This document shows positions 1-64,000 of a stretch of 64,000 bases of DNA, one piece after another. A program made the position numbers and the translations under genes. The first letter of the stretch is position 1, and each line of letters opens with the position of its first letter. The stretch is from the IMG/VR virus record IMGVR_UViG_3300046370_000598, positions 1-64,000 of that record. One strand, written 5' to 3'. The stretch comes from a virus. Below the pieces are notes generated by a model. The model did no database searches and was not told the origin of the DNA. It saw nothing but the letters and a program-made list of their open reading frames with translations.

Positions 1-3954
<3,954 letters not shown>

Positions 3955-3960
3955 TATATT

Positions 3961-6900
3961 ATGTTATCTACAGCAATAGGAATTCAATTTAACGTCAATG
4001 ATCTTGACGCAAATTATGAGGTTGTAGGAACATCTGATAATTATTCTTTTCAATATGATTTAGGTAAAGGTTCTAAACTTGTAGATTTTGAAGGAGACTT
4101 TTTTCAAAAATCAATATCTCTTGAAGGAAACTATGGGGAATTTGATGTTCGAGTTTTCGCTTCTAGTGATATAGGTATTAGGTCAGAATTTATAGAGAGT
4201 ACGATATCTATTAGTCCTCCAGAGTTTGATAATACATTTACTTTTAATAACTTAAGAATAAGTAATCTCCCAGATAATCCGAATATAGGATCATCTCAAA
4301 TTTACACACCTCAATCTGAAGGTGATAAGCTTGAGGTTTCGTCTGAGTATGTAAATAAAAACGTAGAAATATCTTGGTCTTTAGTTCCTCCTGCTGGTCA
4401 TGTGAAGGAAGGCCAGTCTCTTACGTCTGAATTATTAAAAGATACATTTTTTGAGAAATTTGAAATTAGTTTTACGAATGGCACAGGCTCTCAAATAATT
4501 GACGACGCAACCCTCGCATCTAGCGTGGGAATGCAATCAAGTCTGTCTACTGCAGACGTAACTGGATTACTTAATGAGTATAGAGATTTTTCTTTAACTT
4601 TAAATGATTCTGCTTTTGATGATATAGAATTAGATAGAACTTTTGCAATACAAATTGTTTCTCACGATTCATTTGGTCGAACCGCAACAGGTTTATTAAC
4701 AGGAATAAATTACGAACCTACTTTAAGTAATTTTTCATATTCGTTAAGAGGATCTGATACGTCTTTTTCTTGGTTTTCAAATGATACTGATTTTAGTGGA
4801 GTAAATGTAACTCAATTAGCTTTACCTTCAAACATTAATTTGATTGATGAAAATGATATTGACGAAAATATAGATTACTTTACTGATTTAAGTTTGGCAT
4901 CATCTTGGAACTTTGGGTTTGGAGATTATCAATCTGGAGATATGGTTACTTTTGACGGCGATGTTTATCGTTCTCTTCAGGCTCATTCGAGCGACTCAAG
5001 TAATGCGCCAGGGAATATATTATATTGGCAAAATATAGGTCAAAAAGTAGACTTCTCTTCGAATAGCTTTAATGTTTTTGACGACCAATTTGAGAATAGT
5101 CAAGTATGGGGTTATTCATATTATTATTCCCTTCAAGCTTCTGATGGTTACGGGTCATCTTCTAGGTTTAATTTGACTGATAGCGGTTTAATTTCAAATG
5201 GAAAACTTAAACCTTTAACTTCAGAAGTTAGAATTCAAAATTTAAGATTCAGAGAAAGACAAGATGACTTAATTTTTAATTGGGAGGTCACAGATCAAGA
5301 TGGTAATTTAGTTGACTTAGAACAATATAAATTTGCACTATCTAATTCTGATACTCCTTCCGTATTAGGCATTAGCGGATCTCTTTTCGATTCAAATACG
5401 CAAGAATTTGTCACAGGTATAACAGAAGGTAATAACGCACGAGCATCAACCATAAATGAATTCGGTCAGCGAACAATTTTATTTGATCTTCCAAATACAA
5501 ATATATTTGATACATATGAATTTACTAGAGAAATAAATAATAATTTATATGGTACAGGTGATTTTGTTTCTAATTTTCCATTGTTTAATGATTCGACTAT
5601 TTATTTGCAGAATGACTATGTAACTGATAGTAATAAAAATATATATAAATCAATTGAGCCAAATACTAATAATGAAAAACCAATATATGATTTATGGAGT
5701 GAATCTATAACTTATAATATAAATGATTATGTTGAATATGAAAATGAAATATATCAAGCTGGTCAGCAATTTGGTCCGACATCAAATAATATAGTTGGTG
5801 TTTTTGAGTACGGAAGTAATTATAATTCTGGCGAATTGGTTATATCTCCAAGCGCTCAAATAAATACATACTTTCCATCCCAAGCATATATAGCTGGGGA
5901 TGTTGTATTATATAATCAAACAGTATATTTAGCATTATTAAATCAGTCTGAACAAGATGATTTTACTCCTGGAGCTGATAGAAATTATTGGCGAACATTA
6001 TCTTTGTTTGATGAAGTTGCTTCTTTTGTTTACGGCGCCAAAAATGATATCGTCTCGAGTACAGGAATTCCTTTTGTTGACTCTGATAACTGGCAGATAC
6101 AAACCCCAGAAACGTCTGAGTATTTTAATAAAGTTATAGAACAGTATCCTCTCGATGTTTCATTATGGTCAAATATAAATAGCTATCAAACAGGGGAGTT
6201 GGTTTTGTATGATAATAATGTTTGGAGCGGGATAGCCGAAAGCGGACCTGTCTACAACAGTGCGAAAATTCCAGGTCAAAATTCAGATTTTTGGACTGAT
6301 GCAGATGTAAGTCTAGGTTTTAATATTGGAGATAGAATATATGTAAATAATTTTGTTTACAAAGCTTCACAGAATAATCCTGATGGGTCACCTATTCCTG
6401 CGATATTAAATTCAGGGGACTCTGTAAATTCTAATTATTATGATTGTGGTTGGGTTCCATTTTGGGAAAGAGATGATTCTTACGAAGGCTTTGTTTATGG
6501 ACATATTGGTATCCCTGAAAGCGGAAAAAGAAGTATTGGATTAGAAGTTGGGATAATTAGTAATACTGGCGAAATATTAAACAGTCAATCAATAATAGGT
6601 ATTAATAGTGAGCCAAGTATAATTCCACAAGGATTTCAAGTTGATAGTTTAACCGAGGCAAGTAAAGTCAAATTTAATTTCAATTACGCTTTAGGATCTC
6701 AAGAAAAAACTTCAAAGGTTCATTTATATAGATCTTCTTCTCCTGATTTTGATATTACAGACGAAAACGGTTTTCCTATATCAGAGACAGGAAATAATTC
6801 TCCTTTAGCGAAAATTGTATTTGGTGCTGGAGACGCAACATTTGGTGATAATATTACTCAGATAATTGATGAACCACCTATACCAAATATTGGTGGACTC

Positions 6901-9687
6901 GGAGATCAAATAACTGGTTACTATTATAAAATATTACCTTTTGATGATTTTGGTAGTGGAGACATATTTGGCGTTAATGATAATCAGGGATCTTTAGAAA
7001 GAGTATTAGCTTACCCTAAAAACTTTAATAATAATAATCCTAATGGAGTTATAGGTCCAGTATTTAGAACTTCTAAAGATGACATTCCTGGAGTAGTACA
7101 AAACTTTTCTGGAGCTACAGCTTTTGAAAATTATTTTTTAAATTGGAATCACCCAAATTCTGAAATAGGGGAACTTCAAAATGTGCCAAATGATTTAAGT
7201 CATTATGAAGTTTGGATGTCTGAAGAGGATAGACTTGAACTTGGTAGTTTAAATATATATTTAAAAGATCAAGCTGATCCAAATCAAGCTGTAGATTTTT
7301 CAAATGCAAGCGGATATAGAAGAATAGAATCTGATATAGAAAGCGTTGGACCTATACCTATAGAAAAACAAGATCCTGCATCTGGAATAACAAATGCAAC
7401 TAATATTTTTAACGTTTCAGCAAAATCTCCAATCATTGAAACTTCATACCTAGGTAAAACTAATGATACTAAATATTTTTGGGTTAGAGCTGTGGATCAA
7501 GCTGGGAATAAAAGCCCTTTTACTGGAGCAGCTAATTTACAAGATCAATATATTCGCGGATTTGAGCTAACACTTGGACAAGCAACTGCAACAGATATAT
7601 CTGATTTTGAAGTTAATATGACTGAAAAATTTGGTAACACTATAGCTCTTGTTCCTAACGATCCTTTTGTAGAGTCAACGACAACTCCAGGAGATATAAC
7701 TTGGACGGATCATGTTTTATATTATCAGGGTACTGGTTATGTTATAGGTGGAGATGAAATAGGGCCTTCGTTTGGAGATTCTGATACATCTTACATATGG
7801 TGGAAGAATGACACTACCGAATATAATTCAATTGATCCAGAAGTTTATTTTCAAAACAATGGATTAAGAAGCGTATCTTATTCTGGCGCAGGTTATAGAT
7901 TATCAGATAATCACCCTGCAGGCTCAAATGGCCTTAATCAAGATCCTGATTTTGAGGATGGAGACTTTATTGTTGCTAGAGTTAATAACGGTATAGTTAC
8001 TCCTGTTTATCACGCTTTTGCTAACGCATTAATTGGAACAGCAAATATAGCAGAAGCAGCTATTGTTAGCGCGAAAATTAACGATCTTTCTGCTGATAAA
8101 ATAACTGCAGGGCAGGTTCAGAGCGCTGATATTCAGCTTAGTCAAACAGGAAGTCAAGTGGGGACATTGAGATCTGTAGGTTTCACAGGTATAAATCATT
8201 CTATGTCTCAAAATGGATTTTTTCTTAAGGGGGATGGAACTTTTTCATTTCAACAAGGTGGTAGCAGTTTAGGTTTTGAAAATGGAACTTTAACTCTTGC
8301 AGGAAACATAAGGCAAACAAGTGGGTATGATTATGATTTTATAGATATATCTGCAACTCCTAATAATTTTAATTACTTAGAGGTTCAAAGTGGTTATCAA
8401 AGAACTATTGGTGAGAAAGTATCTATTTTAATAGATTTTAGGAATTCATCTATCAGTCAAGCTAGTGATGTGAGGGTAAAAGCCTTTGGTGTTAAAGACG
8501 ATGGTTCGGAATATAATATTGGCTCTATTAGTAATAATTGGTATGACGTTACCACTGTAGAGAGCGTGTTCGATGATAACCATGGACAGAATAATTTTAC
8601 TTACGTTTCTTTTAGTCAATCTAACGGAAGCACTCAAATAATTTTAGAATTAGATAGTGAGGGTTTTGACAGTTGCCTGAATTACGGATCTAATAATGGC
8701 GAATCTATTGTTATCTATATCAAGAGTATACATTCTAATTTTCAGAAAAAACACACTATAGGGAGAATTATAGATGGTAAAACTGGTTTGGATGGTGCTG
8801 CTGGAGCGAATGGAGCTACTGGGGAAATGGGTAGATCTCCTACTTATAGAGGTTTATGGTCATCAGGTGAAACTTATCTAGCTATATCTGGAACTATAAC
8901 TCAACCTGGTCGGGGTGACATAGTGAAGTATGGTAATAATTATTATATTTGCATAAATACTTCAACCGGAATTGCTCCGACAAATACACAATACTGGATT
9001 CCATTTGGAGCGCAATTTGATAACGTAGCCACAAATATACTTTTAACTCAAGATGCATATATAACTAATGAGTTAATCATGGGCAATAATAATTCCGACG
9101 GAGGTATTAAATCTAATGGATTTGCGGGTGGATTTAATACGAATGGAACCTTAAGAACTCCTCAGTCTTATAATCCAGCTGGATTTAGATTAGATAGAAT
9201 TGGAACGAGTACAGCTTTATTTGATGTAGGAGGAAAAACAAGTACTGGGTCGGATACATATATAAGATTTTCAACCTCTACTGGCAAGGTAGAAATTAAA
9301 GGGGGATTTACGAATAACTCCGTTCTTTCTGATATTAATGTAACCTCTCTAACGAGTAGTGACCCTCAAGCTATTTTTATTGGAGGTGGATATAATAATA
9401 ATATAACTGAAACAGTATCAACGGGGAATTTTAATAGTCTAGGATCTTCCATTGTTGGAGGAGCAGAAAACCTAATCGAAGCAAGGTTTTCTTTTATTGG
9501 TAATGGTTACGCTAATGTATGCAAGGATAATTTCTCAGCAATTACTGCTGGATACAATAATCAAATGAGTTACGCCTCTGCAGCAAATGAGGGCGCAAAT
9601 TTTATTGGCGCTGGACAAAATAATACTATTAACGGCGGAACAAATCAGGCAATAATCTGCGGAAGTAATAATACTATAGCAAATTAA
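3961..9687 (+). CDS. Large tail protein (J C-terminal-like): FN3-like domains, CBM5/12-like repeats, short collagen stretch, C-terminal beta-helix repeats
   Basis: FN3-like YFWVRAVDQAGNKSPF. J-type C-terminal motif ANALIGTANIAEAAIVSAKINDLSADKITAG. Repeated W...Y..GD.V.Y....Y motifs. GLDGAAGANGATGEMG. Terminal IGGGYNN/IVGGAEN/IGAGQNN repeats. Confidence 0.75.
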   Translation: MLSTAIGIQFNVNDLDANYEVVGTSDNYSFQYDLGKGSKLVDFEGDFFQKSISLEGNYGEFDVRVFASSDIGIRSEFIESTISISPPEFDNTFTFNNLRISNLPDNPNIGSSQIYTPQSEGDKLEVSSEYVNKNVEISWSLVPPAGHVKEGQSLTSELLKDTFFEKFEISFTNGTGSQIIDDATLASSVGMQSSLSTADVTGLLNEYRDFSLTLNDSAFDDIELDRTFAIQIVSHDSFGRTATGLLTGINYEPTLSNFSYSLRGSDTSFSWFSNDTDFSGVNVTQLALPSNINLIDENDIDENIDYFTDLSLASSWNFGFGDYQSGDMVTFDGDVYRSLQAHSSDSSNAPGNILYWQNIGQKVDFSSNSFNVFDDQFENSQVWGYSYYYSLQASDGYGSSSRFNLTDSGLISNGKLKPLTSEVRIQNLRFRERQDDLIFNWEVTDQDGNLVDLEQYKFALSNSDTPSVLGISGSLFDSNTQEFVTGITEGNNARASTINEFGQRTILFDLPNTNIFDTYEFTREINNNLYGTGDFVSNFPLFNDSTIYLQNDYVTDSNKNIYKSIEPNTNNEKPIYDLWSESITYNINDYVEYENEIYQAGQQFGPTSNNIVGVFEYGSNYNSGELVISPSAQINTYFPSQAYIAGDVVLYNQTVYLALLNQSEQDDFTPGADRNYWRTLSLFDEVASFVYGAKNDIVSSTGIPFVDSDNWQIQTPETSEYFNKVIEQYPLDVSLWSNINSYQTGELVLYDNNVWSGIAESGPVYNSAKIPGQNSDFWTDADVSLGFNIGDRIYVNNFVYKASQNNPDGSPIPAILNSGDSVNSNYYDCGWVPFWERDDSYEGFVYGHIGIPESGKRSIGLEVGIISNTGEILNSQSIIGINSEPSIIPQGFQVDSLTEASKVKFNFNYALGSQEKTSKVHLYRSSSPDFDITDENGFPISETGNNSPLAKIVFGAGDATFGDNITQIIDEPPIPNIGGLGDQITGYYYKILPFDDFGSGDIFGVNDNQGSLERVLAYPKNFNNNNPNGVIGPVFRTSKDDIPGVVQNFSGATAFENYFLNWNHPNSEIGELQNVPNDLSHYEVWMSEEDRLELGSLNIYLKDQADPNQAVDFSNASGYRRIESDIESVGPIPIEKQDPASGITNATNIFNVSAKSPIIETSYLGKTNDTKYFWVRAVDQAGNKSPFTGAANLQDQYIRGFELTLGQATATDISDFEVNMTEKFGNTIALVPNDPFVESTTTPGDITWTDHVLYYQGTGYVIGGDEIGPSFGDSDTSYIWWKNDTTEYNSIDPEVYFQNNGLRSVSYSGAGYRLSDNHPAGSNGLNQDPDFEDGDFIVARVNNGIVTPVYHAFANALIGTANIAEAAIVSAKINDLSADKITAGQVQSADIQLSQTGSQVGTLRSVGFTGINHSMSQNGFFLKGDGTFSFQQGGSSLGFENGTLTLAGNIRQTSGYDYDFIDISATPNNFNYLEVQSGYQRTIGEKVSILIDFRNSSISQASDVRVKAFGVKDDGSEYNIGSISNNWYDVTTVESVFDDNHGQNNFTYVSFSQSNGSTQIILELDSEGFDSCLNYGSNNGESIVIYIKSIHSNFQKKHTIGRIIDGKTGLDGAAGANGATGEMGRSPTYRGLWSSGETYLAISGTITQPGRGDIVKYGNNYYICINTSTGIAPTNTQYWIPFGAQFDNVATNILLTQDAYITNELIMGNNNSDGGIKSNGFAGGFNTNGTLRTPQSYNPAGFRLDRIGTSTALFDVGGKTSTGSDTYIRFSTSTGKVEIKGGFTNNSVLSDINVTSLTSSDPQAIFIGGGYNNNITETVSTGNFNSLGSSIVGGAENLIEARFSFIGNGYANVCKDNFSAITAGYNNQMSYASAANEGANFIGAGQNNTINGGTNQAIICGSNNTIAN

Positions 9688-9688
9688 A

Positions 9689-10957
9689 ATGGCGACAACT
9701 CCACAAATTTTTATAAATAGTAATACTACCCCCGACCCTTATACAGCTTTATATTCTCCTAGTGTTTTGGGTGCTAATGGTAATTATGTATCATTTCATG
9801 ATAAACAGTGGATTTATAATTCTTGGTTTTTAACTTCTACTTGGAGCTCAAATTTATCCAGTCACTACTTCTTTATACCATCGAATCAAATAGATCTAGG
9901 TGTACAACCTGAAGTTTATGGAGATAATTGGATTTATAGCCAACATTTTTCATGGATGTATTTGTCGGTAACTAAAGCTAGTCTTGTTGAGATAGGCACG
10001 AGTAGTGCGGATTTTTGGTTTTGGAGCAACAGAGAATTAGTAGAAGTGGGGAATCCAAGTAATAGTATTGGTTTAGGATGGTGTTTCGTCGCTTCTTATA
10101 TGAACCAAAATCCGCTTGCTAATACTAATTATGACCACATAATCTATTGTCACAATTTTTTTAATCTTAGTAATAATGGTACAGCAGGAGCATGGGCTTA
10201 TATTACCAAGCAAAATAATAAGTGGATATTTCATCATATCTCCGAAGCGAAAGATTACGAAATGTCGGGTTTAGACTTTTCAGGAAGCGGGTCTGGTTCT
10301 GGAAGTGAAACTCCCAACGACCCCGATCCTAGTGAGACGCCACCTACCCCCCCTCCTTTTGGAACCCCTCCAAGCACCCCTTCGTTTTCTCCATCTCCAA
10401 GTTTTGAACCTTCAAATTTAATATGCTCTGGCAAGTATAATTTTATAGAAAAAGGAAGAAGGTGTTCAATAATTAATGGTAAATATGTATACATAGGAAC
10501 CGATCAAAACCAAACAGATCACGGTCAATATAATTGCCATGTCCTCGGGGGTATTTTCTCTAATCACAACTATATTCGATATTCTTGTAGGTTTTACGTT
10601 CATTGTTCTAACGGCTTGTTTTCAGAAGGCGATGTCGTCGCAAGCAGACTGTCCGACAAAAGGTTAAAGGTTAACGTAAAAAAAATCAAAGAACCTACAG
10701 AAAAAATAAGAAAAATAAACGCAGTATCTTTTTATTGGAACGAAAAACAGCAAACATATACCGGAAGAGATATAGGGTTAATAGCTCAGGAGGTAGAAGA
10801 GGTTTTGCCTGTGGCTGTAAAAAATAGAAAAAGCGGGTTTAAGGCTGTACAATACCATAAGATAATTCCTTTATTGGTAGGATCAGTTAAAGACAAACAG
10901 AAGAGAATAAATAAATTAAAACAAAAAGTTATTTTTTTAAAAAATGGGCAATCATAA
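9689..10957 (+). CDS. Tail fibre/spike protein: Trp-rich N-domain, Pro-rich linker, C-terminal peptidase S74 chaperone
   Basis: SDKRLK...W...DIGLIAQEVEEVLP..V.......AV.Y.KIIPLL chaperone signature. Confidence 0.8.
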   Translation: MATTPQIFINSNTTPDPYTALYSPSVLGANGNYVSFHDKQWIYNSWFLTSTWSSNLSSHYFFIPSNQIDLGVQPEVYGDNWIYSQHFSWMYLSVTKASLVEIGTSSADFWFWSNRELVEVGNPSNSIGLGWCFVASYMNQNPLANTNYDHIIYCHNFFNLSNNGTAGAWAYITKQNNKWIFHHISEAKDYEMSGLDFSGSGSGSGSETPNDPDPSETPPTPPPFGTPPSTPSFSPSPSFEPSNLICSGKYNFIEKGRRCSIINGKYVYIGTDQNQTDHGQYNCHVLGGIFSNHNYIRYSCRFYVHCSNGLFSEGDVVASRLSDKRLKVNVKKIKEPTEKIRKINAVSFYWNEKQQTYTGRDIGLIAQEVEEVLPVAVKNRKSGFKAVQYHKIIPLLVGSVKDKQKRINKLKQKVIFLKNGQS

Positions 10958-11480
10958 TTCTATTCTTGGTGGATACAATAATAGTATCGGAGGAGGATCT
11001 TCGTTCTGCACCATAATTAACGGTGCCGGAAACACTATTCCCGCAAACTCCCAAAATGTTCATGTAGTAGGAGATTCCGTATCTGTAAGTTCAACCAATA
11101 ATAGTGATAAATTTTATGTTGGATGTGCAAATGGACTTCATTGCGACGGTGACATAGTCGCATTCTCAGCATCAGATCAAAGGCTTAAAGATAATATAAC
11201 TCCAATCTCTGGATGCTTGGAAAAAGTCCTATACTTAGATGCTGTAGAGTTTGAATGGAATGAAAAGCAACAAACGCACGTGGGTCATGACATAGGATTA
11301 ATTGCTCAACAAGTCAAAGAGGTCGCTCCTGAGATTGTTGAGACAAGAAAAGATGGTTACCTTGCTGTTAAGTATGAAAAAATAATTCCATTACTTATTG
11401 GTGCTACACGAGAACAGGATTGCCAGATTCAAGAGCTTGAGCAACAAGTTCAGGATTTATTAGATAAATCTAACTGTTGA
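10944..11480 (+). CDS. Short beta-helix protein with peptidase S74 chaperone
   Basis: SDQRLKDNI...DIGLIAQQVKEVAPEIV...DGYLAVKYEKIIPLLI. Paralogous to the C-terminus of the upstream gene. Confidence 0.85.
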   Translation: MGNHNSILGGYNNSIGGGSSFCTIINGAGNTIPANSQNVHVVGDSVSVSSTNNSDKFYVGCANGLHCDGDIVAFSASDQRLKDNITPISGCLEKVLYLDAVEFEWNEKQQTHVGHDIGLIAQQVKEVAPEIVETRKDGYLAVKYEKIIPLLIGATREQDCQIQELEQQVQDLLDKSNC

Positions 11481-12303
11481 TAGCTTTCATTAAGATTCTT
11501 GATTCTGCGGGCGGAATATCAGAATAATCATTCCATTCTTTTACAGAATCATTTTTGTATTTTCCAGTCTTCCACCATTCCCTTAGTATGAATTTAAATT
11601 CTTCAAAGTTTGAGCAGTTTAGTTTTTCTTTAGCTAAGTTTTCAACCATAGAGTAGGCCGTTAACGTTGGAGATAAATTTGATTGCATTCCATTCATTGG
11701 ATTATTTGGGCTTGATTTATCTATTTCATCATCACCTACAATATGAACATTTAAAAAGTTTCTAACACAACGAACAAACGCTCTATTGCAAGCGATTGTT
11801 TCTAAGAATTTTGTAGCAAAGCTACTTGTGTTATCAAACGTAGCATTAGCCATATCTTGAAATTCTACTGCCTGCCCACTAGTTTCGTAGTTAGGTAAAA
11901 ATTTCATATGGCATATCGCTGCCACGTGATCTATTTCACATTTAACTACTTCGTAAGAAACATCTGAAAAGCCTCTGAGTTTTGCGAGTTCTTTAATTCC
12001 GCTTAGCTTAATTAATAATTGATGATCTTTTAATCCAACTATTGATCTTGGAACATCTTTTTTTCGCAAATCAAACCAAGACTTGTTCGGGAATAAATGT
12101 TCATCCTTGATCATTGATCTCCAGTTTACAGATCCATCTTCATTAAATTCATAGTCTACGTAATCAAGCAATCCAAATGGATTGCGTTTAAATTTAGCTG
12201 GTCCTTGATCGTAATTTTTAGGATATACGATTTGTCTTTCTTTTATCGTGACGTCAGATTCTATTGTCACTGAATTATCTGTTGTAGTTTTAGTCTTTGC
12301 CAT
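11470..12303 (-). CDS. Putative Rad52/Sak-like single-strand annealing protein
   Basis: LIKLSGIKELA near the N-terminus and ETIACNRAFVRCVRNFLNVHIVGDDEI, which resembles the A.TRA..RA.R......EE motif of phage annealases. Confidence 0.45.
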   Translation of the reverse strand: MAKTKTTTDNSVTIESDVTIKERQIVYPKNYDQGPAKFKRNPFGLLDYVDYEFNEDGSVNWRSMIKDEHLFPNKSWFDLRKKDVPRSIVGLKDHQLLIKLSGIKELAKLRGFSDVSYEVVKCEIDHVAAICHMKFLPNYETSGQAVEFQDMANATFDNTSSFATKFLETIACNRAFVRCVRNFLNVHIVGDDEIDKSSPNNPMNGMQSNLSPTLTAYSMVENLAKEKLNCSNFEEFKFILREWWKTGKYKNDSVKEWNDYSDIPPAESRILMKAINS

Positions 12304-13462
12304 AATTGTTGTCGTTATAAATTTTTAAGTTAATTTCATCTTCCCAAAATTCATCGCAATCTATGATTTGATCATGATCTCCAGATATTCCATGCCTCCA
12401 AGCAGCCTTGCTTGAGTATATTTTACTATCTGATACGATGACTTGTGCGCTTTTATAACGAGTATTATGACATATTTTTTCATGATTGTCAATATCTTTT
12501 TTTGTTTTTTTATCAATAAGATGTACATCCCAGTCGAAAAATTTTAATCTTAAATCATTTATTTTATTTTCATCTTTACATACAAGTTTTAATTTTATAC
12601 CTAATTTTTGAACAGCTTTAAAAAAGTCTTCTGTGTCATCAGGTTGTACATAATAATTAATTTGATGTATGTTGTTTTTTACTGCTCTAAGGTAATTTAT
12701 TTGCATAGGTTGATCAAGGAAAATATTTACTTTTCTTGAGTAAGCCCATTGAGCTATTTTCTCTTCGTCAAAATGTTCATTACCTAAGATGTTTGCGGGT
12801 TGATCTTTTGCAAAAGCTTTTGGCATGACGTGATTAGGAACAACAGCTAGAGACCCTGAGTGGTAAGCTCTTCCTATGTGAAGAGTTTCTAGATTGCTTA
12901 GATTGTTTGGTATATCTAGTAATTCTAAAACAGAAGATGCAATCTTTTCTGGCATTATTGTGTTTATTGTTTTAGGATATTCTTTATCAGAGAAAGATGC
13001 TTTATATTTTTTACGATCTGGTTCAAGTAAAATATGATTTTTATTGTCTCCCCAGTATGGCCCGCAACACTCTTTATATAATGTAGAATATAATCCAACT
13101 ATTTTTTTGTCAAATCCTGAGGCAATATGTATGCTAAATGAATCAGTCCCAACATGTAACATTGAGTTTTGTAAGATATATGCAGATTGCTTTATGGATG
13201 TTTGCCCTTGATGATGAATACAATAACTAATTCTTTGTTCTTCTTTACCCCCTATTTGTATTACTTTTATATTAGCTTTCTCCAAGAAAGGATTTAACAT
13301 ATGCATGACATCATTATAGTAGTCATAAGTTTTGGATTGTATCCTATTACTTGCATGAAGGGTGATATATCTTTCAGATACAACTGGAAAATAAGATACA
13401 TCTATACTGGGTTTATCTATTTTAACCCCACAGGATAATGCGTATTGTTCTACTAAGTGCAT
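12290..13462 (-). CDS. Glycosyltransferase family 9-like, C-terminal Rossmann half plus extra domain
   Basis: VIQIGG...QSAYILQNSMLHVGTDSFSIHIASGFDKKIVGLY matches the GT9 donor-binding domain (DSG..H.A.A...P.V.L). Confidence 0.7.
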   Translation of the reverse strand: MHLVEQYALSCGVKIDKPSIDVSYFPVVSERYITLHASNRIQSKTYDYYNDVMHMLNPFLEKANIKVIQIGGKEEQRISYCIHHQGQTSIKQSAYILQNSMLHVGTDSFSIHIASGFDKKIVGLYSTLYKECCGPYWGDNKNHILLEPDRKKYKASFSDKEYPKTINTIMPEKIASSVLELLDIPNNLSNLETLHIGRAYHSGSLAVVPNHVMPKAFAKDQPANILGNEHFDEEKIAQWAYSRKVNIFLDQPMQINYLRAVKNNIHQINYYVQPDDTEDFFKAVQKLGIKLKLVCKDENKINDLRLKFFDWDVHLIDKKTKKDIDNHEKICHNTRYKSAQVIVSDSKIYSSKAAWRHGISGDHDQIIDCDEFWEDEINLKIYNDNNYGKD

Positions 13463-15360
13463 AAGTCGAATTGAATTTTATCTTTTCCATTATGAGGAAA
13501 ATTCACGATTCTTTGAGTTCCTAAAAACGGAATGAAAGCTATTTCAAAATATCCATCATTATCTAATTGTCCTTCCATAACAGGAAGGTTTGCTAATGAA
13601 TCACTATAAGGTATGCATTTATGTATATGCGGGTTACCATCTAAAATTTCAAAATACTTTGGGTTCGTTGAGAAATATACATTATATTCTGGATATTGTT
13701 TTTTAATATTTGGTAAAAGTGATGTCGCTAAATATATATCACCAATTCTTTCAGGCATGACAATTAGCAATCTTTTACCTTCATCATCCTCATCTAATAA
13801 ATCTGCTAATTCTACTTTTTTATTTTCTCTATTTTCTTTTTCTGCAACACCTTTAAAGTAAGCTAAGACGTCTTCTCTTGTAAGATCACTTTGCAATCTT
13901 TGCATCCAATGTTTGTGACCATCTTCTAATTCGTTTGTGTTTACTTTTAGTATATTTTTATACAAATCAATTATCCATTCTGAATCATTTTTTATATCAG
14001 GAGGATCATAATTAGGATCTCTTTCTTCTGGCTTGAAATCAAAATCCCAATCTACGTTAGGCATGTCATCTATAATAGATTCCAGTTGTTTGCCTATTAC
14101 ATCCACGCTATAATTATCTATAACGAACTTTCTACCTTTTGTACCCATTTCTTTACGCTTTTCTAGAGGCATATTGAAAACTTTTTTTAATTGATTTGAG
14201 ATACTCTTTGGGTTTGTACTAGCTTTAATAAATTGAGTTCCTTGTTCTCTATATTCAGTCCAACTCAGAGGTAAACTTGCAGCGCTTGGGACACAACAAT
14301 CTTCTCCGCAACTATAGTTTGTTACAAGGGTAATTAATTCTGCTAACTTCGCTTCTTGAATAGGTATTTCTTGACCGCCGCTAGTAAATGGATGGCAATA
14401 AACATCCATTAAATTATATACTTCATTTAGCTGTGTTTCATTAACGCCTGCTTTTGTGTTTGTGGTGACTTGAGATTTTTTTTCACCACAAAATCTACAA
14501 TCTAAATTTTCACCTTGAAAGCTTTTTATTTCATATTCCTGACATTCTTTGCAAAAATAGGTTGTTAAAATTTTTGAAGGATCTATATCTTTCTCTTTTA
14601 TTAATCTAGGTATATCCCAACCTTCTTTCCACGAAGTGTGCAGTAATAACTTTGCGTTAGAGTCTGGATGTTCATCACAAAAGATTTTAAATCCTTCCAG
14701 TAGGTTGGGCACGCTTTTTCTTAATTGATTTCTAAATACGAAACCAATAATAAAATCTTGATGATTTAAGTTTTGATTTAATCTTAATTTTAATTTTGAC
14801 TTTTCATCTAACTTATAAAAATTAGAAGTGTCAATAGCACCCCTAAGAGTCTTAACATGATCTTGGCCAATTTTATTTAAGGATTTTTGAGCAAAGCTTG
14901 CCCAAGTATAGTAATTTTTTATTTTTGGAGCAGATTTTATTGCGTCTGGAAGTATGGGTAAGCTATCTAAAGTTGTCCATATCATGCAATTAATTTTATT
15001 CCACCACGTTTTTTCAGTGAAACCTGAGAAAGCCCATATGTCTTCCACTCCAATATACACATCAGGTCTTTCGTCTTCAATGATCTTATCTATCATCTCC
15101 GCACCGTACCCAGCATTTCTAGCTAATTGCGGATCTTTTTGTAATTTTTTTAATTGTTCAGGATTGTTAGGTAAAGAACCCCTAGCTTTCCATGGTAAAT
15201 TTTGTAAACTAGGATCTCCCCAACTAATACCATTTGAAAATTCTACAAGATCATATTTGCCAGTTTTTTGTAAATGAATTAAAATGTTTTTAACATGCTT
15301 ACCGAATCCAGTTAAAGCTTTACAATGATTGCTATGAATTAATACCTTCTTTTTTTTCAT
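13453..15360 (-). CDS. GT4 (GT-B) glycosyltransferase with CxxC..CxxC insert, fused to a GT9 N-terminal half
   Basis: TGFG, RNQLRKSVP.L, LNEVYNLMDVYCHPFTSGGQEIPIQEA. C-terminal LLIVMPERIGDIYLATSLLPNIKKQYP...EILDGNPHI. Confidence 0.8.
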   Translation of the reverse strand: MKKKKVLIHSNHCKALTGFGKHVKNILIHLQKTGKYDLVEFSNGISWGDPSLQNLPWKARGSLPNNPEQLKKLQKDPQLARNAGYGAEMIDKIIEDERPDVYIGVEDIWAFSGFTEKTWWNKINCMIWTTLDSLPILPDAIKSAPKIKNYYTWASFAQKSLNKIGQDHVKTLRGAIDTSNFYKLDEKSKLKLRLNQNLNHQDFIIGFVFRNQLRKSVPNLLEGFKIFCDEHPDSNAKLLLHTSWKEGWDIPRLIKEKDIDPSKILTTYFCKECQEYEIKSFQGENLDCRFCGEKKSQVTTNTKAGVNETQLNEVYNLMDVYCHPFTSGGQEIPIQEAKLAELITLVTNYSCGEDCCVPSAASLPLSWTEYREQGTQFIKASTNPKSISNQLKKVFNMPLEKRKEMGTKGRKFVIDNYSVDVIGKQLESIIDDMPNVDWDFDFKPEERDPNYDPPDIKNDSEWIIDLYKNILKVNTNELEDGHKHWMQRLQSDLTREDVLAYFKGVAEKENRENKKVELADLLDEDDEGKRLLIVMPERIGDIYLATSLLPNIKKQYPEYNVYFSTNPKYFEILDGNPHIHKCIPYSDSLANLPVMEGQLDNDGYFEIAFIPFLGTQRIVNFPHNGKDKIQFDLCT

Positions 15361-15941
15361 TAAAACGGCGCTTCGCTATCTTCGTCGCTTGATGAATTAT
15401 TTGTTTTATTTTGGTAATTTTTATCTCTGTATTGCTTAGATTTTTCTAATTCAATTTCTCTTCTGTGAGAGAATAAGCAGTTGTAGTAAAAATTAAAAAA
15501 GGCAGATAATTCTTCAACCTCTCCGGGTTCCAGGGGGATCCTGAAAGTTTGATTTCCGTTTCTTGTTAAGTTAATGCCAAACGCAGGAATGGTTACCCAT
15601 ACTTCCTTATCTTGTTGTTTGACTTTTGTTTTCTTGTCCCAAGGAGAAAACTTGATGGAAGTTTTATTTTCTTCGTATGCATGAAATGAAGAGTATTCGT
15701 ATCTATGTTTAAACGCACTGATGATTCCACCTATTTCAAACTCAGTAAATTTAAGGCTAATCTTCTTGTCTGGGTCACTACCATTACCAGAAAAGCTCCC
15801 AGTCTTCTTCTTGTCGTCCCAGCTAAATTGTTGTATAGCGTTAACGTATATCACAGGCTCTTTCTTTTTATCTAAGCCGATTGAAAAATTAAAGGCGCAT
15901 CCAGCGTTTTTACTATTTGGTTTATATAATGATAATGACAT
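15360..15941 (-). CDS. Whirly/PC4-like ssDNA-binding protein with acidic SSB-type tail
   Basis: SLYK, KISLKFTEFEIGGIIS, SFH, RIPLEPGEVEELSAFFNF align by eye with Whirly motifs (SIYK, QVFSLSVTEIGSIIS, FFH, YIPVTKAEFAVLVSAFNF). Ends in DEDSEAPF. Confidence 0.6.
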   Translation of the reverse strand: MSLSLYKPNSKNAGCAFNFSIGLDKKKEPVIYVNAIQQFSWDDKKKTGSFSGNGSDPDKKISLKFTEFEIGGIISAFKHRYEYSSFHAYEENKTSIKFSPWDKKTKVKQQDKEVWVTIPAFGINLTRNGNQTFRIPLEPGEVEELSAFFNFYYNCLFSHRREIELEKSKQYRDKNYQNKTNNSSSDEDSEAPF

Positions 15942-16003
15942 TTTTGTATCTGATTAAATTAAATTTAATAGATACTATAATAAAAATCTATTTTCTCAAT
16001 TAT

Positions 16004-16885
16004 TTATATATCTTTTATGTAATGACACCATGATTCTTCACTTGACAGTTCGTCGTATTTTCTATAGCTAGATGTCCATTTGCTATTAGGTAAATCTTTT
16101 ATTCTTATTATATTAAAATGCTTTTGCATTAAATGTATAGAATTATCTAGAAGAGGTTTGTCGAATTTTTTCTCAATAGGGTCATAATAAGAACTTATAG
16201 CTGATATAGCTATTAATTGCTCAGGAGTTAAACGTCCAACTTCGCGCTTCTTGCATCTGTTCAATGTCTCTGAGAAGACGGTTTTTAGTCTACTGGTTTC
16301 CCCAGCTATCAAGTGATCAGAAGGGTGGTATTTAAACTCTTTATCTTTTCTGAAATAAATATTAGATGTAACTATTTTAAACCAATTATATACCCCTGTT
16401 GATTCATTTTTAGTATCTCTATTTCTTTTTAAGATTTCTATTAATGGGTCTAGGACTGGATAGCTTTCATCGGATCTAACTTTTATAGATAGAAAGCCTG
16501 ATGCGTTTCTTAATCCATTTAAAGTTGTTATGTTTTGATAAACCATTGGATTCTTTGTTTTGGTTTTAAATACAAAAGGTTGCGCTTCCGAGTATTTATT
16601 TACAATTAATTTTATACGATCCTTAAAAGGATTTAAAATATTAATATCATCTGTATCCCAGCAACTAACTACTACTTCTCCATAATTTAAATAATTTGGT
16701 ATCGTGTTTATTGATCTATGATTAAGTGGACCTTGGATTATTATTGAGATTCTATTCTCTAATTGTTCAAATCTTCTTAATAAGTTTTTTTGTACAGTGA
16801 GTTGAAAGTTTGTGAATTCATTAACATATTCCAACCTTTCTCCTGTCTTGGAATTTTTTAAATCATGAGGATTCCAATTTTTCAC
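16004..16885 (-). CDS. WavE-like LPS/glycan synthesis protein
   Basis: ISIIIQGP, VVSCW, Q..TTLNGL, KVRSD and HPSDH..AG motifs. Confidence 0.65.
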   Translation of the reverse strand: MKNWNPHDLKNSKTGERLEYVNEFTNFQLTVQKNLLRRFEQLENRISIIIQGPLNHRSINTIPNYLNYGEVVVSCWDTDDINILNPFKDRIKLIVNKYSEAQPFVFKTKTKNPMVYQNITTLNGLRNASGFLSIKVRSDESYPVLDPLIEILKRNRDTKNESTGVYNWFKIVTSNIYFRKDKEFKYHPSDHLIAGETSRLKTVFSETLNRCKKREVGRLTPEQLIAISAISSYYDPIEKKFDKPLLDNSIHLMQKHFNIIRIKDLPNSKWTSSYRKYDELSSEESWCHYIKDI

Positions 16886-17304
16886 AATAAATAATCAGAA
16901 CATAATCCAAAACATGGGTTACCGCTATAGTCCCTAATATTGTCAACAACTATAACGCTTTTATTGCAAACCCTTTTACCTGGATAAGTCCATATGAAAT
17001 TTTTAGATGTTAATGTAAAATCATCAGATTCATGCCAGAAGAAATTTAAAGTGCGAAACTCACTTAAAATATCCATGGCTTCTAGGTTTTTACAATGAAT
17101 CCATAAGTGTTGAGAGTTATTGCATAAAAACTGCATTGGACAAGGCGATTCTGGTTTGTCGTGACCTAACCATAGTTGATCTCTAGCCCAAACGTCAATC
17201 TCCACATCATAGCCTAAATCCAAGGCTTCTTGTATGTATTCTATTGTATTCTCTCTTTCTTTATTAGGTCCGTTTATATTACCTCTATGCGAAACAAATA
17301 TCAT
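16882..17304 (-). CDS. Small GDPD/PI-PLC-like phosphodiesterase
   Basis: SHRGN...ENT..YI..A...GYDVEIDVW...LWLGHD, WIHCKN. Confidence 0.75.
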   Translation of the reverse strand: MIFVSHRGNINGPNKERENTIEYIQEALDLGYDVEIDVWARDQLWLGHDKPESPCPMQFLCNNSQHLWIHCKNLEAMDILSEFRTLNFFWHESDDFTLTSKNFIWTYPGKRVCNKSVIVVDNIRDYSGNPCFGLCSDYLL

Positions 17305-18661
17305 GTTTTAAAAATAAATTTAAATCCTCAGGAGTCCCTAGTCCCCACATTTTTTCTATATGAAAAGTTTTAACTCTAGCTCCTATAAGTAATGCTTCGT
17401 TGTATACCGGGCATACATAAAATTCATTATTAACCCTTATATTCTTTTTTATCATTGACTCGGCACATTGAACATAATCCGATCCCTTTTTCCAGAAATA
17501 TATGCCAACTGTAGCATTATTGCTTATCGGCTTTTTTTCTGCAACCTCAGTGACAAATCCATTTTCGTTTAATTTTGCGTAACTCCATTTAGGGTGAGTT
17601 GATTGAAAAGTTAAAATTGATCCATCTATGTCATCCGCCATGCATGAATACATAAATTGATTACTTTCCCATTCTACGTATTGGTCTGAATTGGCTAGCA
17701 CTAATGGTTCATCGTTATCTATGAATTCTTTTGCTAGTAATGTTGTACATGCTGCGCCCTCCGTCATACCTTCTACCTGCACGATCTCACAATTTGGAGA
17801 GATTAAATTTAAAGTATGCTTTAAGGAATATTTTTCATAATGATCTTTTTGTACAATAAATATATGTCTAGCATCTATATTGAGATTTTCTACAACCCTT
17901 TGTATCATGGGTTTTCCATTAACATCTATGAGGGGTTTAGGAAAAGTATAACCTGCCTGCTCGAACCTTGAGCCTGCTCCTGCCATTGGTATTAAAACGT
18001 TCATTTTATCTCCTTGCCATTTTGGTGAAATTTTAGATTTTTTTTCTGCCTTGAGTATAGTATTATATATTTTGTCAAAAGTCAAGTCGCTAGAATCTTT
18101 AACTGCGCATAAATGTGCTCCACTGCGTATCGCCGCTTTGCGTCCTATATGGGAATCTTCAACTATTATTGTCTCATCAGGATTAATTCCTAATTTGATC
18201 ATGCATCTCATGTAGACTTCCGCACTTGGTTTAGGATTATTAACATCTTCATTTGAGAAAAGTAAGTCTATATAATCAAAAAAACCTTTTCTTATTAACA
18301 TTAACTTGGATGTCTCTCGTATAGAGTTTGTGGCGCAAGCTAATTTGAATCCTTGTTCTTTTAATTTTTCTAAAATAGATCTTATTCTTTGATCTTGATT
18401 ATAAGAATTTATTTCTTCAATTGTTTTTTGTTGTTTTAATTGCCATACTTTATTATGAAATTCTTTTGGTAGATTCTTTTCTTTTGTTAGTTTATTTAGT
18501 TTTTGTGTTGTAGTTAATGCATCGTACTTACAAAGATGTTCTTCTTTGCTTATTACGAAATCGCTGCTAATATCAAATAAAGCTTTATTTAATGCTATAA
18601 AATGAAGTTCTCGCGAATCAACTAATACTCCATCTAGATCTAATATTATTAATTTTATCAT
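17285..18661 (-). CDS. HAD phosphatase fused to sugar-phosphate nucleotidyltransferase (capsule BcbE-like)
   Basis: N-terminal DLDGVLVD, PKP, EDS..G. C-terminal LIPMAGAGSRF..AGYTFPKPLI, EKKPIS, EFYVCPVYN, GLGTPEDL. Confidence 0.85.
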   Translation of the reverse strand: MIKLIILDLDGVLVDSRELHFIALNKALFDISSDFVISKEEHLCKYDALTTTQKLNKLTKEKNLPKEFHNKVWQLKQQKTIEEINSYNQDQRIRSILEKLKEQGFKLACATNSIRETSKLMLIRKGFFDYIDLLFSNEDVNNPKPSAEVYMRCMIKLGINPDETIIVEDSHIGRKAAIRSGAHLCAVKDSSDLTFDKIYNTILKAEKKSKISPKWQGDKMNVLIPMAGAGSRFEQAGYTFPKPLIDVNGKPMIQRVVENLNIDARHIFIVQKDHYEKYSLKHTLNLISPNCEIVQVEGMTEGAACTTLLAKEFIDNDEPLVLANSDQYVEWESNQFMYSCMADDIDGSILTFQSTHPKWSYAKLNENGFVTEVAEKKPISNNATVGIYFWKKGSDYVQCAESMIKKNIRVNNEFYVCPVYNEALLIGARVKTFHIEKMWGLGTPEDLNLFLKHDICFA

Positions 18662-19392
18662 TTAATTAACTTGATATTTAGATCGCCAAAGTTTGATGAA
18701 CCTGTTAATCTTGAGTATTTGATATTATTTAGGTTTAAATAGGTGGTTAAAATACATTCTGGAATCTTGCACATGTAGTCTGGGTATCCATTATCCCATA
18801 AATAATCAATAGGTACCTCTATTGAGTCGAAGCAATTCATGTATTTTTTCATTATTTTAACTGGACCAATGCATAACTGATCATTAATTTGCCTAGGTAG
18901 GATAACCTTTTCATAAACAAAGCTAAATGATATAGGTTTTTTAAGTTCTTCTTCGTGATTGTAGAATTTAACACCCTCATAAAAAGGAAATTTAAGTAAG
19001 TTTCTAGATATACAATCTTTTATTTCATGAATTTTAATTTGATCAAATACTTTTATATCTGGTCTTATTCTTATTATTAGATCATATTGATTTTTGCTAT
19101 TAATGCAATAATCTTCAAATACTTTAAATACTTTTTTCATTCCAAAAGTCATTGGTTTTAGTCCTGCCCAATAATCAATTGTATTACTTTTCATTTCTTC
19201 TTTATGATCGTTATAGTTCAATAAGGAAAATCTTTTTGGATTATAAAAACGAATGAAATCTCTATATTCTTCATCTTCCCAAGTAAAAAGAAAGATGTCG
19301 GGTTGAAAGGGTTTGATTATATTGTCAACAATAGAATCTCTTGTTTCCTTCCATTGTCCAAGTTTTCCACTAAAGCATAGGGCTACTCTCAT
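18658..19392 (-). CDS. Putative glycosyltransferase-like protein (VALCFSG / IRIRPD family)
   Basis: RVALCFSG, YDLIIRIRPD, INDQ..IG. Same family as the N-domain of the 44103..46808 ORF. Confidence 0.5.
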   Translation of the reverse strand: MRVALCFSGKLGQWKETRDSIVDNIIKPFQPDIFLFTWEDEEYRDFIRFYNPKRFSLLNYNDHKEEMKSNTIDYWAGLKPMTFGMKKVFKVFEDYCINSKNQYDLIIRIRPDIKVFDQIKIHEIKDCISRNLLKFPFYEGVKFYNHEEELKKPISFSFVYEKVILPRQINDQLCIGPVKIMKKYMNCFDSIEVPIDYLWDNGYPDYMCKIPECILTTYLNLNNIKYSRLTGSSNFGDLNIKLIK

Positions 19393-19696
19393 CTTTTCCT
19401 CTTATTTTCATACGCCCCTTATCAATTACAAATGTTTTTAAGACAGTGGCCATTTTGTTGCACGTTTTAAATCTATGGATATGGTTCGCTTTTTTTAATC
19501 TAGACATACTCGCCGAGATCTTGCCGTAAGACATACCTCCCAGGTCTTCACCTATTTTATCGTTTGATAAAAATATAGGTTTTCCATGTCCTGCTTTAGT
19601 TGCAAGATAGTTGTAAACAACAAGATCATTACCTATCAATTTACCTCTTACGACATCTTGGTGGATCACCATTGGAATTTGTATGAATTTTCTCAT
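19370..19696 (-). CDS. Small HTH DNA-binding protein
   Basis: LVVY.YL...F.SN..IGEDLG.MS...IS..M.RL..A..I winged-HTH pattern. First gene after a sigma70 promoter. Confidence 0.5.
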   Translation of the reverse strand: MRKFIQIPMVIHQDVVRGKLIGNDLVVYNYLATKAGHGKPIFLSNDKIGEDLGGMSYGKISASMSRLKKANHIHRFKTCNKMATVLKTFVIDKGRMKIRGKDESSPML

Positions 19697-19703
19697 TCGT
19701 TTA

Positions 19704-19732
19704 ATCTTAAACTAAAAATAGTTTTTTGTCAA
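19704..19732 (-). promoter_or_regulatory. sigma70-type promoter, leaderless arrangement
   Basis: TTGACA-17 nt-TAAGAT-7 nt-ATG(19696). Confidence 0.75.
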
Positions 19733-19836
19733 GCAATATTCAAAAAATCGAATTCTGGACATTCAAAAAATTGTACAATGTTAATACTATAGGTATTCAT
19801 TAATATATTTTATTAATATATATAAATATATAAGAA

Positions 19837-19865
19837 TTGACAAATAGTAAAAAAGATGATATAGT
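19837..19865 (+). promoter_or_regulatory. sigma70-type promoter with extended -10, leaderless arrangement
   Basis: TTGACA-17 nt-TATAGT (TGn before the -10)-7 nt-ATG(19873). Confidence 0.8.
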
Positions 19866-19872
19866 ATGTAGT

Positions 19873-20169
19873 ATGAAATTTATAGATTTAAGTGAAGATA
19901 GATACTTCTGTATAAAGTGTTCAGATTGGTCGGTCATACTTAACGCCGAAAATGCCACAGAAGCTTGTACGTCAGCATTAAAACTTATGATGAACAAGAG
20001 GGGTAGTAATTTGAAATTATCATCAGTGATGATATCCAATGAATTAAAAGCTGATGTTATGGACGAAGATTATGATGAATTAGTCGAATACCATTCAGTA
20101 TCAATGATGCTTGCAAATGCAGGATTTCATGAATTATCATCAAATTTAAAATCTATACTAGGAGCATAA
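19873..20169 (+). CDS. Hypothetical protein (start revised from TTG 19837 to ATG 19873)
   Basis: The ORF-track start is the TTG of the -35 box. The ATG sits 7 nt after the -10. Confidence 0.65.
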   Translation: MKFIDLSEDRYFCIKCSDWSVILNAENATEACTSALKLMMNKRGSNLKLSSVMISNELKADVMDEDYDELVEYHSVSMMLANAGFHELSSNLKSILGA

Positions 20170-20171
20170 TT

Positions 20172-20723
20172 ATGGGACTAATAGGAATATCGGGATTAGC
20201 GAGATGCGGCAAGGATAGCTTCTTTGAACTTTCTAAATCCTTCTTAAAGGATAGGGATTTAAATTTCAGAAGGTTTGCATTCGCAGACGCACTAAAGGAA
20301 GAATGTGATTCTTTCCTAAAGGAAAATACTGGCATTTCAGCATTTACCGAGAATAGTAAAGAGAAAGAGATAATAAGACCGCTTCTCGTAGTTTATGGGA
20401 CACATATAAGGAGAAAGATGGATAAAAATTGCTGGATATCAAAAATAGAACAAAGGGTTAAAAAATGTATAGCACTCAATCAAGTTGTATTTATTACAGA
20501 TGTTAGATTCAAGAATGAGATAGATTGGGTTCATAGTCTACAGGGTACATCTATACATATATCTAGAGAAAATAATATAGCGCCAAACGAGGACGAACTT
20601 AAGAATGATCCAATCTTAAAATCTTCTTCTTGTATTAAATTAGAGTGGGAAAACTTCTCGAAAGAAAATATGCACAAAATGTCGAATAAAGTTAAAAAAG
20701 TTTTAGAATCAATTATAGAATAA
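20172..20723 (+). CDS. Deoxynucleoside monophosphate kinase
   Basis: IGISGLARCGKD P-loop, FAFADALKEE, R.LL..YG...R, ITDVRFKNE. Confidence 0.8.
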   Translation: MGLIGISGLARCGKDSFFELSKSFLKDRDLNFRRFAFADALKEECDSFLKENTGISAFTENSKEKEIIRPLLVVYGTHIRRKMDKNCWISKIEQRVKKCIALNQVVFITDVRFKNEIDWVHSLQGTSIHISRENNIAPNEDELKNDPILKSSSCIKLEWENFSKENMHKMSNKVKKVLESIIE

Positions 20724-20732
20724 TTTTACATC

Positions 20733-21335
20733 ATGAGTGAAAACGTTTCAGATATAGATCTTATCAATAATATAAAAGATAATACAAGAGCTAAAGAAAG
20801 CTTGACTCTTCTCGTTGATAGGCATAGCGGTATTTATCTTGACATGGTAAACTCTTACGCTAGTCCAAACAGCCCTTTTACGGATTATCAGGATTTAATA
20901 AAAGACAAAGAATATAGAATATACAACGCAGCGATTAAGTACAACGAAAGTAAAGGTGCAAAATTCAGCACTTACCTAGGGAATGAGACTAGGTGGATGT
21001 GTCTCAATATGTATAATAAAAATAAAAGGAAGCCTACGTTCCATAGTGACTTCTTAGAAAATATGCCAGAAGATGAGGAGATTTCTCAAAATTCAGATAG
21101 TATATCAGAGAATATCAAAAAAGATCTATTTAATAAGGTATTATCTATGATTAGTTCTCACCCAGATAAAAGAGTAGAGAAAATATTCACTATGAGGTAT
21201 ATTGTAGGAAATAAAAACAAAGTTATGCCGTGGAAAGATATTGGTGATGAAATTAATTTAAGTATACAAGGATGTATTAATATACATAATACAGTAGTAA
21301 AAGATTTACAGGAGGAATTAAAACAGGAAATATGA
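20733..21335 (+). CDS. Phage RNA polymerase sigma factor
   Basis: Region-2-like AAIKYNESKGAKFSTYL and region-4-like HTH MPWKDIGDEINLSIQG. Confidence 0.75.
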   Translation: MSENVSDIDLINNIKDNTRAKESLTLLVDRHSGIYLDMVNSYASPNSPFTDYQDLIKDKEYRIYNAAIKYNESKGAKFSTYLGNETRWMCLNMYNKNKRKPTFHSDFLENMPEDEEISQNSDSISENIKKDLFNKVLSMISSHPDKRVEKIFTMRYIVGNKNKVMPWKDIGDEINLSIQGCINIHNTVVKDLQEELKQEI

Positions 21336-21718
21336 ATAAATATATAGCATTAGGTAATTTAACTAAAGACCCATCACTCAAGACAACTAAAAATGACAAT
21401 GCAGTTTGCGAGTTTTCTATAGCAATAAATAACAAAGTTAACAATTCAGTATTTTATATCGACGTTGAGACTTGGGGAGCAGTAGCAAATAACTGTAATA
21501 GATTTTTATCTAAAGGCAGAAAAGTACTAATTGAAGGTAGACTAGCTTCTAGTTCCTGGCGAAATAAAGAAGGGGAAAATAGAACTAAAATATACTGCAA
21601 TGCGGAAAGAGTAACTTTCTTAGATAAAACAGAAGCAGATCAGTCCCAAAAAACAGATAGCGTTAGTAAAACTGCGGAAAAAATAATTGAAGACGAATTC
21701 GCGGATATACCTTTTTAA
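21332..21718 (+). CDS. ssb: Single-stranded DNA-binding protein
   Basis: MNK.I..GNLTKDP, FSIA.N, W...A......LSKGRKVLIEGRL...W, acidic tail FADIPF. Confidence 0.92.
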   Translation: MNKYIALGNLTKDPSLKTTKNDNAVCEFSIAINNKVNNSVFYIDVETWGAVANNCNRFLSKGRKVLIEGRLASSSWRNKEGENRTKIYCNAERVTFLDKTEADQSQKTDSVSKTAEKIIEDEFADIPF

Positions 21719-22773
21719 TGAAAGACTTAATATTTAAAGGCCCGCTCAATTCACTTTCCTTTGGGAATGTATCTTATAACTTATTATATGCAATGTTTAA
21801 GAAAGGTATGAATGTATCCATCTTTCCATCCGGTAAAATAGATATTAGCGCATTCGATAAAATATCAGAAGATTTTAAAAAATGGCTTGAAGTATCCTCA
21901 AACGGAAGATATAAAGATATTGATAAGGATATGACAACCTTGCAGTTATGGCACTTAAATGGGGCAGAAAATAGAATAACATCCAAACAAATACTATATA
22001 CTTTTTACGAATTAAATAAACCCACAGATACAGAAAAAAGCTTAGCTTCATTACAAGACCAAACTGTATTCAGCAGTTCTTACGCTTCTTCTCAATTTAA
22101 AAACTCTAGTTACTCTCCATTAGGTTTCGATCAAACCCTAAACAAAACAGGTAAATCGTATATGCCAAATAAAATACATTTCGGCTTAATGGGTAAATTT
22201 GAAAAAAGAAAACATACAGAAAAGATTATAAAGTGTTGGCTTAAAAAATATGGCAACAATTATGACTACCAACTGACATGCTGTATAACGAATCCCTTCT
22301 TCGAGAAAAATCAAATGGAGACATGCATATCTAATATCTTAGAGGGAAAAAGATATGGCAATATAAACTTTCTACCTTTTCTACCACATAATAGTCAAGT
22401 TAATGATTTTTTAAATTCAATTGATATTGATCTTGGAGGAATGAGTGGTGCCGAAGGCTGGAACCTACCATCCTTTAATGCAACCTGCTTAGGAAAATGG
22501 AGCGTTGTTTTAAATGCAACAAGCCACAAAGATTGGGCAAACTCCAAGAATAGCATTCTTGTAGAGCCTAATGGGAGAGAGCCTGTATATGATAATATCT
22601 TTTTTAATGAAAACTCTCATTTCAATCAAGGTGAAATATTTACTTTTGATGATGATGAATTTATATCCGCAATGGAAAAAGCTGAAACAAAATGTAAAAT
22701 AAATAATTCTGAAGGAGAAAAGTTAAAAACAAAATTTACCTACGAAAATACTTTAGATAAAATATTAGAATAA
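21718..22773 (+). CDS. GT-B (GT4-like) glycosyltransferase
   Basis: GKFEKRKH and SGAEGWNLPSFNA.CLGK motifs. Confidence 0.7.
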   Translation: MKDLIFKGPLNSLSFGNVSYNLLYAMFKKGMNVSIFPSGKIDISAFDKISEDFKKWLEVSSNGRYKDIDKDMTTLQLWHLNGAENRITSKQILYTFYELNKPTDTEKSLASLQDQTVFSSSYASSQFKNSSYSPLGFDQTLNKTGKSYMPNKIHFGLMGKFEKRKHTEKIIKCWLKKYGNNYDYQLTCCITNPFFEKNQMETCISNILEGKRYGNINFLPFLPHNSQVNDFLNSIDIDLGGMSGAEGWNLPSFNATCLGKWSVVLNATSHKDWANSKNSILVEPNGREPVYDNIFFNENSHFNQGEIFTFDDDEFISAMEKAETKCKINNSEGEKLKTKFTYENTLDKILE

Positions 22774-23117
22774 TGCCTTTATATACATACGAACATCCAG
22801 AAACAGGTGAGCAAGTAGAAGTCGTTCAAACAATGAATGAAGATCATGTTTACGTAGACAAACAAAACATAACATGGAAAAGAATATTCGATATACCTCA
22901 AGCTTCTATAGATGCGAGCATTGACCCTTTCGACCAAAGATCTTTTACAGATAAGACTAAAAATAAAAAAGGTACATACGGAGACCTTTTAGATAGAAGT
23001 AAAGAGCTAAGCCAGGCAAGAAAAGATAAAGCAGGGGTAGACCCAATTCAACAAAAATATTTCAAAGATTACAAAAATAAAAGGCGTGGAGTAAAACATC
23101 CAATGGATAGAGGCTAA
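22773..23117 (+). CDS. FmdB-like small protein (Cys-less)
   Basis: MPLYTYEHPETGE..EV.Q.M, an FmdB-type N-terminus lacking CxxC. Confidence 0.5.
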   Translation: MPLYTYEHPETGEQVEVVQTMNEDHVYVDKQNITWKRIFDIPQASIDASIDPFDQRSFTDKTKNKKGTYGDLLDRSKELSQARKDKAGVDPIQQKYFKDYKNKRRGVKHPMDRG

Positions 23118-23123
23118 AAATAA

Positions 23124-23128
23124 GTGTA
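23124..23128 (+). promoter_or_regulatory. GTGTA motif (putative phage late promoter)
   Basis: GTGTAATATATTCCTGTC-ATG(23142). One of about 10 intergenic copies. Confidence 0.6.
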
Positions 23129-23141
23129 ATATATTCCTGTC

Positions 23142-24152
23142 ATGTCTAATGCAGGAAACTTCCAAAACAATCCGCTTTATGCGGATATAACAAAACTCGA
23201 CCATCTATCTCCCCAACCCACGTTTTCTTATAACTGGAACGGTAACGAAGGAAGGTGGGAACCTGCTAGTAATACATCTGGAGTTGGATCTACATCTCTA
23301 GATAATTTAGATGATTTAATATCTGGTTTTATATCTGGATTATCTGGATATAATCCTGGCGGATCTATAGTTTCTGGAAATGTAAATGTATCTGGATTAA
23401 CAGAAGCTATATATGAATTAGCTAGTGGGCTATCAGGTGTAGGAGGCTTTTCTGGAGAAATAAATATATCAGGCCTTAACGAGGCTATATCAGGTCTATC
23501 TGACAAGGTGTCAAACCTATCAGGAATAAATGTAAACCAGGAACCTTCTTTTAAATTATGCACAAAAACTGTAGATCAAAAAATTGAAGAAGATTTTATC
23601 TTAATGGAGAATATACCTGATTCAATAAGATATGGAGAATATTCTGGAGATTGTTATGGTCAAGATAAATCATTAATGGATGATATATTTAATACGTATT
23701 ATGCAAATGGAAGAAACAACCCCAGTTTACCCGAAACAGGCCATCCGAATTATTTTATCTTTCCAGAAGATATTGATCAAAATAGATGCATAGAATCTAA
23801 GGATGCATTTCATACTGATACTCAATATGCCTTAAGATTTGATAACGAAGATGCAAGCTTAATTAATTCTTATGAATTAAAAGATTTCGGTGATTTATAT
23901 GAAAGCGGATTAGCTGAAAGTGTTACAATATATAATGATTCTCCTTACCCAATTCAATTTCACACTTTAGATAAAAATTATACTTTTGGCGAAGAAAATA
24001 TTATTTATTTATACGGAGATACATCTGTAACATTAAGTAGTGATGAAATAAGAAGAGTATATGTAAAAAGACCACATACTATATCAGGATTTAATGTAAA
24101 ATATAGTATAACATATAAAGAGACAGGCGTATCAACAGCTTATAATATATAA
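23142..24152 (+). CDS. Hypothetical, probably virion protein with (I/L/V)SG(L) repeats
   Basis: About 12 SG dipeptides in a 75-aa stretch. Preceded by the GTGTA motif. Confidence 0.6.
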   Translation: MSNAGNFQNNPLYADITKLDHLSPQPTFSYNWNGNEGRWEPASNTSGVGSTSLDNLDDLISGFISGLSGYNPGGSIVSGNVNVSGLTEAIYELASGLSGVGGFSGEINISGLNEAISGLSDKVSNLSGINVNQEPSFKLCTKTVDQKIEEDFILMENIPDSIRYGEYSGDCYGQDKSLMDDIFNTYYANGRNNPSLPETGHPNYFIFPEDIDQNRCIESKDAFHTDTQYALRFDNEDASLINSYELKDFGDLYESGLAESVTIYNDSPYPIQFHTLDKNYTFGEENIIYLYGDTSVTLSSDEIRRVYVKRPHTISGFNVKYSITYKETGVSTAYNI

Positions 24153-24538
24153 TGAAATTTGGAAAAATCAGAGAACCAATTAAAAAAGTTGGCCCAAATC
24201 AATTTGTATTAGGTGATAATCCCTTGCAACCTAATTTATATATCGATTCAAATAAAATCGCTATTCCTGAAAATTTAGAAATTCAAGGAATAGATTTTAG
24301 GGATTACATAACAGGCGCAGCGCTATTAAGTGGAATTTTCAACAACCAAACAGTTGGAAGATATGCTATCGATGAGGCATTTGAACTCAATTCTAACGGG
24401 GACTTAATGCCTACCAATGCAGATAATGTATCAGATACGATGTGGATACTTAAAAACGAAAACGACCTGCAATTAAGAGGTAATCACTGGAGATATAATA
24501 CTGGACCAGATGCCTTTACTGAAGATATATCCTTTTAG
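24152..24538 (+). CDS. Hypothetical protein
   Basis: ORF coupled to the upstream gene by a TAATG overlap. Confidence 0.65.
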   Translation: MKFGKIREPIKKVGPNQFVLGDNPLQPNLYIDSNKIAIPENLEIQGIDFRDYITGAALLSGIFNNQTVGRYAIDEAFELNSNGDLMPTNADNVSDTMWILKNENDLQLRGNHWRYNTGPDAFTEDISF

Positions 24539-24547
24539 TAGTTTTTT

Positions 24548-24552
24548 GTGTA
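24548..24552 (+). promoter_or_regulatory. GTGTA motif (putative phage late promoter)
   Basis: TTTTTTGTGTAATAGATACA-ATG(24562). Confidence 0.6.
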
Positions 24553-24561
24553 ATAGATACA

Positions 24562-27051
24562 ATGGCTACAAGGAATTTAGTACCAAGGAATAGTGGAGAA
24601 GGCAGCGTAGGCAAACTAGATCAAGCCTGGGGGTCTGGAGTATTTGATAATCTATTCGTTAGTGGCTTAGATATATTTGAATCTTTAGATAATGCGATAG
24701 ATCAAGTAAATCCATTTTTATTTTTTCCTGAAGTTCAAAACAATACAGGGCCAATTACAAAACAATATTATAATACTCCTGTTTCTGATATATATTTATC
24801 CGGCGTAACTGTATCCACTGCGGAAGATTTTAGAGTTACTATGAGATGGGATGGTCCTGGCGATGAATATATGGGTGAAGCTAAAATTAATGGGCAAGTT
24901 ATTCCTTTTGAAAATATTCATGAGCTTGGAGAAAAAACAAGAAGGTTTGAGGGATATATAGATAATTTAAATTTTGAAGGGCAAAATAACATAACAGGAG
25001 AAGCTAACGGCAGAATAGCTTTACTCCCACTGATTGAAGTTGGACCTGGCCCAGATCCAGTCAATATCTCTATAGATCCCATAGAAAATGCAACCCCAAA
25101 AGCTGGAGAGCAACTTGGTCAAACACATTTAAAAGAAGGGGACTCTATAAATATATATATTGATTTTGACAGAAATGACATTAATAGAATAAAAATCTTT
25201 GATTATGGATTATCCAAAGAAATTGATTACGCGAACTATCAACTTGAAAACGTAAATGGTATATATAGAGCTTCAATTCCTATAGAAGTTTCAAATAGAC
25301 AGGGAAACCTACCTGTTGCTGTTCAAGCTGTAGATCATTTTGGCGGTACAGGGCAATTAATAGAATCATCTAATTTTAATCATAATAATAACACTAGAAA
25401 TACAGATCAAACCTACCCAATCATAAATGTAGACGAACCAACTCTTTATAACGGTAGAACGGATGGTTTAAGAGAAGGTGAGAGCGTAACTTTTACTAAT
25501 GATATATTTAACTGGGTTAGTGGTATTGATTTAATATCTTATCAAATATTAAGTCCAAAAATATCCATGAACAACACTACTGATTATGAAAGAATAAAAA
25601 CAGTAAGTTATGTAACAGGTGTTTTTAGTGATGAAGATAATATCGAAATTCAAGTTCAAAGGTTAAGTAATGGCGCAACAAAAAAAGAAGGAGTAAATAT
25701 AAAAGTTGCAAATGCTCCGCTTATACTACAAGCAGAGCTAGATACATTCGCTTCTTCTGCAGCTTCGCCAAATATAATAGGAACATCTCAAGTTAAAGCT
25801 GGAGATGTAGTTAACGCAACTATTGTTGTTGATGGAAAAGGTTCCGATATTAATGAAATATCAATATCAGTATTAGATACTGGCTTAAGCGATGGATCAC
25901 AAACAGATTTTAATTTTAATTATAGCAAAACAATACTTTCAGATGGCAGTTTTCAATTTATAGTGCCAATTACAGTATACGGAACTTTCGGCCAGTCAGA
26001 TAGGGACGGCCAACAATCGGCATCTTTAATTATACAAAATTCTTCTGGAACATTGGGTGAATCTTTAACTACGTCAAATACGATCGAAGTGCATAATGGA
26101 ACAGTACCTATTATAAATGTCTCTTCGATAAATTATCCAATAAATCAACAAGCGATTAAACAAAATGAATCGGTAACTGTATCCCATACGATTACTCAAA
26201 ACGACCTCGTCGAATACTCATCAATAAATGGAGAGTTATCTATAAGTGACCCAACAGTATACAACACTTCTAAGTCTATAAATTATTCTTCAGGATCTTA
26301 CAATATAGACATAGATGGTGGTCAAAATAATTTAAAAATATCCGCAACTAGATTGCAAAACGGTGCAGTCGTAGAACAAGATTTAATAGTTAATATAGCT
26401 AATCAAGCATTATCAGCGAATATAAATGGCTTAATACAAAGCCTGCAAACTCTCTCTGGTCAAGATAATAGTGATAATTTTTATTTATCAACTAACCAAC
26501 TAATGCTTGAAGCTCCAAGTTTAAATGTAGACCCAAATCAATTAAACCCATCTGAGGTAACTTCTACTGCATCTGGAACAGGTAAATTGAGTAATGCTTA
26601 CACATTAACAGTCAAAGAGCAAGATAGTAAAGGCACATTCACTTTTTCATTTTTAGCTAAAAATTTAGCTGGAGTAGAAACAACAGTTATATCTTCAAGC
26701 CCAAATTATTCACTAGAAGGTTTTGCCGAAAGAACAGTTTTCGCACTCCCTACTGACCTTGCAGCAGGTTTAATTTTTATTGGTACTCAAGTTTCCAATC
26801 CGAATAATCTATCAGTAGAGAATGTTTCTGAAGGTGGAGGTGGTGCTAATGGCGGAACATACTATACCTACAAAGCGTTGACCGTGGGTACTCAATTAGA
26901 TAATTTAATTAACCACAACAATCAATTTACGGTTTGCGACGAAAATGGATTAGTTGATCCTTCTGGATCTTATTTATTTAATTTGGATAGAAATAATAGA
27001 TCCGCGAACACATCCACGGAAAATCCTAGTCCATTTATAATTTCAGAATAA
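24562..27051 (+). CDS. Beta-rich virion structural protein (Ig-like repeats probable)
   Basis: 829 aa, rich in S/T/N/I. Internal duplication (KEGDSIN../KAGDVVN.. and YNGRTDGLREGESVT../YPINQQAIKQNESVT..). Confidence 0.55.
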   Translation: MATRNLVPRNSGEGSVGKLDQAWGSGVFDNLFVSGLDIFESLDNAIDQVNPFLFFPEVQNNTGPITKQYYNTPVSDIYLSGVTVSTAEDFRVTMRWDGPGDEYMGEAKINGQVIPFENIHELGEKTRRFEGYIDNLNFEGQNNITGEANGRIALLPLIEVGPGPDPVNISIDPIENATPKAGEQLGQTHLKEGDSINIYIDFDRNDINRIKIFDYGLSKEIDYANYQLENVNGIYRASIPIEVSNRQGNLPVAVQAVDHFGGTGQLIESSNFNHNNNTRNTDQTYPIINVDEPTLYNGRTDGLREGESVTFTNDIFNWVSGIDLISYQILSPKISMNNTTDYERIKTVSYVTGVFSDEDNIEIQVQRLSNGATKKEGVNIKVANAPLILQAELDTFASSAASPNIIGTSQVKAGDVVNATIVVDGKGSDINEISISVLDTGLSDGSQTDFNFNYSKTILSDGSFQFIVPITVYGTFGQSDRDGQQSASLIIQNSSGTLGESLTTSNTIEVHNGTVPIINVSSINYPINQQAIKQNESVTVSHTITQNDLVEYSSINGELSISDPTVYNTSKSINYSSGSYNIDIDGGQNNLKISATRLQNGAVVEQDLIVNIANQALSANINGLIQSLQTLSGQDNSDNFYLSTNQLMLEAPSLNVDPNQLNPSEVTSTASGTGKLSNAYTLTVKEQDSKGTFTFSFLAKNLAGVETTVISSSPNYSLEGFAERTVFALPTDLAAGLIFIGTQVSNPNNLSVENVSEGGGGANGGTYYTYKALTVGTQLDNLINHNNQFTVCDENGLVDPSGSYLFNLDRNNRSANTSTENPSPFIISE

Positions 27052-27240
27052 CTAAAGGGCGTCATAATCAGCCTTACTACAAAACTTAGTTAATTTAGTT
27101 CCATCATCGTCAACACTCTTAAATGCATACCTAACAACTTTAATTCCTTTTTTTGAAACTTTTGGATATTCATGTTTTGTAACCTCAGACTTTTTTATCT
27201 TAACTTTTTCTTTTTTCTTTACATTGTAGAATTCTATCAT
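27052..27240 (-). CDS. Small basic hypothetical protein
   Basis: 62-aa Lys-rich ORF with TATAAT just upstream. Confidence 0.6.
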   Translation of the reverse strand: MIEFYNVKKKEKVKIKKSEVTKHEYPKVSKKGIKVVRYAFKSVDDDGTKLTKFCSKADYDAL

Positions 27241-27257
27241 AATACTATTATAAATAA

Positions 27258-27884
27258 TTATTCATATTTTTCTTGATTTTTTGTAATTTGTTCAAAAATA
27301 CTATTTTGATTTTCTTCGTTACAATAATACCATTTATACATTAGATCATCTTCGATTTTTTTAATTTTATTTTCTAAATCTGAAATTGCTTGTTCTAGTT
27401 CTTGCATATAAGTGAAAGATAAATTTTCTAAAGTTACATCTAATTCTATCGCTGCCTTGAATATACCCCAAAAATCTCCCTCTTTTTTACCCTTAACAGC
27501 TTCGTAGTATAATTCTTTTCTTTCTTCTATTTCATTCTCTGAAAGATCTTTTGTTTTATCTGGGTGAGTAGATTTAACTATTTCTCTATATAAGTTTTTG
27601 ATTTCGTCGCTATCAACATTATCTTGCTTTTTATTTTCTTTTTTGTTTTCATTTTTATCTTCTAATGGCGGGTGAATTTTTCTTTCAGAACAGTATCTAA
27701 ACATATTACTTATAAATTGACTCTGCGCTATAGAAAAAACTTCTCTAACATCTTCATACTCAGCATCAATATATAAAGCTTTATGTTTTAATTTTTTAAA
27801 CTTTTTTTGAAGAATTTTTTGATTTGAATTGGTATTTAAATGTTTAGACAATTGATTTTCATTGCAATTTTCTTTGTTTTTCAT
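27258..27884 (-). CDS. J-domain (DnaJ-like) protein (start revised to ATG 27884)
   Basis: EIKNLYREIVKSTHPDK, helix II plus the HPD motif, flanked by coiled coils. Confidence 0.7.
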   Translation of the reverse strand: MKNKENCNENQLSKHLNTNSNQKILQKKFKKLKHKALYIDAEYEDVREVFSIAQSQFISNMFRYCSERKIHPPLEDKNENKKENKKQDNVDSDEIKNLYREIVKSTHPDKTKDLSENEIEERKELYYEAVKGKKEGDFWGIFKAAIELDVTLENLSFTYMQELEQAISDLENKIKKIEDDLMYKWYYCNEENQNSIFEQITKNQEKYE

Positions 27885-27895
27885 ATATATATATT

Positions 27896-27900
27896 TACAC
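27896..27900 (-). promoter_or_regulatory. GTGTA motif (putative phage late promoter)
   Basis: GTGTAAATATATATAT-ATG(27884), directly after the terminator U-tract. Confidence 0.6.
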
Positions 27901-27926
27901 AAAAAAGGCGACCCAATTGGGCCGCC
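27901..27926 (-). terminator. Rho-independent terminator
   Basis: Minus strand GGCGGCCC-AATT-GGGTCGCC-TTTTTT, downstream of the 805-aa gene. Confidence 0.85.
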
Positions 27927-27952
27927 AGAAGATAAATTATATCTTTACTCGA

Positions 27953-30370
27953 TTAGTTTGAAGCCATAACTATCAATTTGTAATCAGTAGCGTTATTTGC
28001 TCCTCCATTGCTAGGAATATCATCAGAGAATACGAATGTCGCTTCTGTATTACTTGCCGAAGTAAGTTGTACAGCTATAATAGCGTCATTAGCACCAGCC
28101 TTTAAGATTCCAACGACCGCAGGAGTCACACCTTGCTCGAATGGGTTCGTAAAGGTAACTGTTTTACTTTCGTCGGTAGTCAATAAATCAACTTCTTCGA
28201 TTCTGGTGATCTGTTGCTTAGAATTAAGTTGTTCAACTTGACCGTGAAGACTAGAAACGTCGCTATCAAGATCATCAACATCACCTACACGCTGAGCTTG
28301 AAGGCTAGAAACGTCGCTGTCAAGATCATCAACATCGCTTACGCGTTGAGCTTGAAGACTAGAAACGTCGCTGTCAAGATCATCAACATCGCTTACGCGT
28401 TGAGCTTGAAGACTAGAAACGTCGCTGTCAAGATCATCAACATCGCTTACGCGTTGAGCTTGAAGGCTAGAAACGTCGCTGTCAAGATCGTCAACATCGC
28501 TTACGCGTTGAGCTTGAAGGCTAGAAACGTCGCTATTTAATCCATCGTTTTCAGTAGTTGCGTCTGCAGCTAAACTTGAGATGTCGCTATCGATATCTAA
28601 GTCCTTCTCTCCTCTTGCAACAGCAAGACTAGAAACGTCGCTATCAAGATCATCAATATCGCTTACGCGTTGAGCTTGAAGACTAGAAACGTCGCTATCA
28701 AGATCGTCAATATCGCTTACGCGTTGAGCTTGAAGGCTAGAAACATCGCTGTCAAGATCATCAACATCGCTTACGCGTTGAGCTTGAAGGCTAGAAACGT
28801 CGCTATTTAATCCTTCGTTTCCAGTAGTTGTGTTTGCAGCTAAACTTGAGATGTCGCTATCGATATCTAAGTCCTTCTCTCCTCTTGCAGCAGCAAGGCT
28901 AGAAACGTCGCTGTCAAGATCATCAACATCGCTTACGCGCTGAGCTTGAAGGCTAGAAACATCACTGTCAAGATCATCAACATCGCTTACGCGCTGAGCT
29001 TGAAGGCTAGAAACATCACTGTCAAGATCATCAATATCGCTTACGCGTTGAGCTTGAAGACTAGAAACATCGCTATTTAATCCTTTATTTCCACTACCTG
29101 TTTCTGCAGCTAAACTTGAGATGTCGCTATCGAAATCAATATCTCTCAAATGAAGACTTGAAATTTCACTATCTGTGTCAGCTTCATCTATGTTTCTTTG
29201 TGATTGAAGACTAGAAATCTCATTAGACAATCCAGTATTTCCACTTCCGATGTCAGCAACTAAACTTGAGATGTCGCTAATTATAATACCAGTATCACTA
29301 CTTGTATTTGCAGCAAGACTAGAAACGTCGCTGTCAAGATCGTTAACATCGCTTACGCGTTGAGCTTGAAGGCTAGAAACGTCGCTGTCAAGATCATCAA
29401 CATCGCTTACGCGTTGAGCTTGAAGACTAGAAACGTCGCTGTCAAGATCGTCAACATCGCTTACGCGTTGAGCTTGAAGACTAGAAACGTCGCTGTCAAG
29501 ATCATCAACATCGCTTACGCGTTGAGCTTGAAGGCTAGAAACGTCGCTGTCAAGATCATCAACATCGCTTACGCGTTGAGCTTGAAGGCTAGAAACGTCG
29601 CTATTTAGTCCATCGTTTCCAGTAGTTGTGTTTGCAGCCAAACTTGAGATGTCGCTATCGATATCTAAATCCTTCTCTCCTCTTGCAGCAGCAAGACTAG
29701 AAACGTCGCTGTCAAGATCGTTAACATCGCTTACGCGTTGAGCTTGAAGGCTAGAAACGTCGCTGTCAAGATCGTCAACATCGCTTACGCGTTGAGCTTG
29801 AAGGCTAGAAACGTCGCTGTCAAGATCGTCAACATCGCTTACGCGTTGAGCTTGAAGACTAGAAACGTCGCTGTCAAGATCATCAACATCGCTTACGCGT
29901 TGAGCTTGAAGGCTAGAAACGTCGCTGTCAAGATCATCAACATCGCTTACGCGTTGAGCTTGAAGGCTAGAAACGTCGCTATTTAATCCATCGTTTTCAG
30001 TAGTTGCGTCTGCAGCTAAACTTGAGATGTCGCTATCGATATCTAAGTCCTTCTCTCCTCTTGCAACAGCAAGACTAGAAACGTCGCTGTCAAGATCATC
30101 AATATCGCTTACGCGTTGAGCTTGAAGACTAGAAACGTCGCTGTCAAGATCATCAACATCGCTTACGCGCTGAGCTTGAAGGCTAGAAACGTCACTATCA
30201 AGAGCTTTTTCTTCAGCAGCTAAACTTGAGATGTCGCTATGATAATCATCGGTTGAGGCAACTACTTGATCGTTTTTATTCTTAAAAACTAAGTTGCCGT
30301 TTTCTGTGGCAGTTAAGCGGATATTGTCCCCATTAACTGATAATTCCTCGGTGCGGAATATTTTTGCCAT
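27953..30370 (-). CDS. Acidic coiled-coil fibre protein with 18-aa repeats and C-terminal H-type-lectin-like beta domain
   Basis: 23 copies of DVSSLQAQRVSD(V/I)DDLDS plus variant units. C-terminal VTFTNPF...PAVV...FVFSD domain. Confidence 0.7.
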   Translation of the reverse strand: MAKIFRTEELSVNGDNIRLTATENGNLVFKNKNDQVVASTDDYHSDISSLAAEEKALDSDVSSLQAQRVSDVDDLDSDVSSLQAQRVSDIDDLDSDVSSLAVARGEKDLDIDSDISSLAADATTENDGLNSDVSSLQAQRVSDVDDLDSDVSSLQAQRVSDVDDLDSDVSSLQAQRVSDVDDLDSDVSSLQAQRVSDVDDLDSDVSSLQAQRVSDVNDLDSDVSSLAAARGEKDLDIDSDISSLAANTTTGNDGLNSDVSSLQAQRVSDVDDLDSDVSSLQAQRVSDVDDLDSDVSSLQAQRVSDVDDLDSDVSSLQAQRVSDVDDLDSDVSSLQAQRVSDVNDLDSDVSSLAANTSSDTGIIISDISSLVADIGSGNTGLSNEISSLQSQRNIDEADTDSEISSLHLRDIDFDSDISSLAAETGSGNKGLNSDVSSLQAQRVSDIDDLDSDVSSLQAQRVSDVDDLDSDVSSLQAQRVSDVDDLDSDVSSLAAARGEKDLDIDSDISSLAANTTTGNEGLNSDVSSLQAQRVSDVDDLDSDVSSLQAQRVSDIDDLDSDVSSLQAQRVSDIDDLDSDVSSLAVARGEKDLDIDSDISSLAADATTENDGLNSDVSSLQAQRVSDVDDLDSDVSSLQAQRVSDVDDLDSDVSSLQAQRVSDVDDLDSDVSSLQAQRVSDVDDLDSDVSSLQAQRVGDVDDLDSDVSSLHGQVEQLNSKQQITRIEEVDLLTTDESKTVTFTNPFEQGVTPAVVGILKAGANDAIIAVQLTSASNTEATFVFSDDIPSNGGANNATDYKLIVMASN
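28245..30240 (-). repeat. 54-bp coding tandem repeat array with higher-order A(n)-B-C blocks
   Basis: Unit GCTGTCAAGATCATCAACATCGCTTACGCGTTGAGCTTGAAG(A/G)CTAGAAACGTC on the + strand. Confidence 0.95.
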
Positions 30371-30380
30371 TACTTATATA

Positions 30381-30385
30381 TACAT
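30381..30385 (-). promoter_or_regulatory. ATGTA variant of the GTGTA motif
   Basis: ATGTATATATAAGTA-ATG(30370), same 15-nt offset as other copies. Confidence 0.4.
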
Positions 30386-30432
30386 TAAATTTCCCACGTT
30401 TGGGAATAAAAAAACGGCTAAAAGTATGATTA

Positions 30433-30648
30433 TTACTGGGTTTTTTGATTATTTTTATTCATCATTTGTTGATGAATTTCTAATTGTTTTTTATCAATTT
30501 GTTTATTTTTTTGATGTTCTTGAATCTCTTCTTCAGTTGGGATATGTTCTGGAATTTTGAAATTATTTCTATTTAATTGCTGATGTCCCTCTGGAACCTT
30601 ATTACCAACAATTAGATCTGGTTTTATTTTTAAATATTCTTCTTTCAT
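30433..30648 (-). CDS. Small hypothetical protein
   Basis: 71-aa ORF 2 nt downstream of the previous gene in the operon. Confidence 0.55.
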   Translation of the reverse strand: MKEEYLKIKPDLIVGNKVPEGHQQLNRNNFKIPEHIPTEEEIQEHQKNKQIDKKQLEIHQQMMNKNNQKTQ

Positions 30649-30650
30649 GA

Positions 30651-31649
30651 TTATCCTAATACTCGCATAACTTTTGGGTTAGTGAATGAATCTAACTTTA
30701 ATCCATTAGCCACAATATTAAAGTTTGTATTTTCTTCCATCAAACTATCGCCCATTGACATTTGTATGGGTGCGTATCCAATGGCGTAATCACTCCATCC
30801 TGATGCGACCATCTGCCTAAAAGAGGTTATAGTACCACTATTTGGAGAAAATTGATCATACTTACCCCCAGTTATACTCCAGGATATTGACATGTCAGAA
30901 ATGCTATCCCAGTCAGGTTTATATAATATTACTTTAAAATAAAATGCCCCGTTATTATCCCATAGAGGAGAAAGAAATTCGGAGTAACCCGCAGTTTCTG
31001 ATGCGCTTGAAGTAGTACTAGTTATTCCGATATTAGCCCAAACGGAAGGTTGAGCTAAAGTTATTGTATGACTTAAATTTGAAGGGTAAAATTGATTCGG
31101 AGTAGTTAATGCATTCATTGTTAAACTTACATTTCCAATATAAGGTTTCTTATATATCATTATATTATTATCATAAACATTAGTTCCATTATACCAATGG
31201 TAATTCCACGAATCGAAACTGTAATTCGTTCCAATACCTCGATTAGTTACTAAGTTAACATTAGAACCGGTTAAATTATAAGTTGGCCTAATAGGGGAGT
31301 TGTTTAAAATAGTTGCTTGATACTCACTTGCAAGACTATTTAGATTAATGTAGTAACTTCCACCGTCTCTCGTTATAACCGTCGGGGCTTCGTCCCAGTC
31401 TTGCCCCCCGAAACTTTGCGTCAGATAAGGTTTTTGATTATCATAAAATTTTTGTACAGCGTAAGTGCTCCATATACTTTTATTGCCAGCTATAGTATCT
31501 CCTGGTTGAGCATCTCCAGCGCTCCAACTATATTGATATTGCCAGCCAACTCCATGCCCATCATTTGGATCTAAATCTAATTGAACATCAGATACATAAT
31601 TACCATTAAATATCACATGTTGAATATCATATCTATTTACACTAACCAT
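30651..31649 (-). CDS. Hypothetical, probably virion-associated beta-rich protein
   Basis: Rich in aromatic residues, Asn and Ser. Located in the fibre operon. Confidence 0.55.
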   Translation of the reverse strand: MVSVNRYDIQHVIFNGNYVSDVQLDLDPNDGHGVGWQYQYSWSAGDAQPGDTIAGNKSIWSTYAVQKFYDNQKPYLTQSFGGQDWDEAPTVITRDGGSYYINLNSLASEYQATILNNSPIRPTYNLTGSNVNLVTNRGIGTNYSFDSWNYHWYNGTNVYDNNIMIYKKPYIGNVSLTMNALTTPNQFYPSNLSHTITLAQPSVWANIGITSTTSSASETAGYSEFLSPLWDNNGAFYFKVILYKPDWDSISDMSISWSITGGKYDQFSPNSGTITSFRQMVASGWSDYAIGYAPIQMSMGDSLMEENTNFNIVANGLKLDSFTNPKVMRVLG

Positions 31650-31650
31650 A

Positions 31651-32910
31651 TTAAATAGAATTTATGTAAAGTATGTTTCCACTTAATGTAACAGTTACTC
31701 CTGGAGTTCCATTATTTCCCTTGGGTCCTTGAGGTCCTTGAGGTCCAGTCGCCCCTGTAGCTCCTGTGCCTGCAGGGCCCTGAGGTCCAGTCGCCCCCGT
31801 ATTACCAGTATTACCTTTTGGCCCTTGAGGTCCAGTCGCCCCTGTATTACCAGTATTACCTTTTGGCCCTTGAGGTCCTTGAGGTCCTTGAGGTCCTTGA
31901 GGTCCAGTTGCTCCAGTTGCTCCAGCATCCCCTTTTGCTCCGTTAGACCCAATAATACCATCATTACCTTTGTCTACCATTAATTCCCAGCCAATTCCTG
32001 AGTCTGTGGGGTAAGCTCCAATTATTGGATCTGCATTTATATTCTGAGTAGAAATGTAAACCCTACCTTGATATTTAACCATCTCTCCGGAAGAATAGTT
32101 TTGATTAATGTCCCAATCACCTTTCCAGTTATCAGATAACGATCTACCTCCTCCGCCAATCTCATTCCATTCGCTTCCAGGGTCTGTAGGGTAATGACCC
32201 ATAACTGGATCAGGATTTATATGACTAGCAGCTATATAAGTTTTTCCTGCGTGCTTAACTATATCTCCTGGCTCGTAATTTGAATAAACATCTAAATCTG
32301 ACTTCCAACTACCGGAAGATCCCCCTAAAGAATCCCAACCCATACCAGGAGATGTGGGATAGGCAGGCATTGTGGGGTCACCTAAAACATTTCTATTGGC
32401 GATATAATTTTTTTCTTGATATCTTACTATTTCTCCAGGCGTATAATTTTGATTAACATCCCAATCGCCCTTCCAAGTACCAGAGCTTGCTCCTCCACCA
32501 AGTTCACGCCAATTACTTCCAGGGTCTGTAGGGTAATGACCCATAACTGGGTCGGAATTTATACTATCAGAAGCGATATAAGTTTTGCCCGAGTGTTCAA
32601 CTATATCCCCTGAATTATAATTAGCGTAAACATCTAAATTACCTTTCCAACCACCAGAGCTTGCTCCGCCACCAAGTTCATCCCAATTACTTCCAGGATC
32701 TGTAGGGTAATGACCCACAGCTGGATCAGAGTTTATATTATCAGAGGCTATATAAGTTTTACCTGCGTACTTAACTATATCACCTTTAGTGTAATTAGAG
32801 TAAACATCTAAGTCTCCTTTCCAGCCGGCAGTTTCTTCTTTTATAGCTGCCGCTTTTCCGTTAACACTTAAGTTTTTAAAATCCGCGTTTTCTACTGAGA
32901 ATGGTTTCAT
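31651..32910 (-). CDS. Fibre protein with five CBM5/12-like repeats and a collagen-like tail
   Basis: Five copies of WKG(D/N)(L/W)D...NY..G(D/E).V.(Y/H).G..YI......P....YPT..G..W, followed by about 30 Gly-X-Y triplets. Confidence 0.8.
31700..31970 (-). repeat. Collagen-coding repeats (9-bp units and a 45-bp tandem duplication)
   Basis: TTGAGGTCC tandem units. [15 protein letters not shown] occurs twice. Confidence 0.85.
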
Positions 32911-32915
32911 TTTTA

Positions 32916-34709
32916 TTATGATTTAAGTTGTTCGATTTCTTTTTTGAGATCTTCGATCATTGTTTGTTGTTCTTTTGTTGCATTAACAAGAGCTGCGATT
33001 ATAGTTTGAGAATTCAATCCCCATTTGTAATCATCTTCGTCCTTTTCGTTCTTGAAAGCTTCGCGAGGCGCAGCTTCGGGCATGATTGGGTGAACATCTT
33101 GGGCAAAAAATCCAATAGTTGGCTGTTGATCCTCTGGACCCTCTTTCCATGTGTATTTTTTGGGCTGCACTTGCATTATCTCACTTAATCCATATTCACA
33201 ATCACCAAGGTCATTTTTTAATCTTTTGTCGGAGCTTGTGGTTAATTGCTTTGAAGAATTAGTAACAACATCTGAACTTGCAGCTAAACTACTTAAATAT
33301 ACTGCGCCTTCTCCGTTTACTTCCATTAAAGCAGTTCCATTTGTATGAGTGCTATTATTAGACCTAATAGTAAAAACCTTAATACTAGAGTTATTATTTA
33401 TGCAAGATACTGTAACACCCTGATTTCCGCTTGTTGTATTATTAGAATTATGAAGCCAAGCAACAGGAACACCGGGAGTTGATGATTTAATGACATTTAA
33501 TGCATTAGTAGGATTCGTAGTACCAATACCTACGTTGCCGCTGGAGTCGATGCGCATACGCTCATTAAATGAGGCAGTTCCACCAGAACCAAACATTGTG
33601 TGAAATTGAATATTACCATCGCGATTATCAACGGAACTAAAATCTGAATCTTTACCGAATCTTATTTTTGCAACTGCATTATCACCTCCGCCAGAATTTC
33701 TTACCCGAGCTTGGATAGATACAGATTGATTAGTCTCACCAACTCCATAATCATAATTACTTAAAACTAAAGCTAGAGATTCACCATTCGCAACTGAGTT
33801 GTCAAAAATATGTAAATTACCATCAGGATTCGGAGTACCAATACCTACGTTGCCGCTACCAGTCCCACTGTTAAAGATAAATTTATCTCTTGAATTAAGT
33901 GTGAGTGTATCATTTGAATGCTTGTAGATAATAGATCCAGCTCCATTATCATCTGCGTCTCCAAATCTCAATTGAGTTTGACCTGCAGATAAAAACTGAA
34001 TTCCAGTATTTGAAGAATCTTCTATAGTTACACTAGTATTGCTGTTTGTTGAACCACCTGTTAATACTCCCTGTTGAATATGTAATTTATTAGAAGGATT
34101 CGTAGTACCAATACCTACGTTGCCAGATGTGTCTATGCTAAGCCTAGTATCCACACCTTCTCTAATTGTAAAAGCGCTATTTGAAACAATTTCCCAAGTA
34201 TTAGTTGCGTCACTCAGGGCAAGTGAACAATGGTCAGCATCATATATGTGTAAACATTTATTAACTGAGTTTGGAGATGTAGGATTCGTAGTACCAATAC
34301 CTACGTTGCCGTCGGAGGCAATACGCATTCTCTCCAACGAAGAGCCTGTATTCCTATCTATAAAACGAAATGTACCACCGCTAAACCAGAACTGGTCACC
34401 TCGCATTTGGATACCCCCATTAACATCAAGCGATAAATCCGGACTCGTAGTACCAATACCTACATTACCTGCGGAAGAAATAAATAAATCTGGATTAGTA
34501 ATCCCTATCGCTCCTGAAGTACTAACCCCAAAACCTCCACCTGAATGACCAAAATAAACATTTCCATCATTAGCTCCAGAACCTGATCTTTGCAATCTTA
34601 TCGAATCATTACTGCTTTGCTTTAAATGAAGTAATCCATCACTAGGATTTTCTTCGCCGATTCCGACGTTTTCTGTAAAAATTGCTTTTTTTGCTTTTAG
34701 TTTTTTCAT
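32916..34709 (-). CDS. Tail fibre with [10 protein letters not shown]-delimited modules and S74 chaperone
   Basis: Five GNVGIGT(T/P)xP repeats. SSDKRLK...IGFFAQDV...MPEA. Confidence 0.85.
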
Positions 34710-37700
34710 ATTATTTATTTTCTAAAGTTTCGATTCGAGCTTTAAGATCTTCGATTATTGTTTGTTGTTCTTGGATTGCTTTGGTTAAAAGAGGTACAAG
34801 TTTACTTTGGTCTATACCTTGATAGTCAGGCACTTGCCTTGTTCCCATTTCAGCTTCAGTAATAACATTACCATCATTATCTAATTCTGCTGGCGCAATT
34901 TCGTACTCTTCTTCTCTAACAGCATCCTTTTCTCCGGAAATAGCTTCTGGCACAACTTCTTGAACTTCATGAGCCAAGAATCCATCAACAATTTTTTCTG
35001 GATCTGTTATAAAATTAAACCTACAAGGTTTAAGCTTATTAACTCTTTCTATTGCATTATCAACTTCGACAACATTTTCTTTTAATCTGTAGTCTGAGCT
35101 AGTATTGTATGATGTAGTAGTACCACCTGCCTCTATAGTGCCGACAATACCGTTAGCGTTATAAAAAGCTAAATGTGTTCTCTCTGCAGTCCCAGGTCTT
35201 ACAGTTTTAATACACGAATCCGAGGTACTCTCTGTTTGCCACACATCTAACCGACTCGCAGTAGGATTCGTAGTGCCAATACCTACGTTGCCGTTATCAA
35301 TGATCGACATGTGACGTCTCCAACTCCGAACATTACCAGAAGATGTGGAACCTGATCTTTCTATATGAAGATCACCATTTCCAAAATTGATACGTGAGGC
35401 ACCCACCGGTGCTGTCGCTTTACCTTGTTCATCATAATGCGTCCCGACGATTTGTCCTTGCAGTATGAGATTGCCATGACTATTACGCGGATCTTTGCCC
35501 AACATGATCGCTGGTGAATACGATGCAGCATTGGGTCTGGTTATGTCTAGAGCAGTTTGAGGATTCGTAGTACCAATACCTACGTTGCCGCTTGCTTCGA
35601 TACGCATTTTTTCAACGGGCTCCGTAGTACCAACTGCTCCTGTTGAAAACGATAAGCTACCATCATCCCGAAAGGTTATATCGGATATCCCTGCTGTATT
35701 ATCATCAGTCTGATATGCAGGGACATCTCTATTGTAATTATTAGCTAAACTTATGGACGTACTATCTCCTGAACCCATCCTTGCAATTCTAAAATAACTT
35801 TCAACATTATTGTTGTGTGCTATTGCTACAAAAGATCTTGTATTAGAATGACCTCCATAACCTGTTGTAACTAATTTTCCTTGACTAGGATTCGTAGTAC
35901 CAATACCCAAGTTACCGCTGGAGTCGATGCGCATTCTCTCATTCAAGTTTGAATAAAAGCTCATATTATTACTTGCCACATTGTAACGTATTTGCCCAGC
36001 AGCATTTGCACTGCCAGTTTCACTATCAGTTCCAAAAAACAATCGACAGTCACCTGTATCGTTAGAGAGTTGTAAAATTGGACCAACGCCGCTTGTTGCA
36101 CTATGCATATGTAGACTGCCAATAGGATTCGTAGTACCAATACCTACATTGCCGGTGGAGTGGATGCGCATTTTTTCATCACTAGCGTCCTGACCATCAA
36201 TTTTGAACGAAATTATGCTTGTTGCACCATTACCATTATAGTCAGAGACTAACTCTAAACTATTCTCAGACATAAATCTTCTATTAGAAATTATCTGACC
36301 ATTCACCTCTAACTCAGCACTAGGATTCGTAGTACCAATACCAACATTACCTGTGAAGAACCCGTTTTCTGTTCTGAAATCTTTCATACTATTTGTTTTC
36401 TAAAGTTTGCGTGCGATCAATCAGATCATCGATTATGGATTGTTGTGATTCGTTTTGAGATTTCAAGTCTTCGATCATTGTTTGTTGTTCTTGGATTGCT
36501 TTGGTGAGAACAGGAATCAAAGCTCCCATGCGAATACTTTTTCTATTCACGACTTCACCATCATCAGAGGAGATATTGTGATCACTTACTAGACCCGGAA
36601 AAACTTCTTCCAGTTCTTGAGCTATAAAACCAATTTTCTTTTCTCCAACCTTTTCGGGGTGAAATTCAGAAATCCATTCAAAATTACGAACTTTTAGTCT
36701 TTTAATATCTTCCAGTTTGGAAGTTGCGTCTTGAATATTAGTCTTTAAACGTTCATCTGAAGACAGAAAGCCTGAATCACTTGTCCACACGTCACCGTCA
36801 CTATAAACTCGCATGCGTGTAGCTGTGGCATCAGTGCATCTAATAAAATCCATATGTGTTTGGTCAGGAGATGAATTTAGATATCTAATATGTAATCCAT
36901 GTGGACCTGTAGCTCCTGTAGTCCCACTTGAAGTATTTGTTATTTCAGCCGCAAAATTACCGTCACGGTCATCCGATACGTGCAATTTATAAGCAGGATT
37001 CGTAGTACCAATACCTACGTTGCCGCTCGACTTAATACGCATCCTTTCAGCGGGCGTAGAAAGATTACTACCTGTGTAAAATAACAAATGATGAGAACCA
37101 TCCTCAGTATGATCCTCTCTAAATCCACCGATAGATGCCTTCCCATGTGCAAATAATATTCTTGTTCCCTGATAATTAGTTGGAATATATCGACTGAGGT
37201 ATAATGAGTCAACCCAATCAGGGTTAGCAGCTGTTCCCGCGGCGGCTGTAGAACTATCATACAGATGTAATTGACGAGAAGGATTCGTAGTACCAATACC
37301 TACGTTGCCGCTGGAGTTGATACGCATTCTTTCAAGCTCATCTGTTCCATCATCAGATATGAAGTGAAATGAGCTATGGTTGTTACTTGCGGATAAAAAT
37401 GCCATGGATGAACCGCCGCCCGAAATCTGACTATACTGAGTACTCGGAGCTAGGTCACGGGATATTCTAAACTGAGAGCCCGCTGGCCCATTCACTTCTA
37501 AGGCTACACCAGGATTCGTAGTACCAATACCTACGTTGCCGTTTGAACGTATCGTTAATCTAGCATCTGTACCGTCGCTAATTCTAAGGGATGCAAGAGA
37601 ACCTTCGCTACTAGTAAAAATTTCGTAAGGGCCATTACTGTAACCGCTTCCCATACCGAGAGTAATTCCACTAGTCTCCATTCCGGTTCCGCCACCAACG

Positions 37701-38572
37701 ACCAATACAGAGTCTCTATTGTGTACGGAAACAGGATTCGTAGTACCAATACCTACGTTGCCGCTGGAGTCGATAGTCATATGGGGCGAATCTACTTCGT
37801 ATCCAGATCTGCCAGCAGCAAAATGTAAATCTTGGCTACCGTTAGTGGATGAGGCTTTACCCCATATACCTACGAAATGATCTTCTACCCCATCTGCGTC
37901 AGAATTGGCGATTAGTAACGAACCGCAAATATCACCTACATTCACAGATGAACCGCTTCTATGTGCAACTATATCACCACCTGTTGCGGAAGAAACGACA
38001 AGTGCTGTTCCAAGTTGCAAACCTGTTAAACCAGGATTCGTAGTACCAATACCTACGTTGCCGCCATTGATACCAAACTTACCTGCATTTATAGATAACG
38101 TTATTGCATTATCACTCGCGTCTGTTAATTTAATTGCGTTATTTAATGTAGTATTACTACCGTTTAAAGTTAAACCGACTTGTGATGCCGCGACATAATC
38201 CACTTGCAACTTCGCACTAGGATTCGTAGTACCAATACCTACGTTGCCTGCCACGATAGACATGTCTTCATTAAATGATGTATTATTTCTAGTAAAAAAG
38301 CCTATTCTTCCTTTGCTATTCAAGGCATCATGCGTAACGCCTCTTATAGATGAAAAAGTTTTAGCCAAAGGATCTGCACCATCTGCATCATTGCCGATAA
38401 AATTAATAATACCATGAGCATCTTCATCTGCAGGGGTAGAGGAATCTTGTATCAACGCAATCTCTGCGCCACCTGCACCATCCCTGGTTGATTTTAGCCT
38501 GAGTAAATCATTATCACCTTCAATATGTAATTTCGCAAGTGTTGGATTCGTAGTACCAATACCTACGTTGCC
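33511..38572 (-). repeat. Dispersed 29-bp direct repeat GGCAACGTAGGTATTGGTACTACGAATCC, 17 copies
   Basis: + strand starts of exact copies: 33511, 34096, 34282, 35561, 36996, 37281, 37512, 37734, 38034, 38220, 38544. One mismatch: 33826, 35264, 36125. Three mismatches: 34441, 35888, 36323. Confidence 0.95.
34711..36387 (-). CDS. Tail fibre with [10 protein letters not shown]-delimited modules and S74 chaperone
   Basis: Five repeats. YNTSSDYRLKENV...DGFLAHEVQEVVPEAISGEKDA...QGIDQSKLVPLL. Confidence 0.88.
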   Translation of the reverse strand: MKDFRTENGFFTGNVGIGTTNPSAELEVNGQIISNRRFMSENSLELVSDYNGNGATSIISFKIDGQDASDEKMRIHSTGNVGIGTTNPIGSLHMHSATSGVGPILQLSNDTGDCRLFFGTDSETGSANAAGQIRYNVASNNMSFYSNLNERMRIDSSGNLGIGTTNPSQGKLVTTGYGGHSNTRSFVAIAHNNNVESYFRIARMGSGDSTSISLANNYNRDVPAYQTDDNTAGISDITFRDDGSLSFSTGAVGTTEPVEKMRIEASGNVGIGTTNPQTALDITRPNAASYSPAIMLGKDPRNSHGNLILQGQIVGTHYDEQGKATAPVGASRINFGNGDLHIERSGSTSSGNVRSWRRHMSIIDNGNVGIGTTNPTASRLDVWQTESTSDSCIKTVRPGTAERTHLAFYNANGIVGTIEAGGTTTSYNTSSDYRLKENVVEVDNAIERVNKLKPCRFNFITDPEKIVDGFLAHEVQEVVPEAISGEKDAVREEEYEIAPAELDNDGNVITEAEMGTRQVPDYQGIDQSKLVPLLTKAIQEQQTIIEDLKARIETLENK

Positions 38573-41095
38573 CGAATTATAACTCAAGTTATTAGACCCA
38601 TCTTGATCCCAGTAAGAAGAGGAAGATGAAGAGGTTTCTCCGCCAAAAACTGTATGAATAGTATAATTTGAATTTGGTATATTATCTAAAAATACAGCGT
38701 GATAACCTGTAGCGCTGACTCCGGAAACAGCATAGGGAATTATATCTCCATCCCCATCAATTTCTAGAGTTGTTGCTACTTTTGGCGTTTGAGAAAACGG
38801 TCCAAAAGCAATTGGGTGAGTTAAAGACCCTGAAGGAATATTAGTTTCAAAAGAAGCTGGAGCTTCGCCTGTTGAACTTCCTCCACCTCCCACAAAATTA
38901 GAAGCTTCTAAAGTTCCACTGATGACAACATCACCTAATACATTAAGATTATTTTCGATACCCACATCCCCTAAATCGTAACTTATATTGTTTGTAGGAT
39001 CTTGAGTCCAATGAGAGGTATGTCCACCAAAAACTGTATGCAATATATAATCAGAAGTTGGAATCGCTGTAGAAAATACAGCATGATAACCTGTGGTACT
39101 TACTCCGGAAACAGTATAAGGAATTATATCTCCATCTCCATCAATTTCTAAAGTAGTTGCGATTTTTGGTGTTTCTGAAAATGGTCCAAAAGTAATTGGA
39201 TAACTTGAAGATCCTAGGGGAATATTAGTTTCAAAAGACGGTGGAACTTGACCTGTAGAACTTCCTCCGCCTCCTACAAAATTAGAAGCCTCTAAACTTC
39301 CGCTAATAACAACATTTCGACCGATAATTACATCTCCATCATTATAAAAAATATCTCCAGCATTACCAGTATCCCATAATACATCTTTTCCTCCAAAAAC
39401 AGTATGTATTTTATAATTGTTATTAGGAATTGTTTGAGCAAAAATTAAACTATAACCGCTTGTAGTTACGCCAGATATACTATATGGAATAATAGATCCA
39501 TCACCATCAATTTCTAAGTCTGTAGCGATTTTAGGTGGAGAGCTATAAATATCTGCAAAATTGATTATTTGTACAGATTCTCCAGAAACTAAACTGTTAA
39601 TCATAGCTTCTGGAGCATTGACTGTTGATTGTTGGGAGCCGGGATTAGTTCCTGCGATCCATTTATTGCCGTCCCATTTTATAATATCATTAATCGATAC
39701 TGGTTGGGAACCTCCAATAGATCCATTTTGATCAAAAGAAAAAGTTGATCCTATATTTAAAGAAGAGCTAATATTAACGGTTCCATCAACATCTAATGCG
39801 GAGCTTGGATTACTTTTATTGATTCCAACATTTCCTTGGTTATAATAAATTTCTCCAGCTTCAGAACCTTCTTGCCATTTGCCTAGATTATTTGAAGAAA
39901 TTCCAGTTAAAACAGAATTTCCGCTAACAAATAAACCTTGACTAAAATTACCTATGCCATCTACGTCTAAAGCTGAGTTTGGATTACTTTTATTGACCCC
40001 GACATTTCCTTGATCATAATAAATTTCTCCAGCTTCAGAACCTTCTTGCCATTGGTCTGAACCATTAACAACTCCAGTTAAAACAGAATTTCCACTAACA
40101 AATAGGCCTTGACTAAAATTACCACTTCCAAATACATCAAAATCATACCCTGGGTTATCAGTATTAATTCCAACTTTACCAGAATTATAGTATATTTCTT
40201 CGTAAGCATAAATGGTAATTGTTCCAGTCATATTTGATGGGTGACTGGTGCAATAATATGTATAAATTCCAGCGGATACAGGAGAAAAAGTTGTTACTCC
40301 AGAACTCTCAACAGCAACATCATTTCCATTAGAGTCTTTTATTGCTAATGTATGACCTCCACCAACATTATTAAAAATTAAAGTTTCACCCGTAAAAGCA
40401 ATTAAATTCGGATCTTTGCCAGTTTGATCTCCAGAAAAATTGTAATCTAGGCCATCCCCAGATATATCAAAATTATAAACCTTATCAGAAGTCCCTGAAC
40501 CAGAATTCCATTTACCTAAATTACTAGATGCAGAAGTTATAACTTCTGAACCTCCAACATATAAACTGTTAAAATTACCACTACCATTGACGTCTAAATC
40601 GTATCCAGGGGAACTTTGATGAACTCCAATTTTCCCAGCTTTTATAGTTAAGCCATTATCCGAATCGTCAAATAAACTTAATCCATCTGAATCTAAAGCA
40701 GTGATTTTGTCTGTAGAAATTTTCTTTCCATTTGCAGTGTAAAAGTTTTCGCTGGAAGTCCAAGCTTGAGTGCTATTAATCCAATTTATACTTTTATTGG
40801 TTAATCCATGTAAAGTAATTCCCCCGCCATTAGCTTCTAAATCTGTAGTTGAACCTACACCAAGTTCAATATTTTTATCATCAACCTGTATAGTAGTACT
40901 ATTAACTGTAGTGAAATTACCCTTAACAGTCAAATCTCCATCTATTTGGGTATCACCCGTAACATGCAAATAAGATTCGGGTAAAGTTGTACCTACTCCA
41001 AACTTACCGCCGCTTATACCTATAACAATTTCATTTTCAGTTTCAACGAAAGAATTATCACCACTTTTAATTAAATATACTTGATTTTGGTCCAT
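36389..41095 (-). CDS. Long tail fibre: cupredoxin-like domain, three lectin-like domains, seven [10 protein letters not shown] modules, S74 chaperone
   Basis: LTVKGNFTTVNSTTIQVDDKNIELG fibre motif. H...YYCTSH..NM. Three copies of PK(I/V)AT.LEIDGDG.IIPY..SGV. SSDERLK...IGFIAQELEEVFPGLV. Confidence 0.88.
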   Translation of the reverse strand: MDQNQVYLIKSGDNSFVETENEIVIGISGGKFGVGTTLPESYLHVTGDTQIDGDLTVKGNFTTVNSTTIQVDDKNIELGVGSTTDLEANGGGITLHGLTNKSINWINSTQAWTSSENFYTANGKKISTDKITALDSDGLSLFDDSDNGLTIKAGKIGVHQSSPGYDLDVNGSGNFNSLYVGGSEVITSASSNLGKWNSGSGTSDKVYNFDISGDGLDYNFSGDQTGKDPNLIAFTGETLIFNNVGGGHTLAIKDSNGNDVAVESSGVTTFSPVSAGIYTYYCTSHPSNMTGTITIYAYEEIYYNSGKVGINTDNPGYDFDVFGSGNFSQGLFVSGNSVLTGVVNGSDQWQEGSEAGEIYYDQGNVGVNKSNPNSALDVDGIGNFSQGLFVSGNSVLTGISSNNLGKWQEGSEAGEIYYNQGNVGINKSNPSSALDVDGTVNISSSLNIGSTFSFDQNGSIGGSQPVSINDIIKWDGNKWIAGTNPGSQQSTVNAPEAMINSLVSGESVQIINFADIYSSPPKIATDLEIDGDGSIIPYSISGVTTSGYSLIFAQTIPNNNYKIHTVFGGKDVLWDTGNAGDIFYNDGDVIIGRNVVISGSLEASNFVGGGGSSTGQVPPSFETNIPLGSSSYPITFGPFSETPKIATTLEIDGDGDIIPYTVSGVSTTGYHAVFSTAIPTSDYILHTVFGGHTSHWTQDPTNNISYDLGDVGIENNLNVLGDVVISGTLEASNFVGGGGSSTGEAPASFETNIPSGSLTHPIAFGPFSQTPKVATTLEIDGDGDIIPYAVSGVSATGYHAVFLDNIPNSNYTIHTVFGGETSSSSSSYWDQDGSNNLSYNSGNVGIGTTNPTLAKLHIEGDNDLLRLKSTRDGAGGAEIALIQDSSTPADEDAHGIINFIGNDADGADPLAKTFSSIRGVTHDALNSKGRIGFFTRNNTSFNEDMSIVAGNVGIGTTNPSAKLQVDYVAASQVGLTLNGSNTTLNNAIKLTDASDNAITLSINAGKFGINGGNVGIGTTNPGLTGLQLGTALVVSSATGGDIVAHRSGSSVNVGDICGSLLIANSDADGVEDHFVGIWGKASSTNGSQDLHFAAGRSGYEVDSPHMTIDSSGNVGIGTTNPVSVHNRDSVLVVGGGTGMETSGITLGMGSGYSNGPYEIFTSSEGSLASLRISDGTDARLTIRSNGNVGIGTTNPGVALEVNGPAGSQFRISRDLAPSTQYSQISGGGSSMAFLSASNNHSSFHFISDDGTDELERMRINSSGNVGIGTTNPSRQLHLYDSSTAAAGTAANPDWVDSLYLSRYIPTNYQGTRILFAHGKASIGGFREDHTEDGSHHLLFYTGSNLSTPAERMRIKSSGNVGIGTTNPAYKLHVSDDRDGNFAAEITNTSSGTTGATGPHGLHIRYLNSSPDQTHMDFIRCTDATATRMRVYSDGDVWTSDSGFLSSDERLKTNIQDATSKLEDIKRLKVRNFEWISEFHPEKVGEKKIGFIAQELEEVFPGLVSDHNISSDDGEVVNRKSIRMGALIPVLTKAIQEQQTMIEDLKSQNESQQSIIDDLIDRTQTLENK

Positions 41096-41120
41096 TTTAT
41101 TATTTATAATTTATATTTTA

Positions 41121-41125
41121 TACAC
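41121..41125 (-). promoter_or_regulatory. GTGTA motif (putative phage late promoter)
   Basis: GTGTATAAAAT in the 40-nt intergenic gap, 30 nt before ATG(41095). Confidence 0.5.
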
Positions 41126-41135
41126 CCCTCGTTAC

Positions 41136-43400
41136 TCAACTAGAAACAAAATAGTTCATGAATATTTTTTTTAATTCATACGGATAAGCCATAAAATGAA
41201 TAATAAATGTATCCTCGTCTACCATTCTAGGTTCTGTATTAAACTCATTCATTGGAAATATTTTCCTATTGAAACCAAATCCATCGCTCTTTTTTAATAT
41301 ATCGCACAATATCCCTTGATCGCCGCCGCTTGCATATAAACTACTTTTATCACAATCTACATGCATCCATTTTTTTATTATGTTTTTTGTATAATTATGA
41401 TTTCTAAAAATGACAACTCCACTATTAAGCATCATACCTTTGGCAATTTTTTTGTTGTTCGCACCGACATCTTCACATGCAATAATTTTTTTTATGACAG
41501 TGCATTTAGCGAGTATATCTTCGAAACGTTTTTGTGGATTGTATATGATTGTATCTGAATCCATCCATACAATCACTTCGTGATCATCAAAGTGATTGAG
41601 AATTGCGCGCGCTTTTGACCAATTAGCTGAACCGCCATCGTCAAGTTTTTCTCTATAAACATAAAATGTATAGCCATTTGCCAAACAATAATCTCGCACG
41701 CTCATCTCGGAACATATCGCATAATCTGCAATTTCAGGAGTGTACAAACTAACAATCGCAATTTTCTTTCCTGAATTATAAACTGTAAATTTTTCTTTTG
41801 GTATTTGTATTTGGTTTAAATGTTTGCTTATGTATTTAAGGTAATCGCGGTCAACTAAGCTATACCATTCATTTTTTAATTTTAAAAATTCTTTGTGTTT
41901 TTGCGGATTAACCGTTACCTTTTTTGGTGCATCAGTTTTCGCGGCAATTGTGTTTGATATTTTTTGCTTCAATTGTTTTTTGTATTCGGTCCACCAAGAT
42001 TGTACTTTTTTGGAATGATCGATTATCCATTGTGAATCTTCAAGAAGCATGTTGATATCATTTGATATATTGTTCCAAGATTCAGTTTCAATGAGCGGAT
42101 GCTCGCCAAGTAGGTTGCCCCAATAATCATCCTTTTCAACAATTGGAATTGATCCCACTTCTAGCGCTTCGTACAATCTAAAAGTGTCAACGCTTGTGTT
42201 TCCACGAGGACATGGTACGAAAGTTGATTGCTTTAATATTTTTTTATATTCTTCAGTACTCAAACAATCGCCCGATTGCCAACCCTCGGCTACATGAAGA
42301 TGATATTCGCCATTGCATTTTTCCAATGAATCAATCATTTTTTCGCGATCACCTTGACTATGAATCTGGCCCGCGAAACACCAAGTATATTTTTTATCTA
42401 ATGAACTCATTTTACTTTCTAATAAATAAGGATTATCTATGTAAAAAAAAGTGTTATCCACATCCTCTACTCCAGCAAAGACTTTGATTTTATTATTTTC
42501 TTTTATAATTGATGAGCAATAATATTCAAGAGGAATGTCTTTTAATAATGTTTTAGTTATGTTTGTAATTTTTCCATCAATCAAATCAAAAGAAACAAAA
42601 TATTTATTGTATGCCCATGCAATTTTTTTATCAGACTTAAAATCCTTTAACCTTTCTTGACATAACATACAGTATCTATTTTCGCCAATTTTAATAGGGC
42701 ATGTAGAATTATGCATTAATGGTTTTTGATTCAACTGAATTGAGTTAAAAGATAAACCCTCCAACAACTTAGATGAACTATATACAAGTGGATCAATAGA
42801 ATAGATGCAATAAAAATCATCTTTATCCTTAAATATCATCCAATTTTTTTGAGGAATATTTAATTTTTCTTGATTTAATGTTTTTACAAAATCGATTTCT
42901 CCGGAATTTAAATTCACCCAGCAAATTCCAGGCTCACAACGCCAAGAAAAACCTAAAGGTTTTTTTTCATTCCACGAACCATCTTCTTTTTTTTTGCCAG
43001 AGAAAACAAGTATCTCGCTAAATACAGAACAACATGCCAGACAAAAAATAGATCCATTTCTCTCTTCAATGGAATTTTCCACAAATCTAAGATCTTCTAT
43101 TTTATGTTTATTAGTTCGATCCAAATCTACCATTCTAGAGGTAAAGTATGAATAATTTTTAAAATTAAATTTACATTCTTTTTTCTGTCCTGAATTTTTA
43201 ACCAAAATATAGCTGGCGGCACTTCTGTAAAAATCTACACTTATTCCATGAGACGAGACGCAATGTGCAGGAGTATTCTGGGGATAATCAGCTTGCCTAT
43301 ATAAAATATATTCATCTCCATTGCATTTTATAGCAGAAGGGTTGATCTCACACTGTATACTGTTAGACTTAGTCATGAATACACTTGTTCTTTGAATCAA
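41136..43400 (-). CDS. Multidomain glycosyltransferase: unknown N-domain, exostosin/GT47-like C-half, GT34-like domain
   Basis: YTWCFAG...FVPCPRGN..VDTFRLYEALEVGSIPIV (GT47-like). WSKARAIL...IVWMDSD...LNSGV...DQ...FIIHF (GT34-like). True start may be ATG 43376. Confidence 0.75.
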   Translation of the reverse strand: MIQRTSVFMTKSNSIQCEINPSAIKCNGDEYILYRQADYPQNTPAHCVSSHGISVDFYRSAASYILVKNSGQKKECKFNFKNYSYFTSRMVDLDRTNKHKIEDLRFVENSIEERNGSIFCLACCSVFSEILVFSGKKKEDGSWNEKKPLGFSWRCEPGICWVNLNSGEIDFVKTLNQEKLNIPQKNWMIFKDKDDFYCIYSIDPLVYSSSKLLEGLSFNSIQLNQKPLMHNSTCPIKIGENRYCMLCQERLKDFKSDKKIAWAYNKYFVSFDLIDGKITNITKTLLKDIPLEYYCSSIIKENNKIKVFAGVEDVDNTFFYIDNPYLLESKMSSLDKKYTWCFAGQIHSQGDREKMIDSLEKCNGEYHLHVAEGWQSGDCLSTEEYKKILKQSTFVPCPRGNTSVDTFRLYEALEVGSIPIVEKDDYWGNLLGEHPLIETESWNNISNDINMLLEDSQWIIDHSKKVQSWWTEYKKQLKQKISNTIAAKTDAPKKVTVNPQKHKEFLKLKNEWYSLVDRDYLKYISKHLNQIQIPKEKFTVYNSGKKIAIVSLYTPEIADYAICSEMSVRDYCLANGYTFYVYREKLDDGGSANWSKARAILNHFDDHEVIVWMDSDTIIYNPQKRFEDILAKCTVIKKIIACEDVGANNKKIAKGMMLNSGVVIFRNHNYTKNIIKKWMHVDCDKSSLYASGGDQGILCDILKKSDGFGFNRKIFPMNEFNTEPRMVDEDTFIIHFMAYPYELKKIFMNYFVSS

Positions 43401-44106
43401 AAACCCGGAAACCGAGTTCTATTGCTCTATTAGTTAATAACATTTCGTTAATTATCGCTTTTGCTTTATTTTTAAATAAAATTTCATCTGACTCCGGATT
43501 AAAAGCGCTATGCCAATACTTCGATAGCCATAAATAAATATGCCGCTTTAGCCCACTACTTATTTCCTTCGATGACATAAAAAGTTTGAAATCCTGAGTA
43601 ATTTCATTTACATTAAAAAGATCCGTGTTATCGACATTCAATAACTTGAAAATTTCGCTTGACCCAATAAAGCAATTACTGCAAATCCAGCTACTCAAAT
43701 CTCGTTCATTAAAAAATAATTCCGAGGAAATTAACGATCGGTCTATTTTTCCTATTAGCAGGTTATGTTTTTTTGATAAATAAAACACATCCTTAAGTTT
43801 ATCATCATCTAGCAAAGTTTTTCCATAAGATTTTAAGGAGTCATTCACAAAGAGCATTACATCGGGACTTATATTTTTCTTAACATAATCCAATCCCTTC
43901 TGCCAACCAGAGAACTCCCAGTTTTTGTTATTTCCAGCAATAATGTGAAAAGCCCCAAATACTTCTTTCTCTTTTTTTTCCATAAGATTATCTACAATGA
44001 CATATTCTGTATGTAGGTTTGTTTTATTTAACTGTCCCACTATATAAGGTAAAGAGTGTGGGTATTTCTTGGTGTCATACTGAACATAAATAACCGCGAT
44101 TTTCAT
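43369..44106 (-). CDS. Hypothetical protein, possibly glycan-related
   Basis: VIVDN, GNN..WEFSGWQ.G and FVNDS motifs. Coupled within the GT operon. Confidence 0.55.
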   Translation of the reverse strand: MKIAVIYVQYDTKKYPHSLPYIVGQLNKTNLHTEYVIVDNLMEKKEKEVFGAFHIIAGNNKNWEFSGWQKGLDYVKKNISPDVMLFVNDSLKSYGKTLLDDDKLKDVFYLSKKHNLLIGKIDRSLISSELFFNERDLSSWICSNCFIGSSEIFKLLNVDNTDLFNVNEITQDFKLFMSSKEISSGLKRHIYLWLSKYWHSAFNPESDEILFKNKAKAIINEMLLTNRAIELGFRVFDSKNKCIHD

Positions 44107-46808
44107 GTTTTAAATCCCTTCTTGTATCCCAATGGAATAAATGTTACATTGTCTGCTATAGCATCTTTTCTATAATATTGTCGAAACACATGTTTAAAGT
44201 TTTTGTAATGATCAATTTCGGCGTGACAATGTTCGTCACTCAAATGAACCAATATACAATTTTTATTTTTTAATTTTTCAAAATATTGATTTTGTTTTGT
44301 GCGCAATTGACTTAGGTTTTCGCGGAATTTTTCTGGATATGTATTTATGTTTTTCGCATACATATCACTATATACAATCACACTATTCTCTTCTATAATA
44401 TTCATATCTTCATTGATAACAACATCAAAATCATCAAACAACTCACATATAAAATCCTGCTCAAATAAATTTTTGTGTGTGAATATTAATTTTTGTTTTT
44501 TTGTTTTTTGTGAAACATGAAATGCTTGAGTTTGCGCATTCCAATGAACAATATTTTCTGCATTATAAAAATCTGCTTTATCCTTTTCAAACGTTTGTGG
44601 ATTAAATTGTTTGTCGATGTTTCTGTATAATGTGTGATATTCTGGACCAATTTCGCGGAAAGTTTCAAGATATTCGCAAGCCTCAATTTGTTTTCTTATA
44701 TCATTAAAATACTCTGGATTGTTGCCGCGATCAACAATCTTTGCGCCTAAAATTTCACACACCGATTGCATGTAAGAATATACAGCCAAGAAAAACAAAG
44801 ACTTTCCTTGTTTTCTGTAGTTTAAATTGTTTGCTATTGCTCGACCTATGATTGGGTTTTTCGCGCAAGTCAAAATAAAGTCTTGAGAGAAATCTACATC
44901 TTGAAAAGTTGGTAAAACACATGATGTTTTATGATTAACAATTTCAGATATTGGAGTATCAATGTATCTATCAATATCAACATACAACCCACCCTCCTTG
45001 TATGTTTTTAATAGTCTCCACAAATCTATTTTTTCGGTATTTTTTCTGTCTTTTATTAAATTCCAATTGTCGCGACCAATTGAATCGCGCAGTAATCGAT
45101 TGACGTCCTCGTCATCATAAATCTGAACGTCCCAATCTGGATTCAGTAGCTCTAGGTTTTTCGCGCCTTTTCGAATAAGTTCGTAGTTTGAATCAAGTAC
45201 ATTTTTATTTTTCCAAGATAGATGAATTTTTTTGGGTATTTGTTTACTGTATATTTTAGCGAGCAATGGAAACTCAATCATCTCATACTCTTGTTTAATT
45301 TGAAACTTTTCTTCCGCAAATCTTAAATCTGATTTTTTATCTATTTCTGTATTATCATTTTCTTCGTGCAATTGATAGCTCATAAGAGGATTGAGATGAT
45401 ATATGCTTTCTGGCTTCGCAAACAATTTATTTTCATTAAAAAAGTTTTGCATAAAATTGTCAAGAGGCTCATCCATTCCAAACTGTTCAACCCATTGACA
45501 TAGTAAACTAGCAGCAGTTTTATGCAAAATGTACGAACTTGCATTCATATGCCAAAAATGATCGTTTTTAGTAAAAAAATCATTTCTTTTTATTCTGCAA
45601 AAATAATCATTATATCGCTCAAGAACCTCTGTGTAGCGTGGTTTATTCCATGGCTGGCAACCACCAAGATAAATTATCGAATAGTCGCTTGGTATTTGTT
45701 TGCTAAATACTTGATTCCAGAAATTCACAAAACCATCTTTAAATACTGCATCATCTTCTAATATCAAATAGTTCGTAGCGTTCTTGTCTTGCACCAATTT
45801 TTCCCACAGTCTATAATGACTTAATGCACAACAGATTTCTGCTTTACTTCTAGATTCCCAAGTTTTTGGAAATAATTTTTTAACTTCATTGTTTAGTTCT
45901 ATTTTCTTTGCATCGATTGCACTGACTCTTTGAGTTGAAAATTCTGTATTTTTATACATATGAAATAATCTATCTAAACGCCGATCAAGATTAATGAAAT
46001 AACTTTTTGAAATTTTCTCCAACTCTCGGTTCATATACATTTCTTTTTTAGTTCCAACAAAGTCACTTAAAGAACCGTCGGCCCTTTGCATTAAAAACAT
46101 AAAATTATTTATCTTACCATGTGAGACATTATCTTTTTTTAATTTACTTAACAAATATTTTTCTGCGTGATAATATTCTGGTTTATTTTTTATGTCAGAA
46201 TATCTTGTGCAATATGAATTTAATGCTTTTTTATTTTTAATAATAGCAAATCTATCATTTATTCCACCAAACCAACCATAATCAATTTGCGGACAAACAT
46301 TATAATACGGAGTAAATAAATCTTCATTAGATTTTAAACATTCTAAAGATAATGGATGAGTAAAAAATAAATCGCCTCTAGAAAGTATAAAATAATCATA
46401 ATCATCAATTCTATCTGCAAATGAATTAATAAAATACTCTAAAGAATAAATTTGTTTTAATGATTTTCTTATAGAATCTAAAGCATCTCCATCCCCCCAT
46501 GCTTCTCCAAATTTAATTACTTCTTTTGCCAGATCACATATATTTTCTTCTTTATTCCTTAAATCTTGATCGTAAAAAATCTCCTTAAATTTAAAATACT
46601 TTTGAATACTTTTATGATTTATGGGTGTCGGCTCAAGCTCCGCGTCAGCTTGTCTGGAATTAAAATAAAAAGAAGACTTACTAGTAACCAAAAAATAATC
46701 TACTTCATTACCCTCGATTTGCTTTTTTACATTCTCTTCGAAAGAAAAGTATTGTTTTTCGTCAAAATTTTTAACTTGTCCAAAAAAAACAAAAGCTACC
46801 TTACTCAT
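44103..46808 (-). CDS. Multidomain glycosyltransferase: VAF.F.G domain, GT25, GT32, exostosin-like N-half
   Basis: GT25: INLDRRLDR, CALSHYRLW, ILEDD. GT32: IPKKIH.SW, DLWR....EGGLYVDID. C-terminal LVHLSDE...VFRQY...IPLGY. Confidence 0.8.
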   Translation of the reverse strand: MSKVAFVFFGQVKNFDEKQYFSFEENVKKQIEGNEVDYFLVTSKSSFYFNSRQADAELEPTPINHKSIQKYFKFKEIFYDQDLRNKEENICDLAKEVIKFGEAWGDGDALDSIRKSLKQIYSLEYFINSFADRIDDYDYFILSRGDLFFTHPLSLECLKSNEDLFTPYYNVCPQIDYGWFGGINDRFAIIKNKKALNSYCTRYSDIKNKPEYYHAEKYLLSKLKKDNVSHGKINNFMFLMQRADGSLSDFVGTKKEMYMNRELEKISKSYFINLDRRLDRLFHMYKNTEFSTQRVSAIDAKKIELNNEVKKLFPKTWESRSKAEICCALSHYRLWEKLVQDKNATNYLILEDDAVFKDGFVNFWNQVFSKQIPSDYSIIYLGGCQPWNKPRYTEVLERYNDYFCRIKRNDFFTKNDHFWHMNASSYILHKTAASLLCQWVEQFGMDEPLDNFMQNFFNENKLFAKPESIYHLNPLMSYQLHEENDNTEIDKKSDLRFAEEKFQIKQEYEMIEFPLLAKIYSKQIPKKIHLSWKNKNVLDSNYELIRKGAKNLELLNPDWDVQIYDDEDVNRLLRDSIGRDNWNLIKDRKNTEKIDLWRLLKTYKEGGLYVDIDRYIDTPISEIVNHKTSCVLPTFQDVDFSQDFILTCAKNPIIGRAIANNLNYRKQGKSLFFLAVYSYMQSVCEILGAKIVDRGNNPEYFNDIRKQIEACEYLETFREIGPEYHTLYRNIDKQFNPQTFEKDKADFYNAENIVHWNAQTQAFHVSQKTKKQKLIFTHKNLFEQDFICELFDDFDVVINEDMNIIEENSVIVYSDMYAKNINTYPEKFRENLSQLRTKQNQYFEKLKNKNCILVHLSDEHCHAEIDHYKNFKHVFRQYYRKDAIADNVTFIPLGYKKGFKT

Positions 46809-47895
46809 TTTTCAAAAGATTTAAATAGCCCTCAATATTACTTTTTCTGTTCGGGTCAAAATCTTTTAATTTTTCTTGAGCATCTTTTTTATATTGTTCA
46901 ATAATTAAATGGTGGTTTTGTATTGCGCTTTTCAATTGATTTGCTCCCATTTTAATATCAAATTCCGGATAGTAATATCCTACATCGCTTAAAGTTTCAG
47001 AATTATGAATTAAAGGGATACCTAAATATAATGCTTCTAGATGAGAGTAGTTCAATTCATTATAAAATTGATGACTAATAATTGTGCTGCCAAATTTAGC
47101 AAGCGCATCTAATGACCCCCACCTATTATTGAAAAAACATTTTTTAGTTTCGTGAACGACAGAAAATTTATGCATTAACTTTTCAAAAAATTTATTCTTC
47201 CTAATACCCTCGCAACCGAAAGCATTTACTTGCCCTAATTCATTTGGAAATTTTTTATTAAATCTTTCGCAAATAGTTAACGGTATGATGCAGTTTTTAA
47301 TATATGATCTATTAGGCTCGAATATACAAACATTATTGGCTTTTTCTTTTTTAAAAAAAGGACTCAAAGATTTTTTGCTTAGTTCTTTTATTTTTTCATC
47401 AACAAAATAACTATCCCATATATATGGTGCAGTAAATACATTTTTAGTAGAGTAATATGTCTTAATATATTCTTTTGCAAAATCATGATGAGGAGAAGTC
47501 CAAACTTGATCTAATATCAACGGGCGCTCCAAAGGTTCTTTTTTTGATGTATTACTACATATTGCATAATTTATATCATCCATTAATTTATTTCCAAAAT
47601 GAACAAGAATAACCTTTAAGTTTTTATTTCTCTTCTTTAGTTTTTTATACATCTCAGGTAAAAGATCAAATCCTGCGATTATGATTACATCAAACTTTTC
47701 TTTAGGATCGTCGATAATTTCATGCAACAACATACCTTTATGTTTTTTTTCTAATTTATGTTGAGGATCTTTGAAAGTGATATAGTAACAATCATGTCCA
47801 GCTTTATTAAATAAATTGTATAAAAATACAATATTTTGCTGCATTCCATTCGCCCAGAACGCAACAGACATATCTAATGTTATTCCTATTTTCAT
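46801..47895 (-). CDS. DUF2827-like protein (putative GT-B fold), paralog 2
   Basis: WANGMQQNIVFL, PYIWD, IFEPN...K..IIP, ISHQ..NELNY..LEALY.G.PLIHNS. Confidence 0.65.
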   Translation of the reverse strand: MKIGITLDMSVAFWANGMQQNIVFLYNLFNKAGHDCYYITFKDPQHKLEKKHKGMLLHEIIDDPKEKFDVIIIAGFDLLPEMYKKLKKRNKNLKVILVHFGNKLMDDINYAICSNTSKKEPLERPLILDQVWTSPHHDFAKEYIKTYYSTKNVFTAPYIWDSYFVDEKIKELSKKSLSPFFKKEKANNVCIFEPNRSYIKNCIIPLTICERFNKKFPNELGQVNAFGCEGIRKNKFFEKLMHKFSVVHETKKCFFNNRWGSLDALAKFGSTIISHQFYNELNYSHLEALYLGIPLIHNSETLSDVGYYYPEFDIKMGANQLKSAIQNHHLIIEQYKKDAQEKLKDFDPNRKSNIEGYLNLLKNE

Positions 47896-48962
47896 GTTAA
47901 CAATTTTTTATATTTTTCAATGACTAAATTATTTTTAGGGGAATATCTTTCGATAACCGACCTAGATCTTTCTTCATATATATCAATATTGTCATCGTGA
48001 CAAGTTAAAGCTTTATGCAAAGCTTTAGCTCCTAAAATTGTATCATACTCAGGATAAAAGTAGCCAGCGTCTTTAATGTATTCAGAATTATGAACTAGTG
48101 GTATATTAAAATACAATGCTTCTAAATATGTATAATTCAAACCGTTTAAAAGCTGATGGGATACTACTATATTTGATTCTCTAGCAAAAATTTCAGAAAC
48201 ATTTTTTCTGTGAGAAAATTTTATTTTTTCTTGCTTTGTTATATCTAAGCACCACATTAGTGATTTAAAATATCTCTTGTGCATTAATGATTTCGCGCAA
48301 TAAACATTAAGTTGATTAAATAAATTTTTATGCTGATTTATTAATTCTTCAACTATAAATATGGAAGGTATACAGTTTTTAGTCATATTTAAATTTGGCT
48401 CCAATATTGCTATATTTTTTTCATCATTCGCATCGTAATAACAATTTAGTCCAGCTTTATTCCATATTGAATTATGGCATTTTATAAATTTTGGACTCCA
48501 TATATAAGGAATTTCAAAAACTTTTTGAGTTTTATAGAAAGTCTTAAAATAAGAAAAAGAAAACTCGTAGTGAGGTGAAACCCAGACCTCATCAACATTA
48601 TCAGGGTTTACACATATATTCTCCCACTTACACTGCTCTACATCTGCAAGTAATCTATTTCCGTAATGAATGTGTATATTTTTACAATTAGGGTTTTTTT
48701 GCTTTATTAAACTTAAGCATTTTTTACTCATAAGCCAACCTGTTTGCAAGCAATAATCCATTTTGGGTAAATCTGCAATTTCTTCTGATTGAAGAATTAT
48801 CATATCCCTTGGAGGATCAATTGATTCCTCAATGTCATGAGTAACAACTAAAAATGGCTTACAACCTATATCTTTCAATAATTCTGCTAAGAAAATTATG
48901 TTTTGCTGTAATCCATTACAATACAAGCCTTTATCTAGGCTGATAGTTAACAAAATATTCAT
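47892..48962 (-). CDS. DUF2827-like protein (putative GT-B fold), paralog 1
   Basis: NGLQQNIIFL, PYIWSP, ILEPNLNMTKNCIP, VSHQ..NGLNY..LEALY...PLVHNS. Confidence 0.65.
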   Translation of the reverse strand: MNILLTISLDKGLYCNGLQQNIIFLAELLKDIGCKPFLVVTHDIEESIDPPRDMIILQSEEIADLPKMDYCLQTGWLMSKKCLSLIKQKNPNCKNIHIHYGNRLLADVEQCKWENICVNPDNVDEVWVSPHYEFSFSYFKTFYKTQKVFEIPYIWSPKFIKCHNSIWNKAGLNCYYDANDEKNIAILEPNLNMTKNCIPSIFIVEELINQHKNLFNQLNVYCAKSLMHKRYFKSLMWCLDITKQEKIKFSHRKNVSEIFARESNIVVSHQLLNGLNYTYLEALYFNIPLVHNSEYIKDAGYFYPEYDTILGAKALHKALTCHDDNIDIYEERSRSVIERYSPKNNLVIEKYKKLLT

Positions 48963-48972
48963 ATTATTATAT

Positions 48973-48977
48973 TACAC
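48973..48977 (-). promoter_or_regulatory. GTGTA motif (putative phage late promoter) heading the GT operon
   Basis: GTGTAATATAATAAT-ATG(48962). Confidence 0.6.
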
Positions 48978-48982
48978 GAATA

Positions 48983-49462
48983 CTAATCTCTATTTATTGA
49001 AATATCTAAATAATTCCCACTTTCTATAACTTTATCTGAAAAAGCTACATTAAATCCAGATGCAGTTACATTATAAGTTGAATGCGCGTAAAAAAATTCG
49101 GACTGATCATCCACCCTCATGGAAATTATAACCTGAGGGGCGTGCGAATATGAAAAAGAGTCTCCAATTTCGTTATACTTAAAAGACAAAGTGTCTACTC
49201 CAGTAGGAATCTGCAAGGAAGTTGAAAAACCTCTTTCTGCATTAATTGCTTGAGTAAAACTCTCGCCAACCCTTCTAATCTTAACCCAGTCAGTTAAATT
49301 ATTGTCCCCAGTTTTTTCGTATAAAAAATTTGTATCAGAGTCGATATACTCTGTACCTATCACACCTGCAGCTTTATTGCTTAACGCAGGCGGCCCTGAG
49401 TCAGAAATTAATGGCTTCCTTATACCAAGGTTAGCATTAACGAAACTTTCGAATGCTCCCAT
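48983..49462 (-). CDS. Small virion protein with C-terminal H-type-lectin-like domain
   Basis: IPTGVD...YSHAPQVIISM...NVTASGFNVAFSD, like the domains in the 805-aa and 1568-aa fibres. Confidence 0.55.
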   Translation of the reverse strand: MGAFESFVNANLGIRKPLISDSGPPALSNKAAGVIGTEYIDSDTNFLYEKTGDNNLTDWVKIRRVGESFTQAINAERGFSTSLQIPTGVDTLSFKYNEIGDSFSYSHAPQVIISMRVDDQSEFFYAHSTYNVTASGFNVAFSDKVIESGNYLDISINRD

Positions 49463-49465
49463 TTC

Positions 49466-51442
49466 TTACTTCCTCCTATCGCTATGATACAACAAAGCTG
49501 AAGAATACAAATCCAAATCATATTCTAAAGATAATTGTTGAATTCTATTTATGATATCTAAACTCTCTATATTCTCAGAATTTTCCACGCAAGCTTCAAG
49601 TTTATCTGTCCACAATGATTTTTCTGAAGAAGTAATTATAGATTCGCAGAGATCATTAATTAAAGATTCTTCGGAAGCTTTCAACTTCTTTTTCTTTAAT
49701 TTCTTTCTCATTATCTTAAAACCCTCTTGCCTTAAGGTTTCTGTGGCATATATAATTTCTTGAATATCTTTTCTAGAATATAACTGTTCGGCAGTAACTT
49801 TATTTTCTTGCTTAATTTCGGAAGTTCCAACAGGTCTACCAACCTCTTTTTTTGCGGCTTGATCTTGACTTTCGTCTGATAAAACCGGTGCTCCACCAAC
49901 AATAGGATTATAGAGTCCATTTTTTCTCTGCTCTATATATCTTTCTTGAGCTGGTTGCATTTCCTCGGGCCTTGGGTAAGCCCCTTTTTCTAAAACGTTA
50001 ACCCCTTGCTCTGGAGTTATAATTCCCAATTCCATAAGTCTTGTGGCAACTCTTTGTAATTGAACCTCATCTTTTATATCTACCTGCTCAAATTTTACCG
50101 TTGGATATTTTCTAAATCCAAGGTTTTGACATATCATTTTTACTTGAGGCTGTAAAAAGTCGTAAATAAAAGCGTTCCTAGATTCTTTTAATCTTTCAAG
50201 AAATATCTTCGCTTTAACCTGCGCATTGCTATACCTATCATCACCGACAACTACATTTTGCAGACCTTCTTTTATATCATTATTAATTACTTCATATTTA
50301 CTTGGGCCAACAACTTTGCTTATGTCTGGGATCACAAATTGAGCTTTTGTTGTATAATCACTAACTAAAACTCTCCCAACACTTTCGTTTTTGAATAAGT
50401 TTTGCATAGCTTCCATATTCCTAGGGTTAATCCCCCCCTTATCTGGCTCTGCTCCCATAGTGATTAAAAGAATTACATTTTCAATAGTTCTGCAAATAGC
50501 TTGATCAATTTGCTTTAATTCTAGTTTAAAATTAATATCATCAAGCACAGGGTAACCAAATGGAATAGCGAAAGGTTCATAATCTTGCTTTTTGTAAAAT
50601 GAATAAATTAACTTTGATGGATCTAATATAGTCTTCAATCCATCGGAATTGTAAGAATTTTTTTGTATTTTATCTTTTATGTCTTGATCTAAAGATTCAT
50701 ATACTTGTTGATCATATTCTGTTTTTGGATTTTTTAGTCTTTCAATATCAAACTCAGATAATATCTTTTCATATCTACCTTCCTCAAATGAAGATGATTT
50801 GCTTGCGACAATGTCATAAGGATTTAATAGTATGTATTTTACAGGTAAATTGCCAGGCTTTAACGCTAAAGAAGATCCATATATTTTAGTTAATTTATCA
50901 AAGTCAGATTTGGAAAATTTTCCATCCACACGATACATAAATATATTTCCACTTCTATAATATTCCCTAAAATACTGATCTTTTAAATTCCACAAATTAA
51001 TTCTTTCAAACCATTTATAAACAAAGTCTCTTGAATTTTGAGTTCCTCCCTCAAGATATAAACTTGAATTAGCAAACTCAGACATAACATCTATAGCGTT
51101 CCTAAAAACTGAAATATTTGCATAAGCTTTTTGACATAACTCTATAGTATCCCTTATACTAACTCCGCTTTTATCATAAGTGTATGGAAGTGGGCTGGCT
51201 GCGATATTAGTAAACCTATTTTTTTTATCTGACTTATGAGCAAAATTCTTTCTTGAAGCAAAATCATCAGACCCGCCTTTAGTTCTTTGATAACTAGAAG
51301 CTTGAGATTCCATATAATAAGGTTCTCCTGATGAAAAAGGCGCTGCAGAAAAAGTTTGATTAAAGTCCTCTAAATTGTTGTTTTTAACTTTATCAAATTT
51401 ATTCCAATAATCAGAGCGTTTAATGTATTTTCTTTTACTCAT
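49466..51442 (-). CDS. Probable portal protein
   Basis: 658 aa. AY....VFRNAIDVMSEF, YFREYYRSGN.F.YR, ILLNP..I, YEPFA.PF..PVL.DI..K, P.VKFE..D. Portal-like order of motifs. Confidence 0.65.
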   Translation of the reverse strand: MSKRKYIKRSDYWNKFDKVKNNNLEDFNQTFSAAPFSSGEPYYMESQASSYQRTKGGSDDFASRKNFAHKSDKKNRFTNIAASPLPYTYDKSGVSIRDTIELCQKAYANISVFRNAIDVMSEFANSSLYLEGGTQNSRDFVYKWFERINLWNLKDQYFREYYRSGNIFMYRVDGKFSKSDFDKLTKIYGSSLALKPGNLPVKYILLNPYDIVASKSSSFEEGRYEKILSEFDIERLKNPKTEYDQQVYESLDQDIKDKIQKNSYNSDGLKTILDPSKLIYSFYKKQDYEPFAIPFGYPVLDDINFKLELKQIDQAICRTIENVILLITMGAEPDKGGINPRNMEAMQNLFKNESVGRVLVSDYTTKAQFVIPDISKVVGPSKYEVINNDIKEGLQNVVVGDDRYSNAQVKAKIFLERLKESRNAFIYDFLQPQVKMICQNLGFRKYPTVKFEQVDIKDEVQLQRVATRLMELGIITPEQGVNVLEKGAYPRPEEMQPAQERYIEQRKNGLYNPIVGGAPVLSDESQDQAAKKEVGRPVGTSEIKQENKVTAEQLYSRKDIQEIIYATETLRQEGFKIMRKKLKKKKLKASEESLINDLCESIITSSEKSLWTDKLEACVENSENIESLDIINRIQQLSLEYDLDLYSSALLYHSDRRK

Positions 51443-51451
51443 TCATTATGG

Positions 51452-51528
51452 TACACAAAAGTTAAAGCAAAGTCTATTAAAAGTTAAAAGTTAACTTTCG
51501 CTTTCTAATAAAAAAATAAAAATGTGTA
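51452..51528. promoter_or_regulatory. Divergent pair of GTGTA motifs flanking an AAAGTT repeat/palindrome region
   Basis: Minus strand GTGTACCATAATGA-ATG(51442). Plus strand GTGTATATACTTCCA-ATG(51539). Confidence 0.6.
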
Positions 51529-51538
51529 TATACTTCCA

Positions 51539-51715
51539 ATGCATGAAGAAAATAAAATTAGATGTATAGTATCAACTAAAGACGGAGAAATGGTGGGTAC
51601 AATCTTAAAACAATACGAAGAAATTGGCGGGCCCGATGACGGAGCAGTTTTTGCAGTGATTCAATTAGATAATGGACAAGTCATTAATGTGAAAATGTCC
51701 AAAATGATGAAATAA
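51539..51715 (+). CDS. Small hypothetical protein (start revised to ATG 51539)
   Basis: The ORF-track GTG start is the GTGTA motif itself. Confidence 0.55.
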   Translation: MHEENKIRCIVSTKDGEMVGTILKQYEEIGGPDDGAVFAVIQLDNGQVINVKMSKMMK

Positions 51716-51717
51716 TA

Positions 51718-51722
51718 GTGTA
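51718..51722 (+). promoter_or_regulatory. GTGTA motif (putative phage late promoter)
   Basis: GTGTAATACCTTGGCTC-ATG(51735). Confidence 0.6.
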
Positions 51723-51734
51723 ATACCTTGGCTC

Positions 51735-51959
51735 ATGGCAAATTATATAAATAATCCTAACTTTAGATACTCCAACGATAATAGAGAATTAGATTTCGGC
51801 GATTACGATTACCCATCTCAACAATCCGTAGACCCGTCAGCTCAAAAAGGTGAAAGGCATTTTTACTCAAACGATAATGGAGGATATTATCCTAACTCAA
51901 ACAGAATAGATATTTCTTTTGTTGATCCTACCCCACAAAAACAAACACCAACTTTATAA
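51735..51959 (+). CDS. Small hypothetical protein
   Basis: 74 aa with YSNDN twice. Preceded by the GTGTA motif. Confidence 0.55.
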   Translation: MANYINNPNFRYSNDNRELDFGDYDYPSQQSVDPSAQKGERHFYSNDNGGYYPNSNRIDISFVDPTPQKQTPTL

Positions 51960-51962
51960 ATT

Positions 51963-53933
51963 ATGATTTTTGCGATAACAACTTTAATTTCAGCTTTAAG
52001 CATATCTTTAATCGCAGCCTATTTTAGTATTATAGGTCTAGCAACAATTTTCCCAGGTTCAATGTATGCAGTAATAGCTATGGGATCTGTTCTTGAGATA
52101 GGTAAAATTATAGCGTCTATTTGGTTGCATAAAAATTGGAGTGTTGCACCAAGAATGATAAAAGTATACCTATTTTCTGCTATAGTAGTTTTGATGGGTA
52201 TAACTAGCATGGGTATATTCGGCTTCTTGAGTAAGTCTCATATAGAACATGAACAAAATACAGAAAAATCTATTGCTTTATCAAATCAAGTTGAAGCAAA
52301 AATCGAAAGAGAAAAAGAATATATATCAAGGCAAAAAGAACTTATAAAGCAAAACGAAGAAAAAAATAAAAATTTAAGCGATAAAAGTTCTGAGAATATA
52401 GAATTAGAACAAAAGAAAATATCTCAACTTTCAGAACAGCTACAAAAAGACATTTCGCTAGATCAAGACATGTTAACTTCTATAGAGGTTCGATTAAAAG
52501 AAATGAATCAGGAACTCTCTCAAATACAAAATAAATCTGGAGGTTTATTTTCAAGTAAGAAAAAAGATATTGAAAACAAAACCCAAGAGCAAAAGTCCGA
52601 AAGAGGAGAATTGTCTATTAAGAAAAAAGAGATAGAATCTCGCATATCAAAACATAGAGATGAAACCTCCGCACTTATATCAAATATTCGCAAAAGAATT
52701 CAAGATTATCAAGAAATTGGTTTTGAGAAACCTGAAAATATAGAACAGAAAATAGAAGAACTAAACATTAAAATTAGCGACTCTTTGGATAAAATAGATC
52801 AACTAGAGAAAGAAAAGTTCGATTTAGATGACGGATCTAGACAATTAGAAGCCGAAGTTGGACCAGTAAAATATGTAGCAGAACTAATAGCGGATCTCAC
52901 AGGCATGGAATTTGATATGGGCAAAGCTGTAAGAATAGTAATAATTATATTAATTTTTGTATTTGACCCATTAGCTATATTACTTGTTCTTGCTGCGCAT
53001 ATTAGTTTATCGAAAACCTTTTCAAGTTTCTCTATTAATGAAGACGATATATTCGAAAAAAGATCTAAGCTTGAATTAAAGAAGAAACTACTCGACGATC
53101 AAGAACAAGACTTAGGAGAAAGGCAAAAAGACCTGGATCAGGAAGATAAGATATTAAAACTAAAGGAAGATCAAGTAGAAAAATATAAAGCAGAAATCTC
53201 TAAAAATAAAGAAAAAATTCGTCGATTAAAAATTGAGTCCGAAAAACAAATGCTTCAAAAAGAAGACACCTCTGAGATAATACTTGAAATACAATCTCTC
53301 GAAAAGCAAAAACAATCCGCAAAAAAAGAAATTGAAGAAATAAAAATAGAAAAAAACGAAATCCTAAACAAAGCAGATGAAGCAATACAAAGCGCTAAAG
53401 AAATTAAAGTTGTACTCGGCGATCATAAAAAACAAAAAGATCAAATCAACGAATTAAAATCTGAAGTTTGTATGAACATAGAAAAATTCTCAGAATTTAA
53501 AAATCACATTAACTTGCTTGAATTGGAGAATATGGAACTTAAAAATAGAAAACTTCCTGACCCAAATCAAGATTTAATAAAAAAGATAGAGAGTCTAACT
53601 AGCCAAAAAAATACATTATTAGAAAAAAACTTAAAAGCGAAAAATCAAAAATTATTTAAAGTAAAGATTCGATCTTTAAATGAAAAAAACTTTGAGTTAA
53701 CAATACCATCTGATCTTAGCGGAACTCACTGTTATTATAAAGAAGCAGACTTCACAGATGAACAGTTGGAAGACTATTTAAATATAAGTAAAGATCTTGA
53801 TGCAGAATGCCCTGAAAGAGATGCTGTAGCTCTTGATAAATTATATCATTATAAAATCAATTTAATAGTAGACCCTAAAATTAGCAATAGAGAATACAAA
53901 AAACTTAGAGCTAATTATAAATTTAACCCTTGA
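51963..53933 (+). CDS. Membrane-anchored coiled-coil protein
   Basis: Three N-terminal TM segments (ITSMGIFGFLSKSH), coiled coil, LEAEVGPVKYVAELI, TM segment IIIILIFVFDPLAILLVLAA, second coiled coil. Confidence 0.7.
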   Translation: MIFAITTLISALSISLIAAYFSIIGLATIFPGSMYAVIAMGSVLEIGKIIASIWLHKNWSVAPRMIKVYLFSAIVVLMGITSMGIFGFLSKSHIEHEQNTEKSIALSNQVEAKIEREKEYISRQKELIKQNEEKNKNLSDKSSENIELEQKKISQLSEQLQKDISLDQDMLTSIEVRLKEMNQELSQIQNKSGGLFSSKKKDIENKTQEQKSERGELSIKKKEIESRISKHRDETSALISNIRKRIQDYQEIGFEKPENIEQKIEELNIKISDSLDKIDQLEKEKFDLDDGSRQLEAEVGPVKYVAELIADLTGMEFDMGKAVRIVIIILIFVFDPLAILLVLAAHISLSKTFSSFSINEDDIFEKRSKLELKKKLLDDQEQDLGERQKDLDQEDKILKLKEDQVEKYKAEISKNKEKIRRLKIESEKQMLQKEDTSEIILEIQSLEKQKQSAKKEIEEIKIEKNEILNKADEAIQSAKEIKVVLGDHKKQKDQINELKSEVCMNIEKFSEFKNHINLLELENMELKNRKLPDPNQDLIKKIESLTSQKNTLLEKNLKAKNQKLFKVKIRSLNEKNFELTIPSDLSGTHCYYKEADFTDEQLEDYLNISKDLDAECPERDAVALDKLYHYKINLIVDPKISNREYKKLRANYKFNP

Positions 53934-53958
53934 CTTTTTCCTTTTAATTTGATACCCT
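53930..53958 (+). promoter_or_regulatory. sigma70-type promoter, leaderless arrangement
   Basis: TTGACT-17 nt-TACCCT (TGn extended)-6 nt-GTG(53965). Confidence 0.6.
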
Positions 53959-53964
53959 CTAAGG

Positions 53965-54297
53965 GTGAAAAAATTAAACAAGAGGGAATGTATAAAAAGG
54001 ATGGTGATCGAGCCTACAACTCAAAAACGCATGTTTTGGGCTAGGGAAATGAAAATGCTTAACGAACTCATAGGTAAATTTCCAAATTTAGATTTCTGGA
54101 GAAGAGCTTCGTTTCAAAAAGTCCCCTCTCTGTCTCACTTTAAATCAAGATATGGATTAGAAAAAATATCTAAAATGTACAGAGAGTTTAATTACATCAT
54201 ACCTCCAAAAAAAGATATAATACTTGGAGAAAAAACTGGAAAAGATAAAATATTATCGAAAAAACCAAAAACAATTAGACAATTTATAGATGAGTAA
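53965..54297 (+). CDS. Basic hypothetical protein
   Basis: 110-aa ORF overlapping the start of the RecA-like gene. Confidence 0.6.
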   Translation: MKKLNKRECIKRMVIEPTTQKRMFWAREMKMLNELIGKFPNLDFWRRASFQKVPSLSHFKSRYGLEKISKMYREFNYIIPPKKDIILGEKTGKDKILSKKPKTIRQFIDE

Positions 54298-55396
54298 AAC
54301 AAAAGAAATAAATACTACCGATCAAATAGCCAAATTTCTTGGCGACAAAGACAATAAGAAATACCACTACAACTTCCATAATAGCGAAGATTACAAGATT
54401 TCCAGTGGTAGTCTAAATTTAGATATAGCGCTAGGTGGAGGCTTGCCAAGCGGAGCACATAGATTTACCGGCATTAATGAAGGGGGCAAAACTAGCTGCG
54501 CTATGGCTTTTGCAAGAAATTTTCAAAAGCATTTCAAGAAAAATGGAATGATAATCTACATTAAAAGTGAAGGAAGGTTTAGTTCAGAAATGATTGAGAG
54601 GTCAGGTATAGATACTGATCCAGAAAAATTTTTTGTTTTCGATTGCAATATTTTCGAAAAAGTCTTTGAGCTGATAAGAGAATTAGTTTTCAATAATGAA
54701 GATGATAAAAAATATATGTTCATTATAGATAGTGTAGATGCTCTTTGTAGGGTTGGAGATATAGATAAACCGTTTGCGGAGTCTGAGCAAGTTGCAGGTG
54801 GAGCTTTAATAACTTCTGTATTTTTAAAGAAAATGGTATTACCAATTACCAAAATGGGACACACAATGATATTAACTAGCCAAGTAAGGGTGGAGGTAGC
54901 AACAAATCCATACGCCTCAAGAGGAGGGCCAAAAGTCAAGCAGGCGGGTGGAAACGCTATCAAGCATTATGCTAACTTTATCTTAGAGTTCCAGGAAAGG
55001 TACAATTCAGATCTTATCTTTAAAAACCCAACTGCATCAAAACTGGAAGACAAGGGTGAACCAATCGGCCATTATTGTAAAATAAAATTCAGAAAAAGCG
55101 TAAATGAAAAAACAGGCTCTACTGCAAGATACCCAATTAAATACGGACAAAAAAATGGCAAGTCAGTATGGAGAGCGAGGGAAATACTTGACATGTTATA
55201 TCTGTTCAACCTAATAGAAAAAAAAGGTGCTTGGATATCAGTCTCAGAAGACTTGGTCTCCGAGCTGAGTAATAAAAAAATAGAAATTAGTGAAAAGTTT
55301 CAAGGCGAGCAAAGGCTAATAGATTTTTTAGAAGAAAACGAAGATGCCTCAAAATTTTTATACGAAGATTTTAAAAAGTTAGTTAATGCGATTTAA
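54290..55396 (+). CDS. RecA/UvsX-like recombinase
   Basis: ISSGSLNLDIALGGGLP, G.NEGGKTS Walker A, IIDSVDAL Walker B, SQVR, GGNAIKHYA, KKGAW. Confidence 0.9.
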   Translation: MSKTKEINTTDQIAKFLGDKDNKKYHYNFHNSEDYKISSGSLNLDIALGGGLPSGAHRFTGINEGGKTSCAMAFARNFQKHFKKNGMIIYIKSEGRFSSEMIERSGIDTDPEKFFVFDCNIFEKVFELIRELVFNNEDDKKYMFIIDSVDALCRVGDIDKPFAESEQVAGGALITSVFLKKMVLPITKMGHTMILTSQVRVEVATNPYASRGGPKVKQAGGNAIKHYANFILEFQERYNSDLIFKNPTASKLEDKGEPIGHYCKIKFRKSVNEKTGSTARYPIKYGQKNGKSVWRAREILDMLYLFNLIEKKGAWISVSEDLVSELSNKKIEISEKFQGEQRLIDFLEENEDASKFLYEDFKKLVNAI

Positions 55397-55796
55397 TACT
55401 TTAACAGGCGCAACAAGAACTGTTAAAAAAGCCAAAAACTATCTAATAGACTGGGACTCTCCAAGCAGGAGTAAAATACAGTTTCAAACAAAACAATTTT
55501 TAAAAAAATATTGGGCAAAACATATAGTATTTGAAGAATTTCCTGTTGCAGGAACAAAGCTATCTTTAGATTTTTATAACGCAAATAAAAAAATAGCCGT
55601 AGAGGTTCAAGGTAAACAGCATACCAAGTACGTACCCTTTTTTCATGGTAAAAATAAAATTAACTATTTAAATCAATTAAAAAGAGATCAGGATAAATTA
55701 AAATTTTGCGAAGCAAATGACATTCAATTGGTTGAGGTCTATCAAGATGACAAAATAAATGAAAAACTTTTTCAAAGTTTTGGTGTTAATCTATAA
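55386..55796 (+). CDS. DUF559/Vsr-like endonuclease
   Basis: EEFPV....LDFY.....IAVEVQG.QH...RD..K..FC..N.I.LVEV. Confidence 0.75.
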   Translation: MRFNTLTGATRTVKKAKNYLIDWDSPSRSKIQFQTKQFLKKYWAKHIVFEEFPVAGTKLSLDFYNANKKIAVEVQGKQHTKYVPFFHGKNKINYLNQLKRDQDKLKFCEANDIQLVEVYQDDKINEKLFQSFGVNL

Positions 55797-55799
55797 TTC

Positions 55800-55804
55800 G
55801 TGTA
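55800..55804 (+). promoter_or_regulatory. GTGTA motif (putative phage late promoter)
   Basis: GTGTATTATATAAT-ATG(55814). Confidence 0.55.
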
Positions 55805-55813
55805 TTATATAAT

Positions 55814-56095
55814 ATGAGCGATGACTTTATAGATCCGGAAAATCTTTCTGAATTTAATTTGCCTGAAAGTATACTTAGACAATTATTTGAATTTACAGGA
55901 TCTTCTATGGGTGACAGCGGCTTCATATTATCTTATGTTAATCAAGATGGACTTCCAGCTGTCCTAACAAAGGCCTCGTCTCCTATTGTTGAGATGGGCT
56001 TAAGAAAAGCTTTAGAGCAATACCTTGAGCAATTATCCTCCCAAGAAATAGAGTTAAATTTTCCACCCGATTCTAACGACGAAGAAAACTCTTGA
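55814..56095 (+). CDS. Small acidic hypothetical protein
   Basis: 93-aa ORF preceded by the GTGTA motif. Confidence 0.6.
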   Translation: MSDDFIDPENLSEFNLPESILRQLFEFTGSSMGDSGFILSYVNQDGLPAVLTKASSPIVEMGLRKALEQYLEQLSSQEIELNFPPDSNDEENS

Positions 56096-56120
56096 CATTT
56101 CTGCATCTTTATATTAAGAT
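56092..56120 (+). promoter_or_regulatory. sigma70-type promoter, leaderless arrangement
   Basis: TTGACA-17 nt-TAAGAT-6 nt-ATG(56127). Confidence 0.78.
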
Positions 56121-56126
56121 GTAGGC

Positions 56127-57641
56127 ATGATATATTCTTACGAATTAGAACAACATTTAATCGCGGGCTTAATAAAATATCCAGAATCTTATCCGCTTAT
56201 CGCAGCGTTTATAGATAAAGATGATTTTTTTGATAAGAACACAATTGTAAATAAGACTATTTTCTGCGTACTTCGACAAGCATTAGAGTCAGGAGACTCT
56301 CTAGATGAAGTGCTAATAGCTCAAAGAGTCCAATCTCTTAATATATCTTTTGAAGATAATATAAACATTGCAGACTATATTAAAGCGCTTTCTATGAGAC
56401 AAATTTCTAAAGATGGAGTTGTGAAAGCAGCGAAAGAGTTAAAAAAAATAACTGTACGAAGAGAAATACACGACGCATCTATTGATGTTGCTAAAAATAT
56501 GAAATCGATGCCTTCAAGCTCGACATTTGATGATATAGTTGGCGAAGCAGATAAAATTTATAACGACAAAATAAATTTATATGAGATTGGTTCAAATAAG
56601 CCTGAAAATTTATTTGAGGACATGGAAGACTTTATAGAAGAAAGGGGAAATAATCCTATTGATGAATTTGGATTGATGGGTCCACATGCAAGAACTAATG
56701 AACTTTACGGCTCCCTACTGAGGCCTGGAAATATAACCGTTGTAGTTGCTAGAGCTGGAGTTGGTAAAACTCAGTTTTGCATGGACTTTTGCACTAAAGT
56801 TTCTGAGATAAATAATAATGTACCTATATTGCATTTTGATAACGGAGAAATGAGTAAAGAAGAATTAATAATAAGACAGTGCTCAGCAATATCAGGAGTT
56901 CCAATGCATTTACTTGAGACTGGGAGGTGGAGACAAGCAGGAAAAGAAGTTATAGATAAAGTAAGAAGTACATGGTCTAAGATAAAAAAATTTAAATTTT
57001 ACTACTACAACGTTGCAGGTCACTCCGCAGACAGTATGTTAAATATAATTAGAAGGTTTTATTTTTCTGAAGTTGGAAGGGGAAAACCTATGATTTTTAG
57101 CTTTGACTATATTAAGACGAGTTACGAGCGTCAAAATGGAGTTTCCTCCTGGGAGAGTGTTGGTAGAATGGTTGATAAATTTAAACAATTAATTCAAAAA
57201 GAGTTGTGCTTTAATAATAAGCCTGCAGTTGCAATGCTGACAAGCGTACAAAGTAATAGGCTTGGAATTACAAATAACAGAAACTCCGAAAATGTTGTCG
57301 ATGATGAGAGTATTGTTTCTCTGTCAGATCAAATTACTCAGTTTTGTTCTCACTTATTTCTTCTTCGGCAGAAAACAATGGATGAAATTCAATCGGAGCC
57401 CGAGAATTTTGGAACGCATAAATTAATATGCTTAAAATATCGGTGGCTTGGAGAAAATGTTCATAGAGCATTACAACCTGTGGAAATGCCAGATGGAAGC
57501 AAAAAGAAAAATTATCTAAATTTACATATAGAAAATTTTAATATTTCAGAACGCGGAGACTTGCAAGATATGGTTGACCATATAAATTCTGAAGGGGTAG
57601 GTGTTCTTCCTGGCTTGGGAGAAGAGATTCCAGATCTATAA
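56127..57641 (+). CDS. dnaB: Replicative DNA helicase DnaB-like
   Basis: N-domain LEQ..IAGL...P. LRPGNITVVVARAGVGKT Walker A, EMS.EE, FDYIK, QSNR, SDQI. Confidence 0.9.
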   Translation: MIYSYELEQHLIAGLIKYPESYPLIAAFIDKDDFFDKNTIVNKTIFCVLRQALESGDSLDEVLIAQRVQSLNISFEDNINIADYIKALSMRQISKDGVVKAAKELKKITVRREIHDASIDVAKNMKSMPSSSTFDDIVGEADKIYNDKINLYEIGSNKPENLFEDMEDFIEERGNNPIDEFGLMGPHARTNELYGSLLRPGNITVVVARAGVGKTQFCMDFCTKVSEINNNVPILHFDNGEMSKEELIIRQCSAISGVPMHLLETGRWRQAGKEVIDKVRSTWSKIKKFKFYYYNVAGHSADSMLNIIRRFYFSEVGRGKPMIFSFDYIKTSYERQNGVSSWESVGRMVDKFKQLIQKELCFNNKPAVAMLTSVQSNRLGITNNRNSENVVDDESIVSLSDQITQFCSHLFLLRQKTMDEIQSEPENFGTHKLICLKYRWLGENVHRALQPVEMPDGSKKKNYLNLHIENFNISERGDLQDMVDHINSEGVGVLPGLGEEIPDL

Positions 57642-57642
57642 T

Positions 57643-58677
57643 ATGTCTCCAGAAAAAATTAAAGAATCTTTAATAAGATTAGGTTATAAACTTTCAGATA
57701 GAGGTGCATACTGGCAAACTAATGCTTTATTCAGAAATGGTGATAACAAAACTGCAATACAAATATATAAAAACACAGGAGTATGGAAAGATCATGTGCA
57801 AAATAGCTCTTTTGCTCCATTTAAAAGATTAGTTCAAGTAACATTAGGAACTAATGACGAAAAACAATTAAAGCAATTCATAGAAGAAGATAATCTCGGA
57901 GCAAATTATAATAAAATATCAATTCAGGAGAAAATAGAAATGGAAGAAATTTACCCAGAAGAATGTCTCGATAGACTTTTACCTCATTATAAATTTTATA
58001 ATGAAAAAGGTATTTCCGATGAAACTTTAACGCCTTTAAAGGGAGGTTATGCAACAACTGGAAAATTGAACGGAAGATTTGTTTTTCCTATATATAATGA
58101 ACATAAACAGATTCACGGCTTCTCTGGAAGAGATATGACCAATTCTTCTTCTCGCCCAAAATGGAAACATGTTGGTAGGAAGAAGGGATGGATATATCCA
58201 CTGTATGTTTCACCCAAAGTTAAAGAATCTATTTTAAACACCAAGCAAATAATTTTCGTAGAAAGCATAGGAGATTTATTAAATTTAAATGAAAATGGAT
58301 TTAATAATGTTCTTGTTACTTTTGGCTTAGATATCTCAACAAAATTAATTTGCTCAACATTATCTTTAGACGTAAACGAAATAGTAATATCATTAAATAA
58401 TGATTCCCAATCCACTCGAAATAGAGGTCTAGAAGCAAGTATAAAAAATTATTTAAAGTTATTAAATTATTATAATCCAGAAAAAATAAAAATATGCCTA
58501 CCTACGGCAAAAGACTTTGGGGATATGTCTCAAGATAACTTTAACTCTTGGCGAAAAAAGCTACAATCTATTACGGGAGAAGATCAACAAAAATTCATTA
58601 TAGAAAAAATAAACGAAATATACAAAACTTTACCAAAAAATTTATTAAAAAACAAAAAAATAATATCCAATGAGTGA
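57643..58677 (+). CDS. DnaG-like DNA primase (start revised to ATG 57643)
   Basis: KGIS.ET, GRFVFPIYN....I.GFSGR, PKWKH, TOPRIM FVESIGD...G..NV...FG, KDFGDM. Confidence 0.85.
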   Translation: MSPEKIKESLIRLGYKLSDRGAYWQTNALFRNGDNKTAIQIYKNTGVWKDHVQNSSFAPFKRLVQVTLGTNDEKQLKQFIEEDNLGANYNKISIQEKIEMEEIYPEECLDRLLPHYKFYNEKGISDETLTPLKGGYATTGKLNGRFVFPIYNEHKQIHGFSGRDMTNSSSRPKWKHVGRKKGWIYPLYVSPKVKESILNTKQIIFVESIGDLLNLNENGFNNVLVTFGLDISTKLICSTLSLDVNEIVISLNNDSQSTRNRGLEASIKNYLKLLNYYNPEKIKICLPTAKDFGDMSQDNFNSWRKKLQSITGEDQQKFIIEKINEIYKTLPKNLLKNKKIISNE

Positions 58678-59746
58678 ATTAACAAAACTTTCGGCGAGCA
58701 GAATTAAAACCGCACAACAATGTTCTTGGACTTATTGGTGCAATTACAAATTAAAATTACCCCAATCAGGTAACGATGGATCAAGCAGGGGGACGATCTG
58801 TCATAATGTGTTTGAACTTCTGGGAGATCATCACAAATCAGAATTTAATAAAATCATCAAAGAAGGAACAATTTGGAATACTAAAGTGATTGCTGCTCAA
58901 GTTAAAAAAGAAGCGGAAGATTTGAGCGTCTCAGATAAAGAGAATTTAGATCTTATAGATGAAATGATAGTCAATGGCCTTAGGTGTGATTTTTTTGGAG
59001 ACAACGAAGAAAAACCTGTTCTTGCAGAGTCTGAAAAATTCTTCGATCTTGAAATCAACAAAGAAGATAAAGGTATTAGATATGCAATAAGAGGGTATAT
59101 AGATAAGTTGTTTGTATATAAAGATAACTCTGTTATCATTCGGGACTTTAAAAGCAGCAAGTCAGTATTTAAAGGAAAAGAAGTGACAGATAATTTACAA
59201 AATTTAATTTACTCTTTAGCTGTAAAACATCTAATGCCAGAAACTAAACCTCAAAGTGAATTTTTATTTTTAAGATTTGATTTAGATAAAGACCTGTTAG
59301 GTAATTGCGGAAAAGGTTATCTCAAAATGGATAAAATCACAGAAGAAGAACTAGAAGGGTTCGAGTATCAATTAACTCAATTTCAAAACTATCTGGATAA
59401 CTTTGACGAAGATGCAGCAACAAGCAATTTCGCTGCACGACAAGATTACCCTAGAGACGGAACCTTTGGAGGTCCACTAGCTTGCGGTAAGGATGGATTT
59501 AAAATGTCTAAAGGGGAGCCCATTCTCGACAAGAACGGAGACCCTATAAAAGCTTTTATATGCCCATACAGAAAACCTATGGAATATTATGCATTAAAAG
59601 ATTCTGATGGAAAAATTAAAAAAACTTCTTTCATAGAAAATAAACATGAATTAGAAATTGAAGACGGAGACGAAATTGTTAAAATGAAATATGACGGATG
59701 CCCACACTGGCAAAAAAAACAAATAATAGATGATTTCCTTCAGTAA
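58670..59746 (+). CDS. PD-(D/E)XK exonuclease (RecB/AddB-like)
   Basis: LSASRIK...C, RGTICH..FE, E..F, IRGYIDKL, IRDFKSSK, Q..IY.LA. Confidence 0.82.
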   Translation: MSELTKLSASRIKTAQQCSWTYWCNYKLKLPQSGNDGSSRGTICHNVFELLGDHHKSEFNKIIKEGTIWNTKVIAAQVKKEAEDLSVSDKENLDLIDEMIVNGLRCDFFGDNEEKPVLAESEKFFDLEINKEDKGIRYAIRGYIDKLFVYKDNSVIIRDFKSSKSVFKGKEVTDNLQNLIYSLAVKHLMPETKPQSEFLFLRFDLDKDLLGNCGKGYLKMDKITEEELEGFEYQLTQFQNYLDNFDEDAATSNFAARQDYPRDGTFGGPLACGKDGFKMSKGEPILDKNGDPIKAFICPYRKPMEYYALKDSDGKIKKTSFIENKHELEIEDGDEIVKMKYDGCPHWQKKQIIDDFLQ

Positions 59747-59757
59747 TATTTCCCTTA

Positions 59758-60660
59758 ATGAAAATAAGTTTTATCATAATAACAAACGCGTCTAAGCCAA
59801 AAAAATTAATTAATGAAATAGAAAGTATATATGATCAAAAAATAAAAGAGTTTGAAATAATAATTTCTGGAGATAAAAAAAATTTAAATCTACCAAAAGA
59901 AAATGTAAAATTTATTTCAGCAAAAAAAGAGGCTAAAGTTGGAGCTCTTGGAGCTATGAGAAACAAAGCTTGTAGGATTGCTCAATATGACAATTTAGTT
60001 ATATCAGATGATGATATGTTATTTTGTAAAGATTGGTATAAAAATATATCCTCTCAAAAATCAGATTTTGATATACTTACCCCTGAAGTTAAACTTCCCG
60101 ATGGAACTAGATTCTGGGATCATTGTTGCTATCAAAGCCCAGTTAATGGACATTCAATATTAGAAGAAAATGAAACAGATGAATATCTATATATGTCTGG
60201 CGGACAAAGTTGGGTAATGAAAAAACATGTGTGGAATAAAGTTAAATGGGATGAATCTATTGAAATATACAAAATGAAAAATATCAAAGATTACAAACAA
60301 GGAAAGCATAACGAAGATACAGATTTTGCTTTGCGCTGTCGGAATGCTGGATTTAAAATTACCCACAATCGCAATATTCAAGTAGTCCACAATGACGCTT
60401 CTTATACTTCGGTCGGGCGCTTAGTAAGAAGAAGAATTCATAAAAGCCAAAACTGGTGCAAAGAATTAAACTTTCCGCATAAAATAAACCTAGAAATAGC
60501 CAAACTTCTTTTATCTTATGGGGTAGAAGCGGAAGCTGTAGACTTATTAAGAAAATGCTCCTTAGAAGGCGACATGTCTGCAGACTTAGCCTTAGAAGAT
60601 TTAGAAAATTCTAGAGGCGGTAGACTAAAAAACACAAACTTCCAATTTCATGAAAAATAA
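59758..60660 (+). CDS. GT2 glycosyltransferase
   Basis: ISFII, FEIII, MRN......YD.LV.SDDD, EDTDF..R....G. Confidence 0.75.
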   Translation: MKISFIIITNASKPKKLINEIESIYDQKIKEFEIIISGDKKNLNLPKENVKFISAKKEAKVGALGAMRNKACRIAQYDNLVISDDDMLFCKDWYKNISSQKSDFDILTPEVKLPDGTRFWDHCCYQSPVNGHSILEENETDEYLYMSGGQSWVMKKHVWNKVKWDESIEIYKMKNIKDYKQGKHNEDTDFALRCRNAGFKITHNRNIQVVHNDASYTSVGRLVRRRIHKSQNWCKELNFPHKINLEIAKLLLSYGVEAEAVDLLRKCSLEGDMSADLALEDLENSRGGRLKNTNFQFHEK

Positions 60661-61336
60661 AGTAGGATTATTAATTATAGCAACTAATAAATATATTGAT
60701 TTCGCGGTCAATTTAATTCGTAGTGCAGATAAACATTTTTTAATTAATCAAAATGTAGAATATTTTCTTTTCACAGATCATTCTGATTTAAAAATTGATT
60801 CTCAAAGAAAGATCAATATTATAAAAATAAATCATTCGCCTTGGCCTTGGATGACTCTGGGTAGATATAAAATATTCAATGATCACAAAGCTTTATTGCA
60901 GTATCAAGATTATCTTTTTTATTGCGATGCAGATATGAGATTTTCAGATTCTGTGGGAAATGAAATACTAAGCGACAGGGTCGCAACTCAGCATCCAGGA
61001 TATTATGGTACTCGAGGCACACCAGAAACAAATCCAAAATCTTTAGCTTGTGTATTTCCTTTTGAGTACATGCAATACTTCGCTGGTGGATTCAATGGAG
61101 GTTCAAGTTCAGAATACTTAAAAATGGCAGAAAGACTATCAGGAAATATTCAACACGATTACAACAATGGGATTATTGCAGTTTGGCATGATGAAAGTCA
61201 TATTAATAGATACTTTATAGATAATCCCCCAACACAAATCCTCGACCCGGGATATTGTTATGGAGAAAGCCTTAAACCTCCGTTCGCTCCTAGATTAATA
61301 GCGTTAGATAAGAATCATAAAGAGTTAAGATCCTAA
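60650..61336 (+). CDS. GT6 glycosyltransferase (ABO / alpha-1,3-Gal(NAc) transferase family)
   Basis: IATNKY..F, YFLFTD, WP..TL.RY, DYLFYCDADM, HPGY, YFAGGFNGG, AVWHDESHINRYF. Confidence 0.9.
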   Translation: MKNKVGLLIIATNKYIDFAVNLIRSADKHFLINQNVEYFLFTDHSDLKIDSQRKINIIKINHSPWPWMTLGRYKIFNDHKALLQYQDYLFYCDADMRFSDSVGNEILSDRVATQHPGYYGTRGTPETNPKSLACVFPFEYMQYFAGGFNGGSSSEYLKMAERLSGNIQHDYNNGIIAVWHDESHINRYFIDNPPTQILDPGYCYGESLKPPFAPRLIALDKNHKELRS

Positions 61337-62001
61337 TGAATGGTATTTCTATTCTTTTAGCTTCGTACAACGGAGAAAAATACATAAAACAAAGTATTGA
61401 TTCCATAATAAACCAAACATTTAAAAAATGGGAATTACTTATTGGATTCAATGGAACTACAGACAAAACAAAAGATATTGTCAATCAATATAAAGACGAA
61501 AGAATAAAAATTTTTGATTACGAAGATGACAAAGGTAAAGCCAAAACCTTAAATAAATTAATTCAAGAAGCTCAATTTGATTACTGCTCAATTCAAGATG
61601 ATGATGATCTTTGGTGGCCACCTAAACTACACGAACAGTCTAAACTCCTAGAAGAATATCAAGTTATAGGTACTTACATATATTATATAAATTCAAAAAA
61701 TCAAATTGTCGGAGCTCCATATCTCTGCAGAAATCATCAAGCTATTAAAAATAGATGCCAAAGAGGTATTAATCAAATTGCTAATTCAAGCGCAGTTTTT
61801 TCTAAATCTAAAGTATTATCTGTTGGAGGGTGGAATGAAGATTTGGATAACTTAGCGGATAAAGGTGTTCAACCTAAAGAAGATTTTGATTTGTGGTTAA
61901 GGCTATTAAAAAATGGATCTAAATTTTGTAACATTCCAGAATACTTAACCTTACATAGAATACATAAAAAAAGCAACTTTAATTCAATTCCTAAAAAATG
62001 A
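61336..62001 (+). CDS. GT2 glycosyltransferase
   Basis: ISILLASYNGEKYI..SIDSI.NQTF..WELLI, DDDD.W.P.KL..Q, EDFDLWLR. Confidence 0.88.
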   Translation: MNGISILLASYNGEKYIKQSIDSIINQTFKKWELLIGFNGTTDKTKDIVNQYKDERIKIFDYEDDKGKAKTLNKLIQEAQFDYCSIQDDDDLWWPPKLHEQSKLLEEYQVIGTYIYYINSKNQIVGAPYLCRNHQAIKNRCQRGINQIANSSAVFSKSKVLSVGGWNEDLDNLADKGVQPKEDFDLWLRLLKNGSKFCNIPEYLTLHRIHKKSNFNSIPKK

Positions 62002-62369
62002 TTTTATCTGAAACATGCTTAAAACATTGGATTAAATTTCCCTATGATACTTCTGACGCTATTGCAAAAATAGGTGTTCACTACATTTTTTCTGTTAAAA
62101 ATTCTATTCATTATAAAACTTTAGAATCTCAAAATTACGAAAATTACGAACATTTAATTTCATCAACAAACCAAAGAGAACATTCTATAAAAAACTTTAA
62201 TAAATTATTAAATAATTTCGACCTCAAAAAAGTTGGAAAAATAAAACTAGAATATAATAAATCAATAAATAAATTTTTAGTTAATGATGGATGCCACAGA
62301 CTTGCGATTATTATGTATAAGAAAATATTTAAAACTGAAATACCCAACGAATATATAATTTATGAATAG
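61998..62369 (+). CDS. ParB/Srx-like domain protein
   Basis: FLVNDGCHRLA motif. Confidence 0.5.
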   Translation: MILSETCLKHWIKFPYDTSDAIAKIGVHYIFSVKNSIHYKTLESQNYENYEHLISSTNQREHSIKNFNKLLNNFDLKKVGKIKLEYNKSINKFLVNDGCHRLAIIMYKKIFKTEIPNEYIIYE

Positions 62370-62991
62370 TCAGGAAAAAATAAAAAAATTACTCAATCAA
62401 ACAGTTGGTAAAATTCACTATAACGGTTGGAATAATAGGACTGAATATGGTTATCATTCATACAAAATAGGTGAGGTAGATATACGAGGACAGAGAAATC
62501 CTGCTAAAAGGATAGATGCATATAAAAAATATATAAGTTTCGACAATAAAATCGTAGTCGACTTTGGTTGTAACGTCGGAGCTATGTTGCATCATATGCC
62601 AGAAGTAGATTGCGGTTTAGGTTTCGACTATGACCATCAATGTATTTCTGCAGCGAATGAGATATCTAAGATATTAAATTTAAAAAATTTAAATTTCATG
62701 AAGCATGATTTTGATAAAGATTGTTATGAATCCTTAAATAATTCCTTGCCAAAATTTATAGACATTGCGCTCATTCTTTCTTTAGGTTCTTGGATTCAAT
62801 CATGGAAGGATTTATATTCTTTATGCTTGAAAAAATCAAAACTTGTTATTTTAGAAGTAAATAATAAAGAAGAAGGCGCTCCCCAGCTTGATTTTTTCAG
62901 ATCAAAAGGTAAACAAATTGAAGAAATAAAAAATGCATCTTTAGATGATTTAACTGGAAACTTCAGAAGAAAAACTTATATAATCAGCTGA
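62362..62991 (+). CDS. Class I SAM-dependent methyltransferase
   Basis: VVDFGCNVG motif I, G.G.DYD. Located in a GT cluster. Confidence 0.75.
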   Translation: MNSQEKIKKLLNQTVGKIHYNGWNNRTEYGYHSYKIGEVDIRGQRNPAKRIDAYKKYISFDNKIVVDFGCNVGAMLHHMPEVDCGLGFDYDHQCISAANEISKILNLKNLNFMKHDFDKDCYESLNNSLPKFIDIALILSLGSWIQSWKDLYSLCLKKSKLVILEVNNKEEGAPQLDFFRSKGKQIEEIKNASLDDLTGNFRRKTYIIS

Positions 62992-63761
62992 TGATAATAG
63001 TTAACATACAAGGGGGCTTATGCAATCAACTTTTTCAATGGGCTTGCGGTTTTAATCTATCTAAAACTCAAGAAGTGTTTTTCGATCTATCTTTCTTCGC
63101 TAATCAGTTTACCAATACAATAGTAACTCAAAGAGAATATTTGCTTGATAAAATTCTAAATACAAATATACCTTTATTAAACAATCAGGTTTATCAAAAG
63201 TTCAAGGAAAAACCTATAGAAATTATTTCTGACAATTTTCATTACAAAGATTTTGATTTTGAAGCTGATAAAAATTACATATTAAATGGCTATTGGCAAT
63301 CAGAAAAATATTTTAGTAACTCTAAAAATGACATAAAAAATAATTTTGACTGGCCAAGAATAAAACATCTTAACTTTGAAGATTCGTGCTCTATTCATGT
63401 TCGAAGAGGAGACTATATAACAACCCAACATGTTCACCCCTTACAAACAATAGATTACTATAAAAAAGCGATTGAAATATTAAAGCCAAAAGGTAATATC
63501 TTTATATTTTCAGACGACATTAATTGGTGTAAATCTAATTTGAATTTCGAAAATAGTATTTTTATGGAAAACCACACTAACATTCAAGACTTAAAATATA
63601 TGAGTTTATGTAAAGATAATATCATTGCAAATAGCAGTTTTAGTTGGTGGGCTGCATTCTTGAATGAAAATAAAAATAAAAAAATAATTTGCCCAAAAAA
63701 TTGGTTTTCTGATAATACAAATGACTCAGATATTAAAAACCCAAATTGGATACAGATATAA
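62991..63761 (+). CDS. GT11 alpha-1,2-fucosyltransferase-like
   Basis: GGLCNQLFQ, GYWQSEKYF, SIHVRRGDY, FSDDI.WC, IIANSSFSWWAA.L. Confidence 0.92.
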   Translation: MIIVNIQGGLCNQLFQWACGFNLSKTQEVFFDLSFFANQFTNTIVTQREYLLDKILNTNIPLLNNQVYQKFKEKPIEIISDNFHYKDFDFEADKNYILNGYWQSEKYFSNSKNDIKNNFDWPRIKHLNFEDSCSIHVRRGDYITTQHVHPLQTIDYYKKAIEILKPKGNIFIFSDDINWCKSNLNFENSIFMENHTNIQDLKYMSLCKDNIIANSSFSWWAAFLNENKNKKIICPKNWFSDNTNDSDIKNPNWIQI

Positions 63762-63762
63762 A

Positions 63763-64000
63763 ATGAAGATAGGAGTTATTTTTTTTCATCAAAATATATT
63801 AAAAATTTACGAACAAAGATGGATAGATAAATGCATTGCATCCATGATGAATCAAACCTATCAACCATTGCATTTTTATGAACTTAATTACGGAGACTGC
63901 TCTACTCAATTTGTAAGTCAAGCAAAATTTTTTAACGAAAAAATGAAAAACCATTCTGTTGGAATGAATTTCATAATTACAAAAGCTTTTGAAGATGGAT
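63763..64000 (+). CDS. Partial GT2-like protein (3'-truncated by window)
   Basis: MKIGVIFFHQN...WIDKCIASMMNQTY..., open to the window end. Confidence 0.5.
   Translation, partial: MKIGVIFFHQNILKIYEQRWIDKCIASMMNQTYQPLHFYELNYGDCSTQFVSQAKFFNEKMKNHSVGMNFIITKAFEDG

Follow-up and report, generated by a model that had tools for sequence, protein, structure and literature searches.

A 29-bp repeat that recurs in three neighbouring tail-fibre genes of an uncultured marine myovirus is, judging from sequence comparisons, most likely an in-frame seam for swapping host-recognition parts of the fibre. We analyzed this repeat, referred to below as the linker, in a window comprising positions 1 to 64,000 of IMG/VR record IMGVR_UViG_3300046370_000598 (whole record, 74,957 bp; 51% complete). 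We consider it likely that the linkers form an array that acts through homologous recombination and is maintained by concerted evolution; it would be a variant, with many copies, of the recombination at conserved motifs known from fibre and adhesin genes of T-even phages.

Distribution of the linker in three tail-fibre genes

Allowing up to three mismatches, we counted 17 copies of the 29-mer in the window: 11 exact, three with one mismatch and three with three. No matches are expected in shuffled sequence (100 shuffles). The copies are distributed 5+5+7 over three ORFs, designated genes A, B and C (Table 1). The original prediction had given the same number of copies, mismatch classes and split, all of which our recount reproduced. 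It had also proposed searching the rest of the genome, and the full 74,957-bp record held no copies outside the three fibre genes.

Table 1. Fibre genes, linker copies and recombinase gene located in the window
Feature	Position	Strand	Remarks
Tail-fibre gene A, 597 aa: 5 linkers, then tip and Peptidase_S74 chaperone domain (SDKRLK)	32916..34709	-	
Gene A linker, exact	33511..33539	-	Breakpoint of tip common to L018 (98.4%/638 nt); edge of L159 module (97.7%)
Gene A linker, 1 mismatch	33826..33854	-	
Gene A linker, exact	34096..34124	-	Edge of module 100% identical to L010
Gene A linker, exact	34282..34310	-	Edge of module 100% identical to L010
Gene A first linker, 3 mismatches	34441..34469	-	
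Tail-fibre gene B, 558 aa: 5 linkers, then tip and Peptidase_S74 domain (SDYRLK)	34711..36387	-	PDB matches 8OND, 8OML (Bdellovibrio MAT fibres)
Gene B linker, 1 mismatch	35264..35292	-	Breakpoint of tip common to L010/L012 (96.3%/546 nt)
Gene B linker, exact	35561..35589	-	Edge of module common to L144 (97.2%) and L149 (92%)
Gene B linker, 3 mismatches, GNLGIGTTNP	35888..35916	-	
Gene B linker, 1 mismatch	36125..36153	-	
Gene B first linker, 3 mismatches	36323..36351	-	
Tail-fibre gene C, 1568 aa: linker-free N-terminal half, 7 exact linkers, tip and Peptidase_S74 (SDERLK)	36389..41095	-	
Gene C last linker ahead of tip, exact	36996..37024	-	
Gene C linker, exact	37281..37309	-	
Gene C linker, exact	37512..37540	-	
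Gene C linker, exact	37734..37762	-	
Gene C linker, exact	38034..38062	-	Edge of L018-shared module (95.9%/219 nt)
Gene C linker, exact	38220..38248	-	Other edge of the L018-shared module of 38034..38062
Gene C first linker, exact; border of N-terminal half and cassette array	38544..38572	-	
UvsX-like (RecA-family) recombinase	54290..55396	+	phrog_97, E 2e-38

All 17 copies lie on the minus strand as direct repeats. Within genes they are spaced 159 to 327 nt apart, each distance being a multiple of 3, which is trivial because all copies encode one peptide in one frame. The base just past the 29-mer is T in 89 to 92% of copies, giving a 30-nt core. Conservation has a sharp boundary on the 3' side and falls off gradually over about 24 nt upstream. 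In copies preceded by M-R-I, Arg is encoded by CGY in 62 of 65 cases, compared to 9% genome-wide, and Ser by TCC in 37 of 45, compared to 6% genome-wide. Degenerate copies had been placed mostly towards the 5' ends of the genes; this is true of the first copy in each of the 597- and 558-aa genes, but not of the 1568-aa gene, in which seven of seven copies are exact.

Linker peptide and intervening modules

PF13884 (Peptidase_S74) scored above the cut-off at the C terminus of all three fibre proteins, and each translation contains the SDxxxK catalytic motif of the S74 chaperone, as defined by Caulton 2024 (PMC10769870). The linker peptide is the published capping-loop motif of trimeric beta-helix fibres, in agreement with the earlier statement that GNVGIGT is a common shaft motif at the protein level. 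In the Bdellovibrio MAT fibres, the capping loops follow the consensus V-G-G/N-pi-x-x-P-x-x-x-L and bound clefts on the trimeric beta-helix (PMC10769870). The three fibres contain 17 copies of this motif, and the stretch ERMRI..GN(V/L)G(I/L)GT aligns directly to the solved MAT fibres 8OND (E 5e-7) and 8OML. Like the MAT and S74 fibres (8OND, 8OML and 8OJN), the proteins studied here have an S74 chaperone with SDxxxK, a shaft and capping loops; a trimeric beta-helix or prism fold is predicted for their shafts from homology to the solved fibres. Unlike the present analysis, the MAT work is structural and functional and comes without a nucleotide-locked joint or cassette exchange (PMC10769870).

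Variation affects entire shaft modules, 43 to 99 aa in length, as well as the fibre tips. The modules had been described as mutually unrelated. This is correct for the DNA but not entirely for the proteins, some of which are weakly similar (best pair, 39% over 49 aa, E 4e-5), and the modules have an ERMRI...GNVGIGT frame in common.

Silent-site identity of the linker

The original prediction had called for a comparison with codon usage, which does not account for the identity of the copies. The probability of the codon string given the peptide was about 1.2e-5 with the codon usage of the window and about 1e-5 with that of the fibre genes. We also employed a peptide-selected control. Among linker-bearing loci, each picked for at least one exact 29-mer, 70 of the 95 exact-peptide copies carried the exact 29-mer and 18 more differed by 1 nt. 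Conversely, none of the 144 copies from unrelated viral contigs carried it, and the mode was 5 to 6 differences. These two results rule out codon bias as the cause of the identity, and the peptide-matched control makes the DNA constraint on the joint separable from the protein constraint.

The claim that wobble positions are conserved beyond protein constraint was well founded: the silent sites of the linker are fixed, and related peptides in the N-terminal part of gene C use the same codon at only 1 to 2 of every 5 to 6 shared residues. In other phages, codons for the same peptide are chosen freely, even inside one gene. The GC-ending codons (GGC, AAC and ACG) to which attention had been drawn are not unusual in themselves, as 3 of 10 matches the regional GC3 of 0.23 to 0.29; it is their invariance that is unusual. 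A foreign origin, as a reading of these codons, was rejected, the GC3 of the array (0.23 to 0.29) being near that of the backbone.

Recent duplication of whole modules was rejected for the window, in which the flanks could not be aligned and amino acid identity stayed below 70% in every module pair. In other lineages with identical copies (L073 and L137), the flanks are duplicated too, and whole-module duplication accounts for the identity. A second homogenised "dialect," GGTAACGTTGGTATAGGAACAACAAATCC, is present in 12 stretches. Since it consists of common codons and has duplicated flanks, we treated it as a different phenomenon from the linker.

Another possible explanation is that the identity serves translation or the RNA itself, for example through ribosome pausing at rare codons during co-translational folding of the trimer, and that the breakpoints described below reflect selection for junctions at domain borders. 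GGC, AAC and ACG are minority codons, and the motif is a structural module border. However, linker positions with two common alternatives (GGT/GGA, ATT/ATA and ACT/ACA) are also fixed, at 95 to 100%, and the free spelling of the same peptide in other phages speaks against such a role. Moreover, pausing leaves unexplained the 100% identical modules that end at the linker across backbones only 47 to 80% identical. We regard this explanation as very unlikely.

Module sharing and breakpoints among linker-bearing phages

The exact 29-mer was found in 39 stretches elsewhere (13 viral and 26 from marine metagenomes); the scanned bacterial and archaeal genomes had no copy. Public runs with the linker were seawater, marine and one freshwater metagenome. 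The linker is restricted to one lineage of uncultured marine myoviruses. Backbone identity between linker-bearing phages is only 47 to 80% overall; in relatives, the neighbouring 754-aa protein is 60 to 80% identical and the N terminus of gene C 40 to 55%, and in two of them the UvsX-like protein is 47% identical at the amino acid level. A megablast search with the 1568-aa gene found nothing similar among cultured phages, and the tail sheath is only 29 to 35% identical to those of jumbo Pseudomonas phages.

Single modules are nonetheless common to these phages at 91 to 100% nucleotide identity, bounded by linkers and with unalignable flanks. A 156-nt module of the window and a 240-nt module of L013 and L021 are 100% identical between flanks that match no better than random sequence. 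Internal ends of HSPs with at least 90% identity lay within 5 nt of a linker in 54.5% of cases, compared to a null mean of 9.5% (1000 replicates; maximum, 17.4%), the HSPs not being independent events. Linkers stood at both edges of 25 HSPs. Junctions at domain borders might also be enriched because proteins joined there are the ones that fold and pass selection. Half of the shared internal-module pairs (28/56) differ in both neighbours and 8/56 in one. Near-exact linkers acted as pure breakpoints more often than degenerate ones (odds ratio, 3.5; p = 0.003; non-independent data). The comparison with relatives that had been proposed as a check thus revealed breakpoints at the linker and a module order that is non-collinear. 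For instance, a gene C module of the window sits in the L018 gene that bears the tip of gene A, and L141 contains an intragenic cassette duplicate (97% identical). Together, the 39 stretches strongly support the original claim that the repeats are crossover points for in-frame module swaps within and between genes and phages.

All of these sequences are metagenomic contigs, and the Logan contigs (k=31) of the public runs break at every exact linker and mis-join at the linker, the sides of their joints measuring 23 to 54 nt. Assemblers could in principle have fused fragments of co-occurring phages at the short repeat. Against such an artefact, depth in the likely source run is uniform, at 135 to 170x over all modules of the three genes, which is evidence against chimeric assembly. 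L010 and L012, which come from two different samples, have the same order of eight modules. Every ORF, including all three in the window, remains open across its joints, which number 5 to 10 per gene in the window and its relatives. Furthermore, the reads are longer than a repeat of 30 to about 54 nt, and so are the larger k-mers used by standard assemblers. An artefact of this kind is hardly probable at all.

The weak protein similarity among some modules and their common ERMRI...GNVGIGT frame could also point to divergence in situ, in which one unit was amplified in tandem and the modules then diverged very fast, with the motif under purifying selection. In that case, divergence of the modules would have been accompanied by divergence at the silent sites of the linker. 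The mosaic pattern argues against a main role for this process, as identical modules in different contexts of diverged phages require transfer and not local divergence. Nor does the record contain a match to a reverse transcriptase (RVT_1); unlike in a diversity-generating retroelement, the repeat is 30 nt long, invariant and not adenine-mutated. We consider divergence in situ extremely improbable.

Recombinase and hairpin searches

The original prediction had described the repeat as a 29-bp dyad and likened the array to an integron or shufflon. The repeat is real, but the dyad is only a 5-bp inverted repeat (or a 7-bp bulged stem) with an unexceptional fold energy of -3.2 kcal/mol. We rejected the hairpin as a recombinase site, since 17 to 30% of synonymous recodings of the linker peptide fold as well or better. 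A dedicated site-specific system of the integron, shufflon or invertase type would rely on a recombinase with the 29-mer as its target, perhaps folded into a single-strand hairpin, and would excise, insert or swap cassettes. The conserved core with its sharp 3' boundary and the short stem would suit such a system, and the records searched are 51 to 82% complete. However, we detected no serine or tyrosine recombinase (Resolvase, PF00239; Phage_integrase, PF00589) in the record, which is 51% complete, or in two relatives that are 73 to 82% complete. An integrase was present in only one relative, where it is TAG-interrupted. As all copies are direct, inversion is impossible, and the graded conservation over about 24 nt upstream looks like homology, not a defined site.

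The R64 shufflon, the invertible G and C segments of Mu and P1, and integrons likewise recombine surface-recognition modules at short repeats, but they need Rci, Gin/Cin or IntI and inverted or folded attC sites, none of which were found here. Unlike in a shufflon, 17 of 17 sites are on one strand, with no inverted orientation; unlike in an integron, IntI was not found and no attC-type fold exceeds chance (-3.2 kcal/mol). The integron- or shufflon-like mechanism was therefore not borne out, with no recombinase matches, direct repeats only and an unexceptional hairpin, and we assign a very low probability to any dedicated site-specific system. The recombinase search that had been suggested yielded no enzyme of the serine or tyrosine type in the record, in which a UvsX-like gene is present. 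General homologous recombination fits better.

Model for module exchange

In our model, the shaft is a chain of highly divergent modules, each edged by the capping-loop motif (with E-R-M-R-I-x-S-S- upstream), and the DNA of the motif is kept near-identical over the 30-nt core and partly fixed over about 24 nt upstream. An identity of 30 nt is close to the lower limit for efficient RecA-family recombination. With orientation and codon phase shared by all copies, a fibre that results from strand invasion or template switching between any two of them would be in frame. The partner of a copy could be another within its own gene, one in a paralogous fibre gene or one carried by a co-infecting relative, with exchange presumably taking place during co-infection. 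General homologous recombination at these short identities would then move single modules and tips between genes and phages. The UvsX-like recombinase of the phage is the candidate enzyme for the exchanges, and host RecA may act in its place. The same exchanges and the associated gene conversion would keep the linker homogeneous, so that homogenisation would probably be driven by recombination. Modules flanked by consensus linkers would spread, and degenerate linkers would leave exchange.

A more far-reaching version, which is possible but rather doubtful, holds that the linker did not arise simply as a by-product of recombination but is a selected, standardised in-frame adaptor. It would serve as a shared "dialect" for a pool of hundreds of cassettes among diverged marine myoviruses, with exact copies kept for the evolvability of host range, and single cassettes might travel as excised circles or fragments, in the manner of the PeSL mini-circles of T4-type phages.

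Relation to known recombining systems

The closest parallels come from T-even phages, in which exchange takes place at conserved motifs, the "His boxes" of gp37 and the glycine-rich motifs (GRMs) of gp38 (Tetart 1996/1998, cited in Trojet 2011, PMC3157838). According to the latter account, natural and laboratory exchanges in or near the motifs give chimeric adhesins through general homologous recombination, in phages that encode UvsX (PMC3157838). As described there, the host-recognition gene is built of conserved structural motifs with hypervariable segments between them; the same alternation is seen here, and breakpoints among natural relatives lie at the motif. In contrast to the T-even loops of 10 to 30 aa given there, the units here are shaft modules and tips, and module order is variable, whereas the synteny of GRMs and hypervariable segments is presented there as strict. 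The present array further differs in having its 5 to 10 joints per gene across three paralogous genes, in a protein family of S74 beta-helix fibres, and in the silent-site identity of the joint, demonstrated here against a peptide-matched control.

PeSL cassettes of T4-type phages, in which exchange between neighbouring copies makes mini-circles (Arbiol 2010, PMC2839356), are also short dispersed direct repeats that serve as homologous-recombination linkers for modular shuffling. However, PeSLs are promoter-terminator elements located between genes, and it is whole genes that they shuffle, whereas the linker is coding, in frame and shuffles protein parts. Short conserved stretches have likewise been read as recombination substrates in the N-terminal "recombination hotspots" of receptor-binding proteins (RBPs) of Klebsiella and E. 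coli phages (PMC10408124; bioRxiv 10.64898/2026.05.12.724579). Those hotspots span about 30 aa, are defined by amino acid sequence and are present once per gene at the border of anchor and tip; here, a joint of 10 aa (30 nt) recurs along the shaft. We found no published description of this joint in a literature search for the motif string.

Significance

Phage host range is set largely by fibres, and both the mosaicism of fibre genes and exchange located at motifs are already known. Few clean natural examples exist in which the joint can be shown to be kept identical at the DNA level. Here, the comparisons reveal single cassettes on the move between phages with no more than 47 to 80% identity in their core proteins. 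Capping-loop joints would offer a design rule for modular fibre engineering, as tolerated fusion points. The model predicts that synonymous recoding of the linker would abolish exchange, and it provides a testable account of how abundant uncultured marine phages may rebuild their receptor-binding fibres.

Results

The linker is confined to three tail-fibre genes. We searched the window for the 29-mer GGCAACGTAGGTATTGGTACTACGAATCC, here referred to as the linker. At up to 3 mismatches this returned 17 matches, all on the minus strand (11 exact, 3 with one mismatch and 3 with three), where none is expected by chance. They are distributed 5+5+7 over three adjoining ORFs (597, 558 and 1,568 aa), the same counts as in the original prediction, and no further copies were found in the whole 74,957-bp IMG/VR record. 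Every copy encodes the same 10-residue string or a one-residue variant, and (E)RMRIxSS precedes about half of them. Each of the three fibre proteins has a C-terminal Peptidase_S74 intramolecular-chaperone domain bearing an SDxxxK motif. Two more tail-fibre-like genes carry no copy (see the table), so the linker system is confined to the three S74 fibres. The window, which carries a tail sheath gene, is part of a myovirus genome; no close cultured relative was found. The fibre family is common in pelagiphages and cyanophages (30-39% amino-acid identity). Glycosyltransferase-like genes lie around the structural genes.

Linker DNA is more uniform than its peptide requires. Given the peptide, window codon usage assigns the linker codon string a probability of about 1e-5, and related N-terminal peptides of the same genes have codons in common at only 1-2 of 5-6 shared residues. 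As a peptide-matched control, we searched viral contigs for the linker peptide in whatever codons it is spelled. Among the matches listed, from up to 120 stretches, the 144 copies had 132 distinct spellings, copies inside one locus differed mutually, and the window spelling occurred in none (mode, 5-6 differences). Linker-bearing loci, all selected because they have one or more exact copies, contained 95 exact-peptide copies; 70 of these used the exact 29-mer and 18 others were one base off. Judged by these codon comparisons, the DNA identity exceeds what protein constraint gives, as had been claimed. Conservation also extends beyond the 29-mer, since about 90% of copies have T as base 30, directly after it, and since, where M-R-I precedes the copy, Arg is CGY in 62/65 (9% in the genome) and one Ser is TCC in 37/45 (6% in the genome). 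The GC-ending codons, singled out earlier as unusual, are by themselves unremarkable, given a GC3 of 0.23-0.29 in the arrays.

Recent whole-module duplication in the window was considered and rejected: the linker flanks are unalignable, and no pair of modules (the variable segments between linkers) reaches 70% amino-acid identity. Identical copies occur in a few other lineages, where the flanking DNA has been duplicated along with them.

Distant phages share modules that end at linkers. The exact 29-mer was detected in 13 other IMG/VR contigs and 26 marine metagenome contigs, and was not found in the bacterial/archaeal genome collection. These loci and the window, 40 in all, contain 310 linker copies at up to 4 mismatches. 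None of the other linker-bearing loci is a close relative of the window. Identity to relatives is 60-80% for the 754-aa protein next to the fibres, 40-55% for the N-terminal half of the 1,568-aa fibre and 47% for UvsX. Six near-identical stretches are shared (four modules and two fibre tips, a tip lying beyond the last linker of its gene), and homology ends at a linker every time. In L018, the module that it shares with the window's 1,568-aa gene is located in the ORF whose tip is that of the 597-aa gene in the window.

Features of the window (L numbers, other linker-bearing loci; identities are to the locus named)
Feature	Position	Strand	Identity
Tail sheath	24562-27051		
UvsX-like recombinase	54290-55396		
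Module (match also covers the linkers on both sides)	34125-34281		100% to L010
Module	33507-33855		97.7% to L159
Module	35560-35917		97.2% to L144
Module	38033-38251		95.9% to L018
597-aa gene tip	32905-33542		98.4% to L018
558-aa gene tip	34750-35295		96.3% to L010
1,568-aa fibre, ~aa 260-296	40210-40330	-	
1,568-aa fibre, ~aa 486-840	38573-39640	-	
Tail-fibre-like gene	31651-32910	-	
Tail-fibre-like gene	9689-10957	+	
Glycosyltransferase-like genes (phrog_2170, phrog_2835)	12290-22773, 44103-46808 and neighbours		

As breakpoints we used the internal ends of nucleotide homology segments (HSPs) of at least 90% identity in fibre territory, with near-duplicate loci removed. Of these ends, 54.5% lay within 5 nt of a linker, compared with a null mean of 9.5% and a maximum of 17.4% in 1,000 replicates; this excess supports the predicted role of the repeats as crossover sites for module swaps within and between genes and phages. 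Linkers bounded both sides of 25 HSPs. Pure breakpoints were commoner at near-exact than at degenerate linkers (odds ratio 3.5, p = 0.003; data not independent). Among 56 shared internal-module pairs, neighbours differed on both sides in 28 and on one side in 8, and 20 were collinear. One linker-bearing locus (L141:535-1433) has the same 175-nt cassette twice in one fibre gene, at 97% identity with two other cassettes between, and on its sequence directly illustrates duplication of a cassette within a gene at linkers. Singletons make up 209 of 309 modules, so the pool is large.

Assembly artefact was checked as well. Logan contigs (k=31) were broken at each exact linker, leaving joints too short to interpret. 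Depth was uniform over all modules (135-170x in the likely source run), and L010 and L012, from two samples, have an identical 8-module order.

The exchanges fit general recombination. An integron- or shufflon-like system, as originally proposed, did not hold up: no serine or tyrosine recombinase was found in the window's record, and all linker sites are direct repeats. The record does encode a UvsX-like recombinase, conserved in two linker-bearing relatives. No reverse transcriptase was found in the record. Two relatives (73-82% complete) gave no match to a serine or tyrosine recombinase. The sole tyrosine integrase match among four linker-bearing records (G003:C1:26273-26719, in the L016 record) has an in-frame TAG, which may point to a pseudogene or to reassignment of the stop codon. 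The proposed dyad exists as a 5-bp inverted repeat, but 17-30% of synonymous recodings equal or beat its fold energy, and the hairpin was rejected as a recombinase site.

These data are best read as the product of general homologous recombination, or of template switching, acting on 30 to about 54 nt of identity. Exchange would take place between linker copies; we infer both an enzyme for it and its setting, co-infection. With one orientation and one codon phase common to all copies, every product would be in frame. The same exchanges and associated gene conversion would presumably homogenise the linker.

The linker motif coincides with a structural element of related fibres. The 558-aa protein matches Bdellovibrio MAT fibres of known structure (8OND, E 5e-7, and 8OML), with an alignment that passes exactly through ERMRI..GN(V/L)G(I/L)GT. 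MAT fibres are trimeric intertwined beta-helices or prisms, with surface clefts bounded by repeated "capping loops" (consensus V-G-G/N-pi-x-x-P-x-x-x-L) that occur in phage S74 fibres too (PMC10769870). By this homology, each cassette would form the part of the shaft that runs from one capping loop to the next.

The 1,568-aa fibre has two other features. The stretch YYCTSHPSNMTGTITIY (~aa 260-296) resembles a type-1 copper site (C-x2-H-x4-M), with matches to Pfam Copper-bind (E 0.0016) and Cupredoxin_1 (E 0.018), both under curated cut-offs, and may be a cupredoxin-fold domain within the fibre. A domain some 120 aa long (…PKIATxLEIDGDGxIIPYxxSGVxxxGY…HTVFGG) follows in three tandem copies and also occurs in relatives at 70-81% nucleotide identity; it has a sub-threshold H-type lectin match (E 7e-4) and may be a lateral carbohydrate-binding domain.

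Discussion

Mosaicism of fibre proteins is in general well documented (PMC10684548). Of the known cases, the nearest is T-even gp37/gp38, where recombination takes place at conserved motifs (PMC3157838); also comparable are the PeSL linkers of T4-type phages (PMC2839356) and, in receptor-binding protein genes, short "recombination hotspots". Our literature search found no paper describing this linker joint. The present system is distinct in that each gene has 5-10 iterations of the joint, a peptide-matched control demonstrates the identity at silent sites, the units of exchange are single shaft cassettes and fibre tips, and the phages sharing them are widely divergent. The linker array is not a site-specific system of the integron or shufflon type; as far as sequence comparison can tell, it is a real and well-supported multi-copy variant of a known route by which phages rebuild their fibres.
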